Part shown: piece by piece, positions 1 through 64,000 of the stretch
How positions within the stretch are numbered: the first letter of the stretch is position 1
Layout: the number at the start of each line of letters is the position of its first letter
Source: Oscillospiraceae bacterium
GTDB taxonomy: Bacteria > Bacillota > Clostridia > Oscillospirales > Oscillospiraceae
Direction of reading: 5' to 3'
DNA: 64,000 nucleotides
Assembly: GCA_034927185.1 (NCBI GenBank)
Contig: JAYFQM010000032.1
Location: forward strand, 15,436 to 79,435
Notes under the pieces: model-generated
Told to the model about the DNA's origin: nothing
Database searches by the model: none
What the model saw: only the letters and a program-made list of their open reading frames with translations
Translations under genes and position numbers: made by a program

Positions 1-293
1 TCAAAGTCATCCGGCAGTCTGCCTGAGATCAGTTGATCGTCATTTGAATATACGGCTATGTAGGTGCCTGTCTTGACAAGGTCCATCCCGCTGCACGGAG
101 CATTAATTACACCGCCCGTACGCAGCAGCCGGGTTATTTCATCTGCTTGAGATATAAGAAGATTCTCGGCGCCGCGGTAGAGATGGCTTGAGATCACAAG
201 ATAGGTGATAGGCAAAACCGCAATAGAAACGACAAAAAGCGCGATTCCGTGCCAGAACATGATTTTTCGTCTGACGTTCAGCTTTTTCATCAT
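1..293 (-). CDS. sensor histidine kinase, N-terminal part only (gene continues beyond window start)
   Basis: The minus-strand frame is open to the window edge. It starts ATGATG at 293/290, overlapping the stop of the upstream response regulator. The translation MMKKLNVRRKIMFWHGIALFVVSIAVLPITYLVISS... is a TM helix typical of kinases partnered with OmpR-type regulators. The kinase core is not in the window. Confidence 0.5.
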   Translation of the reverse strand, partial: MMKKLNVRRKIMFWHGIALFVVSIAVLPITYLVISSHLYRGAENLLISQADEITRLLRTGGVINAPCSGMDLVKTGTYIAVYSNDDQLISGRLPDDF

Positions 294-961
294 GACTCCT
301 TGATTATATAGCCGCTGCCGCGAACCGTATAAATTAGCTTTTTTTCATGACCGTCGTCAATTTTCTCTCGTAAATAGCGAATGTAAACATCAATGATGTT
401 GGATGAGCAGTCAAAATCATAGTTCCAGACATGGTCGATAATCTGCGTCCTTGTCAGCAGGCGGTTTTTATTTCGGAGTAAATATTCAAGAATTGCAAAC
501 TCCTTGTGGGTCAGTTTGATTTCCTTTTCAGAGCGCTGGACCGTATGTGTTGTTAAATCCATGGTAAGATCCGCTAATGTAAGCACGTTTTTGCATATGG
601 AATTCTGTCGGCGCATAAGGGCGCGAATCCGAGCCATCAATTCCTCGAGCGAAAAGGGTTTGACCATATAGTCGTCGGCGCCTGAGTCAAGCCCATTGAC
701 CCGGTCCTTGACCGTATCTTTTGCTGTAAGCAAAAGAACAGGCGTCTGATCACCGCTGTTGCGCATATTCCTAAGTATTGTCAGCCCATCGATTCCGGGC
801 AAAATGATATCCAAAACAATGCAGTCATATTCGCTCAGAGAAATCAGCGACTCAGCGTCGGGACCGTTATCACAGATATCTACGCTGTATCCGCCCTTTT
901 CGATGTACTTTGCCGTCGTGGTCAGTATTAATTTATCGTCCTCAATCAGGAGCAGCTTCAT
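290..961 (-). CDS. OmpR/PhoB-family response regulator
   Basis: MKLLLIEDD start and receiver Asp in CIVLDIILPGIDG. C-terminal winged helix (LTHKEFAILEYLL ... IYTVRGSGY). The ORF-track start at 1054 is an unlikely extension; the ATG at 961 gives the canonical N-terminus. Confidence 0.9.
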   Translation of the reverse strand: MKLLLIEDDKLILTTTAKYIEKGGYSVDICDNGPDAESLISLSEYDCIVLDIILPGIDGLTILRNMRNSGDQTPVLLLTAKDTVKDRVNGLDSGADDYMVKPFSLEELMARIRALMRRQNSICKNVLTLADLTMDLTTHTVQRSEKEIKLTHKEFAILEYLLRNKNRLLTRTQIIDHVWNYDFDCSSNIIDVYIRYLREKIDDGHEKKLIYTVRGSGYIIKES

Positions 962-1164
962 ATACAGCCCTCTATCCGCCACATTTTTTATATAGAGATT
1001 ATTATTTTGCGCGTACATTGTCAATAAAAGAAATAAAATGCATAAAATTGGCAATAATTTTTGTCTATATTTAATCAGAATTTAATCTTTACATGATAAC
1101 ATAGATTAAGATATAATATATTTGCTCGTTTTTAAGGAGGAACAGAGTTTTCCTGTTTAATTTG

Positions 1165-1270
1165 AGCAATAAGTTACAACGAGAATAGCAAATTTACCGA
1201 AAGGTAAAGACGCAAAGCTATGGGGTCTAAGGTTTTCAACTATGACAGCCCGGTTGCCGAATTGTTTTAT
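1165..1270 (+). promoter_or_regulatory. c-di-GMP-I (GEMM) riboswitch aptamer
   Basis: The plus strand reads AUAGCAAAUUUACCGAAAGGUAAAGACGCAAAGCUAUGGGGUCUAAGG...GACAGCCCGGUUGCCGAA. It has GCAAA, a GAAA-capped P1b hairpin (UUUACC/GGUAAA), the GACGCAAAGC core and a 3' CCGGUUGCC, laid out like the Vc2 class-I aptamer. Recognised by eye and not scored with a covariance model. Confidence 0.75.
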
Positions 1271-1286
1271 AGCTGTTTTGTGCTAT

Positions 1287-1331
1287 AGCTCTGTTCGTGC
1301 GGCCGCGGGTTGCAGAACAGAGCTTTTTTTG
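1287..1331 (+). terminator. intrinsic terminator (expression platform of the GEMM riboswitch)
   Basis: Stem AGCTCTGTTC...GAACAGAGCT followed by TTTTTTTG. Confidence 0.75.
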
Positions 1332-1497
1332 TTCGGCAAAACAGGCGGACCATACAATGGATACTTTATGAAGCGATCCTTCTGCCGTCCGGGACGGTTT
1401 CCATCTATTCTCGCCTGTAACGGCAGGGCAAGGCCCGAGTACATAGATATTTTCACGACCCAGGAGACTCGCTCCTGAACATACTTCCCATTAATGA

Positions 1498-1530
1498 GCC
1501 CCCGAGATGTCTGGATCTCGGGGGCTTGTT
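1498..1530. terminator. GC-rich hairpin, probable bidirectional terminator
   Basis: GCCCCCGAGAT-GTCTGG-ATCTCGGGGGC followed by TTGTT on the plus strand. It lies 34 nt past the stop of the minus-strand MFS gene. Confidence 0.55.
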
Positions 1531-1558
1531 AAATATTAGGTCTTGTTCCCCCGCCTCA

Positions 1559-2992
1559 TCAGGCGTTTTCACGCTTCCTATCAATTTCGGTCGGAACCTT
1601 CCCCTTGACAAAAGAGGCCACCATAGCCGCAACGGCAATTGCGGCGGCAACAAGCGCCGTTATGTGCAGGGCAAATATAAAAGCGCTCCCCGAGAGAAGA
1701 TTACCCGTTTGCCCCTGAGAAGAGAAAAGCTCCTCTGCTTTTCTCTGGGAGTGCGAAAACAGCGAGCCGGAGACCGCAACGCCTAGCACCATCCCGATAT
1801 TGCGCATGGTCGCCAGCGTACCGGATGCGGTTCCTCTGTTTTTCAAAGGGACGCTGCCCATTATGGCGCTGTTATTGGGCGTCTGAAACATGCCGAAACC
1901 CGCGCCCGAAACAAGCATTGCGACGATAATATAGGTGTTCGGCGTTTCTGCCTTCAGGAAGCTCAGCATGTATAGGCCGCAGGCCAGAATGAGGGCGCCG
2001 GCTGAGCTTATATATCTGCTGTCGACGCGGTCAGACGCGCTTCCGCTGATAGGCGCGATAAGCATCGTGGCAAGCGGCATGGGCATATAAAGAAGCCCGC
2101 TTTGCATAGCCGTGTAGCCGCGAAGCGTCTGAAGATAAAAAGGCGTAAGAAATATCATAATGAATTCCGACATGTAGATGAAAACCGCGGCGGCGTTGCT
2201 CGCCGCAAAAACCCGGTTTTTAAAAAAGTCCATATCGAGCATAGGGAAGGGAAAGCGTTTTTCTCGAACGACAAAACAAGCGATCAAAAGGAAACCTGCA
2301 GCGACCGAGCCGATAAAAAGCGCCGGTGGTATCGAGTAATCGCCTGATATATCCAAGGGCAGCAGGATAAGAAGCAGCGCAAAGAATATAAGAGAACTGC
2401 CCGCAAAATCGAACGGGACAGGCTCTGTCTTTTTTTCTGAGGGAATGTTCTTTATGACCATTATTGCACCGAAAATCCCGATGGGAACATTGACAAAGAA
2501 TATGCTCTGCCAGCCCAGCAGCGTTGAAAGCGTACCGCCGAGAACAGGCCCCGCGCATAGGCCCAGAGCAACCGCAACAGCGGTTATGCTGAGTGCTTTT
2601 CCGCGGTTTTCAGGAGGCACGGCGTTAGTAATAATCGCGGGTCCCGTTGAATACAGCATACCGGCTCCGACAGCCTGAACGACCCTGAAGGCTATAAGCA
2701 GGCTGATATTTGCGGAAACCGCGCATAGAAGCGAGCCTACGGTAAAAATTACAAAGCCGGTCAGGTAGACTTTTTTGTGTCCGTAAAGGTCGGAAAGACG
2801 CCCGAAAGTAAGAAGCAGACTGCTGACTACCAGCAGATAGGCGGTTACTATCCATTCGACCATTGACATAGAAACGCCGAAGCTGTTTTTGATAAGCGGC
2901 AGTGCGAGATTGACTATGCTGGTATCAAGTGCGGACATAAAAGTCCCTATTCCAACCGTGAGAATTATAATTGCGGTTTTTCTGTCTTTCAT
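1559..2992 (-). CDS. MFS transporter, DHA2 (EmrB/QacA-like, 14-TMS) drug:H+ antiporter family
   Basis: 477 aa and highly hydrophobic. N-terminus LDTSIVNLALPLI, motif GRLSDLYGHKK, and about 14 predicted helices. Confidence 0.85.
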   Translation of the reverse strand: MKDRKTAIIILTVGIGTFMSALDTSIVNLALPLIKNSFGVSMSMVEWIVTAYLLVVSSLLLTFGRLSDLYGHKKVYLTGFVIFTVGSLLCAVSANISLLIAFRVVQAVGAGMLYSTGPAIITNAVPPENRGKALSITAVAVALGLCAGPVLGGTLSTLLGWQSIFFVNVPIGIFGAIMVIKNIPSEKKTEPVPFDFAGSSLIFFALLLILLPLDISGDYSIPPALFIGSVAAGFLLIACFVVREKRFPFPMLDMDFFKNRVFAASNAAAVFIYMSEFIMIFLTPFYLQTLRGYTAMQSGLLYMPMPLATMLIAPISGSASDRVDSRYISSAGALILACGLYMLSFLKAETPNTYIIVAMLVSGAGFGMFQTPNNSAIMGSVPLKNRGTASGTLATMRNIGMVLGVAVSGSLFSHSQRKAEELFSSQGQTGNLLSGSAFIFALHITALVAAAIAVAAMVASFVKGKVPTEIDRKRENA

Positions 2993-3129
2993 TTGTTTGC
3001 TCCGTTTTAGTTAAATGTGTCGGCGCCCAGTAAACATGTCCTGCAATTCTTCGATGAGTAGTGCGACCGTTCTCTTTCAAAAATTGCCTTTTCGAAAGGC
3101 CGTCTTAAAAGTATCGGATTCCTCCGTGC

Positions 3130-4440
3130 TCAGTTCTCCAGCGCAGCGTTTTCTTTTGTCCAGTAATGCCTGAAATAAGGGCTCCCTTTGATACCGCGCG
3201 GATGGGATGCTTCACCCTTTTGCAGCATTTCATCGGTAAAAGATTCGTCAAGCTCCATACACCTTTTCAGCACGGCGCCGGTTTCTTCTTTTGTGGCGGT
3301 GGATTTGCCGGCGCTTTCGTAAAGCTCGCGTATCTTATGCTCCGCGGCGTCGCGTCTGGCTATGTATTCGGCCTTACCAAGCCTTCCATCCAGCAACATC
3401 CGAGTAATTTTTTCGCGCTTTGTCCAGTATGCGGTACCCTTCTCCTGATCTTCCTCTTTAAACAACTCAAAGTCGGAATCCATAACAAATGGCTTGAAAA
3501 CAGAAACGCAGGGAAGGGACGATGCCGTATAAAAATACTCGCTTTTGTCCTTTAATTCCCCGACAAGGCTTGCCGTCGTCTGGCTCGAAACCAGTCCCCC
3601 TCCGTGCATGCAAAGGTTTTTCATCGAGCCTCTGCTGAAGGCTTCGCCGGAGTTCTTCAGATGGGTTCTGAGGGCCGAAATCATTATGTCTGGCGTTATT
3701 TTACCCTTTTCTCTTCCCAGCAGATCCATTGAGAGCGACCACCGCTGCCCGGAACCAGAAAACTGTGTATACAGGGGGTCAGAATAGGCTTTCTTAAAAT
3801 TCAGGTCTTCTCTGCAGGTGCATTTTTTCCTCGCAATGCTGTCGGCGACAAGGTCGGGATGACAGGCGTCAAAATCGTTCTCTATGGTTAGCCCGTTTGA
3901 AATCGCGTAATAATCCCTGACCTTTTTCATCACCCAGTATCTGCCCGCTGTTTCCAGCACATATGCACCGGCTTTGTCGGCAACGATGAAGGAATTGTGA
4001 TAATGCATTTTTTTTGAATATCCGCAGTTACCGCCCTGACCGTAGCGCCCGAGCAGATATATAATGTAGTCTGCTGCATCCTTTGCTGTTTTTGTACGTT
4101 CGAGCGCGAGCCTGATCATGTCCATGCCGGTAAGCCCGGACTTAGCATAGGCTTCTTTGGTGAAAACCGCTTCATTCCCTATCATCACGGAGTATTCGTT
4201 AAAGCCCATTTCGCAGCCCCACATCCACGAAGGCTTACTGATAACAATTTCGTTTGTCTCCTCGACCTGATCAAGCTCAGTATATGTGGTTTTGAGCTTT
4301 GGAGAGCTGCTCAGGTCATATCTTCTGCGGGGAATGCGCAGCATAACCTGCGGCTCGTTTGGCTCTCTGTCGCTGTTTTTAGCAAAAATCGTAAATCCTG
4401 ACTTCGTAACGCCACCCAGGGCGACCATAGTATCGCACAT
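3130..4440 (-). CDS. peptidase C69 family (secernin-like Ntn hydrolase / dipeptidase)
   Basis: MCDTMVALGGVTKSGFTIFAKNSDREPNEPQ matches the secernin/C69 N-terminal nucleophile-Cys signature (CDxFV...FGKNSDR..EVQ). I prefer the ATG at 4440, which puts Cys at position 2. The ORF track begins at 4482. Confidence 0.75.
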   Translation of the reverse strand: MCDTMVALGGVTKSGFTIFAKNSDREPNEPQVMLRIPRRRYDLSSSPKLKTTYTELDQVEETNEIVISKPSWMWGCEMGFNEYSVMIGNEAVFTKEAYAKSGLTGMDMIRLALERTKTAKDAADYIIYLLGRYGQGGNCGYSKKMHYHNSFIVADKAGAYVLETAGRYWVMKKVRDYYAISNGLTIENDFDACHPDLVADSIARKKCTCREDLNFKKAYSDPLYTQFSGSGQRWSLSMDLLGREKGKITPDIMISALRTHLKNSGEAFSRGSMKNLCMHGGGLVSSQTTASLVGELKDKSEYFYTASSLPCVSVFKPFVMDSDFELFKEEDQEKGTAYWTKREKITRMLLDGRLGKAEYIARRDAAEHKIRELYESAGKSTATKEETGAVLKRCMELDESFTDEMLQKGEASHPRGIKGSPYFRHYWTKENAALEN

Positions 4441-4590
4441 AGTACCCGCCTCCGTAGTCTGTATTTCGATGTATTTATCCATATTATAACTCGCTCGTGC
4501 TTGCCATTACAATGGCGATTATTATCAATATATATTTAAAATAAATATTAGGATATGTTTTCCCCAAAGTCACATATTAATTAGAATTTG

Positions 4591-4626
4591 TGAAAAAGGC
4601 GGAGCGGCTTGTCTAACCGCTCCGTC
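4591..4626 (-). terminator. intrinsic terminator after nagA
   Basis: Minus strand GACGGAGCGG-TTAGACAAG-CCGCTCCGCC followed by TTTTTCAC. Confidence 0.7.
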
Positions 4627-4703
4627 GAAATATTTTTAATTTCATATAAGGATCGATGCGAGCTAACCTGGCGTCGTTCGATAAATCAAGGTGAATCTGA
4701 GGG

Positions 4704-5852
4704 TCAAAGATCGAGTACGGCGATTTCTCCGTGCAGGACGACCATTTTAAGGTTCATTTTTTTGTCCAGAACCACGAGATCGGCCCGCTTCCCGGCTTCT
4801 ATGCTGCCAATACGCTTGTCCTCGCCAACCGCTTTGGATGGGTTTATTGTCGCCGCCTTTATGACCTGTCTGAACGGCACTCCGAAGCTTACAAGGTTCC
4901 TGACTTCATCCAGCAGATTTGTTGTGGAACCGGCGATTGTCCCGTCGGCGAGTCTCGCCTGCCCGTTTTTGACATAAACCGTCTGGCCACCTAAATCATA
5001 GGAGCCGTCCGGAAGCCCCGCGGCGCGCATGGAATCGCTGACGATTATCGCTCTGTCCTCACCAAGTATCCGGAACGCTGTACGCAGAGCGGCAGGATGT
5101 ATGTGGAAACCGTCGCAGATGAGCTCCGCATTTACGCTATCGTCGTCAAAAACGGCCCCTACGACGCCCGGCTCACGGTGGCCGAAGCCCGCCATTGCGT
5201 TAAACAGGTGTGTGACATGTGTGATTCCCCAACCGAAGGCTGCTTTTGCCTGTTCATAATTTGCGTCCGTATGGGCAATCGAAACGGCGCAGAGCCTGCG
5301 GGCGCTTTCAATAAACTCGTATGCTCCGTCGCACTCCGGAGCGATGTCCACTATTTTTATAATGCCGCCTGAGAGATCGTAGAAATTCTTGAACTGCTTC
5401 CAGTCCGGAGTCCTGACAAAATCGGCTTTTTGCCCGCCCTTTTTGTTAACCGAGATATAGGGCCCTTCCATGTTTACGCCGAGTATCGCTGCGCCCTCGG
5501 GCGGATTCTCCATACAGTTTTTGATATTCAGTAGTGCCTTTTTTATTCCATCAGCTGAAACGGTCATAGTTGTGGGGCAGAAGGATGTGATACCCCGTTT
5601 TGCAAGCTGAGACGACATTGTCGCGACTGCCTCAACCGTTGCGTCGCAGGCGTCGAACCCTGCGCAGCCGTGTATGTGGATGTCCACAAGCCCCGGAATT
5701 ACGGTAAGGCCTTCCAAATCGAAAACCTCGCCACCCGTGTGGACACCTGAACCTACAGCCGAAATGATTGTGCCCTCGACTGCGATATCCGTTTTTTCAA
5801 GCTCAAAGTCCTTATTCATAACTTCAGCGTTTTTTAAAAGCATTTCATTCAC
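4704..5852 (-). CDS. nagA: N-acetylglucosamine-6-phosphate deacetylase
   Basis: 382 aa with the GLVDIHIHGCAGFD metal-binding motif and an amidohydrolase fold. Sits next to nagB. Confidence 0.9.
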   Translation of the reverse strand: MNEMLLKNAEVMNKDFELEKTDIAVEGTIISAVGSGVHTGGEVFDLEGLTVIPGLVDIHIHGCAGFDACDATVEAVATMSSQLAKRGITSFCPTTMTVSADGIKKALLNIKNCMENPPEGAAILGVNMEGPYISVNKKGGQKADFVRTPDWKQFKNFYDLSGGIIKIVDIAPECDGAYEFIESARRLCAVSIAHTDANYEQAKAAFGWGITHVTHLFNAMAGFGHREPGVVGAVFDDDSVNAELICDGFHIHPAALRTAFRILGEDRAIIVSDSMRAAGLPDGSYDLGGQTVYVKNGQARLADGTIAGSTTNLLDEVRNLVSFGVPFRQVIKAATINPSKAVGEDKRIGSIEAGKRADLVVLDKKMNLKMVVLHGEIAVLDL

Positions 5853-5890
5853 CGGCCTTCCGTATCGTTTTTGGTATTTTTGGATACAGC

Positions 5891-6634
5891 TCAGATTAAA
5901 CCGTGCGAGCGTATCCGGCTGAGGGCCGCTTCGTCCGCAACGACGGTAACGTCGGGATGCAGCTGCAGAATAGATGCCGGAACAAGCGGTGTAACGGGTC
6001 CAAAAAGGGCCTTCTCGAGAATTTCGGCCTTTCCGTCTCCGCTTACGACCATCAGTATCTTTTTTGCCCTCATGATGCTCTTGATTCCCATAGTGACCGC
6101 AAAGCGGGGCACGTCTTTGGGATTATCGAAAAACCTTGAGTTAGCGAGGATAGTCTCTTCCTTCAGCGCTACTCTGTGAGTCGTTTTGTCAAAGCTTTCG
6201 TTGGGCTCGTTGAACCCGATATGACCCGTGTTGCCCAGTCCGAGAAGCTGGAGGTCAATTCCGCCGAGCATGGTGATGGTCCTTTCATAATCAGCGCACT
6301 CCGCGGTTATATCTCTGGCAAGGCCGTTTGGAATATTAATGTTCTCTTCAGGTATATTAACATTGTCGAAAAAATTCGAATGCATATAATAGTGATAGCT
6401 CTGTGGGTGGCTGGGGTTTAGCCCGCAGTATTCGTCGAGGTTCACGGTGCGTACGCCCGAAAAATCCAGATCGCCCTTGTCGTACCATTCGATGAGCTGC
6501 TGGTATACGCCGACGGGAGTGGAGCCCGTCGCGAGGCCCAGAACGCTTCGAGGGTACAGAATGACCTGTGCCGAAATGATGTTGGCCGCTTTCCGGCTCA
6601 TGCTGCGATAGTCGGCGGCTTCAATTATTTTCAT
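5891..6634 (-). CDS. nagB: glucosamine-6-phosphate deaminase
   Basis: 247 aa. LGLATGSTP, GLGNTGHIGFNEP and other NagB hallmarks. Confidence 0.92.
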   Translation of the reverse strand: MKIIEAADYRSMSRKAANIISAQVILYPRSVLGLATGSTPVGVYQQLIEWYDKGDLDFSGVRTVNLDEYCGLNPSHPQSYHYYMHSNFFDNVNIPEENINIPNGLARDITAECADYERTITMLGGIDLQLLGLGNTGHIGFNEPNESFDKTTHRVALKEETILANSRFFDNPKDVPRFAVTMGIKSIMRAKKILMVVSGDGKAEILEKALFGPVTPLVPASILQLHPDVTVVADEAALSRIRSHGLI

Positions 6635-6688
6635 TCTTAATCCCTTCTTTTGAAGTGCTTTTCTTTCTTTTTCCCTTATCGCCTGTTA

Positions 6689-8305
6689 TTATCCGTTGCT
6701 TGACAGGACGGCCTTTTTGACCTCCGGTATCGAAGCCGGCGAGACGGAAAGCTCGTCGATACCAATCGACATATAAAAATCGGTGAGGGCCGTGTCCGCA
6801 GCCGACTCTCCGCATATGCCGACCCAAATGCCGTTAGCGTGAGCGGCTTTCGCAGTCATTTCAATAAACCGCAGGACGGCGGGGTCGGCGGGATTAAAAA
6901 TGTCCCTTATGCGGGAGTTCATCCTGTCTGCCGCCATGGTGTATTGAGTCAGGTCGTTTGTGCCGATTGAGAAAAAGTCCACGACCTTTGCGAGCTCATC
7001 GCTCATAACTGCGGCCGCGGGAGTTTCGACCATTATGCCGAATTCGACATCCCTGCTGTAGGGAAGACCCTCGCTGTCAAGCTCACTCTTAATTTTTGAG
7101 ACGATTTCCCGGATTTCGAGCACCTGCCCCAGATGGGTTATCATCGGGAACATGACCTGAAGCTTTCCGTAGACAGAAGCCCGAAGCAGCGCGCGCAGCT
7201 GGGTGCGGAAAATCTGCGGTTCTTTCAGGCAGATTCGTATGGCGCGATAGCCGAGAGCGGGGTTTTCCTCCTCCGGAATATTGAAGTACGGCGCCTGCTT
7301 GTCGCTGCCCAGATCGAGCGTCCGGATCACTACGGGCCTTGGTGATAATTTTTCAAGTACCGCTTTATAAGCAGCGAACTGCTTTTCCTCGCTCGGAAAG
7401 CCCGGGCTTTCAAGATACAGAAATTCGCTGCGGAACAGCCCGACCCCGCCAGCACCAAAAGCGTTCGCCGCATCCGCGTCGGCCACGCCGCCAATGTTCG
7501 CGCAGACCTTAACCTCATGCCCTTTCGGGGTCACAGCGGTGATATCACGGTATTTCTCCAGCGCTTCCTTTTGCAGTCTGAAGCTTTCCACACGGTGGAG
7601 GAAATCTTCTCTTTCACTTTCGGAGGGAGACACGAGAACCTCGCCAGTGCTTCCGTCAATCGCAAGCTCTCCGCTTTCCGGAAGTTCGTCAAAGCTGTCC
7701 CCCATTCCGACAATACAGGGAATTCCCATCGTTTTCGCGAGTATGACCGAGTGAGAGGTGACGGATCCGCGCTTTGTCACAAAGCCCGAAACCTTTTCTC
7801 TGTCAAGGCGGACTGTCTGGCTCGGCAGCAGGTCCTCAGCCAGAACGATGACCTCCTCACTGGGCGTGTCGTCGCGTTCCTCAATACCCTTGAGAATTCT
7901 GATGAGCCTTTCGGATACGTCCCTGACGTCGGCGGCGCGGCCGCGCATAACCTCGTTTTCGAGTGTTCCGAGAAAATCTATCAGCGCGTCGGCCGAGGTT
8001 TTTACGGCATACTCGGCGTTCAGGCCGGAGCCTATTGCGGCCTCAACCCCGTCGCAGAAATCGGGATCGTCGAGCATCAGCTTGTGAATATCGAACACCT
8101 GAGCGGCAGCGGAATCGTTCACAGCGGTTTTTTCAAAAAGCTTGTCAAGCTCCGAGAAAGCCTGTGCCTTGGCGCTTTCGAAGCGGGATGTTTCCGCCTC
8201 CGGGTCCCGGCCTTCCTGTCTTTCGACAGACAGGTCGAGCTGTTTAATATAAAATATATGCGCAATAGCCGCGCCTGCGGACGCGCCAACTCCTTTAAGC
8301 AGCAT
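6689..8305 (-). CDS. ptsI: phosphoenolpyruvate-protein phosphotransferase (PTS enzyme I)
   Basis: 538 aa. Phospho-His loop KRGSVTSHSVILAKTMGIPCIVG and a C-terminal PEP-utilising TIM barrel (GTNDLTQY). Confidence 0.93.
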   Translation of the reverse strand: MLLKGVGASAGAAIAHIFYIKQLDLSVERQEGRDPEAETSRFESAKAQAFSELDKLFEKTAVNDSAAAQVFDIHKLMLDDPDFCDGVEAAIGSGLNAEYAVKTSADALIDFLGTLENEVMRGRAADVRDVSERLIRILKGIEERDDTPSEEVIVLAEDLLPSQTVRLDREKVSGFVTKRGSVTSHSVILAKTMGIPCIVGMGDSFDELPESGELAIDGSTGEVLVSPSESEREDFLHRVESFRLQKEALEKYRDITAVTPKGHEVKVCANIGGVADADAANAFGAGGVGLFRSEFLYLESPGFPSEEKQFAAYKAVLEKLSPRPVVIRTLDLGSDKQAPYFNIPEEENPALGYRAIRICLKEPQIFRTQLRALLRASVYGKLQVMFPMITHLGQVLEIREIVSKIKSELDSEGLPYSRDVEFGIMVETPAAAVMSDELAKVVDFFSIGTNDLTQYTMAADRMNSRIRDIFNPADPAVLRFIEMTAKAAHANGIWVGICGESAADTALTDFYMSIGIDELSVSPASIPEVKKAVLSSNG

Positions 8306-8343
8306 TTTTGTCTTCCTTCCTTACGAGTATTTGTTCTGAGTGT

Positions 8344-8667
8344 TCAGGGCTGTTGCTTCCCTCTGTTATTCTTTGCTTTATCACCTTTTTTCTCACTGAG
8401 CAGCCTCTTGTTTCGATTGTTCATGACGGTTATAAAAACCGAAAAAAGCAGTCCCAGCACCGCGAGCGCAACATAAAACGCGCCGCTTCCGGATTCGGCT
8501 GACCCAAAGCGCCTGAGGGCCTCGCTCACTGCGATAACGACAATCGCGGCGCTCGCCACATAACAGCTTATGAGTACCGTTCCGGAAATCTGCAGTATTT
8601 GCCTGTTCCTCTTTAGAGGACCCGGTTTCGCCGGACGCTTCTTTTCTCCTTCGAACATATGATGCAC
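8344..8667 (-). CDS. hypothetical small membrane protein (2 TM helices)
   Basis: 107 aa with two hydrophobic segments and a basic tail. Sits 38 nt upstream of ptsI on the same strand. No family recognised. Confidence 0.45.
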   Translation of the reverse strand: MHHMFEGEKKRPAKPGPLKRNRQILQISGTVLISCYVASAAIVVIAVSEALRRFGSAESGSGAFYVALAVLGLLFSVFITVMNNRNKRLLSEKKGDKAKNNRGKQQP

Positions 8668-8817
8668 CTCCGTTAGTTATTTTCTGCTTTGATCTATATA
8701 TAACATATTATTTCAACAACTTCAAAGGTTGTTAAAAATTGACGAAAAACAACAAGAAAAACCCTTTTTATTTTACAAAATTCATATTATAATGACCTCA
8801 ATCGGAGGATTTTTGAC

Positions 8818-9633
8818 ATGAAAGCAAAAGATGCTATTATCTTCTCGGACATGGACGGGACACTGTTAAGCGACTGGAGTCTTGGACCGTATGTCCCCGC
8901 CGCAAATCTTGAGGCTATTAAGCGGTTCATTTCCGAAGGTGGTCTGTTTTCCATAGCAAGCGGAAGACAGTTTCGCGATACGGTTGAGTTTTTAGGCGGA
9001 ATAAAGTTTTCGGTTCCGATGGTTCAGGATAACGGCTCGGTATTATACGACTCCATCAATGATGTTGTGCTGGAAAAAATCCCGTTTCCTGAGGCGGCGA
9101 AGCTCGAATGCTTGGAATACAGCAGGCGAAACAGGGGCGTCCGGCTCATAGCGGCGGATGAGGACAAGCTGTATCAGGTCGTTGTTGGCGGAGCGTCGGG
9201 AGAGCCGTTGCTCAGGGACCTTACCCGAACGCCGATTTCAGAGGAGCAATATCTATCCCTTGAGTCTGTCAAGGTATGCTTCGTGGTTTTGGACGAAGCG
9301 GATGTTCCGTCAGTTTATTCCGATATAATAAAGTTCAAATGCTCGGACAAGCTTGTCCTGATGCAGTCGTCGCCGGTTTTTCTCGAAATGTTGGATAAGA
9401 ACGCGGGAAAAGCTGCGGGAATAAAAAAAGCTGTAGTGCGTGCTGGAGCTGAAGGGAGAAAGCTCATCTGCATCGGCGATTATGATAACGACTGCGACAT
9501 GCTGAAGCTTGCGGACATTTCGGCCTGCCCCTTCAACTCGTCTCCACGAGTACTCGAGATGGCGGATATCGTCACCTGTGGAAATAACGAGGGCGCCATA
9601 GCTGACCTCATAAACAGACTTGGCGAGCTTTGA
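8818..9633 (+). CDS. HAD-IIB (Cof-type) sugar phosphatase
   Basis: DMDGTLL motif I and GDYDNDCDM motif IV. 271 aa. Confidence 0.8.
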   Translation: MKAKDAIIFSDMDGTLLSDWSLGPYVPAANLEAIKRFISEGGLFSIASGRQFRDTVEFLGGIKFSVPMVQDNGSVLYDSINDVVLEKIPFPEAAKLECLEYSRRNRGVRLIAADEDKLYQVVVGGASGEPLLRDLTRTPISEEQYLSLESVKVCFVVLDEADVPSVYSDIIKFKCSDKLVLMQSSPVFLEMLDKNAGKAAGIKKAVVRAGAEGRKLICIGDYDNDCDMLKLADISACPFNSSPRVLEMADIVTCGNNEGAIADLINRLGEL

Positions 9634-9698
9634 GCGGTTTAGTAATTTTATACATTAATTAATTTATTCAAATCAGAAATACTATTTTGGAGGTAAGT

Positions 9699-10196
9699 AT
9701 GGGAAAGAACTATCTGCGCATAGACGACAGACTCATTCACGGTCAGATAGTGACCGCATGGTGCAAAGCTCTGGAAATCAGGGAAATTGTCGCAATTGAC
9801 GACAAGCTTGCGGCAAACCCGACGCTCCAGTCAATCATGATGATGGGAATCCCATCAAACTACAAGCATCATGTTGTGACCTTTGAGCAGGCGCGGGAAA
9901 TCTTTGCTCAGCAGGCCGAAGGCAACCGCCTGTTCGTTACCCGGATGCCGCAGGATCTTGCTTCTCTGAGGGATGAGCTGCAAAAATGCGAAACCGTCTT
10001 TATCGGCAATGCCGCGAAGCGCCCTGATACGACCTTCAACCTGACTAAGGGCGGCGGCGGAGTCTTTTTCGCTAGCCCCGAGGATGTGAAGCTTTTCGAC
10101 GAGCTTTCGGCATCCGGCGTTAAGCTTGTCGCCCAGACCGTGCCTAACACTTCCGCACGCCCCTGGCCCGAGGTCAGGAAATCCATAAAACTATAA
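9699..10196 (+). CDS. PTS mannose/fructose/sorbose family IIB component
   Basis: LRIDDRLIHGQIV phospho-His motif. GGAGG lies upstream of the ATG at 9699; the ORF-track start at 9687 is a TTG extension. Confidence 0.88.
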   Translation: MGKNYLRIDDRLIHGQIVTAWCKALEIREIVAIDDKLAANPTLQSIMMMGIPSNYKHHVVTFEQAREIFAQQAEGNRLFVTRMPQDLASLRDELQKCETVFIGNAAKRPDTTFNLTKGGGGVFFASPEDVKLFDELSASGVKLVAQTVPNTSARPWPEVRKSIKL

Positions 10197-10238
10197 TAGC
10201 GGAAGCTTTTATAGAATATTTTTGAGGAGGAATATATC

Positions 10239-11012
10239 ATGACAATGGCACAAGTGATCCTTATCGCTCTGTTCATATATCTAGGCGCGATAGGATCAAT
10301 TGTCGGCAACACGATCGGATGGTACTGCCTGGGCAGACCGCTGGTTGCGTCATTCGTAGTGGGTATTATCATGGGCGATGTCCAGACCGCTATGATAGTC
10401 GGCATACCCCTCCAGATAGCGTATCTGGCAAATGTCACCCCCGGCGGCGCGGTCGCCTGGGACCTTTCCTATGCAACGTATATAGGAACAGCAATGGCGC
10501 TGGCCATGAAGGGCACTGTTGATAATGACGCCGCGCTAATAGGACTTGCTTTCACAGGAGCCGGAATCGGCGGCGTTGTCGGCGGAACGATGTGGAACGT
10601 CCATTACGCTCTTGATGTTCTGCTCAATCGCTGGGCTGAGAGAATTGCTCTGAGCGGTGACGCGAAAAAAATGTGGATGCCGAACGTACTTGGCGGTCAG
10701 CTCATAGGCTTTGCCTGCCGCTTCATCCCTGCGGTCATCCTTCTGTTGGCAATTAACGCGGGCGCACAGGCGGGAATAAGCATTCCAAGCTGGTTCATTA
10801 CCGGAATATCCACTTTCGGCAGTATGATGGCTGCGCTAGGAATGGGTATCATCCTCTCTTTCCTCATCAGGAAAAACTACGACTGGGCCGTTTTTCTCAT
10901 CGGATTTGTGCTTGTAACATATTTCGGGCTTGGAACGATGGCTGTTGCGGTGATCGGCGTTCTTGCTGCAATAATCTTTTATCAGATAATTGACAGAAAG
11001 GAGGCTTATTGA
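10239..11012 (+). CDS. PTS mannose/fructose/sorbose family IIC component
   Basis: 257-aa polytopic membrane protein located between IIB and IID. Confidence 0.85.
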   Translation: MTMAQVILIALFIYLGAIGSIVGNTIGWYCLGRPLVASFVVGIIMGDVQTAMIVGIPLQIAYLANVTPGGAVAWDLSYATYIGTAMALAMKGTVDNDAALIGLAFTGAGIGGVVGGTMWNVHYALDVLLNRWAERIALSGDAKKMWMPNVLGGQLIGFACRFIPAVILLLAINAGAQAGISIPSWFITGISTFGSMMAALGMGIILSFLIRKNYDWAVFLIGFVLVTYFGLGTMAVAVIGVLAAIIFYQIIDRKEAY

Positions 11013-11013
11013 G

Positions 11014-11910
11014 ATGGCTAAAACACCTGAAAAGAAAACTCTTGATAAGAAAACTCTGAGAAAATCCTTTAACAACTGGTTTTTCTGGAACGGCTGCTCA
11101 CAACAGGCAGAATCGATGCTAGGCATGGCTTTCGGCCAGTCAATGGCACCCGTTATAGACGAGCTCTATGACGAGAAGGAAGACAAGGCTGCCGGTCTCC
11201 GCAGGCATATAACCCTGTTTAACACAGAATCTCAGGTTGGCTCCGTCTGCAACGGTATCGCCATCGGCATGGAAGAGCAGCTCGCAAACGGCGTCGGCAC
11301 GCCCGAAGCGATTCAGGAGGCAAAGGTCGCTCTCATTGGCCCTACCTCGGCAATAGGCGATTCCCTCTGGGTTGCAACCATTATACCTCTGCTTCTCACT
11401 ATCTGCCTGTCAATTTCAAGTGCCCTGACAAATTCTGCGTGGGTCGGTCCTCTGATCTATATCATCGTATATCCTATCGGAACCTACCTGCTGAGCTGGA
11501 AGATATTCCAGCTAGGATATAAGGCCGGACTTGAAGGCGTTCAGAGATTCATGGTGTCGGGCCAGCTCGACAAGATTATAAGGGCCGTTACAATACTCGG
11601 CCTGCTGGTTGTAGGTGCGCTGACTGCAAGCTTTGTCACCTGCGCTCTTAACATCGACATCAAAACCGCCACAAAGGTTTTTGATGAGGCTACGCAGTCA
11701 TACATTGACGGCAGCATTTCCGTTTTCAATCTCGACAATCTGCTCAACACAGTATTCCCCAAAATTGTTCCACTGGCTCTGACCGTCTTTGTATACTGGC
11801 TGTATACGAAGAAGAACTGGAAGCCGATAGTCATCATGCTCCTCATCCTTGTGCTGGCTGCGGTTCTCACTGCCATCGGATATATTCCCGGAATCGGAGC
11901 ATTTGCCTGA
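11014..11910 (+). CDS. PTS mannose/fructose/sorbose family IID component
   Basis: N-terminus LTKKTL..SF..WFFWNG-like (KKTLRKSFNNWFFWNG) is typical of IID. The ATG at 11014 abuts the IIC stop (TGAGATG). Confidence 0.85.
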   Translation: MAKTPEKKTLDKKTLRKSFNNWFFWNGCSQQAESMLGMAFGQSMAPVIDELYDEKEDKAAGLRRHITLFNTESQVGSVCNGIAIGMEEQLANGVGTPEAIQEAKVALIGPTSAIGDSLWVATIIPLLLTICLSISSALTNSAWVGPLIYIIVYPIGTYLLSWKIFQLGYKAGLEGVQRFMVSGQLDKIIRAVTILGLLVVGALTASFVTCALNIDIKTATKVFDEATQSYIDGSISVFNLDNLLNTVFPKIVPLALTVFVYWLYTKKNWKPIVIMLLILVLAAVLTAIGYIPGIGAFA

Positions 11911-11940
11911 TAACAATAGTAAAACTAGGAGAACAAAAAA

Positions 11941-12702
11941 ATGTCACAGTTGGAGTATCTTAAGAAAATCACGGAAGTAATCAACAAAATCGGCGCCGAG
12001 CAAACCGAAAACATCGAAAAGGCCGCCGACATCTGCGCCGAGGTTATAAACTCCGGCAAGCTGGTGCATCTGTTCGGCAGCGGCCACAGCGTCTTGCCTG
12101 TACAGGACGTGTTTCCCCGCTATGGCGGAATAGTAGGCTGGCACCCCTGCATGGACCCAAGGCTTATGTGGTCAAACGTAATAGGCCCCGGCGGCGCGCG
12201 CGAGCTTCTCTGGATCGAGCGCCAGGAGGGATATATTAAGAACTTCCTCCAGAGCTACAACTTCCAGGAGGGAGAGGCTATTATAGTGTATTCCCACGGA
12301 GGACTTAACGCTGCGCCCATTGAGGCCGCAATGTACGCAAAAGAGCGCGGACTGAAGGTTATCGCCATCACCAGCGGCGAGAACTACAGGAAAGCCGTTC
12401 CGACGCATTCCTCGGGAAAGAAGCTTGGGGATCTCGCGGATGTCCTGATAGACAACTGCTGCCCGCTGGAAGACGCATTGGTGGAAATACCTAACTATTA
12501 CCAGAAGGTGGGCGCATCCTCTACTGTGGCGACGATTACTATTTCCCAGTCAATTGCGTCGGAGACCGCGCTGCGTCTTCAAAAAATGGGACACAAAATG
12601 TTTATATTTGTTTCCCCCAATGTCACCGAGGTTCCTAAGGACTATATGAATGAGGTTTATGCCTCGTATACCGAAACCGTATTAAAAAATCACAACATGT
12701 GA
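11941..12702 (+). CDS. SIS (sugar isomerase) domain protein, UPF0309-like
   Basis: 253 aa. LFGSGHS and a Rossmann-like SIS pattern. It is not MurQ-, AgaS- or GlmS-like in length or motifs. Substrate unknown. Confidence 0.7.
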   Translation: MSQLEYLKKITEVINKIGAEQTENIEKAADICAEVINSGKLVHLFGSGHSVLPVQDVFPRYGGIVGWHPCMDPRLMWSNVIGPGGARELLWIERQEGYIKNFLQSYNFQEGEAIIVYSHGGLNAAPIEAAMYAKERGLKVIAITSGENYRKAVPTHSSGKKLGDLADVLIDNCCPLEDALVEIPNYYQKVGASSTVATITISQSIASETALRLQKMGHKMFIFVSPNVTEVPKDYMNEVYASYTETVLKNHNM

Positions 12703-12720
12703 GAAACGCGGGTTAAACGA

Positions 12721-12757
12721 AAACAGGAGCTTGCCCCGGCAGACTCCTGTTTTTGTT
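12721..12757 (+). terminator. intrinsic terminator after the SIS gene
   Basis: ACAGGAG-loop-CTCCTGT followed by TTTTTG. Confidence 0.7.
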
Positions 12758-12787
12758 TAAATCCCGGCAGTTTTGTGCTAGTATAAT
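12754..12787 (+). promoter_or_regulatory. possible internal promoter for IIA / unknown / ptsH
   Basis: Perfect TATAAT at 12782-12787, just after the terminator and about 19 nt before the IIA RBS. The -35 is weak. Confidence 0.3.
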
Positions 12788-12805
12788 ATGAACGGAGGAT
12801 TTATT

Positions 12806-13198
12806 ATGACGAAAGTAATAGTCATCGGTCATGCCGGTTACGGTTCGGCAATGAAGAGAAACATAAACATGCTGGTCGGAGACGTACCCGATTTTATTTT
12901 CGTGGATTTCAACGAACAGGATGACCTTGAGATCCTGCGGGCAAACATCGCCAAGGCACTCAGGGAAACGGAAGGAAACGACGTTCTTTTTGCCTGCGAC
13001 CTTTCAGGAGGCTCTCCCTTCCGAGAGGCTGCGCTTGTATGCTCAGAGCATGAAAGCTATGCCGTTATTGCGGGGCTGAATACCTCCGCATATACCGACA
13101 TGGTCTACAGCCTCGACCTTAGCCCTGCAGAGCTTGCGGTGCAGGCGGCCGAAGTGGCGCGGGGAAGCATACTGATTTATTCTGCGGGTAAAAAGTAA
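12806..13198 (+). CDS. PTS mannose family IIA component
   Basis: MTKVIVIGHAGYGSA has the phospho-His near the N-terminus. GGAGG lies upstream of the ATG at 12806. Confidence 0.8.
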   Translation: MTKVIVIGHAGYGSAMKRNINMLVGDVPDFIFVDFNEQDDLEILRANIAKALRETEGNDVLFACDLSGGSPFREAALVCSEHESYAVIAGLNTSAYTDMVYSLDLSPAELAVQAAEVARGSILIYSAGKK

Positions 13199-13929
13199 TG
13201 ATCGGGCTGATTTCGGCGGGAGAGTTCTGGGCTGAGTATAAGTCCTTCGTGTTAGCCTTCGCGGTCATGGTGGTTCTGTCGTTCATCCTGCTGCAAATTC
13301 TGGTCTATGCCCGGCGGCAGGCGGAGCTGGAGCTGGACGGCCTTTTCAAAAGCAATGTCGGGCTTTATCTGGAGCGCCTTGAGCATAACAGGCGTCTGGG
13401 CTTGATTTTCAGAAAACCTATCATGCTGCTGATGAAGTTGGACGGCTATATGAAAACGGGAGACGACGAAAAAATACGCGTCCTTATCAAAGAGCTGGAT
13501 GACATGAAGCTGGAGCCTAGGGACAAGGTGGAGTATTATCAGAAGAGGATGTCCTTTTTTGTGTCGGCAGGTGACGCGAGCGAGGCAAGGGCAAGCTTTG
13601 ACAAGCTGCAAAATTATCTTCGATTAGTCAAGGCCGACGAAACCGAAAAATACCGCGGCCTTATAGATGAGGGTAGGGAGATTATCCGCGTATATCTTGA
13701 CAGAGATGTCTCGTATATGGACGAGCTGAAAAAGAAAGCGGAGCATACGGAGCATCCCGTTCTGCGCGGCGTGATGTATTTCAGACTTGCGAAGCTTGCT
13801 TATTTCAAGGGCGATGCCGAGCAGAGAGAGAGATACCTCAGAACCGCCGAAAAAACTCTTTCCGGTACAGATTACGGAGAAATCATAGAAAAGGCGCTCA
13901 CGGCGCCGGAAATCCTGGAAACCAAGTAA
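13198..13929 (+). CDS. hypothetical membrane-anchored helical-repeat (TPR-like) protein
   Basis: 243 aa. One N-terminal TM helix (FVLAFAVMVVLSFILLQILVY), then all-helical repeats (YFRLAKLAYFKGDAEQRERYL). The start overlaps the IIA stop (TAATG). No family recognised. Confidence 0.6.
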   Translation: MIGLISAGEFWAEYKSFVLAFAVMVVLSFILLQILVYARRQAELELDGLFKSNVGLYLERLEHNRRLGLIFRKPIMLLMKLDGYMKTGDDEKIRVLIKELDDMKLEPRDKVEYYQKRMSFFVSAGDASEARASFDKLQNYLRLVKADETEKYRGLIDEGREIIRVYLDRDVSYMDELKKKAEHTEHPVLRGVMYFRLAKLAYFKGDAEQRERYLRTAEKTLSGTDYGEIIEKALTAPEILETK

Positions 13930-13949
13930 AAGCAAAGGAGAAAAAAGAC

Positions 13950-14213
13950 ATGGTGTCTTTTGATTACACAATAAAGGATTCAATGGGGCTGCACGCGCGG
14001 CCCGTCGGCATTATGGTCAAGGCCGCGGCGCCTTATAAGCAGACAAAGGTGACCGTTACGCACAACGGCGCTACGGCAGACGGGAAGAGGATGTTTGCAA
14101 TCCTCGGTCTGCAGGTCAATCAGGGAGAAACCATAACGGTTTCTGTGGAAGGCGAAAAAGAGCAGGAACTGGCGGACGCTATACGCGGCATATTTCAATC
14201 GGAAAATCTCTGA
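13950..14213 (+). CDS. ptsH: phosphocarrier protein HPr (Ser46-less variant)
   Basis: GLHARPVG His15 motif. Aligned to B. subtilis HPr, the K45-S46 position reads K-R (GKRMFAILGL). Confidence 0.9.
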   Translation: MVSFDYTIKDSMGLHARPVGIMVKAAAPYKQTKVTVTHNGATADGKRMFAILGLQVNQGETITVSVEGEKEQELADAIRGIFQSENL

Positions 14214-14294
14214 AACATAGTTCCGTACTGTTTCAGACTGTATATATATCAAACATACACCGTTCGCTCCGCGGGCGGCGGAAGGGATGGATTT

Positions 14295-15146
14295 ATGAGT
14301 CTACTGGTAAAGATGCGGCAGATTAAGGATCTGTCTCCGTCGGAACGGCATATAGTCGACTATATTTTCGAAAATCTCGACGATATTTTCAATATCGGTA
14401 TAGTCGAGCTTGCCGAAAAAACCTTTACCTCGACGGCAACGGTGAAACGGCTCTGCAAAAAACTCGGTGTGGACAGCTACATTGACTTTAGACTCCGGCT
14501 CTCATCGGAGCTGTCAAACTACAGCACGGACTCCATACTGGAGTCGGCGACGACTCCGGTCGGGCGCTATGACTCGACCGACGAGATAATAAAAAAGGTT
14601 TCAAACCAGAACGCAAAATCCATTATCGACACCATGAACCTGAACAGTGCAGAAACGCTGGATAGCGTGATAGTTGAGATGTCACGTGCGGCCAGAATCG
14701 ATTTTTACGGCGTCGGCCCATCTAATGTTGTTGCGGAGGACGCGCAGATCAAATGCATGCGTATCGGTATTCCTGCTTCGGCGTATAAAGACCGCATTTC
14801 GATGCTCATAAACGCCAAGGCATATACGCAGGGCACTCTGGCCTTCCTCATTTCATATACGGGTATGACCGATGAGATAATCGAAGTTACCTCCGAGCTT
14901 GTCAGGGAAGGAGTACCTACCGTGTCGCTTACGTCTTTCGGTGAAAATGAGCTGAGCAAGATGTGCAAATACAACCTCTTTGTTGATGCTAGCGAATCTT
15001 GGGACCGGCTGGGTGGTATGTCGAGCCGTATTTCGACGCTGAATATGATAGATGTGCTGTTTACGGCTCTAATAAATGCAAACTATGAGAAGCACAAAGG
15101 CAGTATGGATCACACCAATGTTAGCAGCATAAAAAAAGAAAGCTGA
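14295..15146 (+). CDS. RpiR/MurR-family transcriptional regulator (HTH + SIS)
   Basis: N-terminal HTH_6 (SERHIVDYIFENL...VELAEKTFTSTATVKRLCKKLG) and a C-terminal SIS domain. Confidence 0.88.
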   Translation: MSLLVKMRQIKDLSPSERHIVDYIFENLDDIFNIGIVELAEKTFTSTATVKRLCKKLGVDSYIDFRLRLSSELSNYSTDSILESATTPVGRYDSTDEIIKKVSNQNAKSIIDTMNLNSAETLDSVIVEMSRAARIDFYGVGPSNVVAEDAQIKCMRIGIPASAYKDRISMLINAKAYTQGTLAFLISYTGMTDEIIEVTSELVREGVPTVSLTSFGENELSKMCKYNLFVDASESWDRLGGMSSRISTLNMIDVLFTALINANYEKHKGSMDHTNVSSIKKES

Positions 15147-15150
15147 AAGC

Positions 15151-15200
15151 GTGACAATCGGGCTCTGATTTCGAATCAGAGCCCGATTGTCACGTTGTTT
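15151..15200 (+). terminator. intrinsic terminator (about 20-bp perfect stem)
   Basis: GTGACAATCGGGCTCTGATT-TCG-AATCAGAGCCCGATTGTCAC followed by GTTGTTTT. Confidence 0.8.
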
Positions 15201-15357
15201 TATGCGCAAAGATAAAATGTTAATTTCAGAATACTGCTCGTCGCTATGATATCAACGCCTAAATCGAGGACGCTTTTTCTCGCCGTATCTCCGATGCCCC
15301 CAACCATCATTTCGCAGCCGTTAGAACAGACAGTTCAGATTAGCTTTTTTACGCAGC

Positions 15358-16608
15358 TCAGACCTTCTCGATTTTAAAAGATATCCGTGACTGCGGCGTG
15401 AGTCCGAATAGGCCGAAGTCAAGCTCAATTCTTTCCATTTCGGGCGGGCGCAGGACGGAAAACCACTTGCGGTAGACCTCCCGGCCGTCAACGGTTACTA
15501 TAAGAGCGTTCTTTTTAAGAATCTTGTTGCTGCGAAAGAACAGGACTGTTTTCAGGCTTTTGGAGCTCAAATCGAGCTTTTGAGGGATCAGATACTGCAT
15601 ATTGCCCTCAGTATGGAGAGGGAGCTCCGCCCGTTTCACACGCATGAAGCCTGCCGCTGCCCTGCCTGCCGTCTCTCCCGACTCCGTTACAAAGTCGACC
15701 AGGTCGTTGACATGCAGAGAGTTCCCGCAGGAGAATACTCCTTCAACAGATGTCATAAGGTTCTGGTCGCAAACGGGGCCTTCTGTTTGCGGGTCGAGCT
15801 CCACGCCGAGCTTCTCGGCAAGCTCGTTTTCGGGAGTGAGTCCGACGGACAAAATCAGCGCGTCGCACTCGACAATCTCGGCCGTTTCCTCTATGGGACG
15901 CATGTTTTCGTCCACAGAGCAGATCTCAACAGCGGTCAGGTGGTCGTCGCCAAAAATCCGCGTTACTGTTTTAGAAAGGTAAAGCGGAATATCGCAGTCG
16001 TATAGGCACTGGTAAATATTCCTCATCAGGCCCGAGGGATAGGGTTTCACCTCATAAACTCCCGCGACTGCCCCTCCCTCGAGCGTTATGCGCCGCGCCA
16101 TGATAAGCCCTATATCGCCGCTGCCCAGAATTACGCATCGTTTTGTCGGCATCTGTCCCAGAAGGTTAATAAAGTGCTGAGCGGTTCCGGCGGTGAAAAT
16201 TCCAGAGGGCCTGGTGCCGTGAATAAATACCTGCCTTACGGTGCGTTCCCTGCATCCGCTCGCAAGTACGAGCGTCCTTGACGTGACCTGAACGACTCCG
16301 CCGCGGTTGACAGCCGTCAGGCGGAAACCTTCGGGTACCTTTTCGATTTTTGTTACGAAGGTCAGTGTCAAAAGCTCTACTTTCTCTTTGTTAAATTCGT
16401 CGATGAAGCGCTCCGCATATTCGGGACCGGAGAGCTTTTCACCGAAGCGCACAAGCCCGAAGCCGTCGTGGACGCACTGCTTGAGTATCCCGCCCAGACG
16501 AGCCTCGCGCTCTATAAGAAGGACCTCAGCGCCGGTCTTTTTCGCGGCTATCGCCGCGGCGAGTCCCGCGGGACCGCCGCCGATGACTATTACATCCGTA
16601 TTTGTCAA
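15358..16608 (-). CDS. NAD(P)/FAD-dependent oxidoreductase (pyridine nucleotide-disulfide oxidoreductase-like)
   Basis: N-terminal VIVIGGGPAGLAAA dinucleotide fold and a second GSGDIGL fold. 416 aa. This type is normally found next to GlpA-like dehydrogenases in anaerobes. Confidence 0.8.
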   Translation of the reverse strand: MTNTDVIVIGGGPAGLAAAIAAKKTGAEVLLIEREARLGGILKQCVHDGFGLVRFGEKLSGPEYAERFIDEFNKEKVELLTLTFVTKIEKVPEGFRLTAVNRGGVVQVTSRTLVLASGCRERTVRQVFIHGTRPSGIFTAGTAQHFINLLGQMPTKRCVILGSGDIGLIMARRITLEGGAVAGVYEVKPYPSGLMRNIYQCLYDCDIPLYLSKTVTRIFGDDHLTAVEICSVDENMRPIEETAEIVECDALILSVGLTPENELAEKLGVELDPQTEGPVCDQNLMTSVEGVFSCGNSLHVNDLVDFVTESGETAGRAAAGFMRVKRAELPLHTEGNMQYLIPQKLDLSSKSLKTVLFFRSNKILKKNALIVTVDGREVYRKWFSVLRPPEMERIELDFGLFGLTPQSRISFKIEKV

Positions 16609-17054
16609 ACCGCTGCCCCCTTTGTTTCGCCGTAGGCAACGATAGACTGAGCCGAATTCTTTTTTCCCTCTGAAAGCGGTATGCCCTCATGCTCGGCTAT
16701 TATCTGCATGGCGAGATGAGAACAGAAACCTCCTTGGCACCTGCCCATTTCGGGGCGCAGCCTGTACTTTATACCGTCCAGAGTCGGCACGCAGAGGGGA
16801 GAATACAAGGCGTCGAGAATCTCGCCCCGGCTTATCTCCTCGCAGCGGCAAATAATAACGCCGTAATCGGCATTTTTTTTGTCGTCGATGACTCCGATGT
16901 ACCGCTTTCCTTTTGCAGTGAGCTTGCCGGCGATGACGACCATCCGCAAATGGCTCACTTCACCCCTGAGCACTATGCAGCCGCATTCCTCAAAAACTTC
17001 GATATCTGGTGAAAGAAAATCGATATTTTTGCGGATTTTCCGATAATTGCTCAT
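16605..17054 (-). CDS. BFD-like [2Fe-2S]-binding domain protein
   Basis: CRCEEISRGEILDAL...TLDGIKYRLRPEMGRCQGGFC matches the BFD-like [2Fe-2S] module found at the C-terminus of anaerobic GlpA. The N-terminal ~65 aa are unrecognised. Overlaps the downstream gene by 4 nt. Confidence 0.65.
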   Translation of the reverse strand: MSNYRKIRKNIDFLSPDIEVFEECGCIVLRGEVSHLRMVVIAGKLTAKGKRYIGVIDDKKNADYGVIICRCEEISRGEILDALYSPLCVPTLDGIKYRLRPEMGRCQGGFCSHLAMQIIAEHEGIPLSEGKKNSAQSIVAYGETKGAAV

Positions 17055-17102
17055 TATTATCCCCTATTCCCATAGCTCTCTCCTGATTTCTGCCCGAAGC
17101 AC

Positions 17103-17760
17103 CTACAACTCGCTGTCGATGTTCCACATGCTCAGGCGGAAAATCAAAAAAGGCAGGTGCCAGGGCGCTACGTCGGTATCGGTCATGCCGATTTTCTTTT
17201 TATAGGACGCGTAGTATTTTTTATAGATGGTTTTCCGTACCATCTTGAGCACGTCAGCCGTGTTTTTGCCGAAACCCGGTATCATTACACTTTAACTGAA
17301 AAGATAAAGCGTGAAGGCAATATTTGCCGCCGGGACTCCGCGTGCCGCGGTCATTCAGTCTATGATCGTCGCTGTTTTGCCGTCGGACATGATATTATCC
17401 GGGTGATAGTCAAAATGCAATATGGAATCGCCATCCGAAAGAGTGCCGATCTTATTGGCCGCTATTTGCCGCTCTTTATTCCATAAAAAAAGAGGCTCAG
17501 AATTCAGAGCATCAAGAACGATTTTCTTATAGCTACGGATTTTATCAGTGTGCGTATTATGCATTTTTAGCTGAAGCTTCGATATAAGATCCCGCACCAG
17601 AAATGCCGCAAACAGCTTTGAAGCGGCAAGAGCGATAAGCGTTTTGCCCGGTATCCTTTCGAGAATGAGGTCAGTCCTGTCTCCTATCCGCACGAGCGGC
17701 ATTTAACCACTAAAACGCCCTTCTCATATGTCTCGGTAGTGTTGCTCTCCTCGTTTTATA
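17103..17760 (-). pseudogene. phosphotransferase (APH/choline-kinase-like, PF01636-type) pseudogene
   Basis: A single frame over 17103-17702 reads ...LHFDYHPDNIMSDGKTATIID*MTAARGVPAANIAFTLYLFS*SVMIPGFG..., that is the HxDxxxxN catalytic loop and the IDx...G.P..D motif. It is interrupted by TGA (17355-17357) and TAA (17292-17294). The N-terminal piece (..ESNTTETYEKGVLVVK) is in another frame. Confidence 0.6.
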
Positions 17761-17976
17761 TCAGAACGGGGTTGGTGCCGGAGTGAAAGCGTTTGGCAGA
17801 GTGCAGTCCTTCCAGGAAAAATATGTAATAAACGGCTCGTGAACAGAGGTTCGCCCAGATCTTCGGTGATGCGGGTTCCGGAGGTGACCAAGTCAGATTA
17901 CATTCGTTTTTACATAAAAGTTATATAATGCTTCCAGAGAGAAGTCAATACGGGCGGAGGGCACCGCACATATGTA

Positions 17977-18264
17977 ATGGACTTTTGTTTGATTGACCAG
18001 ATATATCCATCCGCGCTTTTTGTAAGCTGCTCATCACATTATATAGCGGGAGTTCCGAAGCGTCCACACGGTAATTTTCTGGGATATGTTTTTTCAAGGA
18101 CGGGGAGCCTCTGCCCTGTCCGGAGGATGCCTTATAACAAGCATGAGCCTGCCGCGTGTGGAGAAGACCCTGAGCCTGTTGGTAATTACTACATAAAAAC
18201 GCTTATTATGGACGAGCCAACGGCAAGAGGCATTGTGGAAAGGCTACGTCAGAGCGCCCGATAA
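17977..18264 (+). CDS. hypothetical ORF (weak; possibly a gene remnant)
   Basis: 95-aa ORF ending just before a bidirectional terminator. No RBS, no recognisable domain, Cys/Pro-rich. Confidence 0.2.
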   Translation: MDFCLIDQIYPSALFVSCSSHYIAGVPKRPHGNFLGYVFSRTGSLCPVRRMPYNKHEPAACGEDPEPVGNYYIKTLIMDEPTARGIVERLRQSAR

Positions 18265-18265
18265 G

Positions 18266-18306
18266 CAAAAAACCCACGAAGCGTCAAACGCTTCGCGGGT
18301 TTTTTC
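18266..18306. terminator. bidirectional intrinsic terminator
   Basis: AAAAAACCCACGAAGCG-TCAAA-CGCTTCGCGGGTTTTTTC, with an A-run and a T-run flanking the stem. Lies between convergent genes. Confidence 0.75.
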
Positions 18307-18314
18307 ATAGGATT

Positions 18315-19280
18315 TTATTGCCGACCGCTTAATAATTCCTCAACCTCACGCAAAAGCGGCATCGACGGTATCGCACCTCTTTTTGTAACGCAGAGCGCGG
18401 CGGCGGCGTTTGAAAAGCGCGATATCCTGAGGATCTCCGAAAAATCAATCTCACAGGGCTTTTTGCGGAGTTTTCCAACGGAAAACAGAAACGCTCCCCA
18501 GAAGGCGTCGCCCGCGCCGGTCGTATCAACTGTGCTGACTTCGAACCCGGGAACGGTGTCGCAGCCGTCGTTTGACGCTATCAGGACGCCCTTTTCACCA
18601 AGGGTCACCGCCGCTATATCTATTCCGGAGTCAACAAGATATTTTGCCGCCCTATCCGGTTCCGTGAATCCTGTGATAAGTTCAGTCTCCTCTTCCGAGA
18701 GCTTTATCATGTCAACATAGGGCAGCACGGAGCGCGCCATTTCTTTCGCCTGAGCCTCGCTTTTCCAGAGGAGGGGCCTGTAGTTCGGATCGTAGGATAT
18801 GATGCAACCTGCTTTTCCAGCTTCGCTAATGGCAAAGCGGGTTGCCCCGCGTGCCGGCTCGTCCGTGAGTGACAGGGAACCGAAGTGGAATATCCGGCTG
18901 GTTCTGATGACCGAGAGCTCAAGCTCATCTCTGCTCAGGTGGGTATCGGCGCCCGGCTTGCGCGCGAATGAGAAGCGGCGCTCTCCGTTATTGCTCAGGC
19001 TGACAAACGCAAGCGTCGTAAAGACGCTGTCGTCCGTAATCAATCCATCGGTGTTGATTCCCACGCTGTGAAGCGTGTTTCTCAGGAATTCTCCCTGGGC
19101 GTCCGCACCGATCTTGCCAAGAAAAGCGGTTTTATGCCCCAGCTTGGCTGCGCAGGCGAGAACGTTCGCCGGTGCGCCTCCGGGGTTTTGTTCATAAAGC
19201 TCCATGCTGGAGGGCGATACTCCGACCTGAGTATAGTCGATCAGCAGTTCACCCAGCGCGGTGATGTCAAACCCGCTCAT
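18315..19280 (-). CDS. PfkB-family carbohydrate kinase (fructokinase-like)
   Basis: 321 aa. DTTGAGDAFWGAF ATP/anion-hole motif and an N-terminal GEL(L)ID pattern. Confidence 0.85.
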   Translation of the reverse strand: MSGFDITALGELLIDYTQVGVSPSSMELYEQNPGGAPANVLACAAKLGHKTAFLGKIGADAQGEFLRNTLHSVGINTDGLITDDSVFTTLAFVSLSNNGERRFSFARKPGADTHLSRDELELSVIRTSRIFHFGSLSLTDEPARGATRFAISEAGKAGCIISYDPNYRPLLWKSEAQAKEMARSVLPYVDMIKLSEEETELITGFTEPDRAAKYLVDSGIDIAAVTLGEKGVLIASNDGCDTVPGFEVSTVDTTGAGDAFWGAFLFSVGKLRKKPCEIDFSEILRISRFSNAAAALCVTKRGAIPSMPLLREVEELLSGRQ

Positions 19281-19954
19281 ACGTGCACCCGGGGGTATTC
19301 GTTACAAAGAAGATACATTGCGGGTTCGTCTTCCTCTATTAAAGTAAAGCGCTTTTGGGACTCATAAAAACGGTTGTCGGTGAGATCATCGTTGACCATG
19401 GAGACCTCCCATGCCAGGACCTTTCGGCCCTCGGCAGCGAACTGATGATATGTTCTGGGGCAGATAGTGATACTCTCTCCCGGTTTCAGATAAACCTTTT
19501 CCCCAGCAGGCACAAGGCACCTTCTGCCGTCAATGCGGGCGGTGACCTCGGTATCATCCAGTTCCCCTTCCGGCGTAGAATTCCAAAGCTGCATCATAAG
19601 AACACCGCCTCCGCGGTTTATTATATCCTCCATCTTGTACCGGTGGAAGTGGTTTGGAGAGAGCTGCCCAGGCTCGGAAACCAGCATTTTTTCCGCATAC
19701 GGCTTCGCATAATCCGGATTGCTCAGATTGCCGTTCCTTATCGTGAAAAGCAGCAGCCCTATACTGCTAAAATCACCGCGTCCGTAGTCTGTCACATCCC
19801 AGCCGAGCATGTTCTCGCGAATCTCGTCATATTCGCTGCCTTTCGACGCCCAATCCCCGGCGGTCCAGTAGGCGAAGGGTGGTATGTGAACCTTAATATC
19901 TCCGAGCCATTCAATTGTTTTCTCAATCAGCGCGTTAATCTGCGAGCGTTTCAT
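19277..19954 (-). CDS. D-lyxose/D-mannose family sugar isomerase (cupin)
   Basis: MKRSQINALIE..., GWDVTDYGRGDF, YAEKML..., HFHRYKMEDIINRGGG closely parallel the E. coli O157 D-lyxose isomerase. GGAGG lies 8 nt upstream of the ATG at 19954. Confidence 0.85.
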   Translation of the reverse strand: MKRSQINALIEKTIEWLGDIKVHIPPFAYWTAGDWASKGSEYDEIRENMLGWDVTDYGRGDFSSIGLLLFTIRNGNLSNPDYAKPYAEKMLVSEPGQLSPNHFHRYKMEDIINRGGGVLMMQLWNSTPEGELDDTEVTARIDGRRCLVPAGEKVYLKPGESITICPRTYHQFAAEGRKVLAWEVSMVNDDLTDNRFYESQKRFTLIEEDEPAMYLLCNEYPRVHV

Positions 19955-19978
19955 TTTGAGTGCCTCCAATAAGAAATG

Positions 19979-20965
19979 TCACGATTGCTTCAGGGTCGAG
20001 GTCAAATATCTGGAAAACTCTGCCGTCTGTTCCCTGTCAATATTCAGCGTCGAAAGCCTTTCTTTTACGGCGGAGGAATCAAAGCCGCAGCCCTTGAGCG
20101 CACGGCTGACGGCATTGGCCCAGTCGACGTTCATTGCGTCCGAATACATCGCCGCACTGCTTATAATGCCGTCCGAAACCTTCAATAACAGCTCGATTTC
20201 CCCAAAGGAAAGCCTTGTCAGAAACTGACGGTCAAAGTCCGCGAGCCTGCCGAGCGTCCATTCGCGGCTGCCGTAGCGCTCCGTGAGCTTCTCCCATTCC
20301 TGAGCGTTCAGAACCGTTTCGTCAACCGCTTCGGCTTCGCTGCCATAGATCTCCCCGAAGGCGCTTATAAGAGCGCTTCTCATTTTTTCCGGTGTTATAT
20401 CCGGATTAAGCTCGCAAAGATTGACGACCCTTGAGTGTACACTTTCAACGCCCTTGGCGCGCAGCTTCTCCTTCGAGGGCGTCAAAAACTGACCCAGCTT
20501 GTATATGTCCGAGTTGAGAAGTATCGTTCCGTGATGATAGCAAATGCCGCCCGAAGCATAGTAGGCGTTGCCGGAAAACTTCCTCCCGTCAGCGAGAATG
20601 TCGTTTCTTCCGCTGAGTGAAGCATCTATCCCGAAGCTGCGCGCCGCCAGACGGATGACCTCCGACTGCTTGACGGTATCATATAACCCGTTATGTGCTA
20701 AAAAGGTGAAATTCTGGTTTCCCAGGTCGTGATATACGGCCCCTCCGCCCGAAAGCCGCCGCGCGAGCTTTCCACCTACCGCCGAAAGAGCCTCCAGCGC
20801 GCATTCGCGCCAGGCGTTTTGATTGCGGCCTATTACGACGGTGTTGTCGTTCTGCCATAGGTATAGAAGAACCTCTCCGGGCTTTATATATCGCAGAAGC
20901 ATTTCCTCCGCGGCCAGATTCCGGAAAGGGTCTGTGCAGCCTGTAATAAAAACCTGGAGCTTCAT
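19979..20965 (-). CDS. lplA: lipoate-protein ligase A
   Basis: 328 aa. N-terminus [25 protein letters not shown] and KFSGNA motifs. Confidence 0.88.
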
Positions 20966-20966
20966 T

Positions 20967-22379
20967 TTATCGCCTTTTTATCTTTGGCATAATATGAACA
21001 GCCCTACCCTCGGTGTCATCTAGAGCTTCTGTTACGGCCTCTGAGAAGGTCGGATGAGGGCGGATAACGGCTGAAAGCTGCTTCACCGTCAGCCTGTTTA
21101 CGATAGCTGAGGAAAGCTCGCTTATAAGATCGGAGGCCCGTGCGCACATTATCTGGGCGCCGAGCAGACGCTCCGTGCCAGCCTCGAAAACGAGTTTAAC
21201 AAAGCTTCGGTCCTGCTGCTCGATGACCGTTTTTGCGTTGCCGCTCATCGCGTACTTTCCCGTTTTTACCTCGATGCCCCGCGCCTTCGCCTGCTCTGCC
21301 GTGACCCCGACGCAGGCGATCTCGGGGATTGTATAGACGCAGCTCGGCACGGCCGAAAGGTCAAAAGGCGGCTCTTCGCCGAGCATATAAGATACCGCAT
21401 TCCTTGCCTGGGCAGCCGCAGCATGCGCGAGCTGGATGCTGCCTTCGGTTACATCACCTATAGCGTAAATACCCTCGACGCTCGTCCTGAAGCGCTCGTC
21501 AACCACGATGCCGCGCCGGACCTCAAGGTTCAGGCCCTCGCCGAACAGCCCTCTAAAGTCCGGCCTTCTGCCGGCTGAGACGAGGACTCCCTGGGCCGTC
21601 AGCTCCTGAGCACCGCTTTTACCTGAAAACCGGCAGCAAAGCTCTCCGCCCGTTTCAGATATTCGCTCAACCGAGCAGCCGGTATGCACGGCGACACCGC
21701 GCTTTTTATATATCATAGTCAGGTTCTGCGAAATCTCGCGGTCAAGCGTCGGAACGATGCGCTCCGCAGCCTCAATAATTGTGACCTCACAGCCCAGCGA
21801 ACAGTAAAATGAGGCAAATTCCGCGCCTATAACGCCGCCACCGATTATTATGAGACTTTTGTAATCCCGCGCCGGACCCTCAAGCAGCCCGTCGCTTGTA
21901 AGAATCCCCGGGAGATCGATACCGTCAATCGGCGGAAGCGAAGGAACGGCGCCCGTTGCAATCAGTATTTGTGACGCGCTTAAAACCGTTTCTCCGACGG
22001 GCGACGACACGGTTACTTCCGACGCGGATGCAATTTTCGCCCTGCCGAGAAAAATGTCGACTCCGTTTGCCCTGACAAGCGATTCCACTCCCTCCCTCGC
22101 GCCTGAGACGACCTCGTCCCGCCGACGGCAGATCGCTTCAATGTCGTAGCCGAGATTCTCGGTGAAAATTCCAATACTCGCGCCGTCCTTCATCTCGCGG
22201 TAACGCTCTGCGGAGTGCAGTATGGCCTTCGCCGGGATACAGCCGCGGTTGAGGCAGGTGCCGCCGAGAGTGCGTTCTTCGACCAGCGCGGCCTTCATCC
22301 CGTGCTGAGCGGCGGTTATGGCCGCCGTATAACCGCCGGGACCTGAGCCAATTACGACTAGATCATATCTCTGGGACAT
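20967..22379 (-). CDS. lpdA: dihydrolipoyl dehydrogenase (L protein / E3)
   Basis: GSGPGGY FAD fold, redox-active [11 protein letters not shown] disulfide, and C-terminal HPTFSE. Confidence 0.92.
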
Positions 22380-22405
22380 ATGCTTTCTCCTTAATTAACA
22401 TGGCG

Positions 22406-23851
22406 TTACGATTCTTCTTGCTTCCAGCGCAGGCGCGGGTTGCGCGCCGCTTCGACCTCGTCCGGACGGCGGATGGGAGTTGTAACGGGCAGCGTGTGGG
22501 CTTTTTCGGGGTCCTTCATCGCCTCGTCGTAAACAGCGAGAAAAATGTCCGCGGCCTCGTCAAGCTGCTCCTTGCCCTCCGTTTCGGTCGGCTCGGCCAT
22601 GAGCGCCTCATGGACGATCATCGGGAAGTACATCGTGGGCGGATGGATTCCCTTGTCCAGCAGAGCCTTGGCAATATCCATAGCGGTCACGCCGCGCTCC
22701 TTCGCCTCATGTTCGAGCGTCATTACAAATTCGTGCATACATACGCCATTATACGCCATCTCATATTTCTCGCTCAGCCGCTTTTTCAGGTAATTCGCAG
22801 ACAGCACGGCGTGCATTGCCGCTTCCGGAATGCCTTCCCTTCCAAGTGTGAGAATATAGGTCAAAGCACGGACAATCACAAGGAAGTTCCCGTAAAAAGC
22901 CTTGACGCTCCCGACGCTCAGCGGGCGGTCCGCTTCAAGAGAGAAAACTCCGTTTTTTGAAACAACTCGGGGCTTCGGCAGATACGGCTCCAAAAAAGCC
23001 TTGCAGCCGACCGCGCCGCCGCCGGGCCCCCCACCGCCGTGAGGCGTCGAGAAGGTTTTGTGGAGATTGAGATGCACGCAGTCGAAGCCCATGTCTCCGG
23101 GACGGATAACGCCCATAACGGCGTTCAGGTTTGCTCCGTCGTAATAACACAGCCCCCCCGCGTCGTGGACAATTTTAGTAATTTCAAGGATGTTCCTGTC
23201 GAATATGCCGAGCGTGTTGGGGTTCGTGAGCATTAGTCCGGCCGTATCCTCACCGACAGCCCCTCGCAGCTTTTCAAGATCAACGCAGCCGTCACTTCCG
23301 GAGGGAATGCTCACGACCGTCATGCCGCACATAACTGCCGTCGCGGGATTGGTGCCGTGGGAGCTGTCCGGAACTATGACCTTCGTGCGCTTTTTACCCT
23401 CGCCGCGCTCCTCGTGGTATTTTTTTATGAGAAGCATTCCGGTGAATTCGCCGTGAGCGCCGGCGGCTGGCGAAAGTGTCATTGCGTCCATGCCTGTTAT
23501 TTCGCAGAGCATTTCTTCCGTTTCGCTCAACACCTCAAGCGCGCCCTGAACCGTCGCTGCCGGCTGAAGCGGATGCACTTCGGTAAACCCGCGGAGAGCG
23601 GCGGGTTTCTCGTTTATTTTGGGGTTGTATTTCATCGTGCAGCTTCCGAGCGGATAAAAGCCGTTATTTACGCCATAGGCACGGCGCTCAAGCTCAGAAT
23701 AATGGCGGCTGACGTCGTTTTCCGAAAGCTCTGGAAGCGCCGCGTCCTTTTGGCGGGTAAGCTCCGGCGAAAGCACTGTGACCGGTACGTCGCATTCCGG
23801 GAGATAAGTCGAGCCTCTGGCCGTAACGCTTTTTTCAAAGAGCAGCTTCAT
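22406..23851 (-). CDS. gcvPB: glycine dehydrogenase (decarboxylating) subunit 2
   Basis: 481 aa with the PLP Lys motif NLHKTFSTPHGGGGPG. Confidence 0.95.
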   Translation of the reverse strand: MKLLFEKSVTARGSTYLPECDVPVTVLSPELTRQKDAALPELSENDVSRHYSELERRAYGVNNGFYPLGSCTMKYNPKINEKPAALRGFTEVHPLQPAATVQGALEVLSETEEMLCEITGMDAMTLSPAAGAHGEFTGMLLIKKYHEERGEGKKRTKVIVPDSSHGTNPATAVMCGMTVVSIPSGSDGCVDLEKLRGAVGEDTAGLMLTNPNTLGIFDRNILEITKIVHDAGGLCYYDGANLNAVMGVIRPGDMGFDCVHLNLHKTFSTPHGGGGPGGGAVGCKAFLEPYLPKPRVVSKNGVFSLEADRPLSVGSVKAFYGNFLVIVRALTYILTLGREGIPEAAMHAVLSANYLKKRLSEKYEMAYNGVCMHEFVMTLEHEAKERGVTAMDIAKALLDKGIHPPTMYFPMIVHEALMAEPTETEGKEQLDEAADIFLAVYDEAMKDPEKAHTLPVTTPIRRPDEVEAARNPRLRWKQEES

Positions 23852-25170
23852 TTCACGCTTACCCCCTTGAGAATTTCGACCAGCGCGTCGATTTCACTTT
23901 TTGTGTTCATTTCGGTCACGCACCAGAGAATCGAGCCGTCCTCAAGCGGAAGACCGCCGAGGATACCCTTTTCCTCGAGCACGGCCATCACCTTCCCTGT
24001 CTCGGCGGGGCAGGAGGTCACAAATTCGTGGAAAAACTCTCCTTCATATTTGAGGGAGAAGCCGGAAACGGAAGAAATCTGTGAAGCCGCGTAGTGAGCT
24101 TTGGACAAGCACTGAGAGGCGGCGGTTTTTATTCCCTCACGTCCCATAGCCGCCATATATACAGCGGCGGTCATGGCACAGAGAGCCTCGTTGGAGCAGA
24201 TGTTGCTGCTTGCCTTTTCCCGCCGTATGTGCTGTTCTCTCGCCTGAAGCGTAAGCACAAAAGCGCGGTTCTCTTCGGAATCCGTGGTTTCGCCGACGAT
24301 ACGGCCGGGAAGCCTGCGCATCATAGCGCTTTTTGCCGCCATGAAGCCGAGATAGGGGCCGCCGAACGAAAGTGGCATACCGAGAGGCTGGCCCTCACCG
24401 ACAGCAACGTCGGCACCGCACTCCGCGGGCGTTTTGAGAATGGCGGCGGCTATGGGGTTTATGCCCATGATAAGCTTTGCTCCCGCTTCATGGACTACCC
24501 GGCCAACAGCCTCGGCAGGCTCTATTAGTCCGTAGTAGTTCGGCGAGGCGAGATAAACGCAGGCTGTGGTTTCGTCCAGCATATTGCGGAGGGCTTCAAG
24601 GTCCGTCAGCCCGTTTTTTTCGGGAATAAGAGCGATATCGGCGTTTGAAGCCCAGCAGTAGGTCTGCATAACCCGAATTACGTCGGGATGAGCGCAGGAG
24701 CTTACGAGCGTTTTTGTGCGCTTCCTCTCGCGGCACATGGCCGAGGCTTCGGCGGCGGCGGTCGCGCCGTCATAGACGGAGGCGTTGGAAACGTCCATTC
24801 CTGTAAGCTCACAGATCATGGTCTGGTACTCGAAAATAGCCTGCAGGATGCCCTGAGATATTTCCGCCTGATAGGGAGTGTAGGCTGTTACGAAGGTTTC
24901 CTTCGAAACTACTGAGTCGACTACGGCGGGGATATAGTGGCGGTAGGCGCCTGCACCGCGGAATATAGTCGGGAAAACTTTGTTTTTGGATGACAGCGCT
25001 TCCATGGCCCGCATGACCTCAAGCTCGCTCATTCCGGAGGGCAGGGCGAGGCCGTCCCTCAAAATGAGTTCGTTCGGCACTGCGGCATACATTTCGTCGA
25101 GAGAGCCAAGGCCGACGGAGTCAAGCATTTCCTTACGCTGCTTATCCGTGATGGAAATGTAACGGCCCAT
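23848..25170 (-). CDS. gcvPA: glycine dehydrogenase (decarboxylating) subunit 1
   Basis: 440 aa. YTPYQAEISQG. Overlaps gcvPB by 4 nt. Confidence 0.95.
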   Translation of the reverse strand: MGRYISITDKQRKEMLDSVGLGSLDEMYAAVPNELILRDGLALPSGMSELEVMRAMEALSSKNKVFPTIFRGAGAYRHYIPAVVDSVVSKETFVTAYTPYQAEISQGILQAIFEYQTMICELTGMDVSNASVYDGATAAAEASAMCRERKRTKTLVSSCAHPDVIRVMQTYCWASNADIALIPEKNGLTDLEALRNMLDETTACVYLASPNYYGLIEPAEAVGRVVHEAGAKLIMGINPIAAAILKTPAECGADVAVGEGQPLGMPLSFGGPYLGFMAAKSAMMRRLPGRIVGETTDSEENRAFVLTLQAREQHIRREKASSNICSNEALCAMTAAVYMAAMGREGIKTAASQCLSKAHYAASQISSVSGFSLKYEGEFFHEFVTSCPAETGKVMAVLEEKGILGGLPLEDGSILWCVTEMNTKSEIDALVEILKGVSVK

Positions 25171-25172
25171 GC

Positions 25173-25553
25173 CTATTCCTCCTTTGAGCAGAAATCATCA
25201 TACTCCTCGGAGTTCATAAGCTCATCATTGTCGGAACTGATACTTACCCTGATAAGCCATGAACTGTAAGGGCCGTCGTTGATGAGTCCGGGTGAGTCAA
25301 GAAGAGCTTCGTTAATTTCGGTCACGGTCCCGGAAACCGGAGCCAGAACGTCCGAAACGGCCTTTACGCTCTCAACGTCGCCGAAGGCTTCGTCAATGGC
25401 GATTTCGTCTCCGACCAGTGGAAGATTGACAAAAACAAGCTTTCCCAGTTTTTTCTGAGCGTAATCCGTCAGGCCGACTCTCGCCGTTCCGTCGTCAAGG
25501 AATTCCACCCATTCGTGAGTTGCGGAATATTTAAGATTTATTGGCGTGTTCAT
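25173..25553 (-). CDS. gcvH: glycine cleavage system H protein
   Basis: 126 aa with the lipoyl-Lys motif VESVKAVSD. Confidence 0.95.
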   Translation of the reverse strand: MNTPINLKYSATHEWVEFLDDGTARVGLTDYAQKKLGKLVFVNLPLVGDEIAIDEAFGDVESVKAVSDVLAPVSGTVTEINEALLDSPGLINDGPYSSWLIRVSISSDNDELMNSEEYDDFCSKEE

Positions 25554-25576
25554 TTCGGTATCTCCTTAAATTGTAT

Positions 25577-26665
25577 TTACTTATCGGATTTTTTATAAAA
25601 CGGCAGGGGGACTATTTCAGCCTCGATTCTTCGTCCGCGCACCTCGGCCGAAACAGAAGTTCCGGCTGCGCTGCGGGCCTTGTCGATAAGCGCCATCGCG
25701 TAGGCTCCGTTTAGGTAGGGCAGGAAGGTGCCGCTTGTGGTTTCGCCAATCTTTTCTTCCCCGATAAAAACTGGACAATGCTCGCGGATTATGCCCCTAC
25801 CGGTGACCTTCAGCCCCACACGGGTGATTTTCGGCTCTCCTTTTTCGATGAGAGCGCTTTTTCCTATGAAATCATCTTTTTGAAGCTTCACTCCAAAGCC
25901 GAGTCCCGTTTCAAGCGGACTGACGGTGTCGTCCATTTCGTGCCCGTAGAGCGGCATTGCAGCCTCAAGGCGAAGCGTGTCACGCGCGCCGAGTCCACAG
26001 GGTATCAGCCCAAAGTCCTTTCCCGCGTCAAGCAAAGCCCTCCAGAGCTTTTCGGCCTGATCGGTTTCGCAGTATAGCTCATATCCGAATTCTCCCGTAT
26101 AACCAGTCTGAGAAATAAGGCACTTGATCCCCGCGACGCTGCAATCATCAAGAAAGGTATAGTATTTTTCCGGAAGATTGTTTATATCCGTAAGCTTAGA
26201 GAGTATTTCCTTTGACTTGGGACCCTGAAGAGCAATCTGGGCAATCGAATCGGAAATGTCCTCAAGTGCCACCTGCCCGAAGAGCTGCTTTTTCATCCAC
26301 TCGACGTCTTTTTCACGGTTAGAGGCGTTGACGACCACAAGGTATCTGTCCTGATCCATGCGGTAGATCAGCAGATCGTCAATAACTCCGCCGTCCGGAT
26401 TGCACATTGGGCTGTATCTGACCCTGCCGTCCGCCATGCCTGTGAAGTCGTTCGTAAAAAGGAAATTGATATTCCTGAGCGCGTCGCGTCCGCTGATTAT
26501 AACCTCGCCCATGTGAGAGACGTCGAAAAGCCCGGCTTTTGTACGTACCGCCATGTGTTCCTCGATTATGTCTGTATACTGAACAGGCATAAGATAGCCC
26601 GCAAAGGGAACCATCGAGGCTCCGGCGCTGATGTGACATTCATAAAGCGGAGTTTTCTTTTCCAT
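25577..26665 (-). CDS. gcvT: aminomethyltransferase (T protein)
   Basis: About 362 aa. GLFDVSHMGE. The ATG at 26665 is preferred over the TTG at 26671. Confidence 0.95.
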   Translation of the reverse strand: MEKKTPLYECHISAGASMVPFAGYLMPVQYTDIIEEHMAVRTKAGLFDVSHMGEVIISGRDALRNINFLFTNDFTGMADGRVRYSPMCNPDGGVIDDLLIYRMDQDRYLVVVNASNREKDVEWMKKQLFGQVALEDISDSIAQIALQGPKSKEILSKLTDINNLPEKYYTFLDDCSVAGIKCLISQTGYTGEFGYELYCETDQAEKLWRALLDAGKDFGLIPCGLGARDTLRLEAAMPLYGHEMDDTVSPLETGLGFGVKLQKDDFIGKSALIEKGEPKITRVGLKVTGRGIIREHCPVFIGEEKIGETTSGTFLPYLNGAYAMALIDKARSAAGTSVSAEVRGRRIEAEIVPLPFYKKSDK

Positions 26666-26684
26666 AGACAATCCAGCTTTCTTT

Positions 26685-26722
26685 AATAAAATAGGAGACG
26701 CACCTAAACAAGGTGCGTCTCC
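26685..26722 (-). terminator. terminator hairpin of the glycine riboswitch expression platform
   Basis: Minus strand GGAGACGCACC-TTGTTTA-GGTGCGTCTCC followed by TATTTTATT, about 28 nt before the gcvT start. Confidence 0.7.
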
Positions 26723-26726
26723 GTTG

Positions 26727-26892
26727 TGATACCTGAAAGATTCTTCCCATAAGGGAATTGCTTCGTCGGTGCCAATTTAATGGCTTTCCGGGGTCTCGTC
26801 CGGACCCGGTCCTTTTGCCTGAGAGCTTCTCGCTTGTTTCTCCTTCGGCGCCGGGTCCGCTTAACGGAACCGATCTCTCCCGAGTCCTTCAT
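26727..26892 (-). promoter_or_regulatory. tandem glycine riboswitch
   Basis: Aptamer 1: CGGGAGAG...GGCGCCGAAGGAGAAA...CUCUCAGGCAAAAGGACCGGG. Aptamer 2: CGGACGAGA...GGCACCGACGAAGCAA-hairpin-AAUCUUUCAGGUAUCACAACGG. Both follow the glycine-aptamer core pattern and sit upstream of gcvT, as is typical. Confidence 0.8.
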
Positions 26893-27069
26893 CCGAACTT
26901 TATTCTGTTAATTCCAGTGTAAACCAGCGTTTTTATATTGTCAACAGAAAATAAGGAAAACTCCGGGATGCTGATTTCCGGAAATATGCAAGGCAGAGAA
27001 ACGATCCGGCCTTAAACGTTAACGGGCCGTAAAACCAAATGAACATATCAACATAATATAACTAAGGAG

Positions 27070-27453
27070 GTGTTTATTTTGTTTCAGTATTCTGTAAGAC
27101 CGGGCGATACCGTTTACAGTATTGCCGAAATGTTCGGCGTGCCCTTTGATGTAATACTGTCCGCCAATCCCGGCTTATACCCTTACGGCTTGACTGTCGG
27201 ACAGATCATTCTTATACCCGATGAGTATTATCCCGGCTATCCCGCATATCCAGGTTATCCGGTGTATCCCATCTTCCCGATAATCCCGATTCCATTTCGG
27301 CGCTTCGGTGGGCGTGGACCCGGAAGGCCGGGAAGACCTGGAGGACCCGGAGGACCGGGAAGACCTGGAGGACCGGGAAGACCCGGAGGACCGGGAAGAC
27401 CCGGAGGACTGGGAAGGCCGGGAAGGCCCGGAGGACTGGGTCCCCGCAGATAA
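27070..27453 (+). CDS. LysM domain protein with Tyr/Pro and Gly-Arg-Pro repeat tail
   Basis: LysM: [30 protein letters not shown]...GQIILIP. Then [23 protein letters not shown] and (GRPGGP)n. AGGAGG RBS. Start is GTG at 27070 or TTG at 27079. Confidence 0.75.
27316..27441 (+). repeat. in-frame tandem 18-nt repeat (GGAGGACCGGGAAGACCY) encoding GGPGRP units
   Basis: Directly visible in the sequence. The region is open in several frames, which creates spurious overlapping ORFs (27175..27483 minus strand and the 5' part of 27308..27952). Confidence 0.85.
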
Positions 27454-27475
27454 CAACAAAGCTGGAGGTTTTATT

Positions 27476-27952
27476 ATGAACAATCAGGAGAATTTAAAAA
27501 TGGAACCAATAACGGATACCTGTATTAATAGCCTGAGCGGGGTACAGGATACGGCGCAGGGATATCCTGTCGCCTATAGATCCGTATACCCGGAAATTTA
27601 TTATAAGCTGATGCCCTTTATTTCAATGACCTGCGATCTGATTTTTTCATATGACATGATGCCTACGCAAGAGAAGCTGGAAGAGATGTCGGACGGCATC
27701 TTCGACGATTTTTGCAAAATGTATCCTGACATGAGCGATTATATGGGAAACACGGCGGGTAAAAGCGCTGACCCGCAGGCGTCTACTGACGTATTCCGTA
27801 CCGATGAGGTGTTCAGAAGAAGGTTCGGCGGCTTTCGTGGCACCGGGTTCGGCACAGGCTTCGGCGGATTCAGACGCAGGGGCCTGGGCAGAGATCTGAT
27901 ATATGCGCTCCTGCTTTCTGAGCTTCTTGGGCGCGGAGGCTTTCTTTATTGA
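27476..27952 (+). CDS. hypothetical protein with Gly/Phe/Arg-rich C-terminal tail
   Basis: GGAGG lies 8 nt upstream of the ATG at 27476 (MNNQENL...). The C-terminus is FRRRFGGFRGTGFGTGFGGFRRRGLGRDLIYALLLSELLGRGGFLY. No family recognised. Confidence 0.6.
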   Translation: MNNQENLKMEPITDTCINSLSGVQDTAQGYPVAYRSVYPEIYYKLMPFISMTCDLIFSYDMMPTQEKLEEMSDGIFDDFCKMYPDMSDYMGNTAGKSADPQASTDVFRTDEVFRRRFGGFRGTGFGTGFGGFRRRGLGRDLIYALLLSELLGRGGFLY

Positions 27953-27971
27953 CAATGTGCCTAATAATTCC

Positions 27972-28008
27972 GGGGAGAGAGCATGAAACGCAGGCTCTCT
28001 CCCTTTAG
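27972..28008. terminator. bidirectional terminator hairpin
   Basis: GGGGAGAGAGC-loop-GCTCTCTCCC followed by TTT. Lies between convergent genes. Confidence 0.65.
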
Positions 28009-28064
28009 CATTATTGATTTGTACTCCGATTCGGATCACATCTGGGGCTCCGTGCTTTCTCAAT

Positions 28065-29672
28065 TCATGCCAGCATATTCCTAAGGAGGGAAACATCAAG
28101 TCTGGAAAATATGGCCGCGGCTTCTCCGCGTGTGATACTGTTTCCGGGTTTAAAGCTACCGTCGGGGTAACCTGTTATAATGCCTTTTTCACTGAGAGCG
28201 CTTATGGAGGTATAGGACCAGGAGTTTTTTTCTAAGGATACGTCGCTGAAAACAGGAGCCGCGTCTCCGTCGGCATATTTCAGAATATTGTTGAGCATAA
28301 CAGTAACTTCCTCACGCGTGACGGCCTTTTCCGGAGCAAAGAGGTTGCCGCCGATTCCGGAAACGACGCCATATTTTCTTGCCGTATCGATGTACTTTTC
28401 CGCCCAGCTTCCCTTGCAGTCGTCAAAGCCGTAAGCGCTGTTCACCTCCGGGGCAAGCCCGAGCATGCGGACAAGAATAGCGGCTGCCTGAGCGCGGGTC
28501 ATGGGGGCGTCGGGCGCAAAGATGTCGGCGCTCATGCCGTTCATCCACTGGTTCATGTAGGAAATCAGTATACTGTCTCTTGCCCAACTGGTCTGAATAT
28601 CGCTGAAGGTGCAGCCGTTCAGCCAAAGCCTGTAATAGTCCCAGGTCTGGCTCGATTCCTGACCGAGGCTCCAGCTTCCGGTACCTTTTATATCATACTT
28701 TGTAACAAGAGCGAGCGCCGCCTTGATAGACTGCTCGTTCGAGTACCATATTTTATATGTACCGGCTGCCAGTTCCTTTCCTGCTACTATGGGCTTTACA
28801 TCGCCGGCCTTGACGCTTATGGTGGCGCAGGCCGCCTTGCTGGTATTATCAAAAGCAACGGTTCCGCTGTAATCTCTTATCAGCACCTCAACCTTCACAG
28901 TGCTGATCCCGTATCCGCTCGGCGCACCTCCGGCGGCGGACCAGATGCGACCATAAAACGGGATGCCCAGCACTATCTTATCTTTTGACACAACACTCAG
29001 AGCGTATTTTAGAGACTTTTCAATAAAACCTATGCTGGCTACAGGACCGGGCGTGCCTCCATAATAGGACTCGTCGTAGGTCATGATCATCAGATAGTCG
29101 CAGTATTTGGCGAGCCCCGCGTAATCGTAAGACCCGGCCCAGCCTGTCGCAGAGCCGTAAGGGTTTGCGGCGACAGCGACGCCGACGGTTTTGCCGCTGC
29201 CCAGCTTTGAGCGCAAGAGCCTGACAAACTCGACGTATTTACCGCGTTCGGCGGGAGTGACGTTTTCGATATCTATATTGACACCGTCAAGATTATACGC
29301 GGACACCGCCGCTGCAAGGTCGGAGGAAAGCTTGTCGGCATTGTTAAGCGCCGCCACGCCCTTGGCCTGATCCCAGCCGTTTGCAAGGCAAGGCGTGACA
29401 AGTATCCCCTTTTTATGCATCTCCTCGACTAAGCTGCCTCCGGCATCCGGAGAGACAACAAGGTTCCCGCCGGAGTCAAGAGAGAAATAGTCGGGTGAAA
29501 CCTCGTTCAGAGAGTTTTGCGCATCATTTACGATTTCTGTGTAATAGCCGGTGCCTCCGCCTGACAGATATGACATGTTGTATTTATAGCCGGCGGCGGA
29601 CGCCGAAAGGCCTAAATTAACAGTAATCGCCAATATGACGAAAAGAAATATATGCCTTTGTACCGATTTCAT
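28065..29672 (-). CDS. secreted GH18 glycoside hydrolase (chitinase/YaaH-like) with three C-terminal SLH domains
   Basis: Signal peptide MKSVQRHIFLFVILAITVNLGLSASA. GH18 catalytic motif DGVNIDIE. Three SLH repeats (FSDIQTSWARDSI..., FDDCKGSWAEKYI..., FSDVSLEKNSWSYTSI...). Confidence 0.85.
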   Translation of the reverse strand: MKSVQRHIFLFVILAITVNLGLSASAAGYKYNMSYLSGGGTGYYTEIVNDAQNSLNEVSPDYFSLDSGGNLVVSPDAGGSLVEEMHKKGILVTPCLANGWDQAKGVAALNNADKLSSDLAAAVSAYNLDGVNIDIENVTPAERGKYVEFVRLLRSKLGSGKTVGVAVAANPYGSATGWAGSYDYAGLAKYCDYLMIMTYDESYYGGTPGPVASIGFIEKSLKYALSVVSKDKIVLGIPFYGRIWSAAGGAPSGYGISTVKVEVLIRDYSGTVAFDNTSKAACATISVKAGDVKPIVAGKELAAGTYKIWYSNEQSIKAALALVTKYDIKGTGSWSLGQESSQTWDYYRLWLNGCTFSDIQTSWARDSILISYMNQWMNGMSADIFAPDAPMTRAQAAAILVRMLGLAPEVNSAYGFDDCKGSWAEKYIDTARKYGVVSGIGGNLFAPEKAVTREEVTVMLNNILKYADGDAAPVFSDVSLEKNSWSYTSISALSEKGIITGYPDGSFKPGNSITRGEAAAIFSRLDVSLLRNMLA

Positions 29673-29970
29673 TATGTATCCTCCCGGGCAATTATAACGC
29701 CCTTATATTTTCACTCATTTGGGCGGCCGTGTCTATGCGAAAAATCTGGGTGCAGCCCCAGTATTTGCCCGTTGATTTCGGAAACAATAAATGGGATTAA
29801 TTCTTATCTTCTTTGTACTTATGTTATGATCAAGCTGCAAAAGGCGCTAACTGTAACAGCATACCTAAGTGATATAGTGAGGGGGGATTATAATGCCTGA
29901 TTCCAACTATAAAGCGCTTCCGAATTCTCAGGTTGTTATATTATGAGAACTATGCTAATATTTTCTATGA

Positions 29971-33189
<3,219 letters not shown>

Positions 33190-33234
33190 CCGGGGGCGGG
33201 ACGTATTATTGCAAAGCGTGAGGAGGCGTGTTAA

Positions 33235-34977
33235 ATGGGTATTTCCGGTGGAAGGCTCGAATATAGAACAGGTAAACGAAGGATAACTGCTGATTTCAGA
33301 GAAAGCGCCGAGACGCAGGATTTCAGCCTGAAAATATGCGAAACGTCCGTAAACGGTGGGAAACGGTTCACCGCAGTTTTGACGCCGAAAGCGGAGATTT
33401 CAATAATCAACTGCGTTCTTTTGACCGACGAAAAGCTAACCGATGACGATCCGGTCTTTCTCAACGGCTATCAGACCTGGACAGACAGCTCGGAGCTTCG
33501 GCTCGGTCAAAAAATTCCGGGTCTCAGCCCGCTTGCCAGACCTCTTATCGGCATGTACGGCGACTACTCCTTTTATAGATACGGAAAGGACAGGCTGCAA
33601 AGCTGGAGCTATACCTATATCCGCGATATGAAGGACGGCGCGATAACGCTTTACGGTTCCCTTTCCGAAAAATCTGGCTATACCATTTTTGAGTACGGCA
33701 GGAAAGAGGAAAACCTTCGTATTATCAAGGACTGCAAAGGGCTGGAGCTTTCAGGCGGCGCTCCGTACGTCCTGTTCGATCTGTTCATGATACACTCGGA
33801 GGAGGAAGCCGCGTTCGACGGCTGGTTTGCGGCCTCCAGAATCCCGAAGCCGCGCGTGGGGCCCTGCACCGGATGGACAAGCTGGTATAATTACTACACA
33901 GCCGTGACGGAAAGCGATGTGCTCGAAAACCTTCGGGCGTTCAGCTCCCGCGGGCTGCCGATCGATTATTTTCAGATTGACGACGGGTATCAGGAAGCCG
34001 TCGGAGACTGGCTTCGAGTGAACGGGAAGTTTCCAGGCGGGATGGCCTGCCTAGCAGACGAAATACATGACGCCGGCTACAGGGCTGGCCTGTGGCTGGC
34101 CCCGATAATATGTGAAAAAAAATCGGAGCTTTTCAGGAGGCACCCCGACTGGGTGATGTGCAGGGCTGGGTTTAATCCGGGCTGGAGCGGGATTTTCTAT
34201 GCCCTCGACTTCTATAACCCCGAGGTTCGTGCCTATCTTCGTGAGGTCTTCGATACGGTTCTGAACAAGTGGAATTACGACATGGTAAAGCTCGACTTTT
34301 TATATGCCGCTTCGCTTCCGAAGCGCAAGGATAAAACGCGCGGGCAGGTCATGTGCGAATTTTTTGAATTTTTGAGGGAAATCTCTGGCGGTAAGATCAT
34401 CCTCGGCTGCGGCGCACCGCTCGGTGCGGCCTTCGGGCTTTTTGACTACTGCCGTATCGGAAGCGACGTTGCCCTCAAATGGGAGGACAGCTTCCTCTCG
34501 GCCATACGTTACCGCGAGCGCGTCTCAACATTTAATGCACTGACAAGCACTGTAGGCAGGTGGCGGCTCAACGGCAAGGCGTTTTACTCAGACCCCGACG
34601 TATTCATTCTTAGGGACTGCGGAAACAGTCTGACCGAGGATGAGAAATATACCCTGTATATGATAAACAGCGTTCTCGGCGGGCTGATTTTCACCTCGGA
34701 CAACATAAACGAATATACGGACAGCCAAATGGAACTACTGAAAGCCCTGTTGTCGCCGGAAAGCAGGAAAATCATTAAGGTTGTAAAAAGCGAGGCCGTG
34801 AGTATTTACTACGAGCAGGGAGGCAGCAGCTTTTGCCTTTTCAGCAATCTAAATCATTATAAAATAAACGTTTGGGTGCCTTACGACGGAGTTATGCAAA
34901 AAGAATCGCTCGCTGTCAGTGAAAAGGATAAGATAGAACTGCGGCCGCATCAGACGGTGTGCCTGCGGAGAGAGTGA
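33235..34977 (+). CDS. alpha-galactosidase-like glycoside hydrolase (clan GH-D, GH36-type)
   Basis: YFQIDDGYQEAVGDW and VKLDFLYAA resemble the melibiase (GH36/GH27 clan) catalytic-barrel motifs. 580 aa. Sits between lacZ and galK. Confidence 0.6.
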   Translation: MGISGGRLEYRTGKRRITADFRESAETQDFSLKICETSVNGGKRFTAVLTPKAEISIINCVLLTDEKLTDDDPVFLNGYQTWTDSSELRLGQKIPGLSPLARPLIGMYGDYSFYRYGKDRLQSWSYTYIRDMKDGAITLYGSLSEKSGYTIFEYGRKEENLRIIKDCKGLELSGGAPYVLFDLFMIHSEEEAAFDGWFAASRIPKPRVGPCTGWTSWYNYYTAVTESDVLENLRAFSSRGLPIDYFQIDDGYQEAVGDWLRVNGKFPGGMACLADEIHDAGYRAGLWLAPIICEKKSELFRRHPDWVMCRAGFNPGWSGIFYALDFYNPEVRAYLREVFDTVLNKWNYDMVKLDFLYAASLPKRKDKTRGQVMCEFFEFLREISGGKIILGCGAPLGAAFGLFDYCRIGSDVALKWEDSFLSAIRYRERVSTFNALTSTVGRWRLNGKAFYSDPDVFILRDCGNSLTEDEKYTLYMINSVLGGLIFTSDNINEYTDSQMELLKALLSPESRKIIKVVKSEAVSIYYEQGGSSFCLFSNLNHYKINVWVPYDGVMQKESLAVSEKDKIELRPHQTVCLRRE

Positions 34978-34983
34978 TAAGTA

Positions 34984-36264
34984 ATGGAGCGGGATATGGA
35001 AAACAACAAAAACAGCGCTATAATCCCGCGCTCCAAGCTGTACCGGCTTTACCCCGGACAGAGCGCGGAAGAAATTGAAAAACGTCTCGAAATGGCAACC
35101 GAGGGGTTCGCGCGCGTTTATGGAAAAACGGGCGCCCGTCTTTTCAGCGCACCCGGCAGGACCGAGCTGGGCGGAAACCATACGGATCATCAACACGGGC
35201 TTGTGATCGCCGCTGCGGTCGGCCTCGACGACGTCGCAGCCGCTTTACCAAACGGCGATGGGATTATACGCATTTTCTCGGATGCTTACGGTTCCGCGTC
35301 GATCGATCCGTGCAATCTTTTGCTGCGTCCCGATGAGGCCGGTACGCCCGCTTCTCTGGTACGCGGTGTTGCCGAATACCTCTCACGACAGGGTCGCGGG
35401 CATATCGGCGGCTTTGACGCCTTGATATCCGGGCTGGTGCCCGTTGGCTCGGGGCTTTCCAGCTCCGCCGCTTTTGAAACGCTCATCGCCTGCGTGATTA
35501 ACGGACTGTTTTTTGAAGGGGAAATTCCCCCCGAAACACTTGCGCACGCCGGACAATACGCGGAAAACACGCATTTCGGAAAGCCCTGCGGCCTAATGGA
35601 CCAGATGGCGTCGGCGGTGGGCGGAATAATAGAAATTGATTTTGAAAATCCGGACGCGCCGCACCTTGAGCGCCTCTCCGTCGATTTTTCGGATTTCGGG
35701 TATGCGCTATGTATAATTGACACCGGCACTAAGCATGACGGTCTGGGTGAGGAATACGCCGCGATACCTGCAGAAATGACGAAAGTCGCAAGGCTTTTCG
35801 GCGAGGAGAGGCTCAGAAGCGTCCCTCCTGAAAGGTTTTACGCAGAGCTTCCAAAAATTCGGTCGCGGGCGAGCGACCGCGCCCTGCTTCGGGCTATGCA
35901 CTTCTTCGGCGAAAACGAGCGGGTTCCGTCAGAAACCGCTGCGCTCAAAAGCGGAGATTTCGGGCGCTTTCTGCATCTGGTAAGGGAGAGCGGAAAATCG
36001 AGCTCGATGCTGCTGCAAAACATATATCCGGGCGGCTCTGCGCACGACCAGTCCGCCGCACTGGCTCTCGCATGGTGTGAGCGTCTGCTGGATGGTTCCG
36101 GGGCCTGCAGAATTCACGGCGGCGGCTTTGGAGGTACGATTCAGGCGTTTGTACCGATTTCCACTTCTGATAGTTTTAGAGAGGGCATGGAGCGACTTAC
36201 CGGCGCTGGAAGCTGCCGCTTTCTGAAAATTCGTGACGCGGGCGCGGTTGAAATTGAAGCATAA
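34984..36264 (+). CDS. galK: galactokinase
   Basis: GRTELGGNHTDHQHG (galactokinase signature) and the GHMP motif GSGLSSSAA. Confidence 0.92.
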   Translation: MERDMENNKNSAIIPRSKLYRLYPGQSAEEIEKRLEMATEGFARVYGKTGARLFSAPGRTELGGNHTDHQHGLVIAAAVGLDDVAAALPNGDGIIRIFSDAYGSASIDPCNLLLRPDEAGTPASLVRGVAEYLSRQGRGHIGGFDALISGLVPVGSGLSSSAAFETLIACVINGLFFEGEIPPETLAHAGQYAENTHFGKPCGLMDQMASAVGGIIEIDFENPDAPHLERLSVDFSDFGYALCIIDTGTKHDGLGEEYAAIPAEMTKVARLFGEERLRSVPPERFYAELPKIRSRASDRALLRAMHFFGENERVPSETAALKSGDFGRFLHLVRESGKSSSMLLQNIYPGGSAHDQSAALALAWCERLLDGSGACRIHGGGFGGTIQAFVPISTSDSFREGMERLTGAGSCRFLKIRDAGAVEIEA

Positions 36265-36284
36265 ATGTTTATCGGAGACTGAAA

Positions 36285-37808
36285 ATGAGTGATTTGAGCG
36301 TTTCACCGGCAATTCTCGGGATAATTGAATACGCGGTCGGCAAGGGGCTGCTTGACACCGCCGACAGGAACTGGGCGCTGAACGCCATCCTCGGCGTACT
36401 GCGGCTTGACAGCCCGGGAGCCGACGCCGTTCCCGCAGCCTTGCCGCTCGATGAACTGCTCAAAGCCTTGGCGGACGATGCTGCCGCACGCGGAGTGATA
36501 CAAAATACGGCGGCAAGCCGCGACCTGCTCGACACCGCCGTCATGGGCTGCGTTACGCCCAGACCCTCGGAGCTTGCGGAGCGCTTCGCTTCACTTTACG
36601 GAAAAAGTCCGAAGGATGCGACAGACTGGTTCTACAGATTGTGCATGGACTGTAACTATATCCGGGAATACAGGCTGAAAAAAGACGTTAAGTGGTCCTA
36701 TACGAGCAAATACGGAACGATGGAGATAACCATAAACCTCGCAAAGCCCGAAAAGGACCCTCTTGACATTGCGGCTGCGCGCAGCGCAAAAAAAATAGCC
36801 TACCCCGCCTGCCAGCTCTGCCGGGAAAACGAGGGCTATGCGGGTCGGACGGATTATCCTGCACGACAGAACCTTCGCATAATACCTATTGATATTCTCG
36901 GCGAGCCCTGGGGCTTTCAATACTCGCCCTATGTTTATTACAATGAGCACTGCATCGTGCTCAACAGTGCCCATACTCCTATGGTTATCGACACGGCATG
37001 CTTCCGCAAGCTGTTTGATTTTCTGGATAAATTCCCCCACTACTTTATCGGCTCGAACGCGGACCTGCCGATTGTGGGCGGTTCGATCCTTTCGCACGAG
37101 CACTTCCAGGGCGGCCGCCACGAATTCCCGATTGAGAAGGCCAAAACAACGGAACAGATCCCCCTTCCGTGCTGTACGGGAGTGAGCTGCGGCATCCTGA
37201 ACTGGCCGATGGCGGCCATAAGACTTAACGGCGCGGACAGCGGAAAAGTTGCAAGGCTTGCGGACGCCATATTCGAGGCATGGAAAGATTACGACGACCC
37301 AGAGGCCCATATATTTTCGAAAACGGGCGGGGAGCGGCACAATACCGTTACTCCGATCGCAAGAAAACGCGGCGCTCTCTACGAAATGGATATTGTTCTT
37401 CGGAATAACCGCACCACGAAGGAGCATCCTCTAGGACTGTTCCACCCACACAGCGAGCTTCACCACATCAAGAAGGAAAACATAGGGCTGATCGAGGTAA
37501 TGGGACTTGCAATCCTCCCTCCGCACCTGAAAAACGAGCTTCAGGCGCTCGGCGAGGCAATGGCTTCGGGAGGCGATCTGAGGTCGAACGAGTTAAGCCT
37601 CCACGCCGAGTGGGCGGAAGAAATCCTCTCGCGCCGCAAGGTGACGGCGCGGAATGTAGACGATATCCTGCGCGATGAGGTCGGAGCCGTGTTTGTCAAA
37701 TGTCTGGAGCACGCCGGTGTGTTCGGACAGGATGAAAAGGGAAAGGCGGCCTTTGACCGTTTCACAAAGACGTTTTTTAGCCGGGTGTCGGAAATCAGCA
37801 TCGGATAA
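36285..37808 (+). CDS. galT: UDP-glucose--hexose-1-phosphate uridylyltransferase (type 2, Firmicutes-length)
   Basis: 507 aa. GGSILSHEHFQGG active-site His motif. Confidence 0.92.
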   Translation: MSDLSVSPAILGIIEYAVGKGLLDTADRNWALNAILGVLRLDSPGADAVPAALPLDELLKALADDAAARGVIQNTAASRDLLDTAVMGCVTPRPSELAERFASLYGKSPKDATDWFYRLCMDCNYIREYRLKKDVKWSYTSKYGTMEITINLAKPEKDPLDIAAARSAKKIAYPACQLCRENEGYAGRTDYPARQNLRIIPIDILGEPWGFQYSPYVYYNEHCIVLNSAHTPMVIDTACFRKLFDFLDKFPHYFIGSNADLPIVGGSILSHEHFQGGRHEFPIEKAKTTEQIPLPCCTGVSCGILNWPMAAIRLNGADSGKVARLADAIFEAWKDYDDPEAHIFSKTGGERHNTVTPIARKRGALYEMDIVLRNNRTTKEHPLGLFHPHSELHHIKKENIGLIEVMGLAILPPHLKNELQALGEAMASGGDLRSNELSLHAEWAEEILSRRKVTARNVDDILRDEVGAVFVKCLEHAGVFGQDEKGKAAFDRFTKTFFSRVSEISIG

Positions 37809-37833
37809 ACCTCGGGAGTTGCCCGTATTATGA

Positions 37834-37874
37834 GGCCAGTATCGGCGCCGTTTTTTGCGGCGCCGATACTGGCC
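37834..37874 (+). terminator. strong hairpin after galT (17-bp stem, no clear U-tail)
   Basis: GGCCAGTATCGGCGCCG-TTTTTTG-CGGCGCCGATACTGGCC. Confidence 0.5.
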
Positions 37875-38028
37875 TACAGTAAAAATTAATGAGAAACAGA
37901 ATGTACAATAAATAGCACAATGAGCTGTTTAAGAATTTTTAAGCTAGTAAACTGCCGAAACTGGAGAATAAATACTAAAAGCCTGTACTCATACAGTGGT
38001 TTGCAAATTATAGAGGAGAACTGATTCT

Positions 38029-39702
38029 ATGAAATCACTATTCAGCAAGATGAATGTCAGCAAAAAATTCGTTGTGACATTCATTATCGTATTCGTGGCC
38101 ACCGCCGGCAGCATGGCTATATTATTTTCACTTCTGGCAGGAGCGGACAAACTACTTGACAGTTTTTTGAACGTATCATTGTCACAGATGGAGTCGCAGT
38201 TGATTATAAGGGATGAACTGGACGTTATAAACAGGTCGCTTATTAATATGGCGAACGGAGCAAGCGCCTCGGAAGTAAAAACGGAATATGAGAAAACCAC
38301 TGAGGCTGAAGCATCCGTCGAAGCAGAAATTGCAAAGCTGTCCGGCGTTTCTGGTATTGATGCAGTACAGACCGATTACCAGACAATGAAGGAAGCAGCC
38401 GACGTAATAAAAGATCTCGCCGCACAAGGAAGCTGGGAGGCTGCTCTTTCAAGATTCGCCGGAACATATACATCCGCCTTTGAAACACTGGGCGAAACGC
38501 TTAACGGCATTGCCGCAACGCTTTCGGACGAAGCAAGTAACTCCGTTTCAAACTATAAATCCGCTAAAACAAGAGCAATACTGATTTTCTGCGCTCTTGC
38601 GGGCATTGCGCTGATTTTTACCGCCTACGTTTTGATCGTTTTACAGAGAAGTGTCGTGCAGCCTCTAAAGAAGCTCGTCGACTCCTGCCAGGACCTTCAG
38701 GAGGGCAGAAAGATTAAGCCGCTGCATATAGATTCACAGGATGAATTCGGGGAACTGGGAAAGACCTTTGAAGACATGAGCAGTACTATTTCGTTCGTTA
38801 TCTACGACACCTGCAGCATACTTGCAAACGGCGCCGAGAAAAATCTTGCCGCGCGTTCGGAGGATGAGAGCAAATACATAGGTAAATACAGCGAAATAAT
38901 CGATTCCGCCTACGCCGTTTTTTCCGATATCAGCGAGAGCATGAAAATGACGGACGGGATAGCCGAGCAGGTGTCGTCGGGATCAAACCAGATATCCTCC
39001 GTTTCACAGACTCTGGCGCAGGGCACGACGGAACAGGCATCCGCGGTTGAGGAGCTTTCGGTAACCGTATCAAATATTGCGGAGCTTAGCAAGGCGAACG
39101 CGGAGAAGGCCAACAAAGCCAGTCTGATCAGCGTAGAGTCGGCTAAGGTTGTCAATGAAAGTAATGAGTACATGACTCAGATGCTTGAGGCTATGAGCAA
39201 TATCACAGCCACATCAAAAGAAATTGGAAAAATCGTCAAGGCTATAGACGATATCGCCTTCCAGACAAATATTCTTTCCCTCAACGCCGCTGTTGAGGCT
39301 GCCCGCGCCGGCGCTTCAGGCAAGGGGTTTGCCGTCGTGGCCGACGAGGTGAGGAACCTCGCGCAGCGCTCGGCCGAAGCGGCAAAAAATACGACCTCAC
39401 TTGTTGAGAGTACCGTCGTGGCGATCGAAAACGGAACGAAAATCGCAAACGCTACGGCGCAGTCTCTGCGTGAAGTTGGAGAAAAGACCGAGTATGTAGG
39501 CGAGGCAATATCCCAGATTGTGGAGACATCCCAAAGCCAGTCAAGCGCAACCGATCAGGTGCTTCTGGGCATTAATCAGGTTTCAACGGTTGTCCAGACA
39601 AACTCAGCCACAGCCGAAGAAAGCGCGGCCGCGGCCGAGGAGCTCGCGGCCCTTGCAAAGCAGCTTTCAGAGCTTACAGGGCAGTATAAGCTCCGGCGCT
39701 GA
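38029..39702 (+). CDS. methyl-accepting chemotaxis protein (helical-bundle sensor, HAMP)
   Basis: Two TM helices flank a ~160-aa helical periplasmic domain. Highly conserved signalling tip [36 protein letters not shown]. Confidence 0.92.
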
Positions 39703-39773
39703 ACCGTGACGGCGTTTGATCAAGCCTGAAAAACGCAATCAAATGAATAACAGCTGATAATATGTGTTTATGG

Positions 39774-39820
39774 AGCAAAACGACATAGCCGTTTGGGGTT
39801 ATGCCGTTTTGCTGTTTATA
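39774..39820 (+). terminator. intrinsic terminator after the MCP gene
   Basis: AGCAAAACGACAT...ATGCCGTTTTGCT followed by GTTTAT. Confidence 0.6.
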
Positions 39821-39995
39821 GTTTTTCCGCGGTTTAGAATCCGGTAGCATGGCCTCTCAAAGGTAATTTTAACAGATAACAAATAAGGTCATGCTAAAAC
39901 ATAGACGCGCCGTATTGTTCCTTCAAACCGCATGGTCAAAGCAGATTTACGCGTCGGTAAGCAGGCCCTTGATTCAGCGCGGGAATCTGCCTAAA

Positions 39996-40670
39996 TCACA
40001 ATTTGTCATTGTCAATATCAATCGTTTCAAAAAGCTGCATCTGCATCCTGTATACATTCATGAGCATTGAATAATAAAGATCACTCAAAACCGGCTCATC
40101 TCCCGCTTCGGGCAGGGAGCTTACGGAAACCTTACCGGAGTCCTGGATCACGGGGTTGGCACTAATATCACTTCCACAGTATTCTAGAACCTTTTTTACA
40201 TAGCTTTGCGTTTCTTTAAACGGAGGAATACCGCCATATTTTTCAACGTTTCCTGGTCCTGCGTTGTAAGCCGCAAGCGCAAGCTCAGTACTGCCGCCGA
40301 ACTCCCTCAGCATCTGGGCAAGAAATTTGACGCCTCCCATGATGTTCTGTTCGGGGTCAAACGGGTCCAGCACTCCGAGAGCCTTTGCCGTTGCGGGCAT
40401 TAGCTGCATGATACCCATTGCTCCGCTGCTCGACAATGCGTTGGGGTCGAAGCTCGACTCCGTTTTTGCAACCGCCTTTAGAAGATTTACCGGAACACCG
40501 TATTTTTTTGCGGCGGCCTCAAATATGCTGTCAAGGCTGGTTTCCGATTTGCCCAACAAGCCGCTCAACAAGCTTGCAAAACCGGAATCGCTCTCAGCGC
40601 TGATTTGTTGTGCCTGATTGAATTTTTCTGTTCCGCCCGTGCCTATACCGCTTATATTCAAATTCTTCAC
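39996..40670 (-). CDS. lytic transglycosylase (SLT domain) protein
   Basis: [29 protein letters not shown] (catalytic Glu in the ES motif) and AYNAGPGNV. Confidence 0.8.
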
Positions 40671-40883
40671 CCCGATCAGGGTATAACAAGCTCAGGTACT
40701 TGTCAATGACAAGCGTCGGTTTGTTTCAAATATTAAGCCGTTATTTGTCGATTCCGTAAATTTTTGTCCGTTAGGTATATTGATTACTTATTGAGTTTGT
40801 GTAATTATTAATGATAAGAAGCTTGCTTTAATCAAAGCAGAATTAACGTGTTGAATTATCTCCGATCTTGAAGGGTGCGGACT

Positions 40884-43004
40884 ATGAAATTAAAGAAAAA
40901 CAATACGAATATTGAAAGCTCTCTGAAAAGCATATTGGATTCCTTGGAATCAGATGTGGTTATTGTCCGGAACGAGAGCTGCGACGTTTTATTTATGAAT
41001 GAAGCCGCCCGCAAGCGGGTTGACGGAGAGGATCTTTCATCCGCGGGCTACAGAAAAGGATATACATATCTTTATCCGGGACTCTGTGAAAGCTGCCCAC
41101 ACAAGGCGGATTCCAAGGACGAGTATGCCGTATTTGATATTAAAGACAGAAATGGACGTATTTTTTCCGCAACCCGAAAAACTGTTGAATGGATTGACGG
41201 CAAATCCGCAACGGCTTTATTCCTGCGTGACGTCGATGACGAACGCAGTCTAAAAAACAGAATGTATAATCTTGCCTATTACGACCAGCTGACGGGAGTT
41301 CCAAACAGACAAAAGCTCAAGGAGGACTTTGAAGCCGCGCTGAAAGATAACAAGAACGATAGATATTGTGGAATCGTAGCCATTATTGATCTTGATAATT
41401 TTAAAGTTATCAACGATAATTACGGTCACGGTACGGGCGATGAAATGCTGCTGAGGATCACGGCATACCTTGAGGGCAACGACGATTTCAAGGGCCACTT
41501 ATACAGGCTGGGCGGAGACGAGTTTGTTTTGTTCTATAAAGAGAAGCTGTCGAAATTTGAGGACCAGACAGCCGTCAGGACGTATTTTAAAGAGCTTCTC
41601 CAGAAGTCTCTGCTTTCTTACACGATGCCGAATATAGAAGCCAAATGCACTCTCAGCATGGGCGTTGCGATATTTCCCCCGCATGGAGAAACCTTATCTG
41701 AGCTTTTGCGCAAAGCGGATATCGCGCTTTATAAAGCAAAGTCCGACGGACGTAACCGGGTAGTGCTTTTTGAAGATGAATATGATGCCGCAAGAAAATT
41801 CAAGGACATGTATATAAACATGCAGCCGATTTTGATAAAAAACGGCAACACCTATGGATACGAGCTTCTTGACAGCGATAACAGCGAAAAAGAGGACGAC
41901 CACACGTTTAGCCTTTCCCAGATAGACCGTACTCTGGACGCGCTTGAGCTCAATGATATTAAAGATGGTACAAAGTATTTTATATCCTTCACAAAACAGT
42001 TTTTCAACAAAACAGTTTTGAAAAACCTGCCCAAAAGCAAATTCGTGATTCAAATCAGCGCCTCCGACAGATATGCGGAAGAACATATGGCTTTATATAA
42101 ACAGCTAAAAGCAAACGGCTACCTGTTGTTGTTGTCGAATATTACCAGCGGCATTTTGGACAGAAACTTACTTGACCTTGCCGATTATTGCAAGTTTGCG
42201 CCCGGGGGGATGAGTGCGGGCGAACAGATTAATCTGATTGCTGCGAACCCGTCTAAAACCTTCATTGCGACGGACGTATCGACAACTGAGGAATTTGAAA
42301 TTGCCAAGCGAAGAGGATTCACTCTGTTTCAGGGATACTTCTTTAATCAGCAGACGGTGGTCAAGAAGGAAAAGGATATTGAACCCCTGAAGGCCAACTA
42401 TTTTCGGCTGCTGCAGCTGACAAGTACGGATAATTATGTGGATTTCAATGAGATAAGCGCTGTGATCTCTTCGGATGTGGCATTATCGTATAAATTGCTC
42501 CGCCTGCTGAACTCCGCCTCCGTTGGACTGCGCACCAGAGTAACCTCCATTCTTACCGCGCTGACCTTTTTGGGGGAAGAAAGCCTGAAACAGTGGATAT
42601 CGGTTCTGGCTCTGCGCGGCGTTTCCGATGAGAAGCCGCTGGAACTTGTGAGAATGTCCCTGATAAGGGCGCGATTCGGTGAAAGCTTATCGTGCTGCTT
42701 TAAGCCTCCGATGGATACAAAGAACGTATTTATGGTGGGGCTATTGTCTCTTCTGCATATTGCACTTGATAAAACGAAGGAAGAGATGCTGGATGAAATT
42801 CCCGTTGCGGACAAGATCCGGCAGTCCCTTCTGGGAGACGACGGCCCATACTCAGAACTATTAAAGTTTTTTGAATCCTACGAACATGCTGATTGGAGTG
42901 AAATTTCGCGTTTTTCCGAAAAACATGAAATTGGCTGCTATGCGATCAACAATGCATATGTAAGTGCTGTTAAATGGTGCAACGATTTGATTAACGCATA
43001 TTGA
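40884..43004 (+). CDS. sensor (PAS-like) - GGDEF - degenerate EAL-like - HDOD protein
   Basis: YDQLTGVPNR...NDNYGHGTGDEML...LGGDEFVLF is an intact GGDEF domain. The EAL-like region YGYELLDS...FISFT...VIQIS...LLLSNI...CKF...IATDVST...FQGYFF has lost most metal and catalytic residues. HDOD: DVALSYKLLRLLNSASVGLRTRVTSILTALTFLGEESLKQW. The ATG at 40884 is preferred over the GTG at 40875. Confidence 0.88.
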   Translation: MKLKKNNTNIESSLKSILDSLESDVVIVRNESCDVLFMNEAARKRVDGEDLSSAGYRKGYTYLYPGLCESCPHKADSKDEYAVFDIKDRNGRIFSATRKTVEWIDGKSATALFLRDVDDERSLKNRMYNLAYYDQLTGVPNRQKLKEDFEAALKDNKNDRYCGIVAIIDLDNFKVINDNYGHGTGDEMLLRITAYLEGNDDFKGHLYRLGGDEFVLFYKEKLSKFEDQTAVRTYFKELLQKSLLSYTMPNIEAKCTLSMGVAIFPPHGETLSELLRKADIALYKAKSDGRNRVVLFEDEYDAARKFKDMYINMQPILIKNGNTYGYELLDSDNSEKEDDHTFSLSQIDRTLDALELNDIKDGTKYFISFTKQFFNKTVLKNLPKSKFVIQISASDRYAEEHMALYKQLKANGYLLLLSNITSGILDRNLLDLADYCKFAPGGMSAGEQINLIAANPSKTFIATDVSTTEEFEIAKRRGFTLFQGYFFNQQTVVKKEKDIEPLKANYFRLLQLTSTDNYVDFNEISAVISSDVALSYKLLRLLNSASVGLRTRVTSILTALTFLGEESLKQWISVLALRGVSDEKPLELVRMSLIRARFGESLSCCFKPPMDTKNVFMVGLLSLLHIALDKTKEEMLDEIPVADKIRQSLLGDDGPYSELLKFFESYEHADWSEISRFSEKHEIGCYAINNAYVSAVKWCNDLINAY

Positions 43005-43028
43005 CAGAAAACGGAGAGGATAAACAGC

Positions 43029-44045
43029 ATGGATGTGTATATTGCCAGGCAGCCGATTTTTGACAGGCAGATGAGAATATACGGCTATGAACTTCTTTAC
43101 AGGAAAAGCGATGAGAACGCTTTCACCGAAATGGATGACGATATTGCAACCAGTGAGCTGATCTACAATTCTTTCCTTGTTGCCGGACTCAACAAGCTGA
43201 CGGACGGGACGAAAGCTTTTATTAATTTTTCAAAGGATCTGATTGACAGCAAGTTGCCATACCTTCTGCCTAAGGACAGCGTTGTGTTCGAAATCCTTGA
43301 GCGTAAGGAGGCGACTGAGGCGACAATAGAGGCATGCGACAGGCTGAAAGCACTGGGCTATGAGCTTGCGCTCGATGATTTTGTAATAGATGACAGCTTT
43401 CTGCCCCTGTTTGATAAGGTTGATATAATAAAGGTGGAATATCCGTCGGTCAGCCTCGAAGACCAGAGCCGATTAGTAAAGGAAAACAGGAACGGAACCC
43501 GGTTTCTTGCAGAAAAAATCGAGACCAGGGAGGACTTTCAGCACGCCTTCGATATTGGATACGACTTTTTTCAGGGATACTTCTTCAGTAAGCCAACAAT
43601 TATTAACTCGAAGGAAATCGCGTCGATCAGCGCAAATATTATTGCAATTGCAGATGAACTGAAAAACCCAGAACCGAGCTATGACGTGATATCGGAGATA
43701 ATCATGAGCGATCTGGGATTGACATATAAGCTGCTGAGCCTTGCTAATTCAGTCTATATGGGGGCAAGGGGGAAAATCAGGTCCGTTAAGCAGGCGCTGT
43801 CTTATATCGGCATTAACGAGATGAACCAATGGATCAACATTATGATGGTTAGGGACCTGCAGAATGTCGAAAACGCCGAGCTTGTAAAACTGTCTCTCAT
43901 ACGCGGTAAATTTTTGGAGCTGCTCGCAAAAGAGCTGAAATACACTGATAAAGCTTCCGAATGCTTCCTGACGGGTATGTTCTCGTTCATAGATGTTTTA
44001 ATGAATAAACCGATGGGTGAGGTTCTTGAGGGACTTCCGCTTTAA
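43029..44045 (+). CDS. EAL-HDOD protein (PdeH/YuxH-like c-di-GMP phosphodiesterase), truncated by an in-frame TAA
   Basis: YGYELLYR, FINFS, FEILER, ALDDFV, IKVE, LAEKIET and FQGYFFSKP form a near-complete EAL catalytic set. The HDOD begins at DLGLTYKLLSLANSVY. The ORF ends inside the HDOD domain. Confidence 0.85.
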   Translation: MDVYIARQPIFDRQMRIYGYELLYRKSDENAFTEMDDDIATSELIYNSFLVAGLNKLTDGTKAFINFSKDLIDSKLPYLLPKDSVVFEILERKEATEATIEACDRLKALGYELALDDFVIDDSFLPLFDKVDIIKVEYPSVSLEDQSRLVKENRNGTRFLAEKIETREDFQHAFDIGYDFFQGYFFSKPTIINSKEIASISANIIAIADELKNPEPSYDVISEIIMSDLGLTYKLLSLANSVYMGARGKIRSVKQALSYIGINEMNQWINIMMVRDLQNVENAELVKLSLIRGKFLELLAKELKYTDKASECFLTGMFSFIDVLMNKPMGEVLEGLPL

Positions 44046-44234
44046 AAAGACGTTAAGCAGGCTCTTCTGGGTGGAAAAAACATTTTCAGGCAGCTTCTTG
44101 ATTTTCTGATCGACTATGAATCGGCCGACTGGAGTAAAATTGAGGACAGGTATCCGTTTAACGTGATTAGGACGAGCAGATTTATGAAAATATATCTTGA
44201 GTCTCTTGAGTGGGCAAAGAAGCTGAATTTTTAG
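44046..44234 (+). other. same-frame continuation of the preceding EAL-HDOD gene (detached C-terminal 62 codons)
   Basis: Directly after TAA 44043-44045 the same frame reads KDVKQALLGGKNIFRQLLDFLIDYESADWSKIEDRYPFNVIRTSRFMKIYLESLEWAKKLNF*. This aligns with the C-termini of both paralogs (DKIRQSLLGDDGPYSELLKFFESYEHADWSEI... and DELKGGLIGREGVCDDLLRLCTLYEKGRWGKV...). Confidence 0.75.
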
Positions 44235-44264
44235 ATACACCCTTGCTGTGCCCAGCTAAGAATA

Positions 44265-44310
44265 CCCTATATAAACGCCGCATGCTCAGCATGCGGCGTT
44301 TATATAGGGT
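44265..44310. terminator. bidirectional terminator (about 21-bp perfect palindrome)
   Basis: ACCCTATATAAACGCCGCATGC-TCAG-CATGCGGCGTTTATATAGGGT. Lies between convergent genes. Confidence 0.75.
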
Positions 44311-44405
44311 TACTGTGCCTGATTGAAGGCGGGGAACGCATAAAAATGGGAAAAGAGGAGGAGTAACTGAGTAGTAATTGAAAAAATTTTTATGCTTCCG
44401 CGGGA

Positions 44406-46430
44406 TCAAGTTGCAAGCCTGAATTGTCCGACAAGGCTTTTTAACACTTCGGCCTGACTTGAAAGCTCCTCGCTTGCTGCGGCACTTTCCTCGCTTGTTG
44501 CAGAGTTCATCTGAACTACGGAGGAGACCTGCTCGATGCCAATCGAAACTTGATTAATTGCGGCTGCCTGCTCCTGAGCCTGTTCGGATATCTCATCGAT
44601 CAGGACTACAATCTCCGAAGCTTTTTTAGCAACTTCCACAAAACCCGTACTTGTGTTGCTCACAAGCTGAGAACCCTTTTCAACAGCTTCGATGGAGCTT
44701 TCGATGAGGAGAGTGGTGTTCTTAGCAGCCTCCGCGGATTTTTGCGATAAATTACGAACCTCATCGGCAACCACCGCAAAGCCCTTACCGGCAGCTCCGG
44801 CTCTGGCTGCCTCAACAGCGGCATTGAGCGCGAGGATGTTGGTCTGGAAAGCGATATCGTCAATTGTTTTGATGACCTTGCCGATGTTTTTGGAGGTTGA
44901 CGAAATCTTGTCCATCGCCTGGCGGGCGAGTTCCATGTCGTTTACGCTGCTCTGCATAACGGCTTCGGTTGACGTTGTCAGTTCCTTTGCTTTCTCTGCA
45001 TCTTCGGCGTTTCTCGTAACGCGCTGCGATATATCGGCTATTGAAGCCGAAAGCTCCTGAACACTGCTTGCCTGCTCGGTGGCACCCTGAGCCAGAGCCT
45101 GAGAACCGGAGCTTACCTGCGAGGCTCCAGCCGATACCTGTTCGGAAACCTGAAGTATGTCCAGGAAAGAGTCGGAAAGGCCGCTCTTCAAGGTTTTCAG
45201 GGAGGTGAGGATATTTGCGTAATCTCCTATATACAAGCCAGTATCGTGTGAATTGACGTCAAAGTTTCCTCCGGAGAACTCCGACAGGATAAAGTCTATA
45301 TCTTTAATTATCGATCCTGTTTGGCTCAAAGTATTTAGAATGGAACTTTTTAGAACGACAAATTCGGAAGAGGCAGCCGCAAGGTCGGGAAGCGGCGATA
45401 AAACATCGCCTGCTGCCAGCTGTGATAGCCTTTTAATGTATACTTTCAACGGATCAACGACTCTGTTTGCAATATAGATACAGCCGAATACGCCCACGAG
45501 AATGATTATGACAAGCAAAGCTGCGGAGCCATAGATGGAGGTCATCACTCCTCTGGTAAAGTCCGATACGGGCGCGGTCAGACAAATGATCCAACCATCG
45601 CTGCCTTCAACAGTGGAAGCGCAGAGAAATTTCCTGACGCCCTGGTACTGGTACTGATTAAAGGAGACCTCTCCGGATAGTGCGCTATTGAACGAATCCA
45701 CCAAAGGCTGCAAAGCCGGCTCGCTTTCCGCCAATTCAAAAATGTTTTTTCCATCAGAAATATAAGCTGTGTCAATATAATCTACAAAATCTCCGTTTTT
45801 ATCAAGTATGTATGCGTAACCGTTTTTGCTTATGTTCATACTGGATATGGCCTGACCGATCAGAGTCTGAGGCACGGTAAAGCAAACTACTCCCGTAACC
45901 GAGGTCCCTTTCATACCATTTGTCCAAATCGGCGTGGAGAGAGTCATGGCGAGCTCGCCCGATTTTTCATCAAGGTATGGGGAGGTAATGTATGTTTCGC
46001 CATCCTTGGCGGGAGAGAAGTACTCAGCCGAGGAGTAGTCTTTGCCGGTCTTTATTTCTTTGCCGCTGGCAGATAAAATGTATCCGTCAAGTAAGTCATA
46101 TTCTTTGACCTTTTTTGTTACAAGAGCTGCCTTTTCCGCATCGGTAGCCTCTGAACTGTACATAACGCTGTTGGACGCGATTTCTTCCATTAGTACCGAT
46201 ATTCTGCCTAGCTTATTGGAAACGGCGTCACCCGCGATTCCGGCGGCGGAAATCATCGAATCCTCAAGACTGGAAATGGTGCTGCGATAGCCCATATATA
46301 CAGTAAAAACCGCCAAAACAACGGAAGCCGTACATATAAAGATAATTATTGGCACAGTTATGGTCATACGCAGGCTATTTTTCCTTTTTTCCTTTAATGC
46401 TGTCAGGCCTTTTAAATCATTTTTTTCCAT
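44406..46430 (-). CDS. methyl-accepting chemotaxis protein with large Cache-type extracellular sensor
   Basis: About 270-aa extracytoplasmic domain between two TM helices (double-Cache size and pattern), HAMP, and signalling tip [36 protein letters not shown]. The ATG at 46430 follows GGGGGG. Confidence 0.92.
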
Positions 46431-46719
46431 TTGGTACCCCCCAATTTTATATAATTTCTCAATAGAGTTTTGCTTGCGGTACACAATCGGATCTCAAGCA
46501 AAGAATACCAAAGCTTTGCGGGCTTTATGCTCGTTTCTGTGTAATCTTTCTTTCACTAGATTTATGCTATGATTTTTGCTTACCACAAGAAGCTAACTAA
46601 GAATGTTTATTAAATATTATTAAGCTCACATGCTCAGAAAAATTGTGTACCCTCCAAAACAAAAGAGAATACCCGGGACTCTAAAAGAACCTCGGGTATA
46701 TTATCGTGTTGCAGGTAAG

Positions 46720-47859
46720 CTAGCTAACGGACGCTTTTGAAGTAAGGGAGGGGACAGGCAGATCGAAGGCACCATCATCAGAAGCGCCCAAAACAGAAGC
46801 TATGGTGACGAAAAGATACCTTACGTCCTCAAGCAGATCAAGCTCATCGCCCTTTTCGCCAAGCTCGGAGTCCTCAAGAAGCCTCACACACGGACGGAAA
46901 ATGTTTTCTGCATGATTTTTCACAACGACGGCGGTCGAGCCGTCGGACAATTTGACCAAGGTTCCCGATGGGTAAATGCTTATCAGATGAGAAAATACCT
47001 TGACAAGCTCGCAGTCAAACTGAGAGTCCGATCCGGCAATTATGTATTCAATTGCGTCTTTGGGATGCCAGGCCTTACGGTAGCTCCTCTGGCTTGTCAG
47101 CGCGTCATAAACATCGGCCACAGCTAGAATACGTCCGAAAAGAGGAATCTGGCTGCCGCTGTATCCGAACGGGTAGCCGCTACCGTCTATCTTTTCGTGG
47201 TGGCTTTGTATTCCAGGCAAAACCTCGGTGGAAAGGTTATAGCACTTGCGCATACGCTCGACGCCCTTTAATGGGTGGGACTTTATGACATCGAATTCCA
47301 AAGGAGTTACGGCGCCGTTTTTGTTTATTATCTCAATGGGAATATCAATTTTTCCGATATCGTGCATAAGCGCGCAAAGAGCAATATCTTCAAGTCTGTT
47401 CCGTGTGATGCCGAGTTCTCCCGCCAACATGGTGCTGAGAATGCCGACATTTAAGCTGTGCGAATACGTATAATTGTCGTAACTCTTGATTTCAATTATA
47501 TCCAGGAGATGCTCTTCGCTGTTCAAAATGTTATCAACGATTTTTCCGGCGATTTTTTTTGTTGATACAACGGATGTACTTGAAATATAAGGCTGGCTGA
47601 AATAGTTGTTATACAGGGTATGAAACTCGTTTGTCATCTCCTGCTTAGTCTGCTGGCTTATCATACTCCTTGGCTCAATGCCTTCAGTTCCCTCCATCTC
47701 AACGTAAATACCGTCGATATCACAGGCGGCGAGCCGTCTTATATAGCGGTCGGTGAGAACTTCTCCATCCTGAAGAAGGGGGAACAAGCCGCTTGGCGCA
47801 GAAACGCTTTTTGCTAGAGTCATTCCCGGCCGTACCCTGGAAAGCGGGATATAAATCAC
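46720..47859 (-). CDS. HD-GYP domain c-di-GMP phosphodiesterase (N-terminal DUF3391-like domain)
   Basis: HDIGKIDIP and HHEKIDGSGYPFG motifs. GTG start. Confidence 0.88.
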   Translation of the reverse strand: MIYIPLSRVRPGMTLAKSVSAPSGLFPLLQDGEVLTDRYIRRLAACDIDGIYVEMEGTEGIEPRSMISQQTKQEMTNEFHTLYNNYFSQPYISSTSVVSTKKIAGKIVDNILNSEEHLLDIIEIKSYDNYTYSHSLNVGILSTMLAGELGITRNRLEDIALCALMHDIGKIDIPIEIINKNGAVTPLEFDVIKSHPLKGVERMRKCYNLSTEVLPGIQSHHEKIDGSGYPFGYSGSQIPLFGRILAVADVYDALTSQRSYRKAWHPKDAIEYIIAGSDSQFDCELVKVFSHLISIYPSGTLVKLSDGSTAVVVKNHAENIFRPCVRLLEDSELGEKGDELDLLEDVRYLFVTIASVLGASDDGAFDLPVPSLTSKASVS

Positions 47860-48078
47860 TTTGATGACCTCTTTTTCTCTTCTGATTCAAAAAGTGTTTT
47901 AAAGAACCATCTATATAAAAAACGGTTTAGATAAATTTATACAACATATTTATACACTGCTGATTTAAAAAGTAAAGAGAATAAAAATACAAAGCTATGA
48001 AAAAATAACGAATTGTTCTATAAATATAGCGCCAAAGTCTTCGAGGTACAAAAATTTCGGCGCATATCATTATTGATC

Positions 48079-49146
48079 CTAAATTGCCCGGTTTTTTAGT
48101 CGAACAATTAAATCGTCCGCAATTTTGTCAAGCGGAAGCTGTTTTACAATACCGCCGAGCTTGTAGGCTTCCATCGGCATACCGTAGACAACGGAGCTGT
48201 CTTTGTCCTGCCCTATTGTGTACCCGCCGAATTTGCGGATTTTGGTGATGCCTGAGGCTCCGTCCGAACCCATTCCCGTAAGTATTACCGCGATGGCATT
48301 TCGCCCGGCAAGCTCTGCAACGCTGTCGAACAGAACATTGACGGAGGGCGAGTGACCGCTGACTTTTTCTCCGGCCACGCTGCGGATATAGTAACCGTTC
48401 TCATCCTTTTTTAGAGTCATTTGATATCCGCCTGCTCCGACGATGATCTGACCGGGAGTGACTCTGTCGAAATCCTCGGCTTCCTTGGCACGCATTTTGC
48501 ATATTCTACTCAGTCTGTCGGCATAAAGCTTCGTAAAAACAGCCGGCATATGCTGAACTATCAGCACAGGCGGAGAAGAGGCAGGCAAGTCCTTAACGAC
48601 ACTAATAATGGCCTCTGTACCGCCCGTTGAGGCTCCGATTGCTATAACTGTGTTGTTGTTGAAGGAAAGGCTTCGGAGCGGCGGCATGCCAACACTCTGT
48701 GATGCGCCCACATGTTCATGGAAGGATGAAATCTCAAGGCGCTTTATGTTCGCCTTGGACGCAATTTTAATTTTTTCGATAAGCTTGATAATGAATGTCT
48801 CGGAGGAGTCCGCGACGCCGGCTTCCGGCTTTTTAACAAAATCAACCGCGCCGAGACTCAGCGCGTCCAAAGCGTTTGCCGGCAGCGAACTGACGACAAC
48901 AATGGGCAAAGGTTGCGTCGGCATAACGGCTTTCAACAGCTCGAAGCCCCTCGCGTTCGGCATTTCGATGTCCAGAGTGACCACATCGGGGTTCAGCTCT
49001 TTAATCTTTTTGAGTGCGTCGTCAACATCGACTGCCGTACCTATAACCTTCAATTCGGGGTCTTTGTTCAGAGAGAGATTAAGTTTTGTTCTAAATACGA
49101 TCGAATCATCGACGACCAGTACTTTAATCGACATTTTTCGGGACAC
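48079..49146 (-). CDS. cheB: chemotaxis response regulator protein-glutamate methylesterase
   Basis: REC domain (KVLVVDDS, TLDIEMP) plus the methylesterase Ser motif GASTGG. The start is GTG at 49146 or ATG at 49134. Confidence 0.93.
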   Translation of the reverse strand: MSRKMSIKVLVVDDSIVFRTKLNLSLNKDPELKVIGTAVDVDDALKKIKELNPDVVTLDIEMPNARGFELLKAVMPTQPLPIVVVSSLPANALDALSLGAVDFVKKPEAGVADSSETFIIKLIEKIKIASKANIKRLEISSFHEHVGASQSVGMPPLRSLSFNNNTVIAIGASTGGTEAIISVVKDLPASSPPVLIVQHMPAVFTKLYADRLSRICKMRAKEAEDFDRVTPGQIIVGAGGYQMTLKKDENGYYIRSVAGEKVSGHSPSVNVLFDSVAELAGRNAIAVILTGMGSDGASGITKIRKFGGYTIGQDKDSSVVYGMPMEAYKLGGIVKQLPLDKIADDLIVRLKNRAI

Positions 49147-49150
49147 ATCC

Positions 49151-49987
49151 TCATCGTTTTAGCTTACGGTATACCGATGGGAACAGGTATTGATAATCGT
49201 TATCAAACCTGCTAATCGTTTCCGAATGACTTACGAAAAAGTACCCGCCCTCAGTGTTTGCTTGGTAAAACTTCCTTACAACCTGCTGAGCTGTCTGGGG
49301 TTTAAAGTAAATCATAACATTGCGGCAAAAGATTATATCGTAATAATTACTGTACGGAAACGGATCCATCAGATTGAACTTCTTAAATGATACCATATTT
49401 CTGATACTGGGCGCAACCTGAAAATTCCCATCCGGCAGCTTTGACATATAATTTGATTTCCATGAAGCGGGCATAACGTCAAGCGAGCTTTCCGGATATA
49501 CCGCTTTTGTGGCAACAGACAGCGCCTCGGTGGAAACATCTGTCGCAGTGATTGAAACTGACCAGAGGTTTCGCTTAAACCCAACGGCGCTGTCTATTGC
49601 CATTGCGATATTATAGGGTTCCTGACCCGTCGAGCATCCGGCGCTCCAGATTTTAATAGTTCGCTTTGAGGATTTTTCAAATTCCGGGACTATGGTTTTG
49701 GCAAGATAATCGAAATGATCCGTTTCCCGCGAAAAAAATGAGTAGTTTGTTGTGAGCTTGTTCATTACGGCCTCAATGATCTTCATGCTCTTATCGGCCT
49801 TTATAAGCTCTATATACTGAGTGAAGTTCTGCAAACCGCGCGATTTCAGTTCACTGGCGAGGCGGGCCTCGATAAGATGACGTTTCTGTGATAGATCAAT
49901 TCCGTAGTGTTGGCTAACAAACTTTACGAAATAGTCAAACTCGCTGTCGCTGAGTTTTACTATTCTGAAGGCTTCTTCGGTTTTCAT
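49151..49987 (-). CDS. cheR: chemotaxis protein methyltransferase
   Basis: IWSAGCSTGQEPY SAM-binding motif and FCRNVMIYF. Confidence 0.93.
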   Translation of the reverse strand: MKTEEAFRIVKLSDSEFDYFVKFVSQHYGIDLSQKRHLIEARLASELKSRGLQNFTQYIELIKADKSMKIIEAVMNKLTTNYSFFSRETDHFDYLAKTIVPEFEKSSKRTIKIWSAGCSTGQEPYNIAMAIDSAVGFKRNLWSVSITATDVSTEALSVATKAVYPESSLDVMPASWKSNYMSKLPDGNFQVAPSIRNMVSFKKFNLMDPFPYSNYYDIIFCRNVMIYFKPQTAQQVVRKFYQANTEGGYFFVSHSETISRFDNDYQYLFPSVYRKLKR

Positions 49988-50008
49988 AGGGGCGTTTTTA
50001 CCTTTCGG

Positions 50009-50485
50009 TCAGGATACTGTCGTGTCAAAGTCATCATGAAAGAACTTTTCACAGTCAAGGTTAAGGACGACTTTGTCGTCAAGCTGAGAAATCGAGGAAA
50101 TGTAGTTTGACTTTTCGCCAATCGTCTGAGGGGGCGGAATTACACGGTCGGACGGAACTGTCACTACCTCCGACACCATATCGACAATAAGTCCGACATG
50201 CATATCCCTGATGTCTATTACGATGATGCAGGTTGCCTCATCGTTTTCCCTCTCCGAAATACCGAGCTTCTTCCTGACGTCAATAACCGGGATGACCTTT
50301 CCGCGGAGGTTAATTATTCCCTTTACATATCCCGCCACACGGGGAAGCTTTGTTATTGACTGAACGGTCAGAATCTCAAGGGCCAAAGCCAAAGGAAGAC
50401 CGTAGTATGTGCCGTCTATTGTAAACAATAAGTATCTGTCGTTCAGGAAATCGACCAATTCTGCTTTTTTTACCACATTTGTCAT
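50009..50485 (-). CDS. cheW: chemotaxis coupling protein CheW
   Basis: 158 aa with IINLRGKVIPVIDVRKKLG, typical of CheW. Confidence 0.93.
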   Translation of the reverse strand: MTNVVKKAELVDFLNDRYLLFTIDGTYYGLPLALALEILTVQSITKLPRVAGYVKGIINLRGKVIPVIDVRKKLGISERENDEATCIIVIDIRDMHVGLIVDMVSEVVTVPSDRVIPPPQTIGEKSNYISSISQLDDKVVLNLDCEKFFHDDFDTTVS

Positions 50486-50548
50486 AAGGCGTATTCCTTC
50501 CTTCTTAGAATTTCCGTGAATAATGAAAAGACTGGGAGCTTAAGAGCG

Positions 50549-52600
50549 TCAGTCGTTTCTGAGCGTGTTGACGTCCATAATCAGGCTGATGCTTCCGTCT
50601 CCGAGTACGCTGCAACCGGAAAGACCCTGGTTTTTCAGGTTGTATTTTTTTAGGAACACAGGGAAGGGCTTCACCACAACCTGATATTCGCCCAGAAGCT
50701 CATCGGCAAACAGACAGTATCCGGAGTTGTTGCTGTCCACCTGAATCATGATGCCGTCCATAATATTTTCGCAGCCGTTTTCGATATCGAACAGTCTCTT
50801 CAAGCGCGCTATTGGATAGCACTCCCCGCGAAGCAGTATCATTTCCGTTCCGTCGGTGTTGTGGATGATCTGAGATTCGTCCGCAACCTTGAACGACTGC
50901 CTGATTGCCGTAATGGGAAGCGTGAAAACGGTATCTCCCACGGCTATGTTCATGCCGTCTACGATTGCGAGCGTTAACGGGATCTTGATCGTGAAGGTAG
51001 TGCCTTTGCCCTTCTCACTGCTGATGGAGATGGTTCCGGCAACCTGATCTATGTTTTTCTTGACAACATCCATGCCTACGCCGCGCCCAGAGAACTCGGT
51101 AACGCTTGTGTTGGTGGAAAATCCGGGCAGCAGTATGAGGTTGAATATTTCTTTTTCCGAGTACGAGGCTTCGGGTTTTTGCAGCATTCCGTTCGCCTTG
51201 GCCTTGGCGAGAAGCTTTTCCGTATCGAGACCCGCCCCGTCGTCGGAAATTGTTATCAGTATTTCGCCGCCCGTGTTCTTCGCCGAAAGCACAATTGACC
51301 CTGTCTCCGGCTTGCCGAGAGAAATACGCTCTGCGGGCGTTTCAATAGCGTGATCCATAGAGTTGCGGATCATATGCATAAGAGGATCAACAATCGCGTC
51401 ATTTATTGTCTTGTCAACCTCGGTTTCTCCGCCTTCGGTGATGAGCTCTGCCTTTTTGCCGAGCTTTTTCCCCATATCGCGGACTATTCTGTCCATTTTA
51501 TGGAAAGTTCCCAGTAGCGGAACCATTCGGATAGACATAACGATATCCTGAAGCTCGTCCGTCAGCTTACGTAGCTCCCGGACAGATTTCGTAAAATTGT
51601 CAAGGCGAAGGCCGAGAATGTCCGGATTTCTGGCGACCATGGACTCAGCAGTTACGATTTCGCCTACAAGATCCATGAGATGATCGAGCTTTATCTGGTT
51701 GACGCTGATAAGGCTCTGCTTCACGCCGCCGGCAGATGCCTGCGCCTGGTTTTTGATCGTGTCTATCTTGGTTTCAAGAACCGCCTGAGAGGTATCGCCT
51801 TCTGCGGCTGAATATTCTTCAGCGCTTTCGTTAGGCTTGCTGGGTTCCTCGGTGAGCACTTCGTATGATTTTATGCTCAGTGCGCTTTCGATCACTTTCA
51901 GCACCATTTCAAGTGAATGGGATGGCTTGCAGATAATTTTCAAACCGTTCCGGATTATTTCCGCAGAAAGGGCGGCGTCGGATTCCGGATTGGCCGGTAC
52001 GGAGCTCAGTTCGTCGCAGTAGGGGCTGAGCTGGCCCAAAAGCATGAATGCCCGGACATTTTCCATCCCGCAGTCATTTTCGAAAAACACCAGAATCGAT
52101 ACAGAGCCTTCGCCGGATACAGAGCCTGACTCGTCGCGAGAATCGTTGGGCTCTGCAGCGCCGACCGCGGTCTCCGCGCTCTGCTTGCCCTTAATGATGG
52201 CGGCCTGCTCCTCAAGCTGAGCGACGATTTCCGAAGCGTCGCCCTCGACATACTCGCTGTCCTGGAGCTTCTCCAGCTCTCGTTTGAAGAAGTCCGATGC
52301 CTTAAAGACAAGGTCAAATATAGAGTTGAAAACAAGCTGCAGGCTGGACGGGTTTTCCCTCAGTATGAAAAACACATCTTCGACAGAATGAGCGAGTGTT
52401 GAAATCGTGTTGAAGCTCATCATCGCGGCGGAGCCTTTTATCGTGTGCGTTATACGGAATATGCTGTTTATGTTCTCTTCCGTTATGCTCTTGGCCCGTT
52501 CAGAGTCAAGGAGTATTTCGTCGAGCTGCTCAAGCATCTCATTCGTCTCGTGAATAAAAGCTTCAAGCAGAGACTCCATTACAAAATCATCGGTACTCAT
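50549..52600 (-). CDS. cheA: chemotaxis histidine kinase CheA
   Basis: Hpt HTIKGSAAMM, HATPase N box (HMIRNSMDHAIE), G boxes (DDGAGLD, GRGVGMDVV) and a C-terminal CheW-like domain. The ATG at 52600 follows AAGGTGA; the ORF-track start at 52672 is probably an extension. Confidence 0.95.
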   Translation of the reverse strand: MSTDDFVMESLLEAFIHETNEMLEQLDEILLDSERAKSITEENINSIFRITHTIKGSAAMMSFNTISTLAHSVEDVFFILRENPSSLQLVFNSIFDLVFKASDFFKRELEKLQDSEYVEGDASEIVAQLEEQAAIIKGKQSAETAVGAAEPNDSRDESGSVSGEGSVSILVFFENDCGMENVRAFMLLGQLSPYCDELSSVPANPESDAALSAEIIRNGLKIICKPSHSLEMVLKVIESALSIKSYEVLTEEPSKPNESAEEYSAAEGDTSQAVLETKIDTIKNQAQASAGGVKQSLISVNQIKLDHLMDLVGEIVTAESMVARNPDILGLRLDNFTKSVRELRKLTDELQDIVMSIRMVPLLGTFHKMDRIVRDMGKKLGKKAELITEGGETEVDKTINDAIVDPLMHMIRNSMDHAIETPAERISLGKPETGSIVLSAKNTGGEILITISDDGAGLDTEKLLAKAKANGMLQKPEASYSEKEIFNLILLPGFSTNTSVTEFSGRGVGMDVVKKNIDQVAGTISISSEKGKGTTFTIKIPLTLAIVDGMNIAVGDTVFTLPITAIRQSFKVADESQIIHNTDGTEMILLRGECYPIARLKRLFDIENGCENIMDGIMIQVDSNNSGYCLFADELLGEYQVVVKPFPVFLKKYNLKNQGLSGCSVLGDGSISLIMDVNTLRND

Positions 52601-52858
52601 AAAATCACCTTTCCATAGTAGCTGTCGCCTGGTATAGTTAGATTTATAATATTTATTCCATAATTCGGCCAAAAGGAAAGAGGAATTATTAATTATCCTC
52701 TTTTAAAATTGACAAAAATGTGCAGACAAAAGTAAAAAGTGTTATTTGTTTAATTCAAAGCATTGTATTTTCCTCAAATCGGTAGATAAATATAAATGTG
52801 GAATAGTATTTAAAAACAACTGAAAACTAGGTAGATTCCGGGAAAGGGGGAAAGCAGG

Positions 52859-54280
52859 TTGCCGGATTTTTTGAAGGTCACGAAACCGTTGGTAACGCAA
52901 AACCAGAACATCCAGCCAAAGCCTGGTGTCGAAACAAACGGATCGTTTAACATTCAAAGCTCGACGAAAGTCGTTCAGACCCATAACCAAAGCGAATTGC
53001 TCAAGCAGAATAACGGGCTGAAGGACGGTAGCGACGTACCAACTCTCCTGCTGAGCCTCCTCAAGGACCCCACAGTTACCGTATCATATTTAAAAAACAT
53101 CTTCATGCTTGAAGAATTATATAAGCTTCTTCCCGCTAACAACAGGACGGTTACGAAAGATATAGAGGACGTTCTTGAAGCGTTGCTCATAAAACCCGAG
53201 CAGTTGACGGAAGAGATGCGCAGACAGCTGCGCGGCTCAACCGCTTTTTCTGGCGAGCTCTTTGATTTCCTTAGAGAAATAAGCTCGCAGAATAAAGAAA
53301 AGCCCGATGTTCAGGTCGCGATAGCCAGGCTGCTGCGTTCGATTAACAGCATGGGGAACCAGCGTGAAATTCTTGATTCGATAGCTAATAATCTTACATA
53401 CTTGCAGCAGCAGCTGTCCGCCGGCAAAGCTCTATCGGCAAAGCTGAACAATTTGATCGAAGGATTTCTAGCGCAGGATGCGGCGCAGAATTTTTCAGCT
53501 CTTAAATCGGACGCACTCGCCTTGATAAAGAATATTGAGGGCAGTATACTGTTCTCCGCTTCTCTTTCAAAAACAGTATCAATCCTCATATACAATCTTT
53601 CGCGATACAGCGCAAACACCGATTATGCCGCCGAATCGGCATACCGTCTGTCTCAATATCTTACATCGCCCCAGCGTTCGGAGCTCAAAGCGCTGATGCA
53701 GGCTTATATAGATGCGAAAGCCGGGGATGACGGTCCTGCAAAAGCCGGTGCTTCGAATGAGAACGAGTCCCGTGTGATGTCATCGATAATAAGACTCATT
53801 TCTCAGCAGAGGGAAACAGGGACGAACCCTGCCGATATGTTGAAACTGGAAAAAATGCTCTACAGCCTGCTATCATCGCCCTGCAACTTTACTCCCCTGC
53901 TTCATTTCATTCTTCCGCTGCAGTATAATGAAATGAAAGCGTTCGCAGAGCTGTGGATTAATCCGGAAAGCGATGAGAAAGACATGCCGGACAGTGCTTC
54001 CGGCGGAATACATCTTCTCATGGTCATAGATGTCGACGGCGTCGGGCGCTTTGAGGCTGAGTTTTCCGTATACGACTCGACGATCGACTTTTCCCTCTAT
54101 TGCCCGAAAGGCTGCGAACAGGGCTATGAGGAACTCATGAAATCGTTCCCGAAGCTGCTGCACGGAACGCCTTACCATTCCGGCAAGACAGAGGTGTTGA
54201 CCTTTGAAAGCACACGTTCGCTTATGGATGTTTTTAAATCCTTGCCCTACAGGAGGGTCGGAGTAGATGTCAAAATTTGA
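52859..54280 (+). CDS. hypothetical protein, possibly FliK-like hook-length control domain protein (YlqG-like position)
   Basis: 473 aa, Gln/Ser/Leu-rich. The C-terminal block IHLLMVIDVDGVGRFEAEFSVYDSTIDFSLY resembles the Flg_hook fold pattern. Overlaps the downstream FlhB-C-like gene by 14 nt. TTG start after AAGGGGGAAAG. Confidence 0.4.
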   Translation: MPDFLKVTKPLVTQNQNIQPKPGVETNGSFNIQSSTKVVQTHNQSELLKQNNGLKDGSDVPTLLLSLLKDPTVTVSYLKNIFMLEELYKLLPANNRTVTKDIEDVLEALLIKPEQLTEEMRRQLRGSTAFSGELFDFLREISSQNKEKPDVQVAIARLLRSINSMGNQREILDSIANNLTYLQQQLSAGKALSAKLNNLIEGFLAQDAAQNFSALKSDALALIKNIEGSILFSASLSKTVSILIYNLSRYSANTDYAAESAYRLSQYLTSPQRSELKALMQAYIDAKAGDDGPAKAGASNENESRVMSSIIRLISQQRETGTNPADMLKLEKMLYSLLSSPCNFTPLLHFILPLQYNEMKAFAELWINPESDEKDMPDSASGGIHLLMVIDVDGVGRFEAEFSVYDSTIDFSLYCPKGCEQGYEELMKSFPKLLHGTPYHSGKTEVLTFESTRSLMDVFKSLPYRRVGVDVKI

Positions 54281-54554
54281 TAAGAAGGCAGTCGCGCTGA
54301 AATATGACATGGATAACGATTTCGCGCCGATTGTTGTCGCCTCGGGCTACGGCTCGATTGCGGAGAAAATAATCGATATAGCGGAAAAACAGGGTATACC
54401 GGTTTACAGAGACGACAGTGTATCCTCGATGCTGTGTATGCTGGACGTAGGGAAAAGTATCCCGCCTGAGCTTTACGGAATAATCGCGAAGATATATTGC
54501 AGTATTCTTATGACCGCGGAAAAATATAAGGGCATAAATACCGACGGTAATTAG
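54267..54554 (+). CDS. FlhB C-terminal-domain-only protein (EscU/YscU/HrcU family; YlqH-like)
   Basis: KAVALKYDMDNDFAPIVVASGYGSIAEKIIDIAEKQGIPVYRDDSV matches the post-cleavage FlhB/EscU C-terminal domain. 95 aa with no TM region. Confidence 0.8.
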   Translation: MSKFDKKAVALKYDMDNDFAPIVVASGYGSIAEKIIDIAEKQGIPVYRDDSVSSMLCMLDVGKSIPPELYGIIAKIYCSILMTAEKYKGINTDGN

Positions 54555-54585
54555 TTTCCTTAAGAAAACACTTTGCAAGGGGGGG

Positions 54586-55377
54586 ATGAGGGTGAACGAT
54601 CATCTGCAAAAACTCAGGGAACGTGAAATTGAGACAAAGAAGCAAAAGCAGAAGAATATCCGAATGGGCCGTTTGCTGCTCGCCGCCACTCTGCTCGGCC
54701 TTTCAATATTCAGTATTCTGACGATAACCTCTACCATCGAACCCAAAAACTCCGCGCAGGCGAAGGAACACGTTGCGGATGCCACCGCGGGTGACACCGA
54801 GGATGTGGATAAGGATTCATGGGAGCTTGTACTCGTCAACACCAGGAATATGATTCCGGAGGATTTCACTGTGGACCTCAAGCCGTTTGAAAGCACGAGG
54901 GTTGATTACAGGATCGCAGGACATCTGCAGGAAATGATTGACGCGGCGAAGAAGGACGGAATAAGTATAAGCGTTTGTTCAGGGTTCAGAACCGTGTCTG
55001 AACAGGATGCGCTTTATAACGCAAAGTGTGAAAAATATGAAGCGGGCGGCTATAGCGAAGAAGCCAGCAGGATTCTGGCGGGTCAATACATACAGCCTGG
55101 AGGCGCGAGCGAACACCATACCGGACTTGCCGTCGACCTTCTGACCGACGAGACTTCGGAGCTGACTGAGAGCTTTGCGGAAACGCCGGCCTATACATGG
55201 CTGAAGGACAATGCCGCGAAATATGGTTTTATTGAGCGGTATCCTTCGGATAAAAGCGAAATTACAGGGATTTCTTGGGAACCGTGGCATTACCGTTATG
55301 TCGGAAAAAGCAACGCGGAGACCATTACAGAGGACGGGCTCTGTCTTGAGGAATACCTGCTTAGGGAGGATGGCTGA
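54586..55377 (+). CDS. D-alanyl-D-alanine carboxypeptidase family (VanY/M15B) protein
   Basis: N-terminal TM anchor. SGFRTVSEQDALY, SEHHTGLAVDL and WHYRYVG zinc-peptidase motifs. Confidence 0.85.
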   Translation: MRVNDHLQKLREREIETKKQKQKNIRMGRLLLAATLLGLSIFSILTITSTIEPKNSAQAKEHVADATAGDTEDVDKDSWELVLVNTRNMIPEDFTVDLKPFESTRVDYRIAGHLQEMIDAAKKDGISISVCSGFRTVSEQDALYNAKCEKYEAGGYSEEASRILAGQYIQPGGASEHHTGLAVDLLTDETSELTESFAETPAYTWLKDNAAKYGFIERYPSDKSEITGISWEPWHYRYVGKSNAETITEDGLCLEEYLLREDG

Positions 55378-55462
55378 GGCTGAGCAAAAGCCACCTGTCC
55401 GTTGTTAGTGGATACTTTTTAGTAAATACATGTTTTATTTATATAACTAAGGGAGATTTAGC

Positions 55463-56695
55463 ATGGAAACCCATATAGTAAGGCAACCCATTCTTGACCG
55501 CAAGCAAAAGCTCATAGCGTATGAACTTGTGTATTATCAGGATGCCAGCACTCTGTACAACAAGCGGGATACACATGCCGCCAACATAATTGTCACTTTT
55601 TTTGCTGGGGTTGACGCCGGCGGCTTTTTTGAAGGAAAAGATTGTTTTCTGACCTTCACGCCGAATCTTCTGATGAAAAACGTCCCTCAGATTTTCGATG
55701 TGAAAAGGCTTGTGATTCAGATCGAAGAGAACATTCTCATTAATCCGGACGCAAAAGCAATACTCAGCAGATACAAAAGAGACGGTTACCGTATCGCGGT
55801 TCTTGGATTCGACTTTAACAAGCGCTATTTGGATCTTCTCCCGGATATTGATATTATCAAGGTGGATTTTTCCGACCCCCAAAAAGAAAATATCGGGGTT
55901 TTATGCAAGCTGGCCAGGAACTTCGGAAAAAAACTCGCTGCTTACGGGATCAATTCTTCCGAATCAAAGGAGCTTGCACTGTCATACGGCTGTGATTTTC
56001 TTCAGGGTGAAAGCGTTTCCGAAATGGTTACCACCAAGGTCCATAAAATGAACTATCTCCAGTCGAACTTCTTCAGGCTTATGGGGGCGATAACAAAAGA
56101 AGCTCCGGAGTTCGATGAAATTGCGAAAATAATTTCCATGGACGTTTCCCTGTCGTTCTCTCTGCTGAAAATGGTCAACTCCGCTTATTTTGCGCTGTCC
56201 AATAAAATCAGCAGCGTAAAGCAGGCATTGACGATTCTCGGATTGGGACAGCTCAAGCAGTGGATCTACCTGCTTAGCTTTTCGGATGACGGCGGAATAA
56301 CCGATCAGCTTATAAAGCAGTCGTTTCTCCGTGCTGTTTTTTGCCAGGAGATATCCCAGTATATCGACGGCTTCCCCATTTCAAAATCGGAATCTTATTT
56401 GCTTGGAATGTTCTCAACACTCGGCATTCTGCTCGAGGTTCCGATTGCGGATGCGGTCGAAGAGCTCCCTCTTTCAGACGAACTGAAAGGCGGTCTTATC
56501 GGCAGGGAAGGAGTGTGCGATGACCTGCTTAGGCTCTGTACCTTATATGAAAAAGGGAGATGGGGTAAAGTGGCATCAATAATAGAAAAACTGAGGCTGC
56601 CGGAAGATGTTGTTAAAGTAAAATACCTGGAAGCCATCGAATATGTAAACAATATCTGGTCGGAGCTGTCAATCCCGTCTGCCGGCAGAGAATGA
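55463..56695 (+). CDS. EAL-like - HDOD protein (PdeH/YuxH-sized, 410 aa; catalytic residues partly lost)
   Basis: IVRQPILDRKQKLIAYELVYY, LTFT (Asn lost), IQIEEN, AVLGFDF (DD lost), IKVD, AAYGINS (ExxE lost), LQGES. HDOD: DVSLSFSLLKMVNSAYFALSNKISSVKQALTILGLGQLKQW. Confidence 0.85.
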   Translation: METHIVRQPILDRKQKLIAYELVYYQDASTLYNKRDTHAANIIVTFFAGVDAGGFFEGKDCFLTFTPNLLMKNVPQIFDVKRLVIQIEENILINPDAKAILSRYKRDGYRIAVLGFDFNKRYLDLLPDIDIIKVDFSDPQKENIGVLCKLARNFGKKLAAYGINSSESKELALSYGCDFLQGESVSEMVTTKVHKMNYLQSNFFRLMGAITKEAPEFDEIAKIISMDVSLSFSLLKMVNSAYFALSNKISSVKQALTILGLGQLKQWIYLLSFSDDGGITDQLIKQSFLRAVFCQEISQYIDGFPISKSESYLLGMFSTLGILLEVPIADAVEELPLSDELKGGLIGREGVCDDLLRLCTLYEKGRWGKVASIIEKLRLPEDVVKVKYLEAIEYVNNIWSELSIPSAGRE

Positions 56696-56747
56696 ATTTA
56701 TAGGCACAGTTTTTGAACTGTAGAATTGCGCTTGGCGGTGAGAGTAT

Positions 56748-57440
56748 TTGAAAATGGATCTTAATAGTGTTCTTGACTGTATGTGTGAAATCAAGACGAT
56801 GGACAACGAGTTTCTAGCCATTGGCAGAATCAGTGCCGTCATGAACGACGAAAAATCAATCGAAATTGTCTCCTGCGACGGAGGCAGTCTTCCGAGTATG
56901 CGGTATGAGACAAAAGTTAAAATCAGCATAGTCGGCAGCAAAAGCGGATTTCTGGGTCTGGAAGGCTATGTTTATATTGCGCATAGCAGCTTCTGGAGAT
57001 TATATGATGTAAGCAGTCTTGGCGAAAACGAGAGACGCGGTTACTTCAGGATTAAGAACAGCTCACACGCGGAGGTTGAAGAGATTGCAGAGCAGGGACA
57101 GATAAAAAACGACGCAAAGGAAGCGGCGGACAGCGCGAATGTGAAGTATCCCTGTATAGTAACAAGCGTGAGTATTTCGGGATTGCTTCTTGCGATTGAT
57201 GATGAAAGCTGCGATTACCGCATTGGCGCCACGCTTCAGGTTAACTCTTTTACCATAGGAGAAAGCAGCCAGGAATTCACCTTAAGATGCGTTGTAAAAA
57301 GAATTGACCATCACGAAAGGCTCGGATTACTTTTAGGATGCGAGTTTACCGGCCTTAGCGACAGAGAAATACAAAGTCTCTGTCAGGCAATTTTTACACA
57401 GCAGCGGCTTGAAATACATAGAAAAAAAGGGCTTCATTAG
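56748..57440 (+). CDS. PilZ domain protein (YcgR/MotI-DgrA-like architecture)
   Basis: RRGYFR (RxxxR) followed about 40 aa later by SVSISGLLL, which is (D/N)xSxxG with Ser in the first position. About 100-aa N-terminal beta-rich domain. The ATG at 56754 is an alternative start. Confidence 0.75.
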   Translation: MKMDLNSVLDCMCEIKTMDNEFLAIGRISAVMNDEKSIEIVSCDGGSLPSMRYETKVKISIVGSKSGFLGLEGYVYIAHSSFWRLYDVSSLGENERRGYFRIKNSSHAEVEEIAEQGQIKNDAKEAADSANVKYPCIVTSVSISGLLLAIDDESCDYRIGATLQVNSFTIGESSQEFTLRCVVKRIDHHERLGLLLGCEFTGLSDREIQSLCQAIFTQQRLEIHRKKGLH

Positions 57441-57460
57441 CCAACGGTGACAGTCACATC

Positions 57461-57496
57461 AAAAAACTGCTTAGTTCACTTGCTAAGCAGTTTTTC
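57461..57496. terminator. bidirectional intrinsic terminator
   Basis: AAAAAACTGCTTAG-TTCACTTG-CTAAGCAGTTTTTC. Lies between convergent genes. Confidence 0.75.
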
Positions 57497-57511
57497 GGCA
57501 GTAAAATCCAA

Positions 57512-57964
57512 TTAATGGTGCGGGTGCGAACGGATTTGTATCGCAGCCTTGATAAGCGCATCCATTATGGTTTTATTCGAAATCTCCATTTCGACCTGTT
57601 CGATTTTTGACGATTGTACGACCGCATAGCGCGGAGGAAGAATATTAAGGGCATAAGCGCAAATATCACATCGACAACGGTCGCAACTGCATACATTGAA
57701 CCTCTGGATGACCGCGTCGACGTTCTTCAAAACAAGGCTCTCCATAACATTTATCGTTGAAATCGTTTCTGGTTCATTATAGCTTGGACTACGGGCGAAA
57801 ATTTTATCCCGTAAGGCAGAGAGTGAATCAGAGCTTGCTTCGTCCTCGGCTTCCTCAACCGCTTTGTCCGAAACAAGGTCGGAGCTGAAAGGATTGCTGT
57901 TCAGAGCGGGCATGATTTTCGAAAACATCAAATCCTTATCAAGCTCTTTTTTTGATTTTGCCAT
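57512..57964 (-). CDS. ComFB-domain protein with ~70-aa N-terminal extension
   Basis: The C-terminal part NVMESLVLKNVDAVIQRFNVCSCDRCRCDICAYALNILPPRY matches the ComFB (late competence development protein) Cys-cluster pattern. The N-terminus MAKSKKELDKD...EEAEDEASSDS looks disordered. Starts 3 nt after the ParA-like stop. Confidence 0.7.
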   Translation of the reverse strand: MAKSKKELDKDLMFSKIMPALNSNPFSSDLVSDKAVEEAEDEASSDSLSALRDKIFARSPSYNEPETISTINVMESLVLKNVDAVIQRFNVCSCDRCRCDICAYALNILPPRYAVVQSSKIEQVEMEISNKTIMDALIKAAIQIRSHPHH

Positions 57965-57967
57965 TTT

Positions 57968-58735
57968 CTAAATTAAACCCCTTTCAAAGAGCTCTTTGAC
58001 CAAAGCCATATAGTCCTTAACGGCGTTATTATTCGGAGCGTAATCTATTATATCCTCCTGCAGAGTTGTCATGGCCTTACTGATGACATTGCTGTGTCTG
58101 ATAACTGTGTCCAGCAGCGGTATGTTCAGGTGGGTTGCCAGCATCTGAGCGGTTTCCTTTGTAGTGCGGCTGAGTGCCTCGCGCGGGTAGTAGCGCAGCA
58201 AAAACATTCCGGCTATGGTAAGGTCGGGATTAAAAGCCCTTTTAATGCGGAATATTGTTTCATGTACCTGAATAATTCCATGCAGGCTGTACCCGTCCGA
58301 CAGGCCGGGAATAAGAACGATATCCGAGGCTATTATAACATTTGAGGAGAGAAGACCCAACTCCGGAGGGGAATCTATCAGAATATAGTCATACATCGGA
58401 AGAACCGTTTTGAGGCTTTCCTTCAGCATATGCTCGCTTCCTGGCCCTGTGAACTCGCGTTCAACATTGCCAAGCAGCGCGTCGGCGGGAATGATGTCGA
58501 CAACATTTGAATTCTGTATCGCATAGCGCGTTTTAACTTTGTGCTTGAGAACGTCGTATATTGTTGGGTGCTCTCTCGTGTCGGCGTTCATACTAAACGA
58601 AAGATAGCCCTGAGGGTCGAAGTCAACACAAAGAACACTGTAGCCCAAATGTTTCAGACAGGCGGCAATAGCGTTTGTTGACGCGGTTTTTCCTACACCG
58701 CCCTTTTGATTGATTAAAGAAATTACCTTTGCCAT
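57968..58735 (-). CDS. ParA/MinD/Soj-family deviant Walker-A ATPase (orphan)
   Basis: MAKVISLINQKGGVGKTAST deviant Walker A with the signature Lys. VDFDPQG, and LIDSPP Walker B-like. About 255 aa. No ParB or parS is visible nearby. Confidence 0.88.
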   Translation of the reverse strand: MAKVISLINQKGGVGKTASTNAIAACLKHLGYSVLCVDFDPQGYLSFSMNADTREHPTIYDVLKHKVKTRYAIQNSNVVDIIPADALLGNVEREFTGPGSEHMLKESLKTVLPMYDYILIDSPPELGLLSSNVIIASDIVLIPGLSDGYSLHGIIQVHETIFRIKRAFNPDLTIAGMFLLRYYPREALSRTTKETAQMLATHLNIPLLDTVIRHSNVISKAMTTLQEDIIDYAPNNNAVKDYMALVKELFERGLI

Positions 58736-59087
58736 TGCTATCATCACTCCTCGTTTTTTGATATTATCATAATTTATTCTATAATAAAATAGCCTATTGC
58801 ATTTTTTGAGCGGAATGACACGGTAAATTTCGTTTTTTCCTATTGACTTCCGCTATCCGGCGGCAGTCGTAAAAAGCCGGGCATCAGGTGCCGGCGGGTT
58901 ATACTTAACAAAATATTAAAAATATACAAAAATCATAGCATGTTATGGTTATCTGCTTTAATTTTTCCATTTTAGATGTATAAATAGATTGAGGCAGGAA
59001 TATTAAAGCCTGATTTTTGAAGAAATGCTGTTTTAAGGACACGTGAATATTTTGAGTATTCATTAATAATATTGGAGGCGCTGATAC

Positions 59088-59408
59088 ATGGAAATAAAAC
59101 CCATTCAAAACTATATTATGACGCAGGCTTCGGCAAATTCGACGAACACCAAGAAGCCGGCAGAAGAAGCCGGCGAGGCGGCCGCCGATACCCGAGGAAC
59201 CGATAAGATCGACATAAGCTCAGAGGCCAGCTTTAAAGCCGATTTGGGCAAATATGCAAAAATCTATTCCGCGAAGGGGACCGAGAAAGCGTCCGCAGAG
59301 CGTATCACAGCGCTCAAGCAGCAGTATCAAGGAGATACCTGCCCGATTTCCGGGAGCGATATTGCAGCGAAGATAATATCGGGAATACTTGGACCCGCAG
59401 TCAAATAA
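59088..59408 (+). CDS. flgM: anti-sigma-28 factor FlgM
   Basis: 106 aa. DKIDISSEA and C-terminal ERITALKQQYQGDTCPISGSDIAAKII follow the FlgM pattern. Sits directly upstream of flgN-flgK. GGAGG RBS. Confidence 0.75.
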   Translation: MEIKPIQNYIMTQASANSTNTKKPAEEAGEAAADTRGTDKIDISSEASFKADLGKYAKIYSAKGTEKASAERITALKQQYQGDTCPISGSDIAAKIISGILGPAVK

Positions 59409-59425
59409 TAACCGGAGATTATATT

Positions 59426-59908
59426 ATGGATTCTCAGTATAGCGAGTACATAAGCTTTTTAACAAAATACAGGGATGAGCTGTCCTCTTATCTTGAGAGT
59501 GAAGGCGAAAAACGCAGATCTCTGCTTAGCGGAGACCTCGAAAGGCTTGAGAAAATGCTTAATGTTCAGCAGGCGCAGGCCATGAAGTTCCGGACCATGG
59601 AAACCAAAAGAGCCGCGCTTCAGTCAAAGCTGGGACTGACAGGCGGGAAAGCTGCTGAGCTTCTTGAGAAGATCGGGGATACGGATGACAAAAAGAGTAT
59701 CCAAGCACTTTTTTCGGAAATGAACGATATTGCGGTTTCGATTCGTGAGCAGAACAGGCAGTCTCTCGGCTTGGCGGAATCAAAGCTCAAGATTTACGAT
59801 TCAATCAATCTTGGCGGAGACACAGACTCGCCGAATAAACTCTATGGACCGGAAAACAACCGCCGGACGGCATTTTCTGCGGGAGATGCGTTTGAAGAGA
59901 CAATATAG
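59426..59908 (+). CDS. flgN: FlgN-family flagellar export chaperone
   Basis: 160-aa helical protein between flgM and flgK. LLSGDLERLEKMLNVQQAQAMKFRTMETKR is typical of FlgN. Confidence 0.65.
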   Translation: MDSQYSEYISFLTKYRDELSSYLESEGEKRRSLLSGDLERLEKMLNVQQAQAMKFRTMETKRAALQSKLGLTGGKAAELLEKIGDTDDKKSIQALFSEMNDIAVSIREQNRQSLGLAESKLKIYDSINLGGDTDSPNKLYGPENNRRTAFSAGDAFEETI

Positions 59909-59914
59909 GAGGGC

Positions 59915-61438
59915 TTGCAGTTGAGATCAACTTTCATAGGAATGGAGACGGCCAGATCCGCTATTGTCGTAAACCAGATAGCACAGGATGTTGTCGCAAA
60001 TAATATAGCAAACCTCAACACGGAAGGATACACGAGGCAGCGCGTTGAGAGAGCCGCAACCGCCGTTTCCACTTACTCCAACCGCGTTCGAGCAAGCTTT
60101 TCATCAGGTAACGGTACAGGCGTTACCGCGCTTGGAGTTTCTCAGGTCAGAGACTCGTTTCTGGATAAATGCTTCAGAGACGAAAACTCCGTAAGCAGTT
60201 GTTACTCGCAGACTGCGGACATCCTTAACGACATACTCAGCGTTTTTCCGGACGGGGCGGACATAACCAATGATTCCGGTCTTATCGGAGGACTCGAATC
60301 GTTATATACAAACCTCAATACGTTTATTCAGTCGCCCACTTCGCAGTCCGAGGCGAACCTGGTAAAATCATCTTTTACTAATTTGGCCCAGATTCTGAAC
60401 CAGCTTGACAGCGGACTCACAACGGTTTTCAAACGCCAGAGTGAAGACTTGCAGACAACGGTCGACAGGACTAACGACCTGATGGAGCAAATCGCAAGCC
60501 TGAATAAAAACATCGCAGCGGACGCGACCATTATGGCTAACACGGGAAGCAAGTACAGCCAGCCAAACGAGCTTCTCGACGAAAGAAACACTCTTTTGGA
60601 CGAGCTGTCGAATTACGGAGACATTAATGTCACTGAGAACTCCGACGGCACCGTAAGCGTTGAGATGGGCGGCAAGCTTGTTGTGGACAAGGGAGAATAT
60701 GACTCCTTGTCGATGACGGTAGACAAAAACAATTATGTTAATGTTTCCTGGAGGACATCCGGTGACAGCGTTTCACTCTCGTCCGGTTCGATTAGGGCCT
60801 ATGTGGACGTTATAAACGGAAGAGGCAGCAATGTCCAGAACAATAAAGAGACCTCTGTGCAGGGGATCCCTTATTACCGCGACAGGATTAATCAGTTCGC
60901 CAGCGCTCTGGCGGACGTTGCCAACTCCACTATTCCGGATTCGGTGGACTCCTCGGGGAACGTCATATCCTATAAGACCCTGCTCGGCGGATACGATTCC
61001 AACGGCAACGCGGTGAAAACCATAACCGCTGGCAATATCTCCGTAAGTAAAGAATGGACAGATGAAGGAGCGGCCTACATCATTTACAGTGACAGCGAGA
61101 ATGTCGAAGACTATGCTCAGCTCCTCTCAAACAAAATATTTGAAGACAGCTACACGTTTAGTTCCTACGGAGAAACATATACGGGCACTTTTTCAAACTA
61201 CACGATTGACATGCTCGGAAAGATCGGTACAGATGTGAGCTTTAATGAGGGTAGGAGCGAGGCAACCGCCACTATTGCGAATGACTATCTTTCAAGCAGG
61301 GACTCGATTTCAGGAGTTCAGCAGGATGAAGAAACGGCAAATATGCTGATATATCAGAGAAGCTATCAGGCAGCCTCACGTCTTATGACAGTTATGAACG
61401 ATATGCTGGATACGCTGATTAACGATACGTACCGCTGA
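59915..61438 (+). CDS. flgK: flagellar hook-associated protein 1 (FlgK)
   Basis: N-terminus RSTFIGMETARSAI..NQIAQDVVANNIANLNTEGYTRQR, C-terminus SGVQQDEETANMLIYQRSYQAASRLM. The second TTG at 59921 is the likelier start. Confidence 0.92.
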   Translation: MQLRSTFIGMETARSAIVVNQIAQDVVANNIANLNTEGYTRQRVERAATAVSTYSNRVRASFSSGNGTGVTALGVSQVRDSFLDKCFRDENSVSSCYSQTADILNDILSVFPDGADITNDSGLIGGLESLYTNLNTFIQSPTSQSEANLVKSSFTNLAQILNQLDSGLTTVFKRQSEDLQTTVDRTNDLMEQIASLNKNIAADATIMANTGSKYSQPNELLDERNTLLDELSNYGDINVTENSDGTVSVEMGGKLVVDKGEYDSLSMTVDKNNYVNVSWRTSGDSVSLSSGSIRAYVDVINGRGSNVQNNKETSVQGIPYYRDRINQFASALADVANSTIPDSVDSSGNVISYKTLLGGYDSNGNAVKTITAGNISVSKEWTDEGAAYIIYSDSENVEDYAQLLSNKIFEDSYTFSSYGETYTGTFSNYTIDMLGKIGTDVSFNEGRSEATATIANDYLSSRDSISGVQQDEETANMLIYQRSYQAASRLMTVMNDMLDTLINDTYR

Positions 61439-61465
61439 TCCTGTAAGCGGAAGGAGCGATTTTAA

Positions 61466-62482
61466 ATGAGAATTTCAGACAGACAGACAACGCGTAATTT
61501 TTTAAGCTATGTGGATAAAGCAAAGACGGCTTATGCAGAAACGAATGAGCGCGTAGCATCCGGGAATAGGTTTACGCGCATATCAGACGATGTGTCCGCC
61601 GCAACGAAAGCTCTCAGGGTAAGAACCGATCAGTTCAAGGCAGAAGAGCACTATGGCAACGTGTGTGCGGTCACAGAGCAGCTCACATCGACGGAGGATG
61701 CCTTGACCTCAATTAACGAAATACTGATAAAAGTGCATACGAAAGTGCTCAGCGCCTTGAACGGAACGAGCGGTGAATCGGGACAGGAGACGCTGGCCGG
61801 CGAGATCGAAAACCTGCGCGACGAGCTCCTCCAATATGCGAACACAACATACAATGATGCTTTTGTTCTTGGCGGTACCGGCTCGAAGACCGCGCCATTT
61901 TCCGAGGATGCTTCCGGAAATCTTCTATATAACGGCATAGACGTAAATTTGATCGAAAAAGACGCCGACGGATATTACTACATGGACGGGGCAACCAGAA
62001 AGAACATTCCTATGGACGGCGATACATATGTCGACGTCGGGCTTGGAATATCCATGACAGGCACCAACGTCAAATCTGACTCAGCAATTAAAACGTCATA
62101 TTCCGGACTTGACATACTCGGCTTCGGCAAGGATGCCGACGGCAGCACAAACAATATTTTCAATATTTTGACACAGATAGCTGAGAACCTGAAGGATTAC
62201 GACAAGGATACTGTCGGCTCATATGACGATAAGCTTGTTTCCTTTAAAGACACTTTTACAGGCTATCTTACGGATGTCGGAGCAAAAACAAGCTATCTTG
62301 ACGCGATAAAAAGCAGGCTTGACACGAGTATTGACACGTATCAAAGTCAGATCAGCCGGCTTGTCGGAGTCGATGACGCCGAGGAGGCGACAAATCAAAG
62401 CATGAATGACTACGTTCTGAAAGCGGTTCTTTCTATGGGCGCCGATATTATCCCGGTCTCGCTGATGGATTTTCTGAATTAA
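61466..62482 (+). CDS. flgL: flagellar hook-associated protein 3 (FlgL)
   Basis: MRISDRQT...VASGNRFTRISDDVSAATKAL flagellin-N-like start and a flagellin-C-like end. Confidence 0.88.
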   Translation: MRISDRQTTRNFLSYVDKAKTAYAETNERVASGNRFTRISDDVSAATKALRVRTDQFKAEEHYGNVCAVTEQLTSTEDALTSINEILIKVHTKVLSALNGTSGESGQETLAGEIENLRDELLQYANTTYNDAFVLGGTGSKTAPFSEDASGNLLYNGIDVNLIEKDADGYYYMDGATRKNIPMDGDTYVDVGLGISMTGTNVKSDSAIKTSYSGLDILGFGKDADGSTNNIFNILTQIAENLKDYDKDTVGSYDDKLVSFKDTFTGYLTDVGAKTSYLDAIKSRLDTSIDTYQSQISRLVGVDDAEEATNQSMNDYVLKAVLSMGADIIPVSLMDFLN

Positions 62483-62516
62483 TGCTGTTGCAGTATTGCC
62501 GAAAGGAGGGATAAAA

Positions 62517-63113
62517 GTGCAGTTGCTGAAGATAACAACAACGCCGATGAAGTATGAGTTCGAAGTCGAGAATCCCAAATTGAAATATCAGCAGGACCTT
62601 ATTCCTTCAGGCGATATTTCAACCACCGATTCACAACTCAGCATCGACACGAAAAATGCCGAAATAAAAATTGATACATACCAGGCTAGAAAATCGCTTG
62701 GCCTTTTAAATATTGATGACAGCATCAGGCAGTACTCTGAAAAAGGCAAGGAGCACATTACAAAGCTGATTCAGGAATATGTGCAAATTGGCAAACAGCT
62801 TGGAGATATACAGGACGGCGTCGATATTGGCGATGTGATCAGGCAGAAAATTATTGAAACACCAATCCTTTATACCACTACTTTGCCAAGTGCGGAAGCG
62901 GACATTTCATGCGAACCCGCAGAAGCTGACATTAGCTTTCAGCCGGGGGATGTCAGCGTGGATTGGCAGATAAAGGATACCTCATATGTCTTCCAGCCGG
63001 GAAGCTTCCATATGAAAATAGTAGAATATCCAAAAATCGATATTGAATATCTTGGTGGTCCGATGTATGTGCCTCCGAGCGCGAACCCAAACTATAATGA
63101 AACGGCGGAATAA
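62517..63113 (+). CDS. hypothetical protein in the YviE position (between flgL and fliW)
   Basis: AAGGAGGG lies 6 nt before the GTG at 62517 (VQLLKITTTPMKYEFE...). Same position and similar size as B. subtilis yviE. No function known. Confidence 0.55.
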   Translation: MQLLKITTTPMKYEFEVENPKLKYQQDLIPSGDISTTDSQLSIDTKNAEIKIDTYQARKSLGLLNIDDSIRQYSEKGKEHITKLIQEYVQIGKQLGDIQDGVDIGDVIRQKIIETPILYTTTLPSAEADISCEPAEADISFQPGDVSVDWQIKDTSYVFQPGSFHMKIVEYPKIDIEYLGGPMYVPPSANPNYNETAE

Positions 63114-63157
63114 TGAGAAGACGGCGTAGCTGTCGTGTCAAAAGCAGGGTGATTTAA

Positions 63158-63592
63158 ATGATCATAGAAACAAGAGATTTCGGCAAGACGGAAGTATCTG
63201 AGGAAAACATTTATCATTTCACGCAGCCTCTGTTCGGGTTTGAGGATTACACCGATTTTGCCGTCCTTAACGACAGAGAACTTGGAGAAGACATAGTCTG
63301 GCTGCAATCGCTGCAGAATTCCGGCCTTTGCTTCATTATGATGGACCCGGGAAAGCTGGCTCCGGATTATTCTCCGGTTCTGCCTGCTGGCTCGGATGAG
63401 CTTCTGGGCGAGGGGGACTTGTTTTGCTGGGCCGTCGCGGTCATACCGCGCAATTTCAAGGATTCGACGGTTAACCTGAAAAGCCCAGTGTTCCTGAATC
63501 CGGCTAATCATCTTGCGGCTCAGATAATGCTTGAAGGCGAGTACCCCGTTCGCTATCCTCTGTCGAAGGAGGGGCAAAGCTCATGCTTGTAA
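63158..63592 (+). CDS. fliW: flagellar assembly factor FliW
   Basis: IETRDFGKTEVSEENIYHFTQPLFGFEDYTDFAVL and FCWAVAVIP are typical of FliW. Overlaps csrA. Confidence 0.92.
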   Translation: MIIETRDFGKTEVSEENIYHFTQPLFGFEDYTDFAVLNDRELGEDIVWLQSLQNSGLCFIMMDPGKLAPDYSPVLPAGSDELLGEGDLFCWAVAVIPRNFKDSTVNLKSPVFLNPANHLAAQIMLEGEYPVRYPLSKEGQSSCL

Positions 63593-63828
63593 TATCCCGA
63601 AAACAAGATGAATCGATTATTATCGAACCGCGGCAGGGCGAACCGATCGAAATCAAGATTATCTCGATAGACAACCAGGTGAGAATCGGGATTAAAGCGC
63701 CGAACGACTGCAAGATTTGGCGCAATGAGCTTTATAAAACGGTTGAGCTGAATAGAAGCGCCGCAGAGGTTTCTTCCGTGAGCAATTTGAGGAACTTCAT
63801 TGCAAATAATGATAAGGTGAATGACTGA
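63583..63828 (+). CDS. csrA: carbon storage regulator CsrA (flagellin translation regulator)
   Basis: MLVISRKQDESIII...IKIISIDNQVRIGIKAPNDCKIWRNELY. Confidence 0.93.
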   Translation: MLVISRKQDESIIIEPRQGEPIEIKIISIDNQVRIGIKAPNDCKIWRNELYKTVELNRSAAEVSSVSNLRNFIANNDKVND

Positions 63829-63832
63829 TATA

Positions 63833-64000
63833 ATGAGTACACCAGATGTTTTAGACCTTCTTGTCGAACAGAAGGATATCATTTCCGAGGCAGAGGAAGT
63901 CACCAACCGGATGCTGGATGCGCCGGCCGAGGAGCTGCCCGAGCTTATCGCTCTGAGAGGCAGGCTGCTTGAAAAGGCAGTTGAAGCCGAAGAGAGAATT
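63833..64000 (+). CDS. hypothetical helical protein, 5' part only (runs off window end)
   Basis: The ATG at 63833 opens MSTPDVLDLLVEQKDIISEAEEVTNRMLDAPAEELPELIALRGRLLEKAVEAEERI... Its position after csrA suggests a flagellar chaperone-like protein. Not identifiable from 56 aa. Confidence 0.35.
   Translation, partial: MSTPDVLDLLVEQKDIISEAEEVTNRMLDAPAEELPELIALRGRLLEKAVEAEERI

Follow-up and report, generated by a model that had tools for sequence, protein, structure and literature searches.

The class-I c-di-GMP riboswitch at positions 1177-1261 of the window (the whole 64-kb stretch of Oscillospiraceae bacterium DNA that was analysed) is very probably a vestige of a Tad/Flp (type IVc) pilus operon that has kept its 5' control region intact and has lost its coding part by deletion. 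No gene stands behind the riboswitch because the 8-10 kb operon that belonged there has been deleted. The element had been described in an earlier note, made from the sequence alone, as an ‘orphan’ riboswitch; that term is apt as a description, but the novelty that it implied is unsupported, since what the locus records is the scar of a deletion rather than a regulator of a novel type. Among the readings offered in that note, the one that has held is that of a relic: in related genomes the same riboswitch heads a Tad/Flp operon, both ends of which are preserved in the window.

The riboswitch, its promoter and its expression platform

A scan with cmscan against Rfam 15 identified the element (1177-1261, plus strand) as a c-di-GMP-I (GEMM-I) aptamer of family RF01051, with a score of 77.8 bits (E = 1.4e-13) against a gathering score of 35 bits and a match that spans model positions 1-87 of 87, in agreement with its original recognition as a class-I aptamer. 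The conserved core is present in its entirety (GCAAA, the GAAA-capped hairpin, GACGCAAAGC and the ACAGCC...GCC 3' strand), with high posterior probability at the consensus positions. The aptamer is 93-98% identical to those of two relatives, L042 and L002 (which themselves score 78.3 and 78.1 bits), has no change of its own at the 69 columns where seven homologues agree without exception, and keeps its distal stem paired by means of a double change from C-G to U-A. In sequence, structure and platform alike, the element belongs fully to RF01051. A cis-regulated target of the kind expected for an RF01051 element was not found, since downstream of the window aptamer there are coding remnants only. 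A low-threshold Rfam scan of positions 1000-1700 returned nothing beyond sub-threshold chance matches (His_leader, 26.7 bits with a cutoff of 49; STnc480, 22.6 bits with a cutoff of 72), and no known small RNA family was found in the downstream stretch.

Upstream of the aptamer lies a sigma-70-type promoter (TTTACA-18-TATAAT, 1088-1117, plus strand) that matches the consensus at 11 of 12 positions; its -10 hexamer is a perfect TATAAT, the hexamers of the relatives being weaker, and transcription is predicted to start near position 1124. The -35 hexamer is directly abutted by a direct repeat with an 11-bp period (TTTAATC-N4-TTTAATC, 1070-1087, plus strand), which is invariant in the window and in three relatives (L042, L002 and L082) within a surrounding spacer that is 71-79% identical. 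This repeat occurs once in the 64-kb window, against 0.04 occurrences expected by chance, and among 87 fetched loci it is found solely at the homologous site of the same three relatives. Divergent from the riboswitch promoter is a gene for an OmpR-family response regulator (290-964, minus strand; Pfam Response_reg and Trans_reg_C), followed by a histidine kinase gene that runs off the start of the window. The response regulator is 81.6% identical to the riboswitch-adjacent regulator of L042, and 73% identical to that of L082. We regard the repeat as a putative site of this neighbouring OmpR-type regulator, with which its 11-bp spacing is consistent, and the riboswitch promoter may accordingly be under the control of that protein.

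Downstream of the aptamer, the expression platform begins with a spacer hairpin that is seen in the minimum free energy (MFE) fold (‘hairpin H’, TATAGC-N8-GCTATA, 1268-1287, plus strand), located between aptamer and terminator; 64.6% of its cells are paired across the homologues, with one compensatory pair. It is followed by an intrinsic terminator on the same strand (stem 1287-1324, T7 at 1324-1330), composed of 9-10 outer pairs and a 7-pair inner stem, all of them Watson-Crick, with a hairpin energy of -23.7 kcal/mol; the 10-bp stem and U7 tract that had been noted earlier are thus confirmed. The terminator helix is retained in the homologues, where five of its pairs are altered on both sides. 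A simple terminator scanner missed this terminator, solely through its loop rule.

The terminator competes with a second structure, an antiterminator of 16 pairs (plus strand) in which the 3' strand of the aptamer (1246-1261) pairs with the 5' arm and loop of the terminator (1294-1312), enclosing hairpin H. When eight leaders were aligned (those of the window, L042, L002 and L082, together with two each from L083 and L081), 86.7% of the antiterminator cells held standard pairs, versus 30-43% when the partner strand was slid by one to three columns. Two of the pairs are compensatory, at sites that have GGCTGCC or GGCCGCC in the aptamers of L081. The antiterminator is also the MFE structure of the window's nascent RNA lacking the 3' arm of the terminator (-40.5 kcal/mol), and it is the unconstrained MFE fold in L002 and L082; terminator-constrained energies were left out for one L083 leader (L083b) and both L081 leaders (L081a and L081b), the rows of these three being out of register in the alignment. 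The window's MFE fold contains in addition a 9-bp pairing that brackets the platform (UUGCCGAAU/GUUCGGCAA), which is absent from the relatives and was taken as chance.

Antiterminator and terminator are mutually exclusive, and this alternative pairing is conserved. Structure and covariation together suggest that the riboswitch is an OFF switch, in which c-di-GMP leads to termination. Without c-di-GMP, the 3' strand of the aptamer would pair with the 5' arm of the terminator and allow read-through; with c-di-GMP bound, the shared strand would be locked within the aptamer, so that the ligand would favour formation of the terminator and transcription would end at approximately position 1330. An OFF response to c-di-GMP is counter-intuitive for an adhesive pilus; the direction of the switch is read from folding and covariation only.

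The pilus operon of the relatives and its remains in the window

The riboswitch converges with a gene for an MFS transporter (EmrB/QacA-type, 477 aa, 1559-2992, minus strand), already recognized from the sequence, that served as a synteny anchor. Scanning species-representative genomes with this protein recovered orthologues in L042 (86% identity), L002 (85%) and L001 (82%), although the contig of L001 ends early. L042 and L002, together with L082, are metagenome-assembled genomes (MAGs) of uncultured Oscillospiraceae/Bacillota, and are the closest relatives that carry the riboswitch. In L042 and L002 an Rfam scan placed the same aptamer 8.5 and 9.6 kb beyond the MFS gene, respectively, on the converging strand, and the interval is filled by 10-11 co-directional ORFs that form a Tad/Flp pilus operon. 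Pfam matches along this operon comprise Peptidase_A24, TadE, RcpC/CpaB, a Response_reg-ParA-type ATPase (TadZ-like), T2SSE (CpaF/TadA), two T2SSF proteins (TadB/TadC) and DUF192; the peptidase gene is followed by a gene for a 59-aa Flp pilin with a G/MVEYGLI processing motif, and the operon of L002 has an extra TadG-like gene. The last protein of the operon (364-369 aa) matches no Pfam family and, judged by eye, has the look of a coiled coil. In both genomes the operon runs up to the hairpin that the window also has, and there converges with the orthologous MFS gene.

A metagenome scan with a 40-nt pattern from the aptamer yielded three further loci. L082 displays histidine kinase and response regulator genes, the riboswitch (81.2 bits) and then Tad genes; in L083 the aptamers precede a gene for an SLH protein, and in L081 one aptamer copy precedes a response regulator gene while the second faces an ORF that runs off a short contig. 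Thus, all seven homologous aptamers in the relatives precede genes (Tad operons in L042, L002 and L082), and the gene-less arrangement is conserved in none of them. The same aptamer lineage has evidently been reused, in tandem and divergent pairs, ahead of the SLH protein and the regulator gene. The next-closest MFS homologues outside the clade of L042, L002 and L001, P0006 (78%) and P0008 (73%), have unrelated neighbours, with neither riboswitch nor Tad genes, and an Rfam scan of the loci L003, L004, L006 and L008 found no riboswitch there; these loci are of no use for dating the loss. Since the order of response regulator, riboswitch and Tad genes recurs in the relatives, it is taken as the ancestral layout; in the window's closest clade the end of the operon is convergent with the MFS gene.

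When positions 900-1700 of the window were compared by blastn with L042, L002 and L001, two blocks were recovered with nothing between them: a left block (908-1333) that corresponds to the start of the response regulator gene, the spacer, the riboswitch and the terminator of the relatives, and a right block (1445-1700) that corresponds to the end of their operon and the 3' end of the MFS gene. The earlier suggestion that the locus be aligned in related genomes has thereby been answered, as intact regulated genes lie at this position in the relatives and are deleted in the window genome. A tblastn search of the 64-kb window with ten proteins of the L042 Tad operon (the 59-aa Flp pilin was not among the queries) gave no match at E <= 1e-3; the source is itself a MAG, and the absence of Tad genes applies to those 64 kb.

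A single deletion of approximately 8.4-9.5 kb, which begins near codon 15 of the first gene and stops 19 codons short of the end of the last, accounts for this arrangement. It left in place a control region made up of the regulator-site-like direct repeat, the promoter, the aptamer, the antiterminator/terminator platform and the start of the 5'UTR. A search for microhomology at the breakpoints gave GCCGCTTT in the first gene and GCCGTTTT in the last gene of L042; L002 does not share this, and it is not taken as a sign of the deletion mechanism.

The stretch of roughly 170 nt behind the terminator had been taken as apparently non-coding, and indeed no gene follows there, but it consists of the recognizable remains of the two ends of the deleted operon. 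Its first part (1332-1356, plus strand) aligns with the operon 5'UTR of L042 and L002, with a degraded Shine-Dalgarno (SD) region that reads AGGCGGAC versus GGGTGA in the relatives. It is continued, in alignments to the same two genomes, by some 14 codons from the start of the first operon gene, which encodes the prepilin peptidase (Peptidase_A24; 1357 to about 1400, plus strand). The ancestral ATG is kept at 1357, after which indels break the frame to give ATG GAT ACT TTA TGA (compare ATGGATACTTTATGAAGCGATCCTTCTGC in the window with ATGAATATTTATCTTAAAGCTATGTTTCTGC in L002). The substitution identity of this remnant is 74-78%, with 5-8 gap positions; in local alignments of the gene start, L002 beats all of 300 shuffles and L042 is equalled by 9 of 300. 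Then come about 18 nt at the deletion junction (1401-1418) that can be assigned to neither side. Only alignments restricted to the two gene ends are informative for these remnants: a comparison of window positions 1334-1444 with the operon interior of L042, L002 and L001 gave a score of 21, within the shuffle range of 18-27.

The right-hand side of the scar comprises the terminal 19 codons of the last operon gene together with its stop (1419-1478, plus strand), which match in frame (window NGRARPEYIDIFTTQETRS, L002 TDRMSPKYEDTITAQETCS and L001 TDGLKLDFDNFTAQETCS, each followed by the stop) at a DNA identity of 76-80%. Beyond them lies the former operon 3'UTR with its terminal hairpin (1479-1531, plus strand), which is 89-92% identical to its counterpart in L042, L002 and L001. 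The hairpin itself (1497-1526), the second GC-rich hairpin of the earlier description, has a perfect 12-bp GC-rich stem and is found 33 nt past the stop codon of the convergent MFS gene. No credible plus-strand coding sequence occurs before approximately 8.8 kb, in keeping with the previous estimate of more than 7 kb.

Age of the loss and competing explanations

The control region shows no decay, its aptamer, terminator and -10 hexamer all being intact, whereas the remnant of the first gene has frame-breaking indels and a degraded SD. Such a contrast is compatible with a recent deletion and likewise with selection that still acts on the RNA. The absence of changes at the 69 invariant sites places the neutral divergence since the loss of constraint below approximately 4% per site (95%, by our own calculation). 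At the DNA level roughly 20% separates the window, L042 and L002 from one another; the searched collections contained no relative closer than approximately 80% DNA identity, and the 100% identical MFS protein in them was that of the source MAG itself, the next-best being 85% identical. Because the aptamer has not decayed and the remnants, although they do carry indels, show a substitution divergence no greater than that among functional orthologues (74-80% identity versus 70-74%), the evidence favours a deletion that took place recently when measured against the split from these relatives.

The other side of that contrast, in which the promoter-aptamer-terminator unit was kept by selection after the loss of the operon and now acts as an exapted, gene-less RNA (either a buffer or ‘sponge’ for the ligand, or a small RNA that acts in trans and would vary in length with c-di-GMP), is in our judgement unlikely. 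Promoter, aptamer, antiterminator and terminator are all intact beside a coding remnant broken by indels, the window contains genes of c-di-GMP turnover (for example, a GGDEF-EAL-HDOD protein at 40875-43004), and precedents exist in the merRNA of Bdellovibrio (PMC3627812) and the orphan c-di-GMP-I riboswitch of C. difficile (PMC11477304). However, the bound of approximately 4% per site is easily satisfied by a recent deletion, the substitution divergence of the remnants does not exceed that between functional orthologues, and the gene-less state is found in one MAG only, every aptamer of the relatives having genes behind it. For the c-di-GMP-controlled small RNA that had been proposed as one reading of the locus, positive evidence was not found. 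It is also conceivable that the locus reflects a contig collapsed or made chimeric during assembly or binning, or a deletion variant in a population that mostly keeps the operon; the source is, after all, a MAG, and a second assembly of the same species was not found in the searched collections. The sequence on either side of a misjoin should be clean, whereas here the remnants have diverged in a lineage-specific way, the left one carries indels, 18 nt at the junction are unassignable and the flanks are collinear with three relatives, all of which makes such an origin very unlikely. The converse history, in which the gene-less arrangement came first and a Tad operon was later inserted in the relatives, between riboswitch and MFS gene, would match the bare pattern of presence and absence and nothing further; it is ruled out by the coding remnants in the window, which include the start codon and first codons of the first gene as well as the final 19 codons and stop of the last, and the more distant L082 likewise has regulator, riboswitch and Tad genes in that order, so that virtually no probability attaches to it.

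Two further possibilities concern a present target for the switch. An ORF of 36 codons (ATG at 1368 to TGA at 1478, in frame inside a 78-aa ORF at 1242-1478) exists as first described, on the right strand and downstream of the terminator, and might be governed by an ordinary cis-riboswitch. This ORF is a chimera, with its ATG inside the frame-shifted remnant of the first gene and its C-terminal half derived from the tail of the last: the first 17 codons are out-of-frame peptidase-gene sequence and junction, and the last 19 belonged to the former last gene. It has no SD ahead of it and is absent from all relatives, where its two halves are separated by 8-10 kb of genes. The notion of a regulated micro-ORF is thus effectively refuted and deserves scarcely any credence. 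As for an antisense transcript that c-di-GMP would switch and that would run into the MFS gene from its 3' end, the convergent orientation would permit one, and a weak plus-strand U-tract (CTTGTTAAATATT) after the 1497-1526 hairpin makes some read-through conceivable. Against this, two terminators stand between the promoter and the MFS stop codon, and the hairpin with its flanks is the conserved end of the Tad operon, 89-92% identical in the relatives and still preceding the MFS stop codon as it does there; any leak in the antisense direction would therefore have been inherited as a by-product and would not amount to a new function, and a dedicated antisense role is highly improbable. Under the favoured reading, that of a stranded operon leader, the present promoter would give rise to either of two non-coding RNAs, a terminated product of about 205 nt or a read-through product of about 400 nt, the latter of which would stop at the old operon hairpin (1497-1526), short of the MFS gene. 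The unit is today most likely a vestige without a regulated target, and it probably lacks a present function.

Comparison with known systems and significance

Deleted or pseudogenised operons that retain their 5' leader are known as regulatory relics of gene loss. The window, with its intact cis-element beside truncated and frame-broken coding remnants, does not differ from them in any substantive way.

The class-I c-di-GMP riboswitches of C. difficile are transcriptional OFF switches (PMC11477304), and the window element resembles the class-I switches of Clostridia, among them Cd1 of C. difficile (located upstream of the flagellar operon), in its full-length aptamer, its GAAA tetraloop hairpin, its terminator-based platform with a conserved antiterminator and its probable OFF logic. 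It differs from them in having no regulated gene in the window genome, and in that its target in the relatives is a Tad/Flp pilus rather than flagella. The type IV pilus cluster of C. difficile is preceded by a c-di-GMP-II riboswitch that acts as an ON switch (PMC11477304). The relatives of the window share with that system a riboswitch in the 5' leader of a type IV-family pilus locus in Gram-positive Clostridia, but the aptamer of the window type is of class I, apparently OFF, and serves a Tad/Flp (type IVc) pilus, in contrast to the class II aptamer, ON response and type IVa-like pilus of C. difficile; in the window, moreover, the pilus operon is gone. Closest in outward appearance are two gene-less elements, the merRNA of Bdellovibrio, an abundant c-di-GMP riboswitch RNA (PMC3627812), and the ‘orphan’ c-di-GMP-I riboswitch of C. 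difficile that sits between CD2517 and CD2517.1 (PMC11477304). Both share with the window element a c-di-GMP-I aptamer, a promoter and terminator of its own and the lack of a downstream coding sequence; in the window, however, the gene-less state has a visible recent cause and occurs in no relative.

The locus thus provides a clear and well-bounded case of a riboswitch stranded by the deletion of its operon, which matters little as such, but which carries a caution: a gene-less riboswitch should be compared with its relatives before a small RNA role is proposed for it. Should the orphan unit turn out to be expressed and kept by selection, it would capture a cis-riboswitch at the first step of its conversion into a free-standing c-di-GMP RNA, the kind of RNA that merRNA has been proposed to be. 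As a by-product of modest value, the comparison indicates that in related uncultured Oscillospiraceae a class-I c-di-GMP riboswitch, apparently of the OFF type, governs a Tad/Flp pilus operon, with a conserved putative site for an OmpR-type regulator at its promoter.

Octamers at the deletion breakpoints

The related locus L042, in which the same riboswitch heads an intact Tad/Flp pilus operon, carries two near-identical octamers on the minus strand: GCCGCTTT in the prepilin peptidase gene that opens the operon (19818-19835) and GCCGTTTT in its last gene (11590-11610). Both positions are the counterparts of the deletion breakpoints in the window, and as a sequence observation they hint that a microhomology-mediated deletion may have occurred in the window's lineage. 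The octamers are, however, not shared by L002, a second operon-bearing relative.

Riboswitch arrangements and c-di-GMP genes

Two complete c-di-GMP-I units, their aptamers scoring 80.7 and 80.3 bits and sharing approximately 93% identity with the window aptamer, lie in tandem on the minus strand of a further locus, L083 (560-645 and 756-841), with a spacing of 196 nt and one terminator per aptamer; a signal-peptide protein with SLH domains is encoded downstream. At L081, a divergent pair of c-di-GMP-I riboswitches (402-487, minus; 793-878, plus) occupies a common intergenic region, and the plus-strand copy (86 bits) is found directly 5' of a homologue (54% identity) of the response regulator adjacent to the window riboswitch. 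From this position, the regulator itself would be predicted to be under riboswitch control in the L081 lineage.

Riboswitches of other classes were also encountered. A tandem glycine riboswitch (RF00504; window 26716-26892, minus; 66.3 and 36.1 bits), ordinary-looking in its layout, precedes a minus-strand ORF (25577-26671) and additional minus-strand ORFs downstream, and a NiCo riboswitch (RF02683; 64.4 bits) is located close to the HK-RR pair in the operon-bearing locus L082 (6240-6343, minus). The window also encodes a GGDEF-(degenerate EAL)-HDOD protein (40875-43004), a dCache methyl-accepting chemotaxis protein (44406-46484) and CheA (50549-52672); thus, the organism possesses genes for both c-di-GMP signalling and chemotaxis.

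A conserved repeat at the riboswitch promoter

The -10 hexamer of the window riboswitch (1112-1117) is a perfect TATAAT in the alignment of its control region with L042, L002 and L082; at the aligned position these three operon-bearing loci display weaker, TATAAA-, CATAAA- and TAGAAA-like hexamers. Abutting the -35 hexamer is a direct repeat, TTTAATC-N4-TTTAATC (1070-1087), which occurs once in the window and is invariant across the four lineages. This repeat is probably the site bound by the neighbouring OmpR-type response regulator. If so, a two-component system and c-di-GMP would both regulate the Tad operon of the relatives.

Follow-up and report, generated by a model that had tools for sequence, protein, structure and literature searches.

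What is the use, for an Oscillospiraceae bacterium, of three related EAL-HDOD proteins encoded beside its motility genes, if only one of them appears to possess a complete catalytic site? The original prediction, made on the whole 64,000-nucleotide stretch of DNA analysed here (the window), saw a graded loss of catalytic residues, with one probable phosphodiesterase, two probable c-di-GMP-binding or scaffolding pseudo-enzymes, and a tandem forming a coupled make/break/sense unit. From the observed homology, motif states, group age and conservation, stop codon and synteny, we consider it probable that the locus holds one member each of three ancient groups: an enzyme form cut by a TAA codon (A), a dead, adaptor-like form (B) and a cyclase with a dead tail (C).

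Features of the window:
40884..43004, + strand: C-type gene, 706 aa; PAS-like Cys-rich N-terminus, GGDEF, putatively dead EAL-like module, HDOD
41805..42359, + strand: dead EAL-like module of the C type, residues 311-495 (numbered from 40875)
42360..43001, + strand: HDOD domain of the C type, Pfam HDOD 55.4 bits
43005..43028, + strand: 24-nt spacer between C and A; ribosome-binding site GGAGAGG at 43013-43019, terminator absent
43029..44045, + strand: A-type gene as it stands, 338 aa; EAL (residues 1-195) and first part of the HDOD
44043..44045, + strand: in-frame TAA, codon 339 of the A type, in a column with Ser in 71/121 aligned relatives
44046..44234, + strand: 62 in-frame codons past the TAA, ending in TAG, which align to the HDOD C-terminus
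44265..44309, no strand assigned: hairpin terminator with a 20-bp stem, common to the extended A frame and a convergent MCP gene
46720..47859, - strand: gene of an HD-GYP-type protein, motifs HDIGK and HHExxDGxGYP intact
55463..56695, + strand: B-type gene, 410 aa; putatively dead EAL fold and HDOD
56748..57440, + strand: PilZ-domain gene, from Pfam PilZ and synteny

Three paralogous EAL-HDOD modules

The three modules, each of about 400 residues and located in 40884-43004, 43029-44234 and 55463-56695, are collinear and share 26-32% identity. Pairwise E values of 3e-39 to 2e-57 over some 400 residues, the lowest being that of the C-type module against the 43029 protein, establish that they are true paralogues, as had been proposed. 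With Pfam gathering cut-offs of 31.3 bits for EAL (PF00563) and 22.9 bits for HDOD (PF08668), the EAL profile scores 54.7 bits in the 43029 gene and 35.4 bits in the 55463 gene, both above the cut-off; in the GGDEF protein it reaches 27.4 bits, below it, and EAL membership of that module comes from its homology to A and from its fold. The HDOD domain expected at the end of all three was recovered by Pfam at 55.4 (C type), 69.7 and 76.7 bits, the matches spanning positions ~3-134 of the 196-position profile and the remainder being all-helical in the models. Unlike canonical HDODs, which have the His of GxLHxxG, all three carry at this position an invariant Ser. The EAL-HDOD architecture of PdeH, CdgJ and ZpdA is thus found by Pfam in A and B, and in C within the C-terminal 400 residues; no NCBIfam entry provided a specific family for any of the three modules.

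The C-type protein has additional domains in front. Its length had been given as 709 aa, which counts from the GTG at 40875; the frame is indeed open from there, but the start is most likely the ATG at 40884, preceded by the ribosome-binding site GAAGGG, which gives 706 aa. The GGDEF domain, predicted to be intact, scores 130.8 bits with Pfam PF00990 and presents every signature residue, the GGDEF, DxDxFKxxNDxxGHxxGD and RxADxALYxAKxxGRN stretches being conserved in 116 relatives. The RxxD I-site, common in such domains although not defining, is absent: D-F-K-G stands in its place, and this stretch varies among family members. Pfam detected nothing significant in the N-terminal 132 residues, and a fold search indicated a PAS-like fold there only as part of the match of the AlphaFold (AF2) model to the PAS-GGDEF-EAL protein PA0861 (~560 columns, E = 8e-23). 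The model also matches other PAS-GGDEF-EAL tandems, which supports the EAL fold of the dead module. The N-terminal domain has the pattern C-x22-C-x11-C-x2-C, of which all four Cys are kept in a relative. In the present gene, which adjoins A, the conserved Cys59 has become Tyr through a change of one base (TGC to TAC, 41049-41051).

Catalytic residues and age of the three groups

The register of the EAL motifs was fixed by two independent profile-to-structure alignments, that of family A against 6ifq and 3gfx and that of family B against YahA (4kie). All the motif strings previously quoted were found, and the solved structures give the motif table that had been claimed, with a few corrections. 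Only in the A type are all the residues for metal binding and catalysis present (E(AL), N, E-x-x-E, DD, K, E-G-V-E and Q). The 43029 gene, said earlier to keep almost everything, has E21, R25, N66, E88, E91, D116, D117, K135, E162, E165 and Q182, each 99-100% conserved among 119 homologues. The B type retains only E21, E89, K133/D135 and Q181-G, while N, the first ExxE Glu, DD and the EGVE glutamates are replaced. The E, KxD and Q reported as kept in the 55463 gene are therefore there, but the ExxE pair is not wholly lost, its second Glu being E89 and its first Q86. As for the C type, it retains only E330, K440 and Q486-G-Y, having lost R, N, both glutamates of ExxE, DD and both glutamates of EGVE; the first Glu and QGY had been listed as the only survivors, and the catalytic-site Lys, K440, has to be added to them.

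These replacements are themselves conserved. In A-type numbering, all 119 B sequences and 108/117 C sequences have E88Q, while N66T occurs in 114/119 B and E162Y in 101/119 B. Each type is represented by more than 115 orthologues, with its own conserved replacement residues; those of B and C are intact, down to ~50% identity. In the tree, A, B and C form three clades with supports of 0.95, 1.0 and 1.0 and long stems; as it was midpoint-rooted without a canonical-EAL outgroup, it does not fix the order of the two duplications. To judge from these sequences, A, B and C are ancient, separately monophyletic orthologue groups derived from a single EAL-HDOD unit, and B and C, which lack the metal ligands, cannot work as EAL hydrolases of the conventional two-metal kind. 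The B type lost its ligands long ago, with Q for E88, T for N66 and Y/N for the EGVE glutamates becoming fixed, and is incapable of metal-dependent hydrolysis.

The phylogeny that had been called for to date the duplications shows them to be ancient, and the "graded loss", understood as a local series of decay, does not stand: local decay as the origin of B and C was ruled out by the tree and by the family conservation. It is scarcely credible that B and C are decaying pseudogenes, or that A, B and C are all enzymatically active and a faulty alignment has hidden their motifs. The low Pfam EAL scores of these two modules would agree with such a view, but it has to face the intact and conserved orthologues and the fold searches, which confirm EAL folds. 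A shifted alignment restoring the catalytic residues in B or C was rejected, the two profile alignments giving the same register.

The A-type gene and its stop codon

Although the A type has the residues of an enzyme, its reading frame here ends at 44045, and the end at 44234 given earlier is reached solely by reading through the TAA of codon 339. This column is a Ser in 71/121 aligned relatives, and the six nearest ones have plain Ser codons at the site (TCA three times, TCT, TCC and TCG). Among the 120 A-type homologues listed, lengths range from 384 to 487 aa, and 338 aa is found only here. The 62 codons past the TAA can be aligned over their whole length with the C-terminal end of the family's HDOD, a region that forms four helices in the model of a paralogue, and they are no more diverged than the upstream part of the HDOD (ratios 0.84 and 0.86). 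Because these codons are still in frame and family-like, the stop-creating change is, on the sequence evidence, recent.

We propose that a single-base change, TCA to TAA, ends the protein at residue 338, so that its HDOD lacks the last four helices. With its two-metal site complete, the full-length A type would hydrolyse c-di-GMP to pGpG; here the gene would yield either a shortened phosphodiesterase, probably impaired, or no useful product. Activity might nevertheless survive in the shortened protein, since the EAL domain (residues 1-195) lies wholly upstream of the stop. In the same neighbourhood, the HD-GYP-type protein encoded at 46720..47859 is predicted from its motifs to be an alternative c-di-GMP-degrading enzyme.

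On the other hand, the TAA could stem from an assembly or consensus error, the genome being a 176-contig draft, 92% complete, or else be a minority allele of the sampled population. The full-length A protein of 401 residues and the cyclase would then be the working, co-transcribed make/break pair that the original prediction assumed. This is possible but doubtful. Besides the state of the tail, it can invoke the only strong terminator, 44265..44309, which sits past the extended frame with nothing comparable after the TAA, and the relative L023, in which an identical C-then-A tandem contains an intact A gene of 403 aa. However, consensus assemblies of short reads seldom contain substitution errors that give rise to a stop, and the neighbouring gene also has its single-base change at a conserved site, Cys59. 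A scan of metagenome contigs by exact pattern, with the codon left free across the stop, found no second assembly of the species, the nearest A-type relative in the protein database being 68% identical. The genus itself also argues against an error: the A type occurs in only 3 of the 19 genomes searched, in one of these three copies the Gln codon of QGY (codon 182) has independently become TAA, and 16/19 have no copy. We infer from this that loss of the A type is a trend in the genus. Most of these 19 genomes gave matches to the B and C types. Hence the "probable phosphodiesterase" is right as to its catalytic set, but this gene is stopped inside the HDOD and is mostly missing or independently broken in the genus. 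Disruption of pdeH/yuxH has been reported to recur during adaptation (PMC10438812).

Programmed read-through or recoding of the TAA, producing short and long A isoforms, would account for a frame that is open and conserved past the stop and for an in-frame TAA in a second member of the genus. It is nevertheless highly improbable, and we discarded it: TAA is an ordinary terminator that ends 12/46 genes of the window, the two TAAs of the genus lie in unrelated columns (codon 339, and codon 182 inside QGY), and the close relatives have Ser codons at the site. Moreover, bacteria are not known to have a read-through signal for TAA-A.

As for the tandem, the C and A genes are probably co-transcribed, since their 24-nt spacer contains no terminator. 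A adjoins C in 5/6 relatives examined, the pair being apart in one, and this recurrent adjacency favours a functional link between the two. The predicted coupling is supported to this extent; the same-strand arrangement, however, is one of several, the orientation in relatives being mostly convergent.

Possible roles of the modules without metal ligands

Could the dead EAL modules still bind c-di-GMP? In known complexes, the arginine of EALxR contacts the ligand. This column is variable in both families (Q/Y/F/H/R in B, R/S/N/G in C) and is occupied here by Y25 and S334, so that the ligand-contacting Arg retained by LapD and FimX is not conserved in either type. In B, the columns of the former pocket show a modest excess of conservation (0.78 against 0.65 for the rest of the module, P ~0.04), whereas those of C are no more conserved than the background (P = 0.40). 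These observations do not support the description of both proteins as "c-di-GMP-binding" pseudo-enzymes. We regard it as rather unlikely that B and C are genuine high-affinity receptors of the LapD/FimX kind, sensing through their old active site. Such a role would fit the QPI strand present in all three types, with R7, Q8 and P9 nearly invariant in family B, the EAL Glu, Lys and Q-G of QGY common to all three, the slight pocket conservation in B and the constant pairing of B with the gene of a PilZ c-di-GMP receptor. It is opposed by the variable Arg and, in C, by a pocket at background level in the EAL half, which is less conserved than any other part of the protein.

In C, indeed, it is the HDOD half of the module that is best conserved (mean pairwise identity 0.67, against 0.50 for the EAL half). 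We propose that C is a diguanylate cyclase in which a PAS-like sensor precedes the GGDEF domain, and that its dead EAL-HDOD tail may be a regulatory or docking module, neither an enzyme nor a conserved ligand pocket.

For the B model, the best 50 Foldseek matches listed are all EAL structures. Its gene lies in the order VanY, B, PilZ, ComFB, ParA in 6/6 relative loci, with the PilZ gene as invariant downstream neighbour; the PilZ protein has its RxxxR motif, and its second motif is SxSxxG. The pair is inherited as a fixed unit beside flagellar genes. Conservation and neighbourhood, which are the grounds for an adaptor role of both B and C, suggest that B most likely takes part in the c-di-GMP control of motility without catalysis, as a signalling protein or an adaptor, and that it perhaps still binds a nucleotide in its remodelled pocket. 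A more specific and only tentative hypothesis would be that B is a pseudo-phosphodiesterase dedicated to PilZ. Its dead EAL pocket, with Q86, T64, Y161 and N164 conserved in over 100 orthologues, or its His-less HDOD would bind c-di-GMP or pGpG and signal to, or gate, the PilZ flagellar brake; in parallel, the recurrent nonsense alleles of A would reflect selection for raised c-di-GMP. If so, B and PilZ would, as receptor and adaptor, take the place that PdeH and MotI, an enzyme and its receptor partner, have in Bacillus.

A parallel can be drawn with several known systems. The EAL-HDOD architecture has been counted in a census (PMC2952852), and EAL-HDOD proteins are active phosphodiesterases (PMC12607878). 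PdeH (YuxH) of B. subtilis and CdgJ (VC0137), ZpdA (VC0515) and VC1851 of V. cholerae have the same N-terminal EAL and C-terminal HDOD in about 400 residues, and a link to motility (PMC12607878, PMC11357230). Like these enzymes, the A type has a full catalytic set, PdeH being likened to it by the architecture stated in the paper and not by alignment. Unlike them, the A copy is here stopped in the HDOD, B and C are without metal ligands, and C adds PAS-like and GGDEF domains in front.

LapD of P. fluorescens and V. cholerae and FimX of P. aeruginosa also contain dead EAL folds in GGDEF-EAL sensors, and the C model matches the GGDEF-EAL structures of LapD. In those proteins, however, the GGDEF is degenerate too and the EAL keeps its ligand-contacting Arg, whereas C combines an intact GGDEF with an EAL in which this Arg is not conserved, and has an HDOD behind it. 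PA0861 (RbdA), PA0575 and MorA of P. aeruginosa, to which the C model is structurally closest, share the fold order PAS, GGDEF, EAL. They have an active EAL and no HDOD, the reverse of the active-looking GGDEF and dead EAL seen here. For the HDOD halves, a precedent for an adaptor role is SadB, a YbaK-HDOD protein of Pseudomonas that acts as a non-enzymatic adaptor and needs no ligand in its HDOD pocket (PMC12075610); its N-terminal domain is YbaK-like, not EAL, and the comparison with the present modules covers the HDOD.

None of this overturns the current understanding of c-di-GMP signalling, and the locus illustrates the ordinary biology of a second-messenger gene family. It does carry a warning for annotation: the label "EAL and HDOD domain-containing protein" covers enzymes and non-enzymes alike, and the sole apparent enzyme here is interrupted. 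EAL-HDOD proteins are widespread, yet studies have covered only a few members, of the enzyme type. Clostridia of the Oscillospiraceae type have at least three old and stable versions, namely an enzyme form, a dead form locked to PilZ and a dead cyclase tail, and these three offer clean natural contrasts for the role of the HDOD and of an EAL pocket without metals.

Three paralogous EAL-HDOD modules

The same module of about 400 residues is found at the C-terminal end of three genes of the window, referred to here as A, B and C:

40884-43004, + strand: C, a GGDEF, EAL-like and HDOD fusion; the ORF is open from GTG 40875, and ATG 40884, preceded by a GAAGGG ribosome-binding site, is the start in the public gene call
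43029-44045, + strand: A, EAL and HDOD, ending at an in-frame TAA
55463-56695, + strand: B, EAL and HDOD

Pfam alignment bore out the predicted domains, with HDOD above cut-off (22.9) in all three proteins, at 55-77 bits, and EAL above cut-off (31.3) in A (54.7 bits) and B (35.4 bits); the EAL region of C reached 27.4 bits, below that threshold, and its GGDEF domain 130.8 bits. In BLASTP the modules are collinear from end to end (identity 32%, 28% and 26%; pairwise E = 2e-57, 2e-54 and 3e-39), which at the sequence level marks them as true paralogues of one EAL-HDOD unit. For the AlphaFold model of B (pLDDT 75.7), the best 50 Foldseek matches listed were all EAL structures. The model of C (pLDDT 76) matched the PAS-GGDEF-EAL structure of PA0861 along some 560 aligned columns, and further those of PA0575, MorA, DosP and LapD. 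The EAL-then-HDOD architecture is shared with the active phosphodiesterases ZpdA, CdgJ and VC1851 of V. cholerae and PdeH of Bacillus, where EAL is N-terminal and HDOD C-terminal (PMC12607878). A 2010 census counted an HDOD partner in 128 EAL-only and 28 "GGDEF-only" proteins (PMC2952852), the latter probably including C-type proteins whose EAL escapes Pfam.

The register of the catalytic residues was set by a profile of the A family against the solved EAL structures 6ifq (a Vibrio stand-alone EAL), 3gfx (BlrP1) and 4q6j (Lmo0131), with which E-L-x-R, N, E-x-x-E, DDF, K-x-E/D, E-x-x-E and QGY all fell in line.

Catalytic-site residues kept in the three proteins
A: E21, R25, N66, E88, E91, D116, D117, K135, E162, E165, Q182
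B: E21, E89, K133, D135, Q181
C: E330, K440, Q486-G-Y

Each residue listed for A is 99-100% conserved among 119 homologues. A second, independent profile made solely of B-type sequences and aligned to YahA left the register unchanged, placing Q86 and E89 at E-x-x-E, L114/G115 at DD, and Y161 and N164 at E-G-V-E. The motif assignments of the original prediction are therefore upheld, and the shift that could have overturned them by restoring catalytic residues is ruled out by both structure alignments.

For the HDODs of A (43029-44234), B (55463-56695) and C (42360-43001), the Pfam match is confined to positions ~3-134 of 196, the first two thirds of the profile. In all three an invariant Ser takes the place of the His in the GxLHxxG motif of canonical HDODs, so that they are unlikely to have the di-metal site of 3HC1. 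The function of HDODs in general is unsettled, as SadB has been described both as an adaptor without pocket ligand (PMC12075610) and, in an earlier study, as binding c-di-GMP (PMC6543031).

Age of the three types and their former pockets

The original prediction spoke of a graded loss of catalytic residues. Read as a local gradient, this does not hold. Intact orthologues of each type are numerous in uncultured Oscillospiraceae, Christensenellaceae and other Clostridia, with identities falling to about 50%, and in a joint midpoint-rooted tree of 359 sequences, built without outgroup, the three types form three clades on long stems (supports 0.95, 1.0 and 1.0). The replacement residues are themselves conserved: Q stands in place of E88 in 119/119 B and 108/117 C sequences, T in place of N66 in 114 of 119 B and Y in place of E162 in 101 of 119 B, while E21, K135, Q182 and G183 are retained in every type. 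Local decay of B and C is ruled out by these families, clades and residues, and both have the signature of old pseudo-enzyme families under purifying selection.

We then compared conservation at the twelve former active-site columns with that of the remaining EAL columns, family by family.

Conservation of active-site versus other EAL columns
A family: 0.99 versus 0.70, P < 5e-5
B family: 0.78 versus 0.65, P about 0.04
C family: 0.63 versus 0.61, P = 0.40

The EALxR Arg is variable in both B and C families, and within the C-family module conservation is lowest in the EAL half (pairwise identity 0.50, as compared with 0.67 in the HDOD half). On these grounds a remodelled ligand site is plausible in the pocket of B and unsupported in that of C.

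The interrupted A gene and the predicted cyclase C

The product of A had been proposed as a probable phosphodiesterase. Its catalytic set is indeed complete, but its frame is not intact, closing after 338 residues at TAA 44043-44045. Beyond it, 62 further codons run to a TAG at 44234, the end coordinate originally predicted for the gene, and align from end to end with the C-terminus of the A family. The 120 homologues listed all have 384-487 residues, against 338 in this copy alone. The stop column is Ser in 71/121 relatives, and the six nearest have TCA (three times), TCT, TCC and TCG, so that a single C-to-A change from TCA is enough to create the TAA. Since divergence in the tail does not exceed that in the upstream part of the HDOD, the TAA would be either a recent change or an error. 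TAA is a normal terminator in the window, ending 12 of 46 genes; a pattern scan of metagenome contigs, with the stop codon left free, found no further assembly spanning the site. Because the region equivalent to the lost tail forms four confident helices in the model of a paralogue, the truncated product would retain its EAL domain in full but have its HDOD mutilated.

In the C family (116 relatives) the GGDEF signature stretches are all conserved, and the same comparison found no RxxD inhibitory site. The N-terminal domain of C is PAS-like by fold search with the AlphaFold model. In the family it holds four Cys at least 95% conserved (C36, C59, C71 and C74; C-x22-C-x11-C-x2-C), which are candidates for a metal or redox site. 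In the window protein the second of these, Cys in 111/116 relatives, is replaced by Tyr (TAC; codon 59, 41049-41051, numbered from 40875). Two single-base changes at conserved positions, this one and the TAA, lie less than 3 kb apart.

Gene neighbourhoods and occurrence in the genus

C and A are separated by 24 nt containing a GGAGAGG site and no terminator, the sole strong hairpin standing after the extended A frame. Among relatives carrying an intact A, one locus (L023) repeats the C-then-A tandem, with 89 nt between the genes; the two genes are convergent at L009/L010, L022 and L024 and in the same-genus genome G018, and A lies elsewhere at L007/L008. As the pair recurs despite flanking genes that differ from case to case, its adjacency seems to be maintained. 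Of the coupled unit originally proposed, a functional link between cyclase C and the enzyme-type paralogue A is thus supported, whereas a fixed same-strand operon is not, the arrangement in relatives being mostly convergent.

The stable unit is B with PilZ (window 54586-58747): VanY, B and PilZ, followed on the opposite strand by ComFB and a ParA-like ATPase, occur in identical order in 6/6 relative loci (L015-L020). Across these the ParA-like protein is 83-94% identical, far above its neighbours. A 473-residue ORF (52859-54280, + strand) separates the VanY gene from the che operon; Pfam gave it no significant match, only weak ones below cut-off.

Of 19 genomes surveyed in the genus, most gave matches to B- and C-type genes and only three to A: the window genome, G018 (68% identity, frame open to the contig end) and G006. 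The G006 copy (contig C252, 895-2100; 49% identical), whose terminal branch is very long (0.64), keeps every catalytic residue but the Gln of QGY, where it has an in-frame TAA, by its position independent of that in the window. In G010 the C-type gene is directly followed by a convergent MCP gene, without A between. This lineage can thus do without the enzyme form, which has been lost or hit there more than once. Recurrent disruption of pdeH/yuxH as B. subtilis adapts (PMC10438812) makes adaptive loss of A a reasonable reading.

The genome encodes about ten GGDEF proteins. Two canonical EAL domains on other contigs (C162:2239-2934 and C81:6432-7115; 223 and 164 bits), carried by 890- and 594-residue proteins with partial GGDEF matches as well, are its other candidate EAL-type phosphodiesterases. 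In the window, 2.5 kb away and just downstream of cheA-cheW-cheR-cheB, an HD_5/HD-GYP gene (46720-47859, - strand) with HDIGK and HHExxDGxGYP intact likely encodes a working c-di-GMP (or cGAMP) phosphodiesterase.

Altogether, the original observation is confirmed and its interpretation supported in part. The kinds represented, an EAL-HDOD enzyme, degenerate EAL pseudo-enzymes and a GGDEF cyclase, are known; what is added is that the dead forms are ancient, conserved and endowed with fixed neighbours, while the sole enzyme-type copy is the one interrupted.

Follow-up and report, generated by a model that had tools for sequence, protein, structure and literature searches.

A Soj-like ATPase and a peptide-bearing ComFB-family protein as a candidate ATPase–partner module beside the flagellar genes of Oscillospirales

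Partners of ParA/MinD (A/D) ATPases generally bind by an N-terminus that is charged and disordered, and their genes lie beside those of the ATPase and its cargo. The partners are so diverse that many of the ATPases are still 'orphans' without a recognised partner (PMC10241942). ComFB proteins were recognised in 2023–2025 as widespread c-di-GMP/c-di-AMP receptors (PMC12265714, PMC12448109). That of Bacillus subtilis binds c-di-GMP and inhibits flagellar function, affecting function and not abundance, and its target is explicitly stated to be unknown in the literature (PMC12265714, PMC12448109); the cyanobacterial ComFB/CdgR is reported to work via transcription factors. The published accounts of ComFB do not mention a ParA/MinD partner. 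No earlier description of the ATPase–ComFB pairing reported here was found in the searchable literature, and the pairing appears to be undescribed.

Several known systems resemble the present locus in part. With ParA–ParB (8RAY) it shares a Soj-type ATPase, a partner gene directly downstream and a partner dimer with a disordered N-terminal peptide in which hydrophobic residues surround one central Lys/Arg. Unlike ParA–ParB, the partner is a ComFB nucleotide-receptor domain and not a CTPase/HTH ParB, the Arg essential for non-specific DNA binding is here Ile, Leu or Val, there is no parS, and the locus lies in a flagellar context and not at the origin. FleQ–FleN and FlhG also tie an A/D ATPase to flagellar biology, and in FleQ–FleN the ATPase works with a c-di-GMP-binding partner, as is proposed here; unlike FleN/FlhG the present ATPase is Soj-like, has no C-terminal amphipathic helix and is not encoded beside flhF, and where FleQ is an AAA+ enhancer-binding protein, c-di-GMP would here be sensed by a small ComFB protein. 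In BcsQ–BcsR–BcsE of E. coli-type cellulose secretion an A/D (SIMIBI) ATPase and a dedicated c-di-GMP sensor govern an envelope machine, but that sensor is a GIL/degenerate REC-GGDEF protein and the machine is cellulose synthase, whereas here they would be ComFB and the flagellum, in a different phylum. B. subtilis ComFB (BsComFB, 4WAI) and cyanobacterial CdgR/SyComFB (8HJA) have in common with our protein the fold, the Zn–Cys triad, the dimer and the D33/N40 ligand residues, and in B. subtilis too the comFB gene adjoins flgM; BsComFB differs in lacking the N-terminal extension, in being flanked by comFA and comFC and not by such an ATPase, and in K/R41 and Y55, whose equivalents are not conserved here. 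In ParC–ParP and PpfA–TlpT, too, a motility-related locus holds an orphan ParA-like ATPase whose dedicated partner is encoded downstream; in our case the partner has no CheW/MCP domain and the conserved neighbours are flagellar structural genes, not che genes.

The locus lies in a window of 64,000 nucleotides (the whole stretch of DNA analysed) from an Oscillospiraceae bacterium. The original prediction, made from the sequence of this window, described a deviant-Walker-A ATPase followed after 3 nt by a 150-aa ORF with a C-terminal ComFB domain, transcribed divergently from a flgM-to-csrA operon and convergently with an EAL-HDOD/PilZ pair. What it stated of the sequence is confirmed throughout, and the features are as follows.

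55463-56695, convergent with the pair: EAL (partial)-HDOD gene
56748-57440, convergent with the pair: PilZ gene
57461..57497, unstranded: intrinsic terminator hairpin, common to the pair and the convergent PilZ gene, ending the bicistronic operon
57512..57964, minus strand: ComFB-family protein with N-terminal extension, 150 aa plus stop (Pfam PF10719)
57515..57763, minus strand: ComFB globular domain, residues 68–150, with the Cys cluster C92/C94/C97 and a C-terminal HPxH
57788..57832, minus strand: second short helix (SDSLSALRDKIFARS), residues 45–59, no role assigned
57833..57886, minus strand: acidic low-complexity disordered tether, residues 27–44
57887..57964, minus strand: conserved N-terminal peptide MAKSKKELDKDLMFSKIMPALNSNPF, residues 1–26, proposed ATPase-docking motif
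57968..58735, minus strand: ParA/Soj-type deviant Walker A ATPase, 255 aa plus TAG stop (Pfam)
57977..57985, minus strand: Shine-Dalgarno sequence of comFB, GAAAGGGGT, inside the last ATPase codons (E-R-G)
58736..59087, unstranded: divergent intergenic region from the ATPase gene to flgM, promoters not defined
59088..63828, plus strand: late flagellar operon (flgM-like, flgN, flgK, flgL, DUF6470, fliW, csrA), divergent from the pair

The ATPase gene ends in a TAG stop codon (57968-57970). The ORF list begins it at a GTG at 58747, and the real start was set at the ATG at 58735, which has GAGGAG just 5' of it, because all homologs are of 254–255 aa and begin MAKxISL. The protein matches Pfam AAA_31 with 149 bits (cutoff 27) and CbiA with 61 bits (cutoff 25.4), and CBP_BcsQ weakly (37 bits); with the ComFB match given below, all the HMM checks proposed at the outset came out above cutoff. 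The Walker A motif NQKGGVGKT carries the signature lysine, motif 2 (DxD...Q) and the Walker B Asp are present as D38, D40, Q42 and D121, and K11, K16, D38, D40, Q42 and D121 are invariant in all ATPases compared (60 of class A and about 18 of other classes); the equivalent of M. xanthus ParA (MxParA) N64 is Tyr in 49 of the 60 class A members. Judged by these residues, the protein is a Soj-like ATPase of the A/D type with a catalytic set that appears complete. Its best sequence relatives in the PDB are MxParA (8RAY, 102 bits) and the Soj proteins of T. thermophilus and H. pylori, against 46 bits for archaeal MinD (1ION), and FlhG structures are absent among the matches at E<=1e-10. The ATPase is nearest in sequence to Soj/ParA and to Firmicute plasmid ParAs, its identity to the plasmid ParAs being at most 39%, and the NCBIfam ParA_partition score of 93.5 bits is below the cutoff of 180. 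The equivalents of MxParA Y81/E82 and L150/L152/L192 are kept (Y60, D61, L126, L128 and F168) and three of the six hydrophobic ParB-pocket positions are non-hydrophobic (V116, L155 and L187 become R93, A/S131 and R163), a pattern in which part of the ParB-docking site is retained.

The equivalent of BsSoj R189 (R185) is found in 60/60 class A members and is kept in most other ATPases compared, class C having K or N there and a fusion protein, P0333 (see below), having W. The equivalent of BsSoj R218/MxParA R238, the Arg whose loss in MxParA abolishes non-specific DNA binding, is I, L or V in 60/60 class A members and I, L, V or A, never basic, across the classes; that of HpSoj K247 is K/R in 36/60. 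The protein ends at 255 aa in a Soj-like last helix (...VKELFERGLI) without extension, and there is no C-terminal amphipathic membrane-targeting helix. As the canonical DNA-binding Arg and the membrane helix are both absent, there is no identified matrix for classical surface patterning, and the positioning function originally proposed for the ATPase finds no support. Pfam scans of selected ORFs of at least 120 aa in the 64-kb window gave no ParB, MinC, MinD or FlhF, and no parS-, centromere- or operator-like repeat array was found in the ATPase–flgM intergenic region, which holds only chance-level short repeats; the partner-free window of the original prediction (no ParB, parS, MinC/E or FlhF) stands for ParB, MinC and FlhF within the ORFs scanned and for parS-like arrays within that region. 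An FlhG/MinD identity is ruled out by the missing membrane helix and the low similarity. A chromosomal or plasmid Soj, named beforehand (with a ParB in the same operon context) as one of the ways in which the proposal might fail, is ruled out by the absence of ParB from the ORFs scanned, the score under the ParA_partition cutoff, the identity of no more than 39% to plasmid ParAs and the absence of ComFB from the plasmids and phages searched.

In the ComFB protein Pfam PF10719 covers residues 71–148 with 65.8 bits (cutoff 25), and the globular domain, predicted by AF2 with a pLDDT of 92–98, gave significant Foldseek matches only to 4WAI (TM 0.75–0.78, rmsd about 2 Å) and 8HJA, so that the proposed C-terminal ComFB domain with its Cys cluster holds both by profile and by fold. 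N72, E75, D100, N107 and Y113 are invariant and correspond to the dimerisation residues N4, E7, D33, N40 and Y46 of BsComFB, and C92, C94 and C97 align to its Zn-binding C25, C27 and C30. Of the c-di-GMP contacts (D33, N40, K/R41, A36/L37/V47 and Y55), equivalents of D33, N40, A36 and V47 are present. The equivalent of K/R41 is I108, variable and non-basic, and that of Y55 is Q123, also variable; because these two contacts are not conserved, ligand binding by this ComFB may be weak, different or absent. For the suggested c-di-GMP receptor only part of the contact set, of the D33/N40 type, is conserved, and we see the chances that a cyclic dinucleotide is the input of the pair as evenly balanced. 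The ComFB protein has more than 120 full-length clusters of homologs, and an exhaustive profile search gave 1,947 relatives; 72,556 plasmids and 50,697 phages held no ComFB match.

The best-conserved segment of the whole ComFB protein is its N-terminal peptide. Both of the features noticed originally, a basic tip (MAKSKKELDKD) and an acidic stretch of low complexity, are present, and the conserved element proved to be longer than the Lys-rich tip, a 26-residue motif (M-A-K-[ST]-K-[KR]-E-L-D-K-D-[LM]-M-F-x-K-I-[ML]-P-[AS]-[LI]-x-x-N-P-F) with basic residues at K3, K5 and K6 and a core, DKDxMFxKIMP, in which F14, K16 and P19 occur in 60/60 and D9 and K10 in 59/60 sequences. The motif is found in 99 of 147 representative ComFB clusters, and class B peptides lack the central Lys. 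It matches four of the five key positions of the experimentally defined ParA-binding motif of ParB, L-x-R-x-L-x-x-L-I (PMC12462528). AF2 places a helix at residues 5–22 (pLDDT 55–68), followed by a tether with a pLDDT below 50 at residues 29–44, the length of which ranges from about 10 to about 400 residues in homologs, and a second helix at residues 45–56 (pLDDT 54–61). L51 and F56 of this second helix are nearly invariant in class A; only 18/147 representatives carry the helix, which therefore belongs mainly to classes A and B.

Three nucleotides (AAA) separate the ATPase stop from the comFB ATG at 57964 and the two ORFs are in frame. Almost all of 60 ATPase–comFB junctions have GAAAGGGG at the same place and in 59/60 pairs the two genes lie −1 to +6 nt apart, features which indicate that the junction is translationally coupled. 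The intrinsic terminator 3' of comFB is strong, its hairpin folding at −22.5 kcal/mol (z = −4.53, with none of 200 shuffles as stable). Sigma-28-like matches were seen in only 4/35 of the intergenic regions, sporadic and unconserved, and a sigma-70 scan gave unremarkable matches that were likewise sporadic and not conserved.

The pairing of the two genes is not due to chance but is strict, deep and reciprocal. The neighbourhood survey called for by the original prediction placed the ATPase gene directly upstream of comFB in 62/62 assessable GTDB species-level loci, in 5/5 ComFB homologs with other downstream genes (some of whose contigs overlap the GTDB set) and in 19/19 metagenome loci of the peptide classes B, A2 and C, and when the look-up was anchored on the ATPase, ComFB was downstream in 3/3. 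The ATPase is upstream too in every other divergent variant checked, be ComFB single or tandem, with L079-L082 and L105 among the peptide-bearing ones; in tandem-ComFB and long-linker variants the ATPases are 37–49% identical. Adjacency is kept across 37–95% ATPase identity with changing flanks. The singleton P0333 joins ATPase, peptide, linker and ComFB in one chain; modelled as a monomer, its ATPase C-terminal helix merely runs on through the peptide (pLDDT 54–82), which is uninformative on docking. The only genuine peptide-less ComFB recovered, in one lineage (L095/L096), has no ATPase within ±4 kb, and three peptide classes pair with three ATPase clades. ParB-pocket-equivalent positions were not enriched for class-discriminating residues (3/8 against a background of 26%, p = 0.34). 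A role for ComFB as partner by way of its N-terminus is strengthened because no other segment is as conserved as the peptide, which is borne on a disordered tether and resembles the ParB motif, and because the ATPase is always upstream of peptide-bearing ComFBs and the peptide class tracks the ATPase clade; we consider it likely that the two proteins are a cognate ATPase–partner pair through this peptide. A side observation is that D61 changes to His in the Lys-less class B, which is suggestive but limited to one clade, with exceptions in L079 and three class A members.

Pfam assigns the genes from FlgM-like to FliW in the divergent operon (DUF6470 being the yviE-like gene), FlgM-like at 21.5 bits, under the cutoff, although its size and position are right; the assignment of CsrA comes from the translated ORF and from tblastn matches at the CsrA positions of other loci. 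Late flagellar genes lie within ±7 kb in 39 of the 41 long loci (those of at least 12 kb), and the two-gene operon occurs by flagellar genes in many gut and environmental Clostridia, at a chromosomal site that is stable over an order-level clade. In most loci the pair is divergent from flgM; in other classes it lies at fliD-fliS, at flhA-fliA or directly upstream of flgB-flgC-fliE-fliF. No flagellar gene is found within 7 kb in one lineage, L079/L080, where the pair lies between RNase J and dap/dpa genes, and L040 and L069 are also without nearby late flagellar genes. PilZ/EAL-HDOD neighbours were present in 13/41 long loci; their linkage to the pair is thus facultative, and they are ruled out as core parts of the module. 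CheA is within 7 kb in 20/41 loci. Nothing points specifically to the chemoreceptor arrays that had been suggested as cargo, the conserved association being with flagellar structural operons, and the flagellum or motility is probably the target of the pair.

We lean towards a dedicated two-protein A/D ATPase module, made up of the Soj-like ATPase and a ComFB receptor partner with a tethered peptide, for which a flagellar target is the most likely. The partner would be a dimeric, Zn-stabilised receptor domain that bears a short peptide on a flexible tether. When the ATPase dimer is in its ATP-bound state, the peptide would fold into a helix upon it where the ParB peptide binds ParA, with F14, M18 and L21 entering a Walker-B-proximal pocket (L126, L128 and F168) and the central Lys16 contacting the Y60/D61 patch, and once docked it would recruit the ATPase, stimulate it or both. 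The ComFB domain would bring in a cyclic dinucleotide signal (c-di-GMP being the likeliest), connect the pair to its target or do both, and the target would most likely be the flagellar apparatus, through its assembly site, its number or its motor activity, as for B. subtilis ComFB. Physical binding, ATPase stimulation, the identity of the ligand and the target are all things that we infer, and so is the mode of the ATPase, be it surface patterning or a nucleotide-dependent partner switch.

A partner switch in place of positioning, in which the ATPase dimer and ComFB sequester or release one another, or act in this way on some third regulator such as the FlgM/sigma-28 circuit or a transcription factor, so that flagellar gene expression is set by c-di-GMP and ATP state without spatial patterning, is a minor but real possibility. 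It would suit an ATPase that has no obvious matrix, lacking both the canonical DNA-binding Arg and a membrane-targeting helix, and a pair that is divergent from flgM in most loci, and it has precedents in FleQ–FleN, where a c-di-GMP sensor and an A/D ATPase act in transcription, in the FlhG partner switch (FlhG–FlrA/FliM) and in the transcription factors through which cyanobacterial ComFB/CdgR is reported to act. However, neither protein has a DNA-binding domain, the intergenic region showed no conserved operator or repeat, other classes have other flagellar structural operons in place of flgM, and B. subtilis ComFB leaves flagellar abundance unaffected. It is less probable that the peptide docks elsewhere, on a flagellar switch, export or stator component, with some other reason for co-expression of the ATPase (it might, for instance, help to assemble or localise the same machine, touching the ComFB domain or not). 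The negative pocket-position test, the three pocket positions that diverge from ParA and the second conserved helix, without assigned role, would all fit such docking, and peptides of this kind are common in flagellar systems, those at the N-termini of FliM and FliY binding FlhG; against it, peptide-bearing ComFBs always come with an upstream ATPase while the sole peptide-less one does not, the peptide class follows the ATPase clade, and A/D partners as a rule bind through the N-terminus.

A type Ib-like DNA partition cassette, chromosomal or on an integrated element, with a small ParA and a tailed, centromere-binding ComFB, has the architecture of ParF–ParG and delta–omega in its favour (a small Walker ATPase and then a small dimer with a flexible basic N-terminal tail) as well as the kinship of the ATPase with Soj/ParA and Firmicute plasmid ParAs. 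We hold it to be very improbable: the plasmid ParA that comes closest shares only 39% identity, the Arg essential for DNA binding is missing, there is no repeat array near the genes, the flagellar-side chromosomal position is stable throughout the order-level clade, and the ComFB fold is that of a nucleotide receptor and not of a known DNA binder, with no ComFB in the plasmids and phages searched, an absence by which a plasmid partition cassette proper is ruled out. That two unrelated genes merely share an operon is scarcely credible given adjacency over the whole range of ATPase identity, the changing flanks, the conserved coupling and the one fusion.

The fuller version of the preferred two-protein module, in which the pair is a post-translational, c-di-GMP-gated regulator of where flagella are placed or how many there are, we regard as rather unlikely. 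Nucleotide on the ComFB dimer would alter how two tethered peptides engage the ATPase dimer, and the resulting switch in the ATPase cycle would decide where or how many flagella are built or turn, or whether they do so at all. In lineages where fliA comes straight after flhA and no flhF/flhG intervenes, as in L082, the module may take over the function of FlhF/FlhG. If this were true, it would be the first case of a ParA-type ATPase activated by a second-messenger receptor as its partner, and the effector route so long sought for ComFB proteins would be identified.

For the two-protein module itself, a large ComFB subfamily (about 100 clusters at 50% identity) gains a candidate direct effector, and an unannotated ParA subfamily gains a candidate partner and, in the flagellum, a candidate cargo. 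The pairing offers a testable route to control of motility by ComFB, for which DKDxMFxKIMP is a short, sharply defined peptide open to mutation, synthesis and testing. Confirmation would place a second-messenger receptor among the known adaptors of A/D ATPases and reveal a new level at which motility is controlled in the Oscillospirales, a clade abundant in the gut and in digesters. Gene callers often begin these ComFB genes at an internal Met, which hides the peptide; the 'short' ComFB representatives taken as controls without a peptide proved to be such mis-called starts, and their true ORFs have the peptide and an upstream ATPase.

The two genes of the pair lie on the reverse strand of the window, which comes from an Oscillospiraceae MAG.

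58735 (ATG) to 57968–57970 (TAG), reverse strand: ParA-like ATPase, 255 aa, Pfam AAA_31 and CbiA, start as in homologs
57964 (ATG) to 57512, reverse strand: ComFB protein, 150 aa, Pfam PF10719

The ORF lister started the ATPase at GTG 58747; we place the start at ATG 58735, which is preceded by GAGGAG, because the homologs are 254–255 aa long and all begin MAKxISL. The ATPase carries the deviant Walker A motif NQKGGVGKT and its stop codon is separated from the comFB ATG at 57964 by three bases (AAA), and what the original prediction had observed in the sequence of the pair was confirmed in every particular. Both proteins passed the Pfam cutoffs in the domain searches that it had proposed (AAA_31 149 bits and CbiA 61 bits for the ATPase; PF10719 65.8 bits against a cutoff of 25, residues 71–148, for ComFB), and neither was accepted by an NCBIfam equivalog (93.5 for the ATPase with ParA_partition, cutoff 180; 28.7 for window ComFB with Bacillus ComFB, cutoff 120). 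As a strong terminator hairpin (z = −4.5) lies 3′ of comFB, we regard the pair as a self-contained bicistronic operon. A sigma-28-like match (TAAA-N14-GCAGATAA) at 58949–58974 (reverse strand), roughly 200 nt before the start codon of the ATPase, is likely due to chance, since such matches occur in only 4 of 35 related intergenic regions.

A ComFB-anchored scan in which each GTDB species was represented by a single genome gave 64 loci, almost all of them in Oscillospirales. Among the carriers are the cultured Acidaminobacterium chupaoyuni LBM23126, in which the pair adjoins flgM, and Scatolibacter rhodanostii, in which no late flagellar gene lies within 7 kb of it. Full-length homologs of window ComFB fall into more than 120 clusters. 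The survey of gene neighbourhoods bore out the proposed pairing: the ATPase gene lies immediately upstream of comFB on the same strand at 62 of the 62 GTDB loci with upstream sequence, and in the reciprocal direction comFB was found directly downstream in three of three cases in which an ATPase homolog was the starting point. Across the GTDB survey the ATPase is the better conserved protein (56–95% identity to that of the window, against 33–86% for ComFB). Genes downstream of the pair vary by lineage (Tex, ABC transporters, FapA-PilZ, hydrolases), which argues that the adjacency is not residual synteny. The gap between the genes in 60 pairs is −1 nt in 24, 3 nt in 21 and 0–6 nt in 14, the single 30-nt gap probably reflecting a mis-called start, and a Shine–Dalgarno sequence for comFB (GAAAGGGG) falls within the final codons of the upstream gene; judged by sequence, the junction is one of conserved translational coupling. 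When 1.84 billion representatives were searched exhaustively with a profile, 1,947 ComFB relatives emerged; of the top 150 representatives (50% identity clusters), about 100 matched the profile over its full length, N-terminal module included. Variants have linkers of up to about 400 residues or two tandem ComFB domains, and all divergent variants with readable context have a ParA-like ATPase gene (227–262 aa) directly upstream; the ATPases of three related loci, L079, L081 and L082, are 37–49% identical to the window ATPase.

One representative protein (P0333, from a 4.9 kb ENA contig) is a single chain of 473 aa in which the ATPase is followed by a peptide (KKSLNREQMYQKIMP), then by a PQ-rich linker and finally by ComFB. 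This singleton from one contig carries little weight, since it may be a genuine fusion or may stem from an indel where stop and start overlap by 1 nt. At the window junction (57962–57970, reverse strand) the two ORFs are in frame (TAG AAA ATG), as they are at 21 of 60 related junctions, and read-through of the stop codon would give a fusion like P0333; as the remaining junction types (−1, 0, 1 nt etc.) are out of frame, the in-frame arrangement is probably incidental.

The best-conserved segment of ComFB among 60 species is its N-terminus, M-A-K-[ST]-K-[KR]-E-L-D-K-D-[LM]-M-F-x-K-I-[ML]-P-[AS]-[LI], in which F14, K16 and P19 are present in 60/60 and D9 and K10 in 59/60; a simple motif search found this peptide in 99 of 147 representatives. 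In an AlphaFold2 model based on a 62-sequence alignment the globule (residues 68–150) has pLDDT 92–98 and the linker (29–44) less than 50, and helices at 5–22 and 45–56 are both of low confidence. The N-terminal extension is a tethered conserved peptide that accompanies the ATPase. ‘Short’ ComFB representatives, intended as a negative control, turned out to be mis-called starts, and 22 metagenome loci were re-read, giving peptide classes with their own ATPases in addition to the window type (class A).

ComFB peptides and upstream ATPases at the re-read metagenome loci
Class B (L083–L091, L094): peptide FDKEYIFNLIMP; ATPase upstream in 10/10
Class A2 (L092, L093): peptide KKDIDRELMYKKILP; ATPase upstream in 2/2
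Class C, like L082 (L097–L103): peptide THKTDAVMKLLTGK; ATPase upstream in 7/7
Peptide-less (L095/L096): no peptide; ATPase absent within ±4 kb
L104 (outside the tally): weak match at contig edge; ATPase not found

The ATPase was immediately upstream at all 19 peptide-bearing metagenome loci, so that the planned control lent added support to the pairing. The gene of the peptide-less ComFB, which scores 84.6 bits with the Pfam model, has that of a MalK-type ABC ATPase on one side and that of a PucR-type regulator on the other. Identity to the window ATPase is 56–95% in class A, 42–47% in class B and 37–39% in class C, and peptide class tracks ATPase clade. Annotated ComFB starts are often an internal Met (seen at L078, 6759–6792, and in the representative protein P0330 and its loci L083–L091); because gene callers miss GTG or TTG starts that overlap the ATPase stop (TAGTG), hiding the peptide, public annotations under-report the extension.

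Partners of A/D ATPases bind via a charged, disordered N-terminus, and their genes usually adjoin that of the ATPase and lie close to those of the cargo (A/D ATPase literature). The best PDB relative of the window ATPase is Myxococcus xanthus ParA (MxParA, 8RAY), whose partner ParB has the motif L11-x-R13-x-L15-x-x-L18-I19 (PMC12462528); this docks in a pocket formed by V116, L150, L152, L155, L187 and L192, with R13 (often Lys) sitting on Y81/E82. ComFB F14-x-K16-x-M18-x-x-L21 fits four of the five ParB positions and, on the ATPase, Y60 (invariant) and D61 (55/60) correspond to Y81/E82 and L126 (invariant), L128 and F168 (conserved) to L150, L152 and L192, so the docking side looks ParA-like, although V116, L155 and L187 are replaced by R93, A/S131 and R163 in this family. 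Class-discriminating residues were not enriched at the ATPase positions equivalent to the ParB pocket (p = 0.34), a comparison that did not strengthen the case for docking. All five class B ATPases have His for Asp at position 61 and class B peptides lack the central Lys, which may be a hint for docking, albeit from one clade and with exceptions. The site of the Motif 2 catalytic Asn (MxParA N64) is Y44 in the window ATPase (codon 58604–58606, reverse strand); it is Tyr in 49 of 60 class A ATPases; most ATPases of classes A2, B and C have Asn there, and two of class B have Asp. Given this Tyr, the hydrolysis kinetics of class A could differ.

Late flagellar genes lie within 7 kb of the pair at 39 of the 41 species loci with a length of 12 kb or more (long loci); at L072 they are downstream on the same strand. 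In class B the pair is again divergent from flgN-flgK-flgL, at L081, L082 and L105 it adjoins fliD-fliS (L082 being flanked additionally by cheV-cheD-cheC-flgG-fliA-flhA), and in class C it is directly upstream of flgB-flgC-fliE-fliF. That different classes adjoin different flagellar operons speaks for a functional connection with the flagellum. A late-flagellar context is missing at L079/L080, L040 and L069. At the first two (L079 4530–6619, L080 2327–4416) a tandem-ComFB variant of 441 aa, with the same peptide and a linker of about 250 aa, accompanies an ATPase between RNase J and dapA-asd-dpaB-dpaA-dapB, a non-flagellar module context with no flagellar genes within 7 kb. L105 (10463–12569) and L106 (7700–9806) have a bactofilin gene followed by an EAL-HDOD gene a few genes downstream of the pair, an order repeated at L081, where an unannotated protein of 252 aa takes the place of bactofilin. 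At L082 (13127–15008, reverse strand) a fliA/sigD-type sigma factor gene comes about 50 nt after flhA with no flhF/flhG between, the position that these genes occupy in B. subtilis and C. difficile, and this order raises the question of whether carriers of the ATPase–ComFB pair lack FlhF/FlhG. In B. subtilis comFB is likewise encoded upstream of flgM, and c-di-GMP-bound ComFB inhibits flagellar function (PMC12265714, PMC12448109).

Foldseek matched the ComFB model only to B. subtilis ComFB (BsComFB, 4WAI; TM 0.75–0.78, rmsd about 2 Å) and to the CdgR–c-di-GMP complex (8HJA). The BsComFB dimer and ligand residues N4, E7, D33, N40 and Y46 and its Zn cysteines C25, C27 and C30 have invariant equivalents (N72, E75, D100, N107, Y113; C92, C94, C97), and A36 and V47 are both matched in window ComFB, whereas K/R41 corresponds to I108, a variable non-basic position, and Y55 to Q123, also variable. 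In BsComFB D33A and N40A each strongly lower c-di-GMP binding and K41A lowers it about threefold. With the D33 and N40 equivalents kept and those of K/R41 and Y55 variable, cyclic-dinucleotide binding by window ComFB is plausible, not assured, and either c-di-GMP or c-di-AMP, or neither of them, could be the ligand. Only 13 of the 41 long loci have EAL-HDOD and PilZ genes close to the pair; these genes support a c-di-GMP theme and lie outside the core of the module.

In source annotations the ATPase goes under no more specific label than ‘ParA family protein’, ‘chromosome partitioning protein’ or ‘AAA family ATPase’. Sequence comparisons make it very unlikely that the pair is a DNA-partition cassette: ComFB had no match among 72,556 plasmids or among 50,697 phages, no plasmid ParA was more than 39% identical to the ATPase, and the intergenic region held no repeat array. 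Spatial patterning by the ATPase has a serious alternative in a regulatory partner switch like that of FleN/FlhG, because matrix-binding features seem to be missing from the ATPase: C-terminal basic residues attach ParA-like members to the nucleoid and MinD-like members use an amphipathic helix, but the equivalent of MxParA R238 (R238E abolishes DNA binding) is I, L or V in 60/60 class A ATPases and never basic in the other classes, and the ATPase has no C-terminal extension able to form a membrane helix. The equivalent of B. subtilis Soj R189, R185, is invariant in class A and K or N in class C. The peptide might instead bind a flagellar component, a reading opposed by the strict co-occurrence of peptide and ATPase.

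The ComFB family paper makes no mention of ParA, Soj, FlhG or partition, and full-text literature on ComFB/CdgR with ParA/MinD yielded incidental co-mentions only. As their pairing was not found described in the searchable literature, although there are precedents for a c-di-GMP sensor with an A/D ATPase (FleQ–FleN, BcsE–BcsQ), we regard the pair as a new ATPase subfamily with a new partner class. The original prediction, that a cyclic-dinucleotide-binding ComFB partners a positioning ATPase and couples c-di-GMP to flagella or chemosensory arrays, was partly supported: comparative genomics strongly supports the module and the partner relationship, and we infer its ligand, mechanism and target.

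An ORF and Pfam survey agreed with the gene order first observed: genes for a PilZ and a partial-EAL-HDOD protein converge on the pair, and flgM-like, flgN, flgK, flgL, DUF6470, fliW and csrA diverge from it; the observed lack of a ParB, MinC or FlhF partner also held, none of these nor MinD being found among the scanned window ORFs of at least 120 aa. Farther off are CheA/W/R/B and two MCPs, and c-di-GMP genes at 40875–47859 (GGDEF-EAL-HDOD, EAL-HDOD and HD-GYP proteins), so that, counting 55463–56695, there are three HDOD-containing EAL paralogs in 16 kb. The remainder of the window (0–37 kb) holds sugar and glycine metabolism genes. A trio at 52859–55377 (forward strand) encodes a 473-aa protein, a 95-aa protein that is the FlhB C-terminal domain alone (Bac_export_2, profile positions 262–332) and a VanY-type peptidase. 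The same trio lies directly upstream of the pair in L075, and within 7 kb the 473-aa protein is encoded at 18 of the 41 long loci and the FlhB-C protein at 11.
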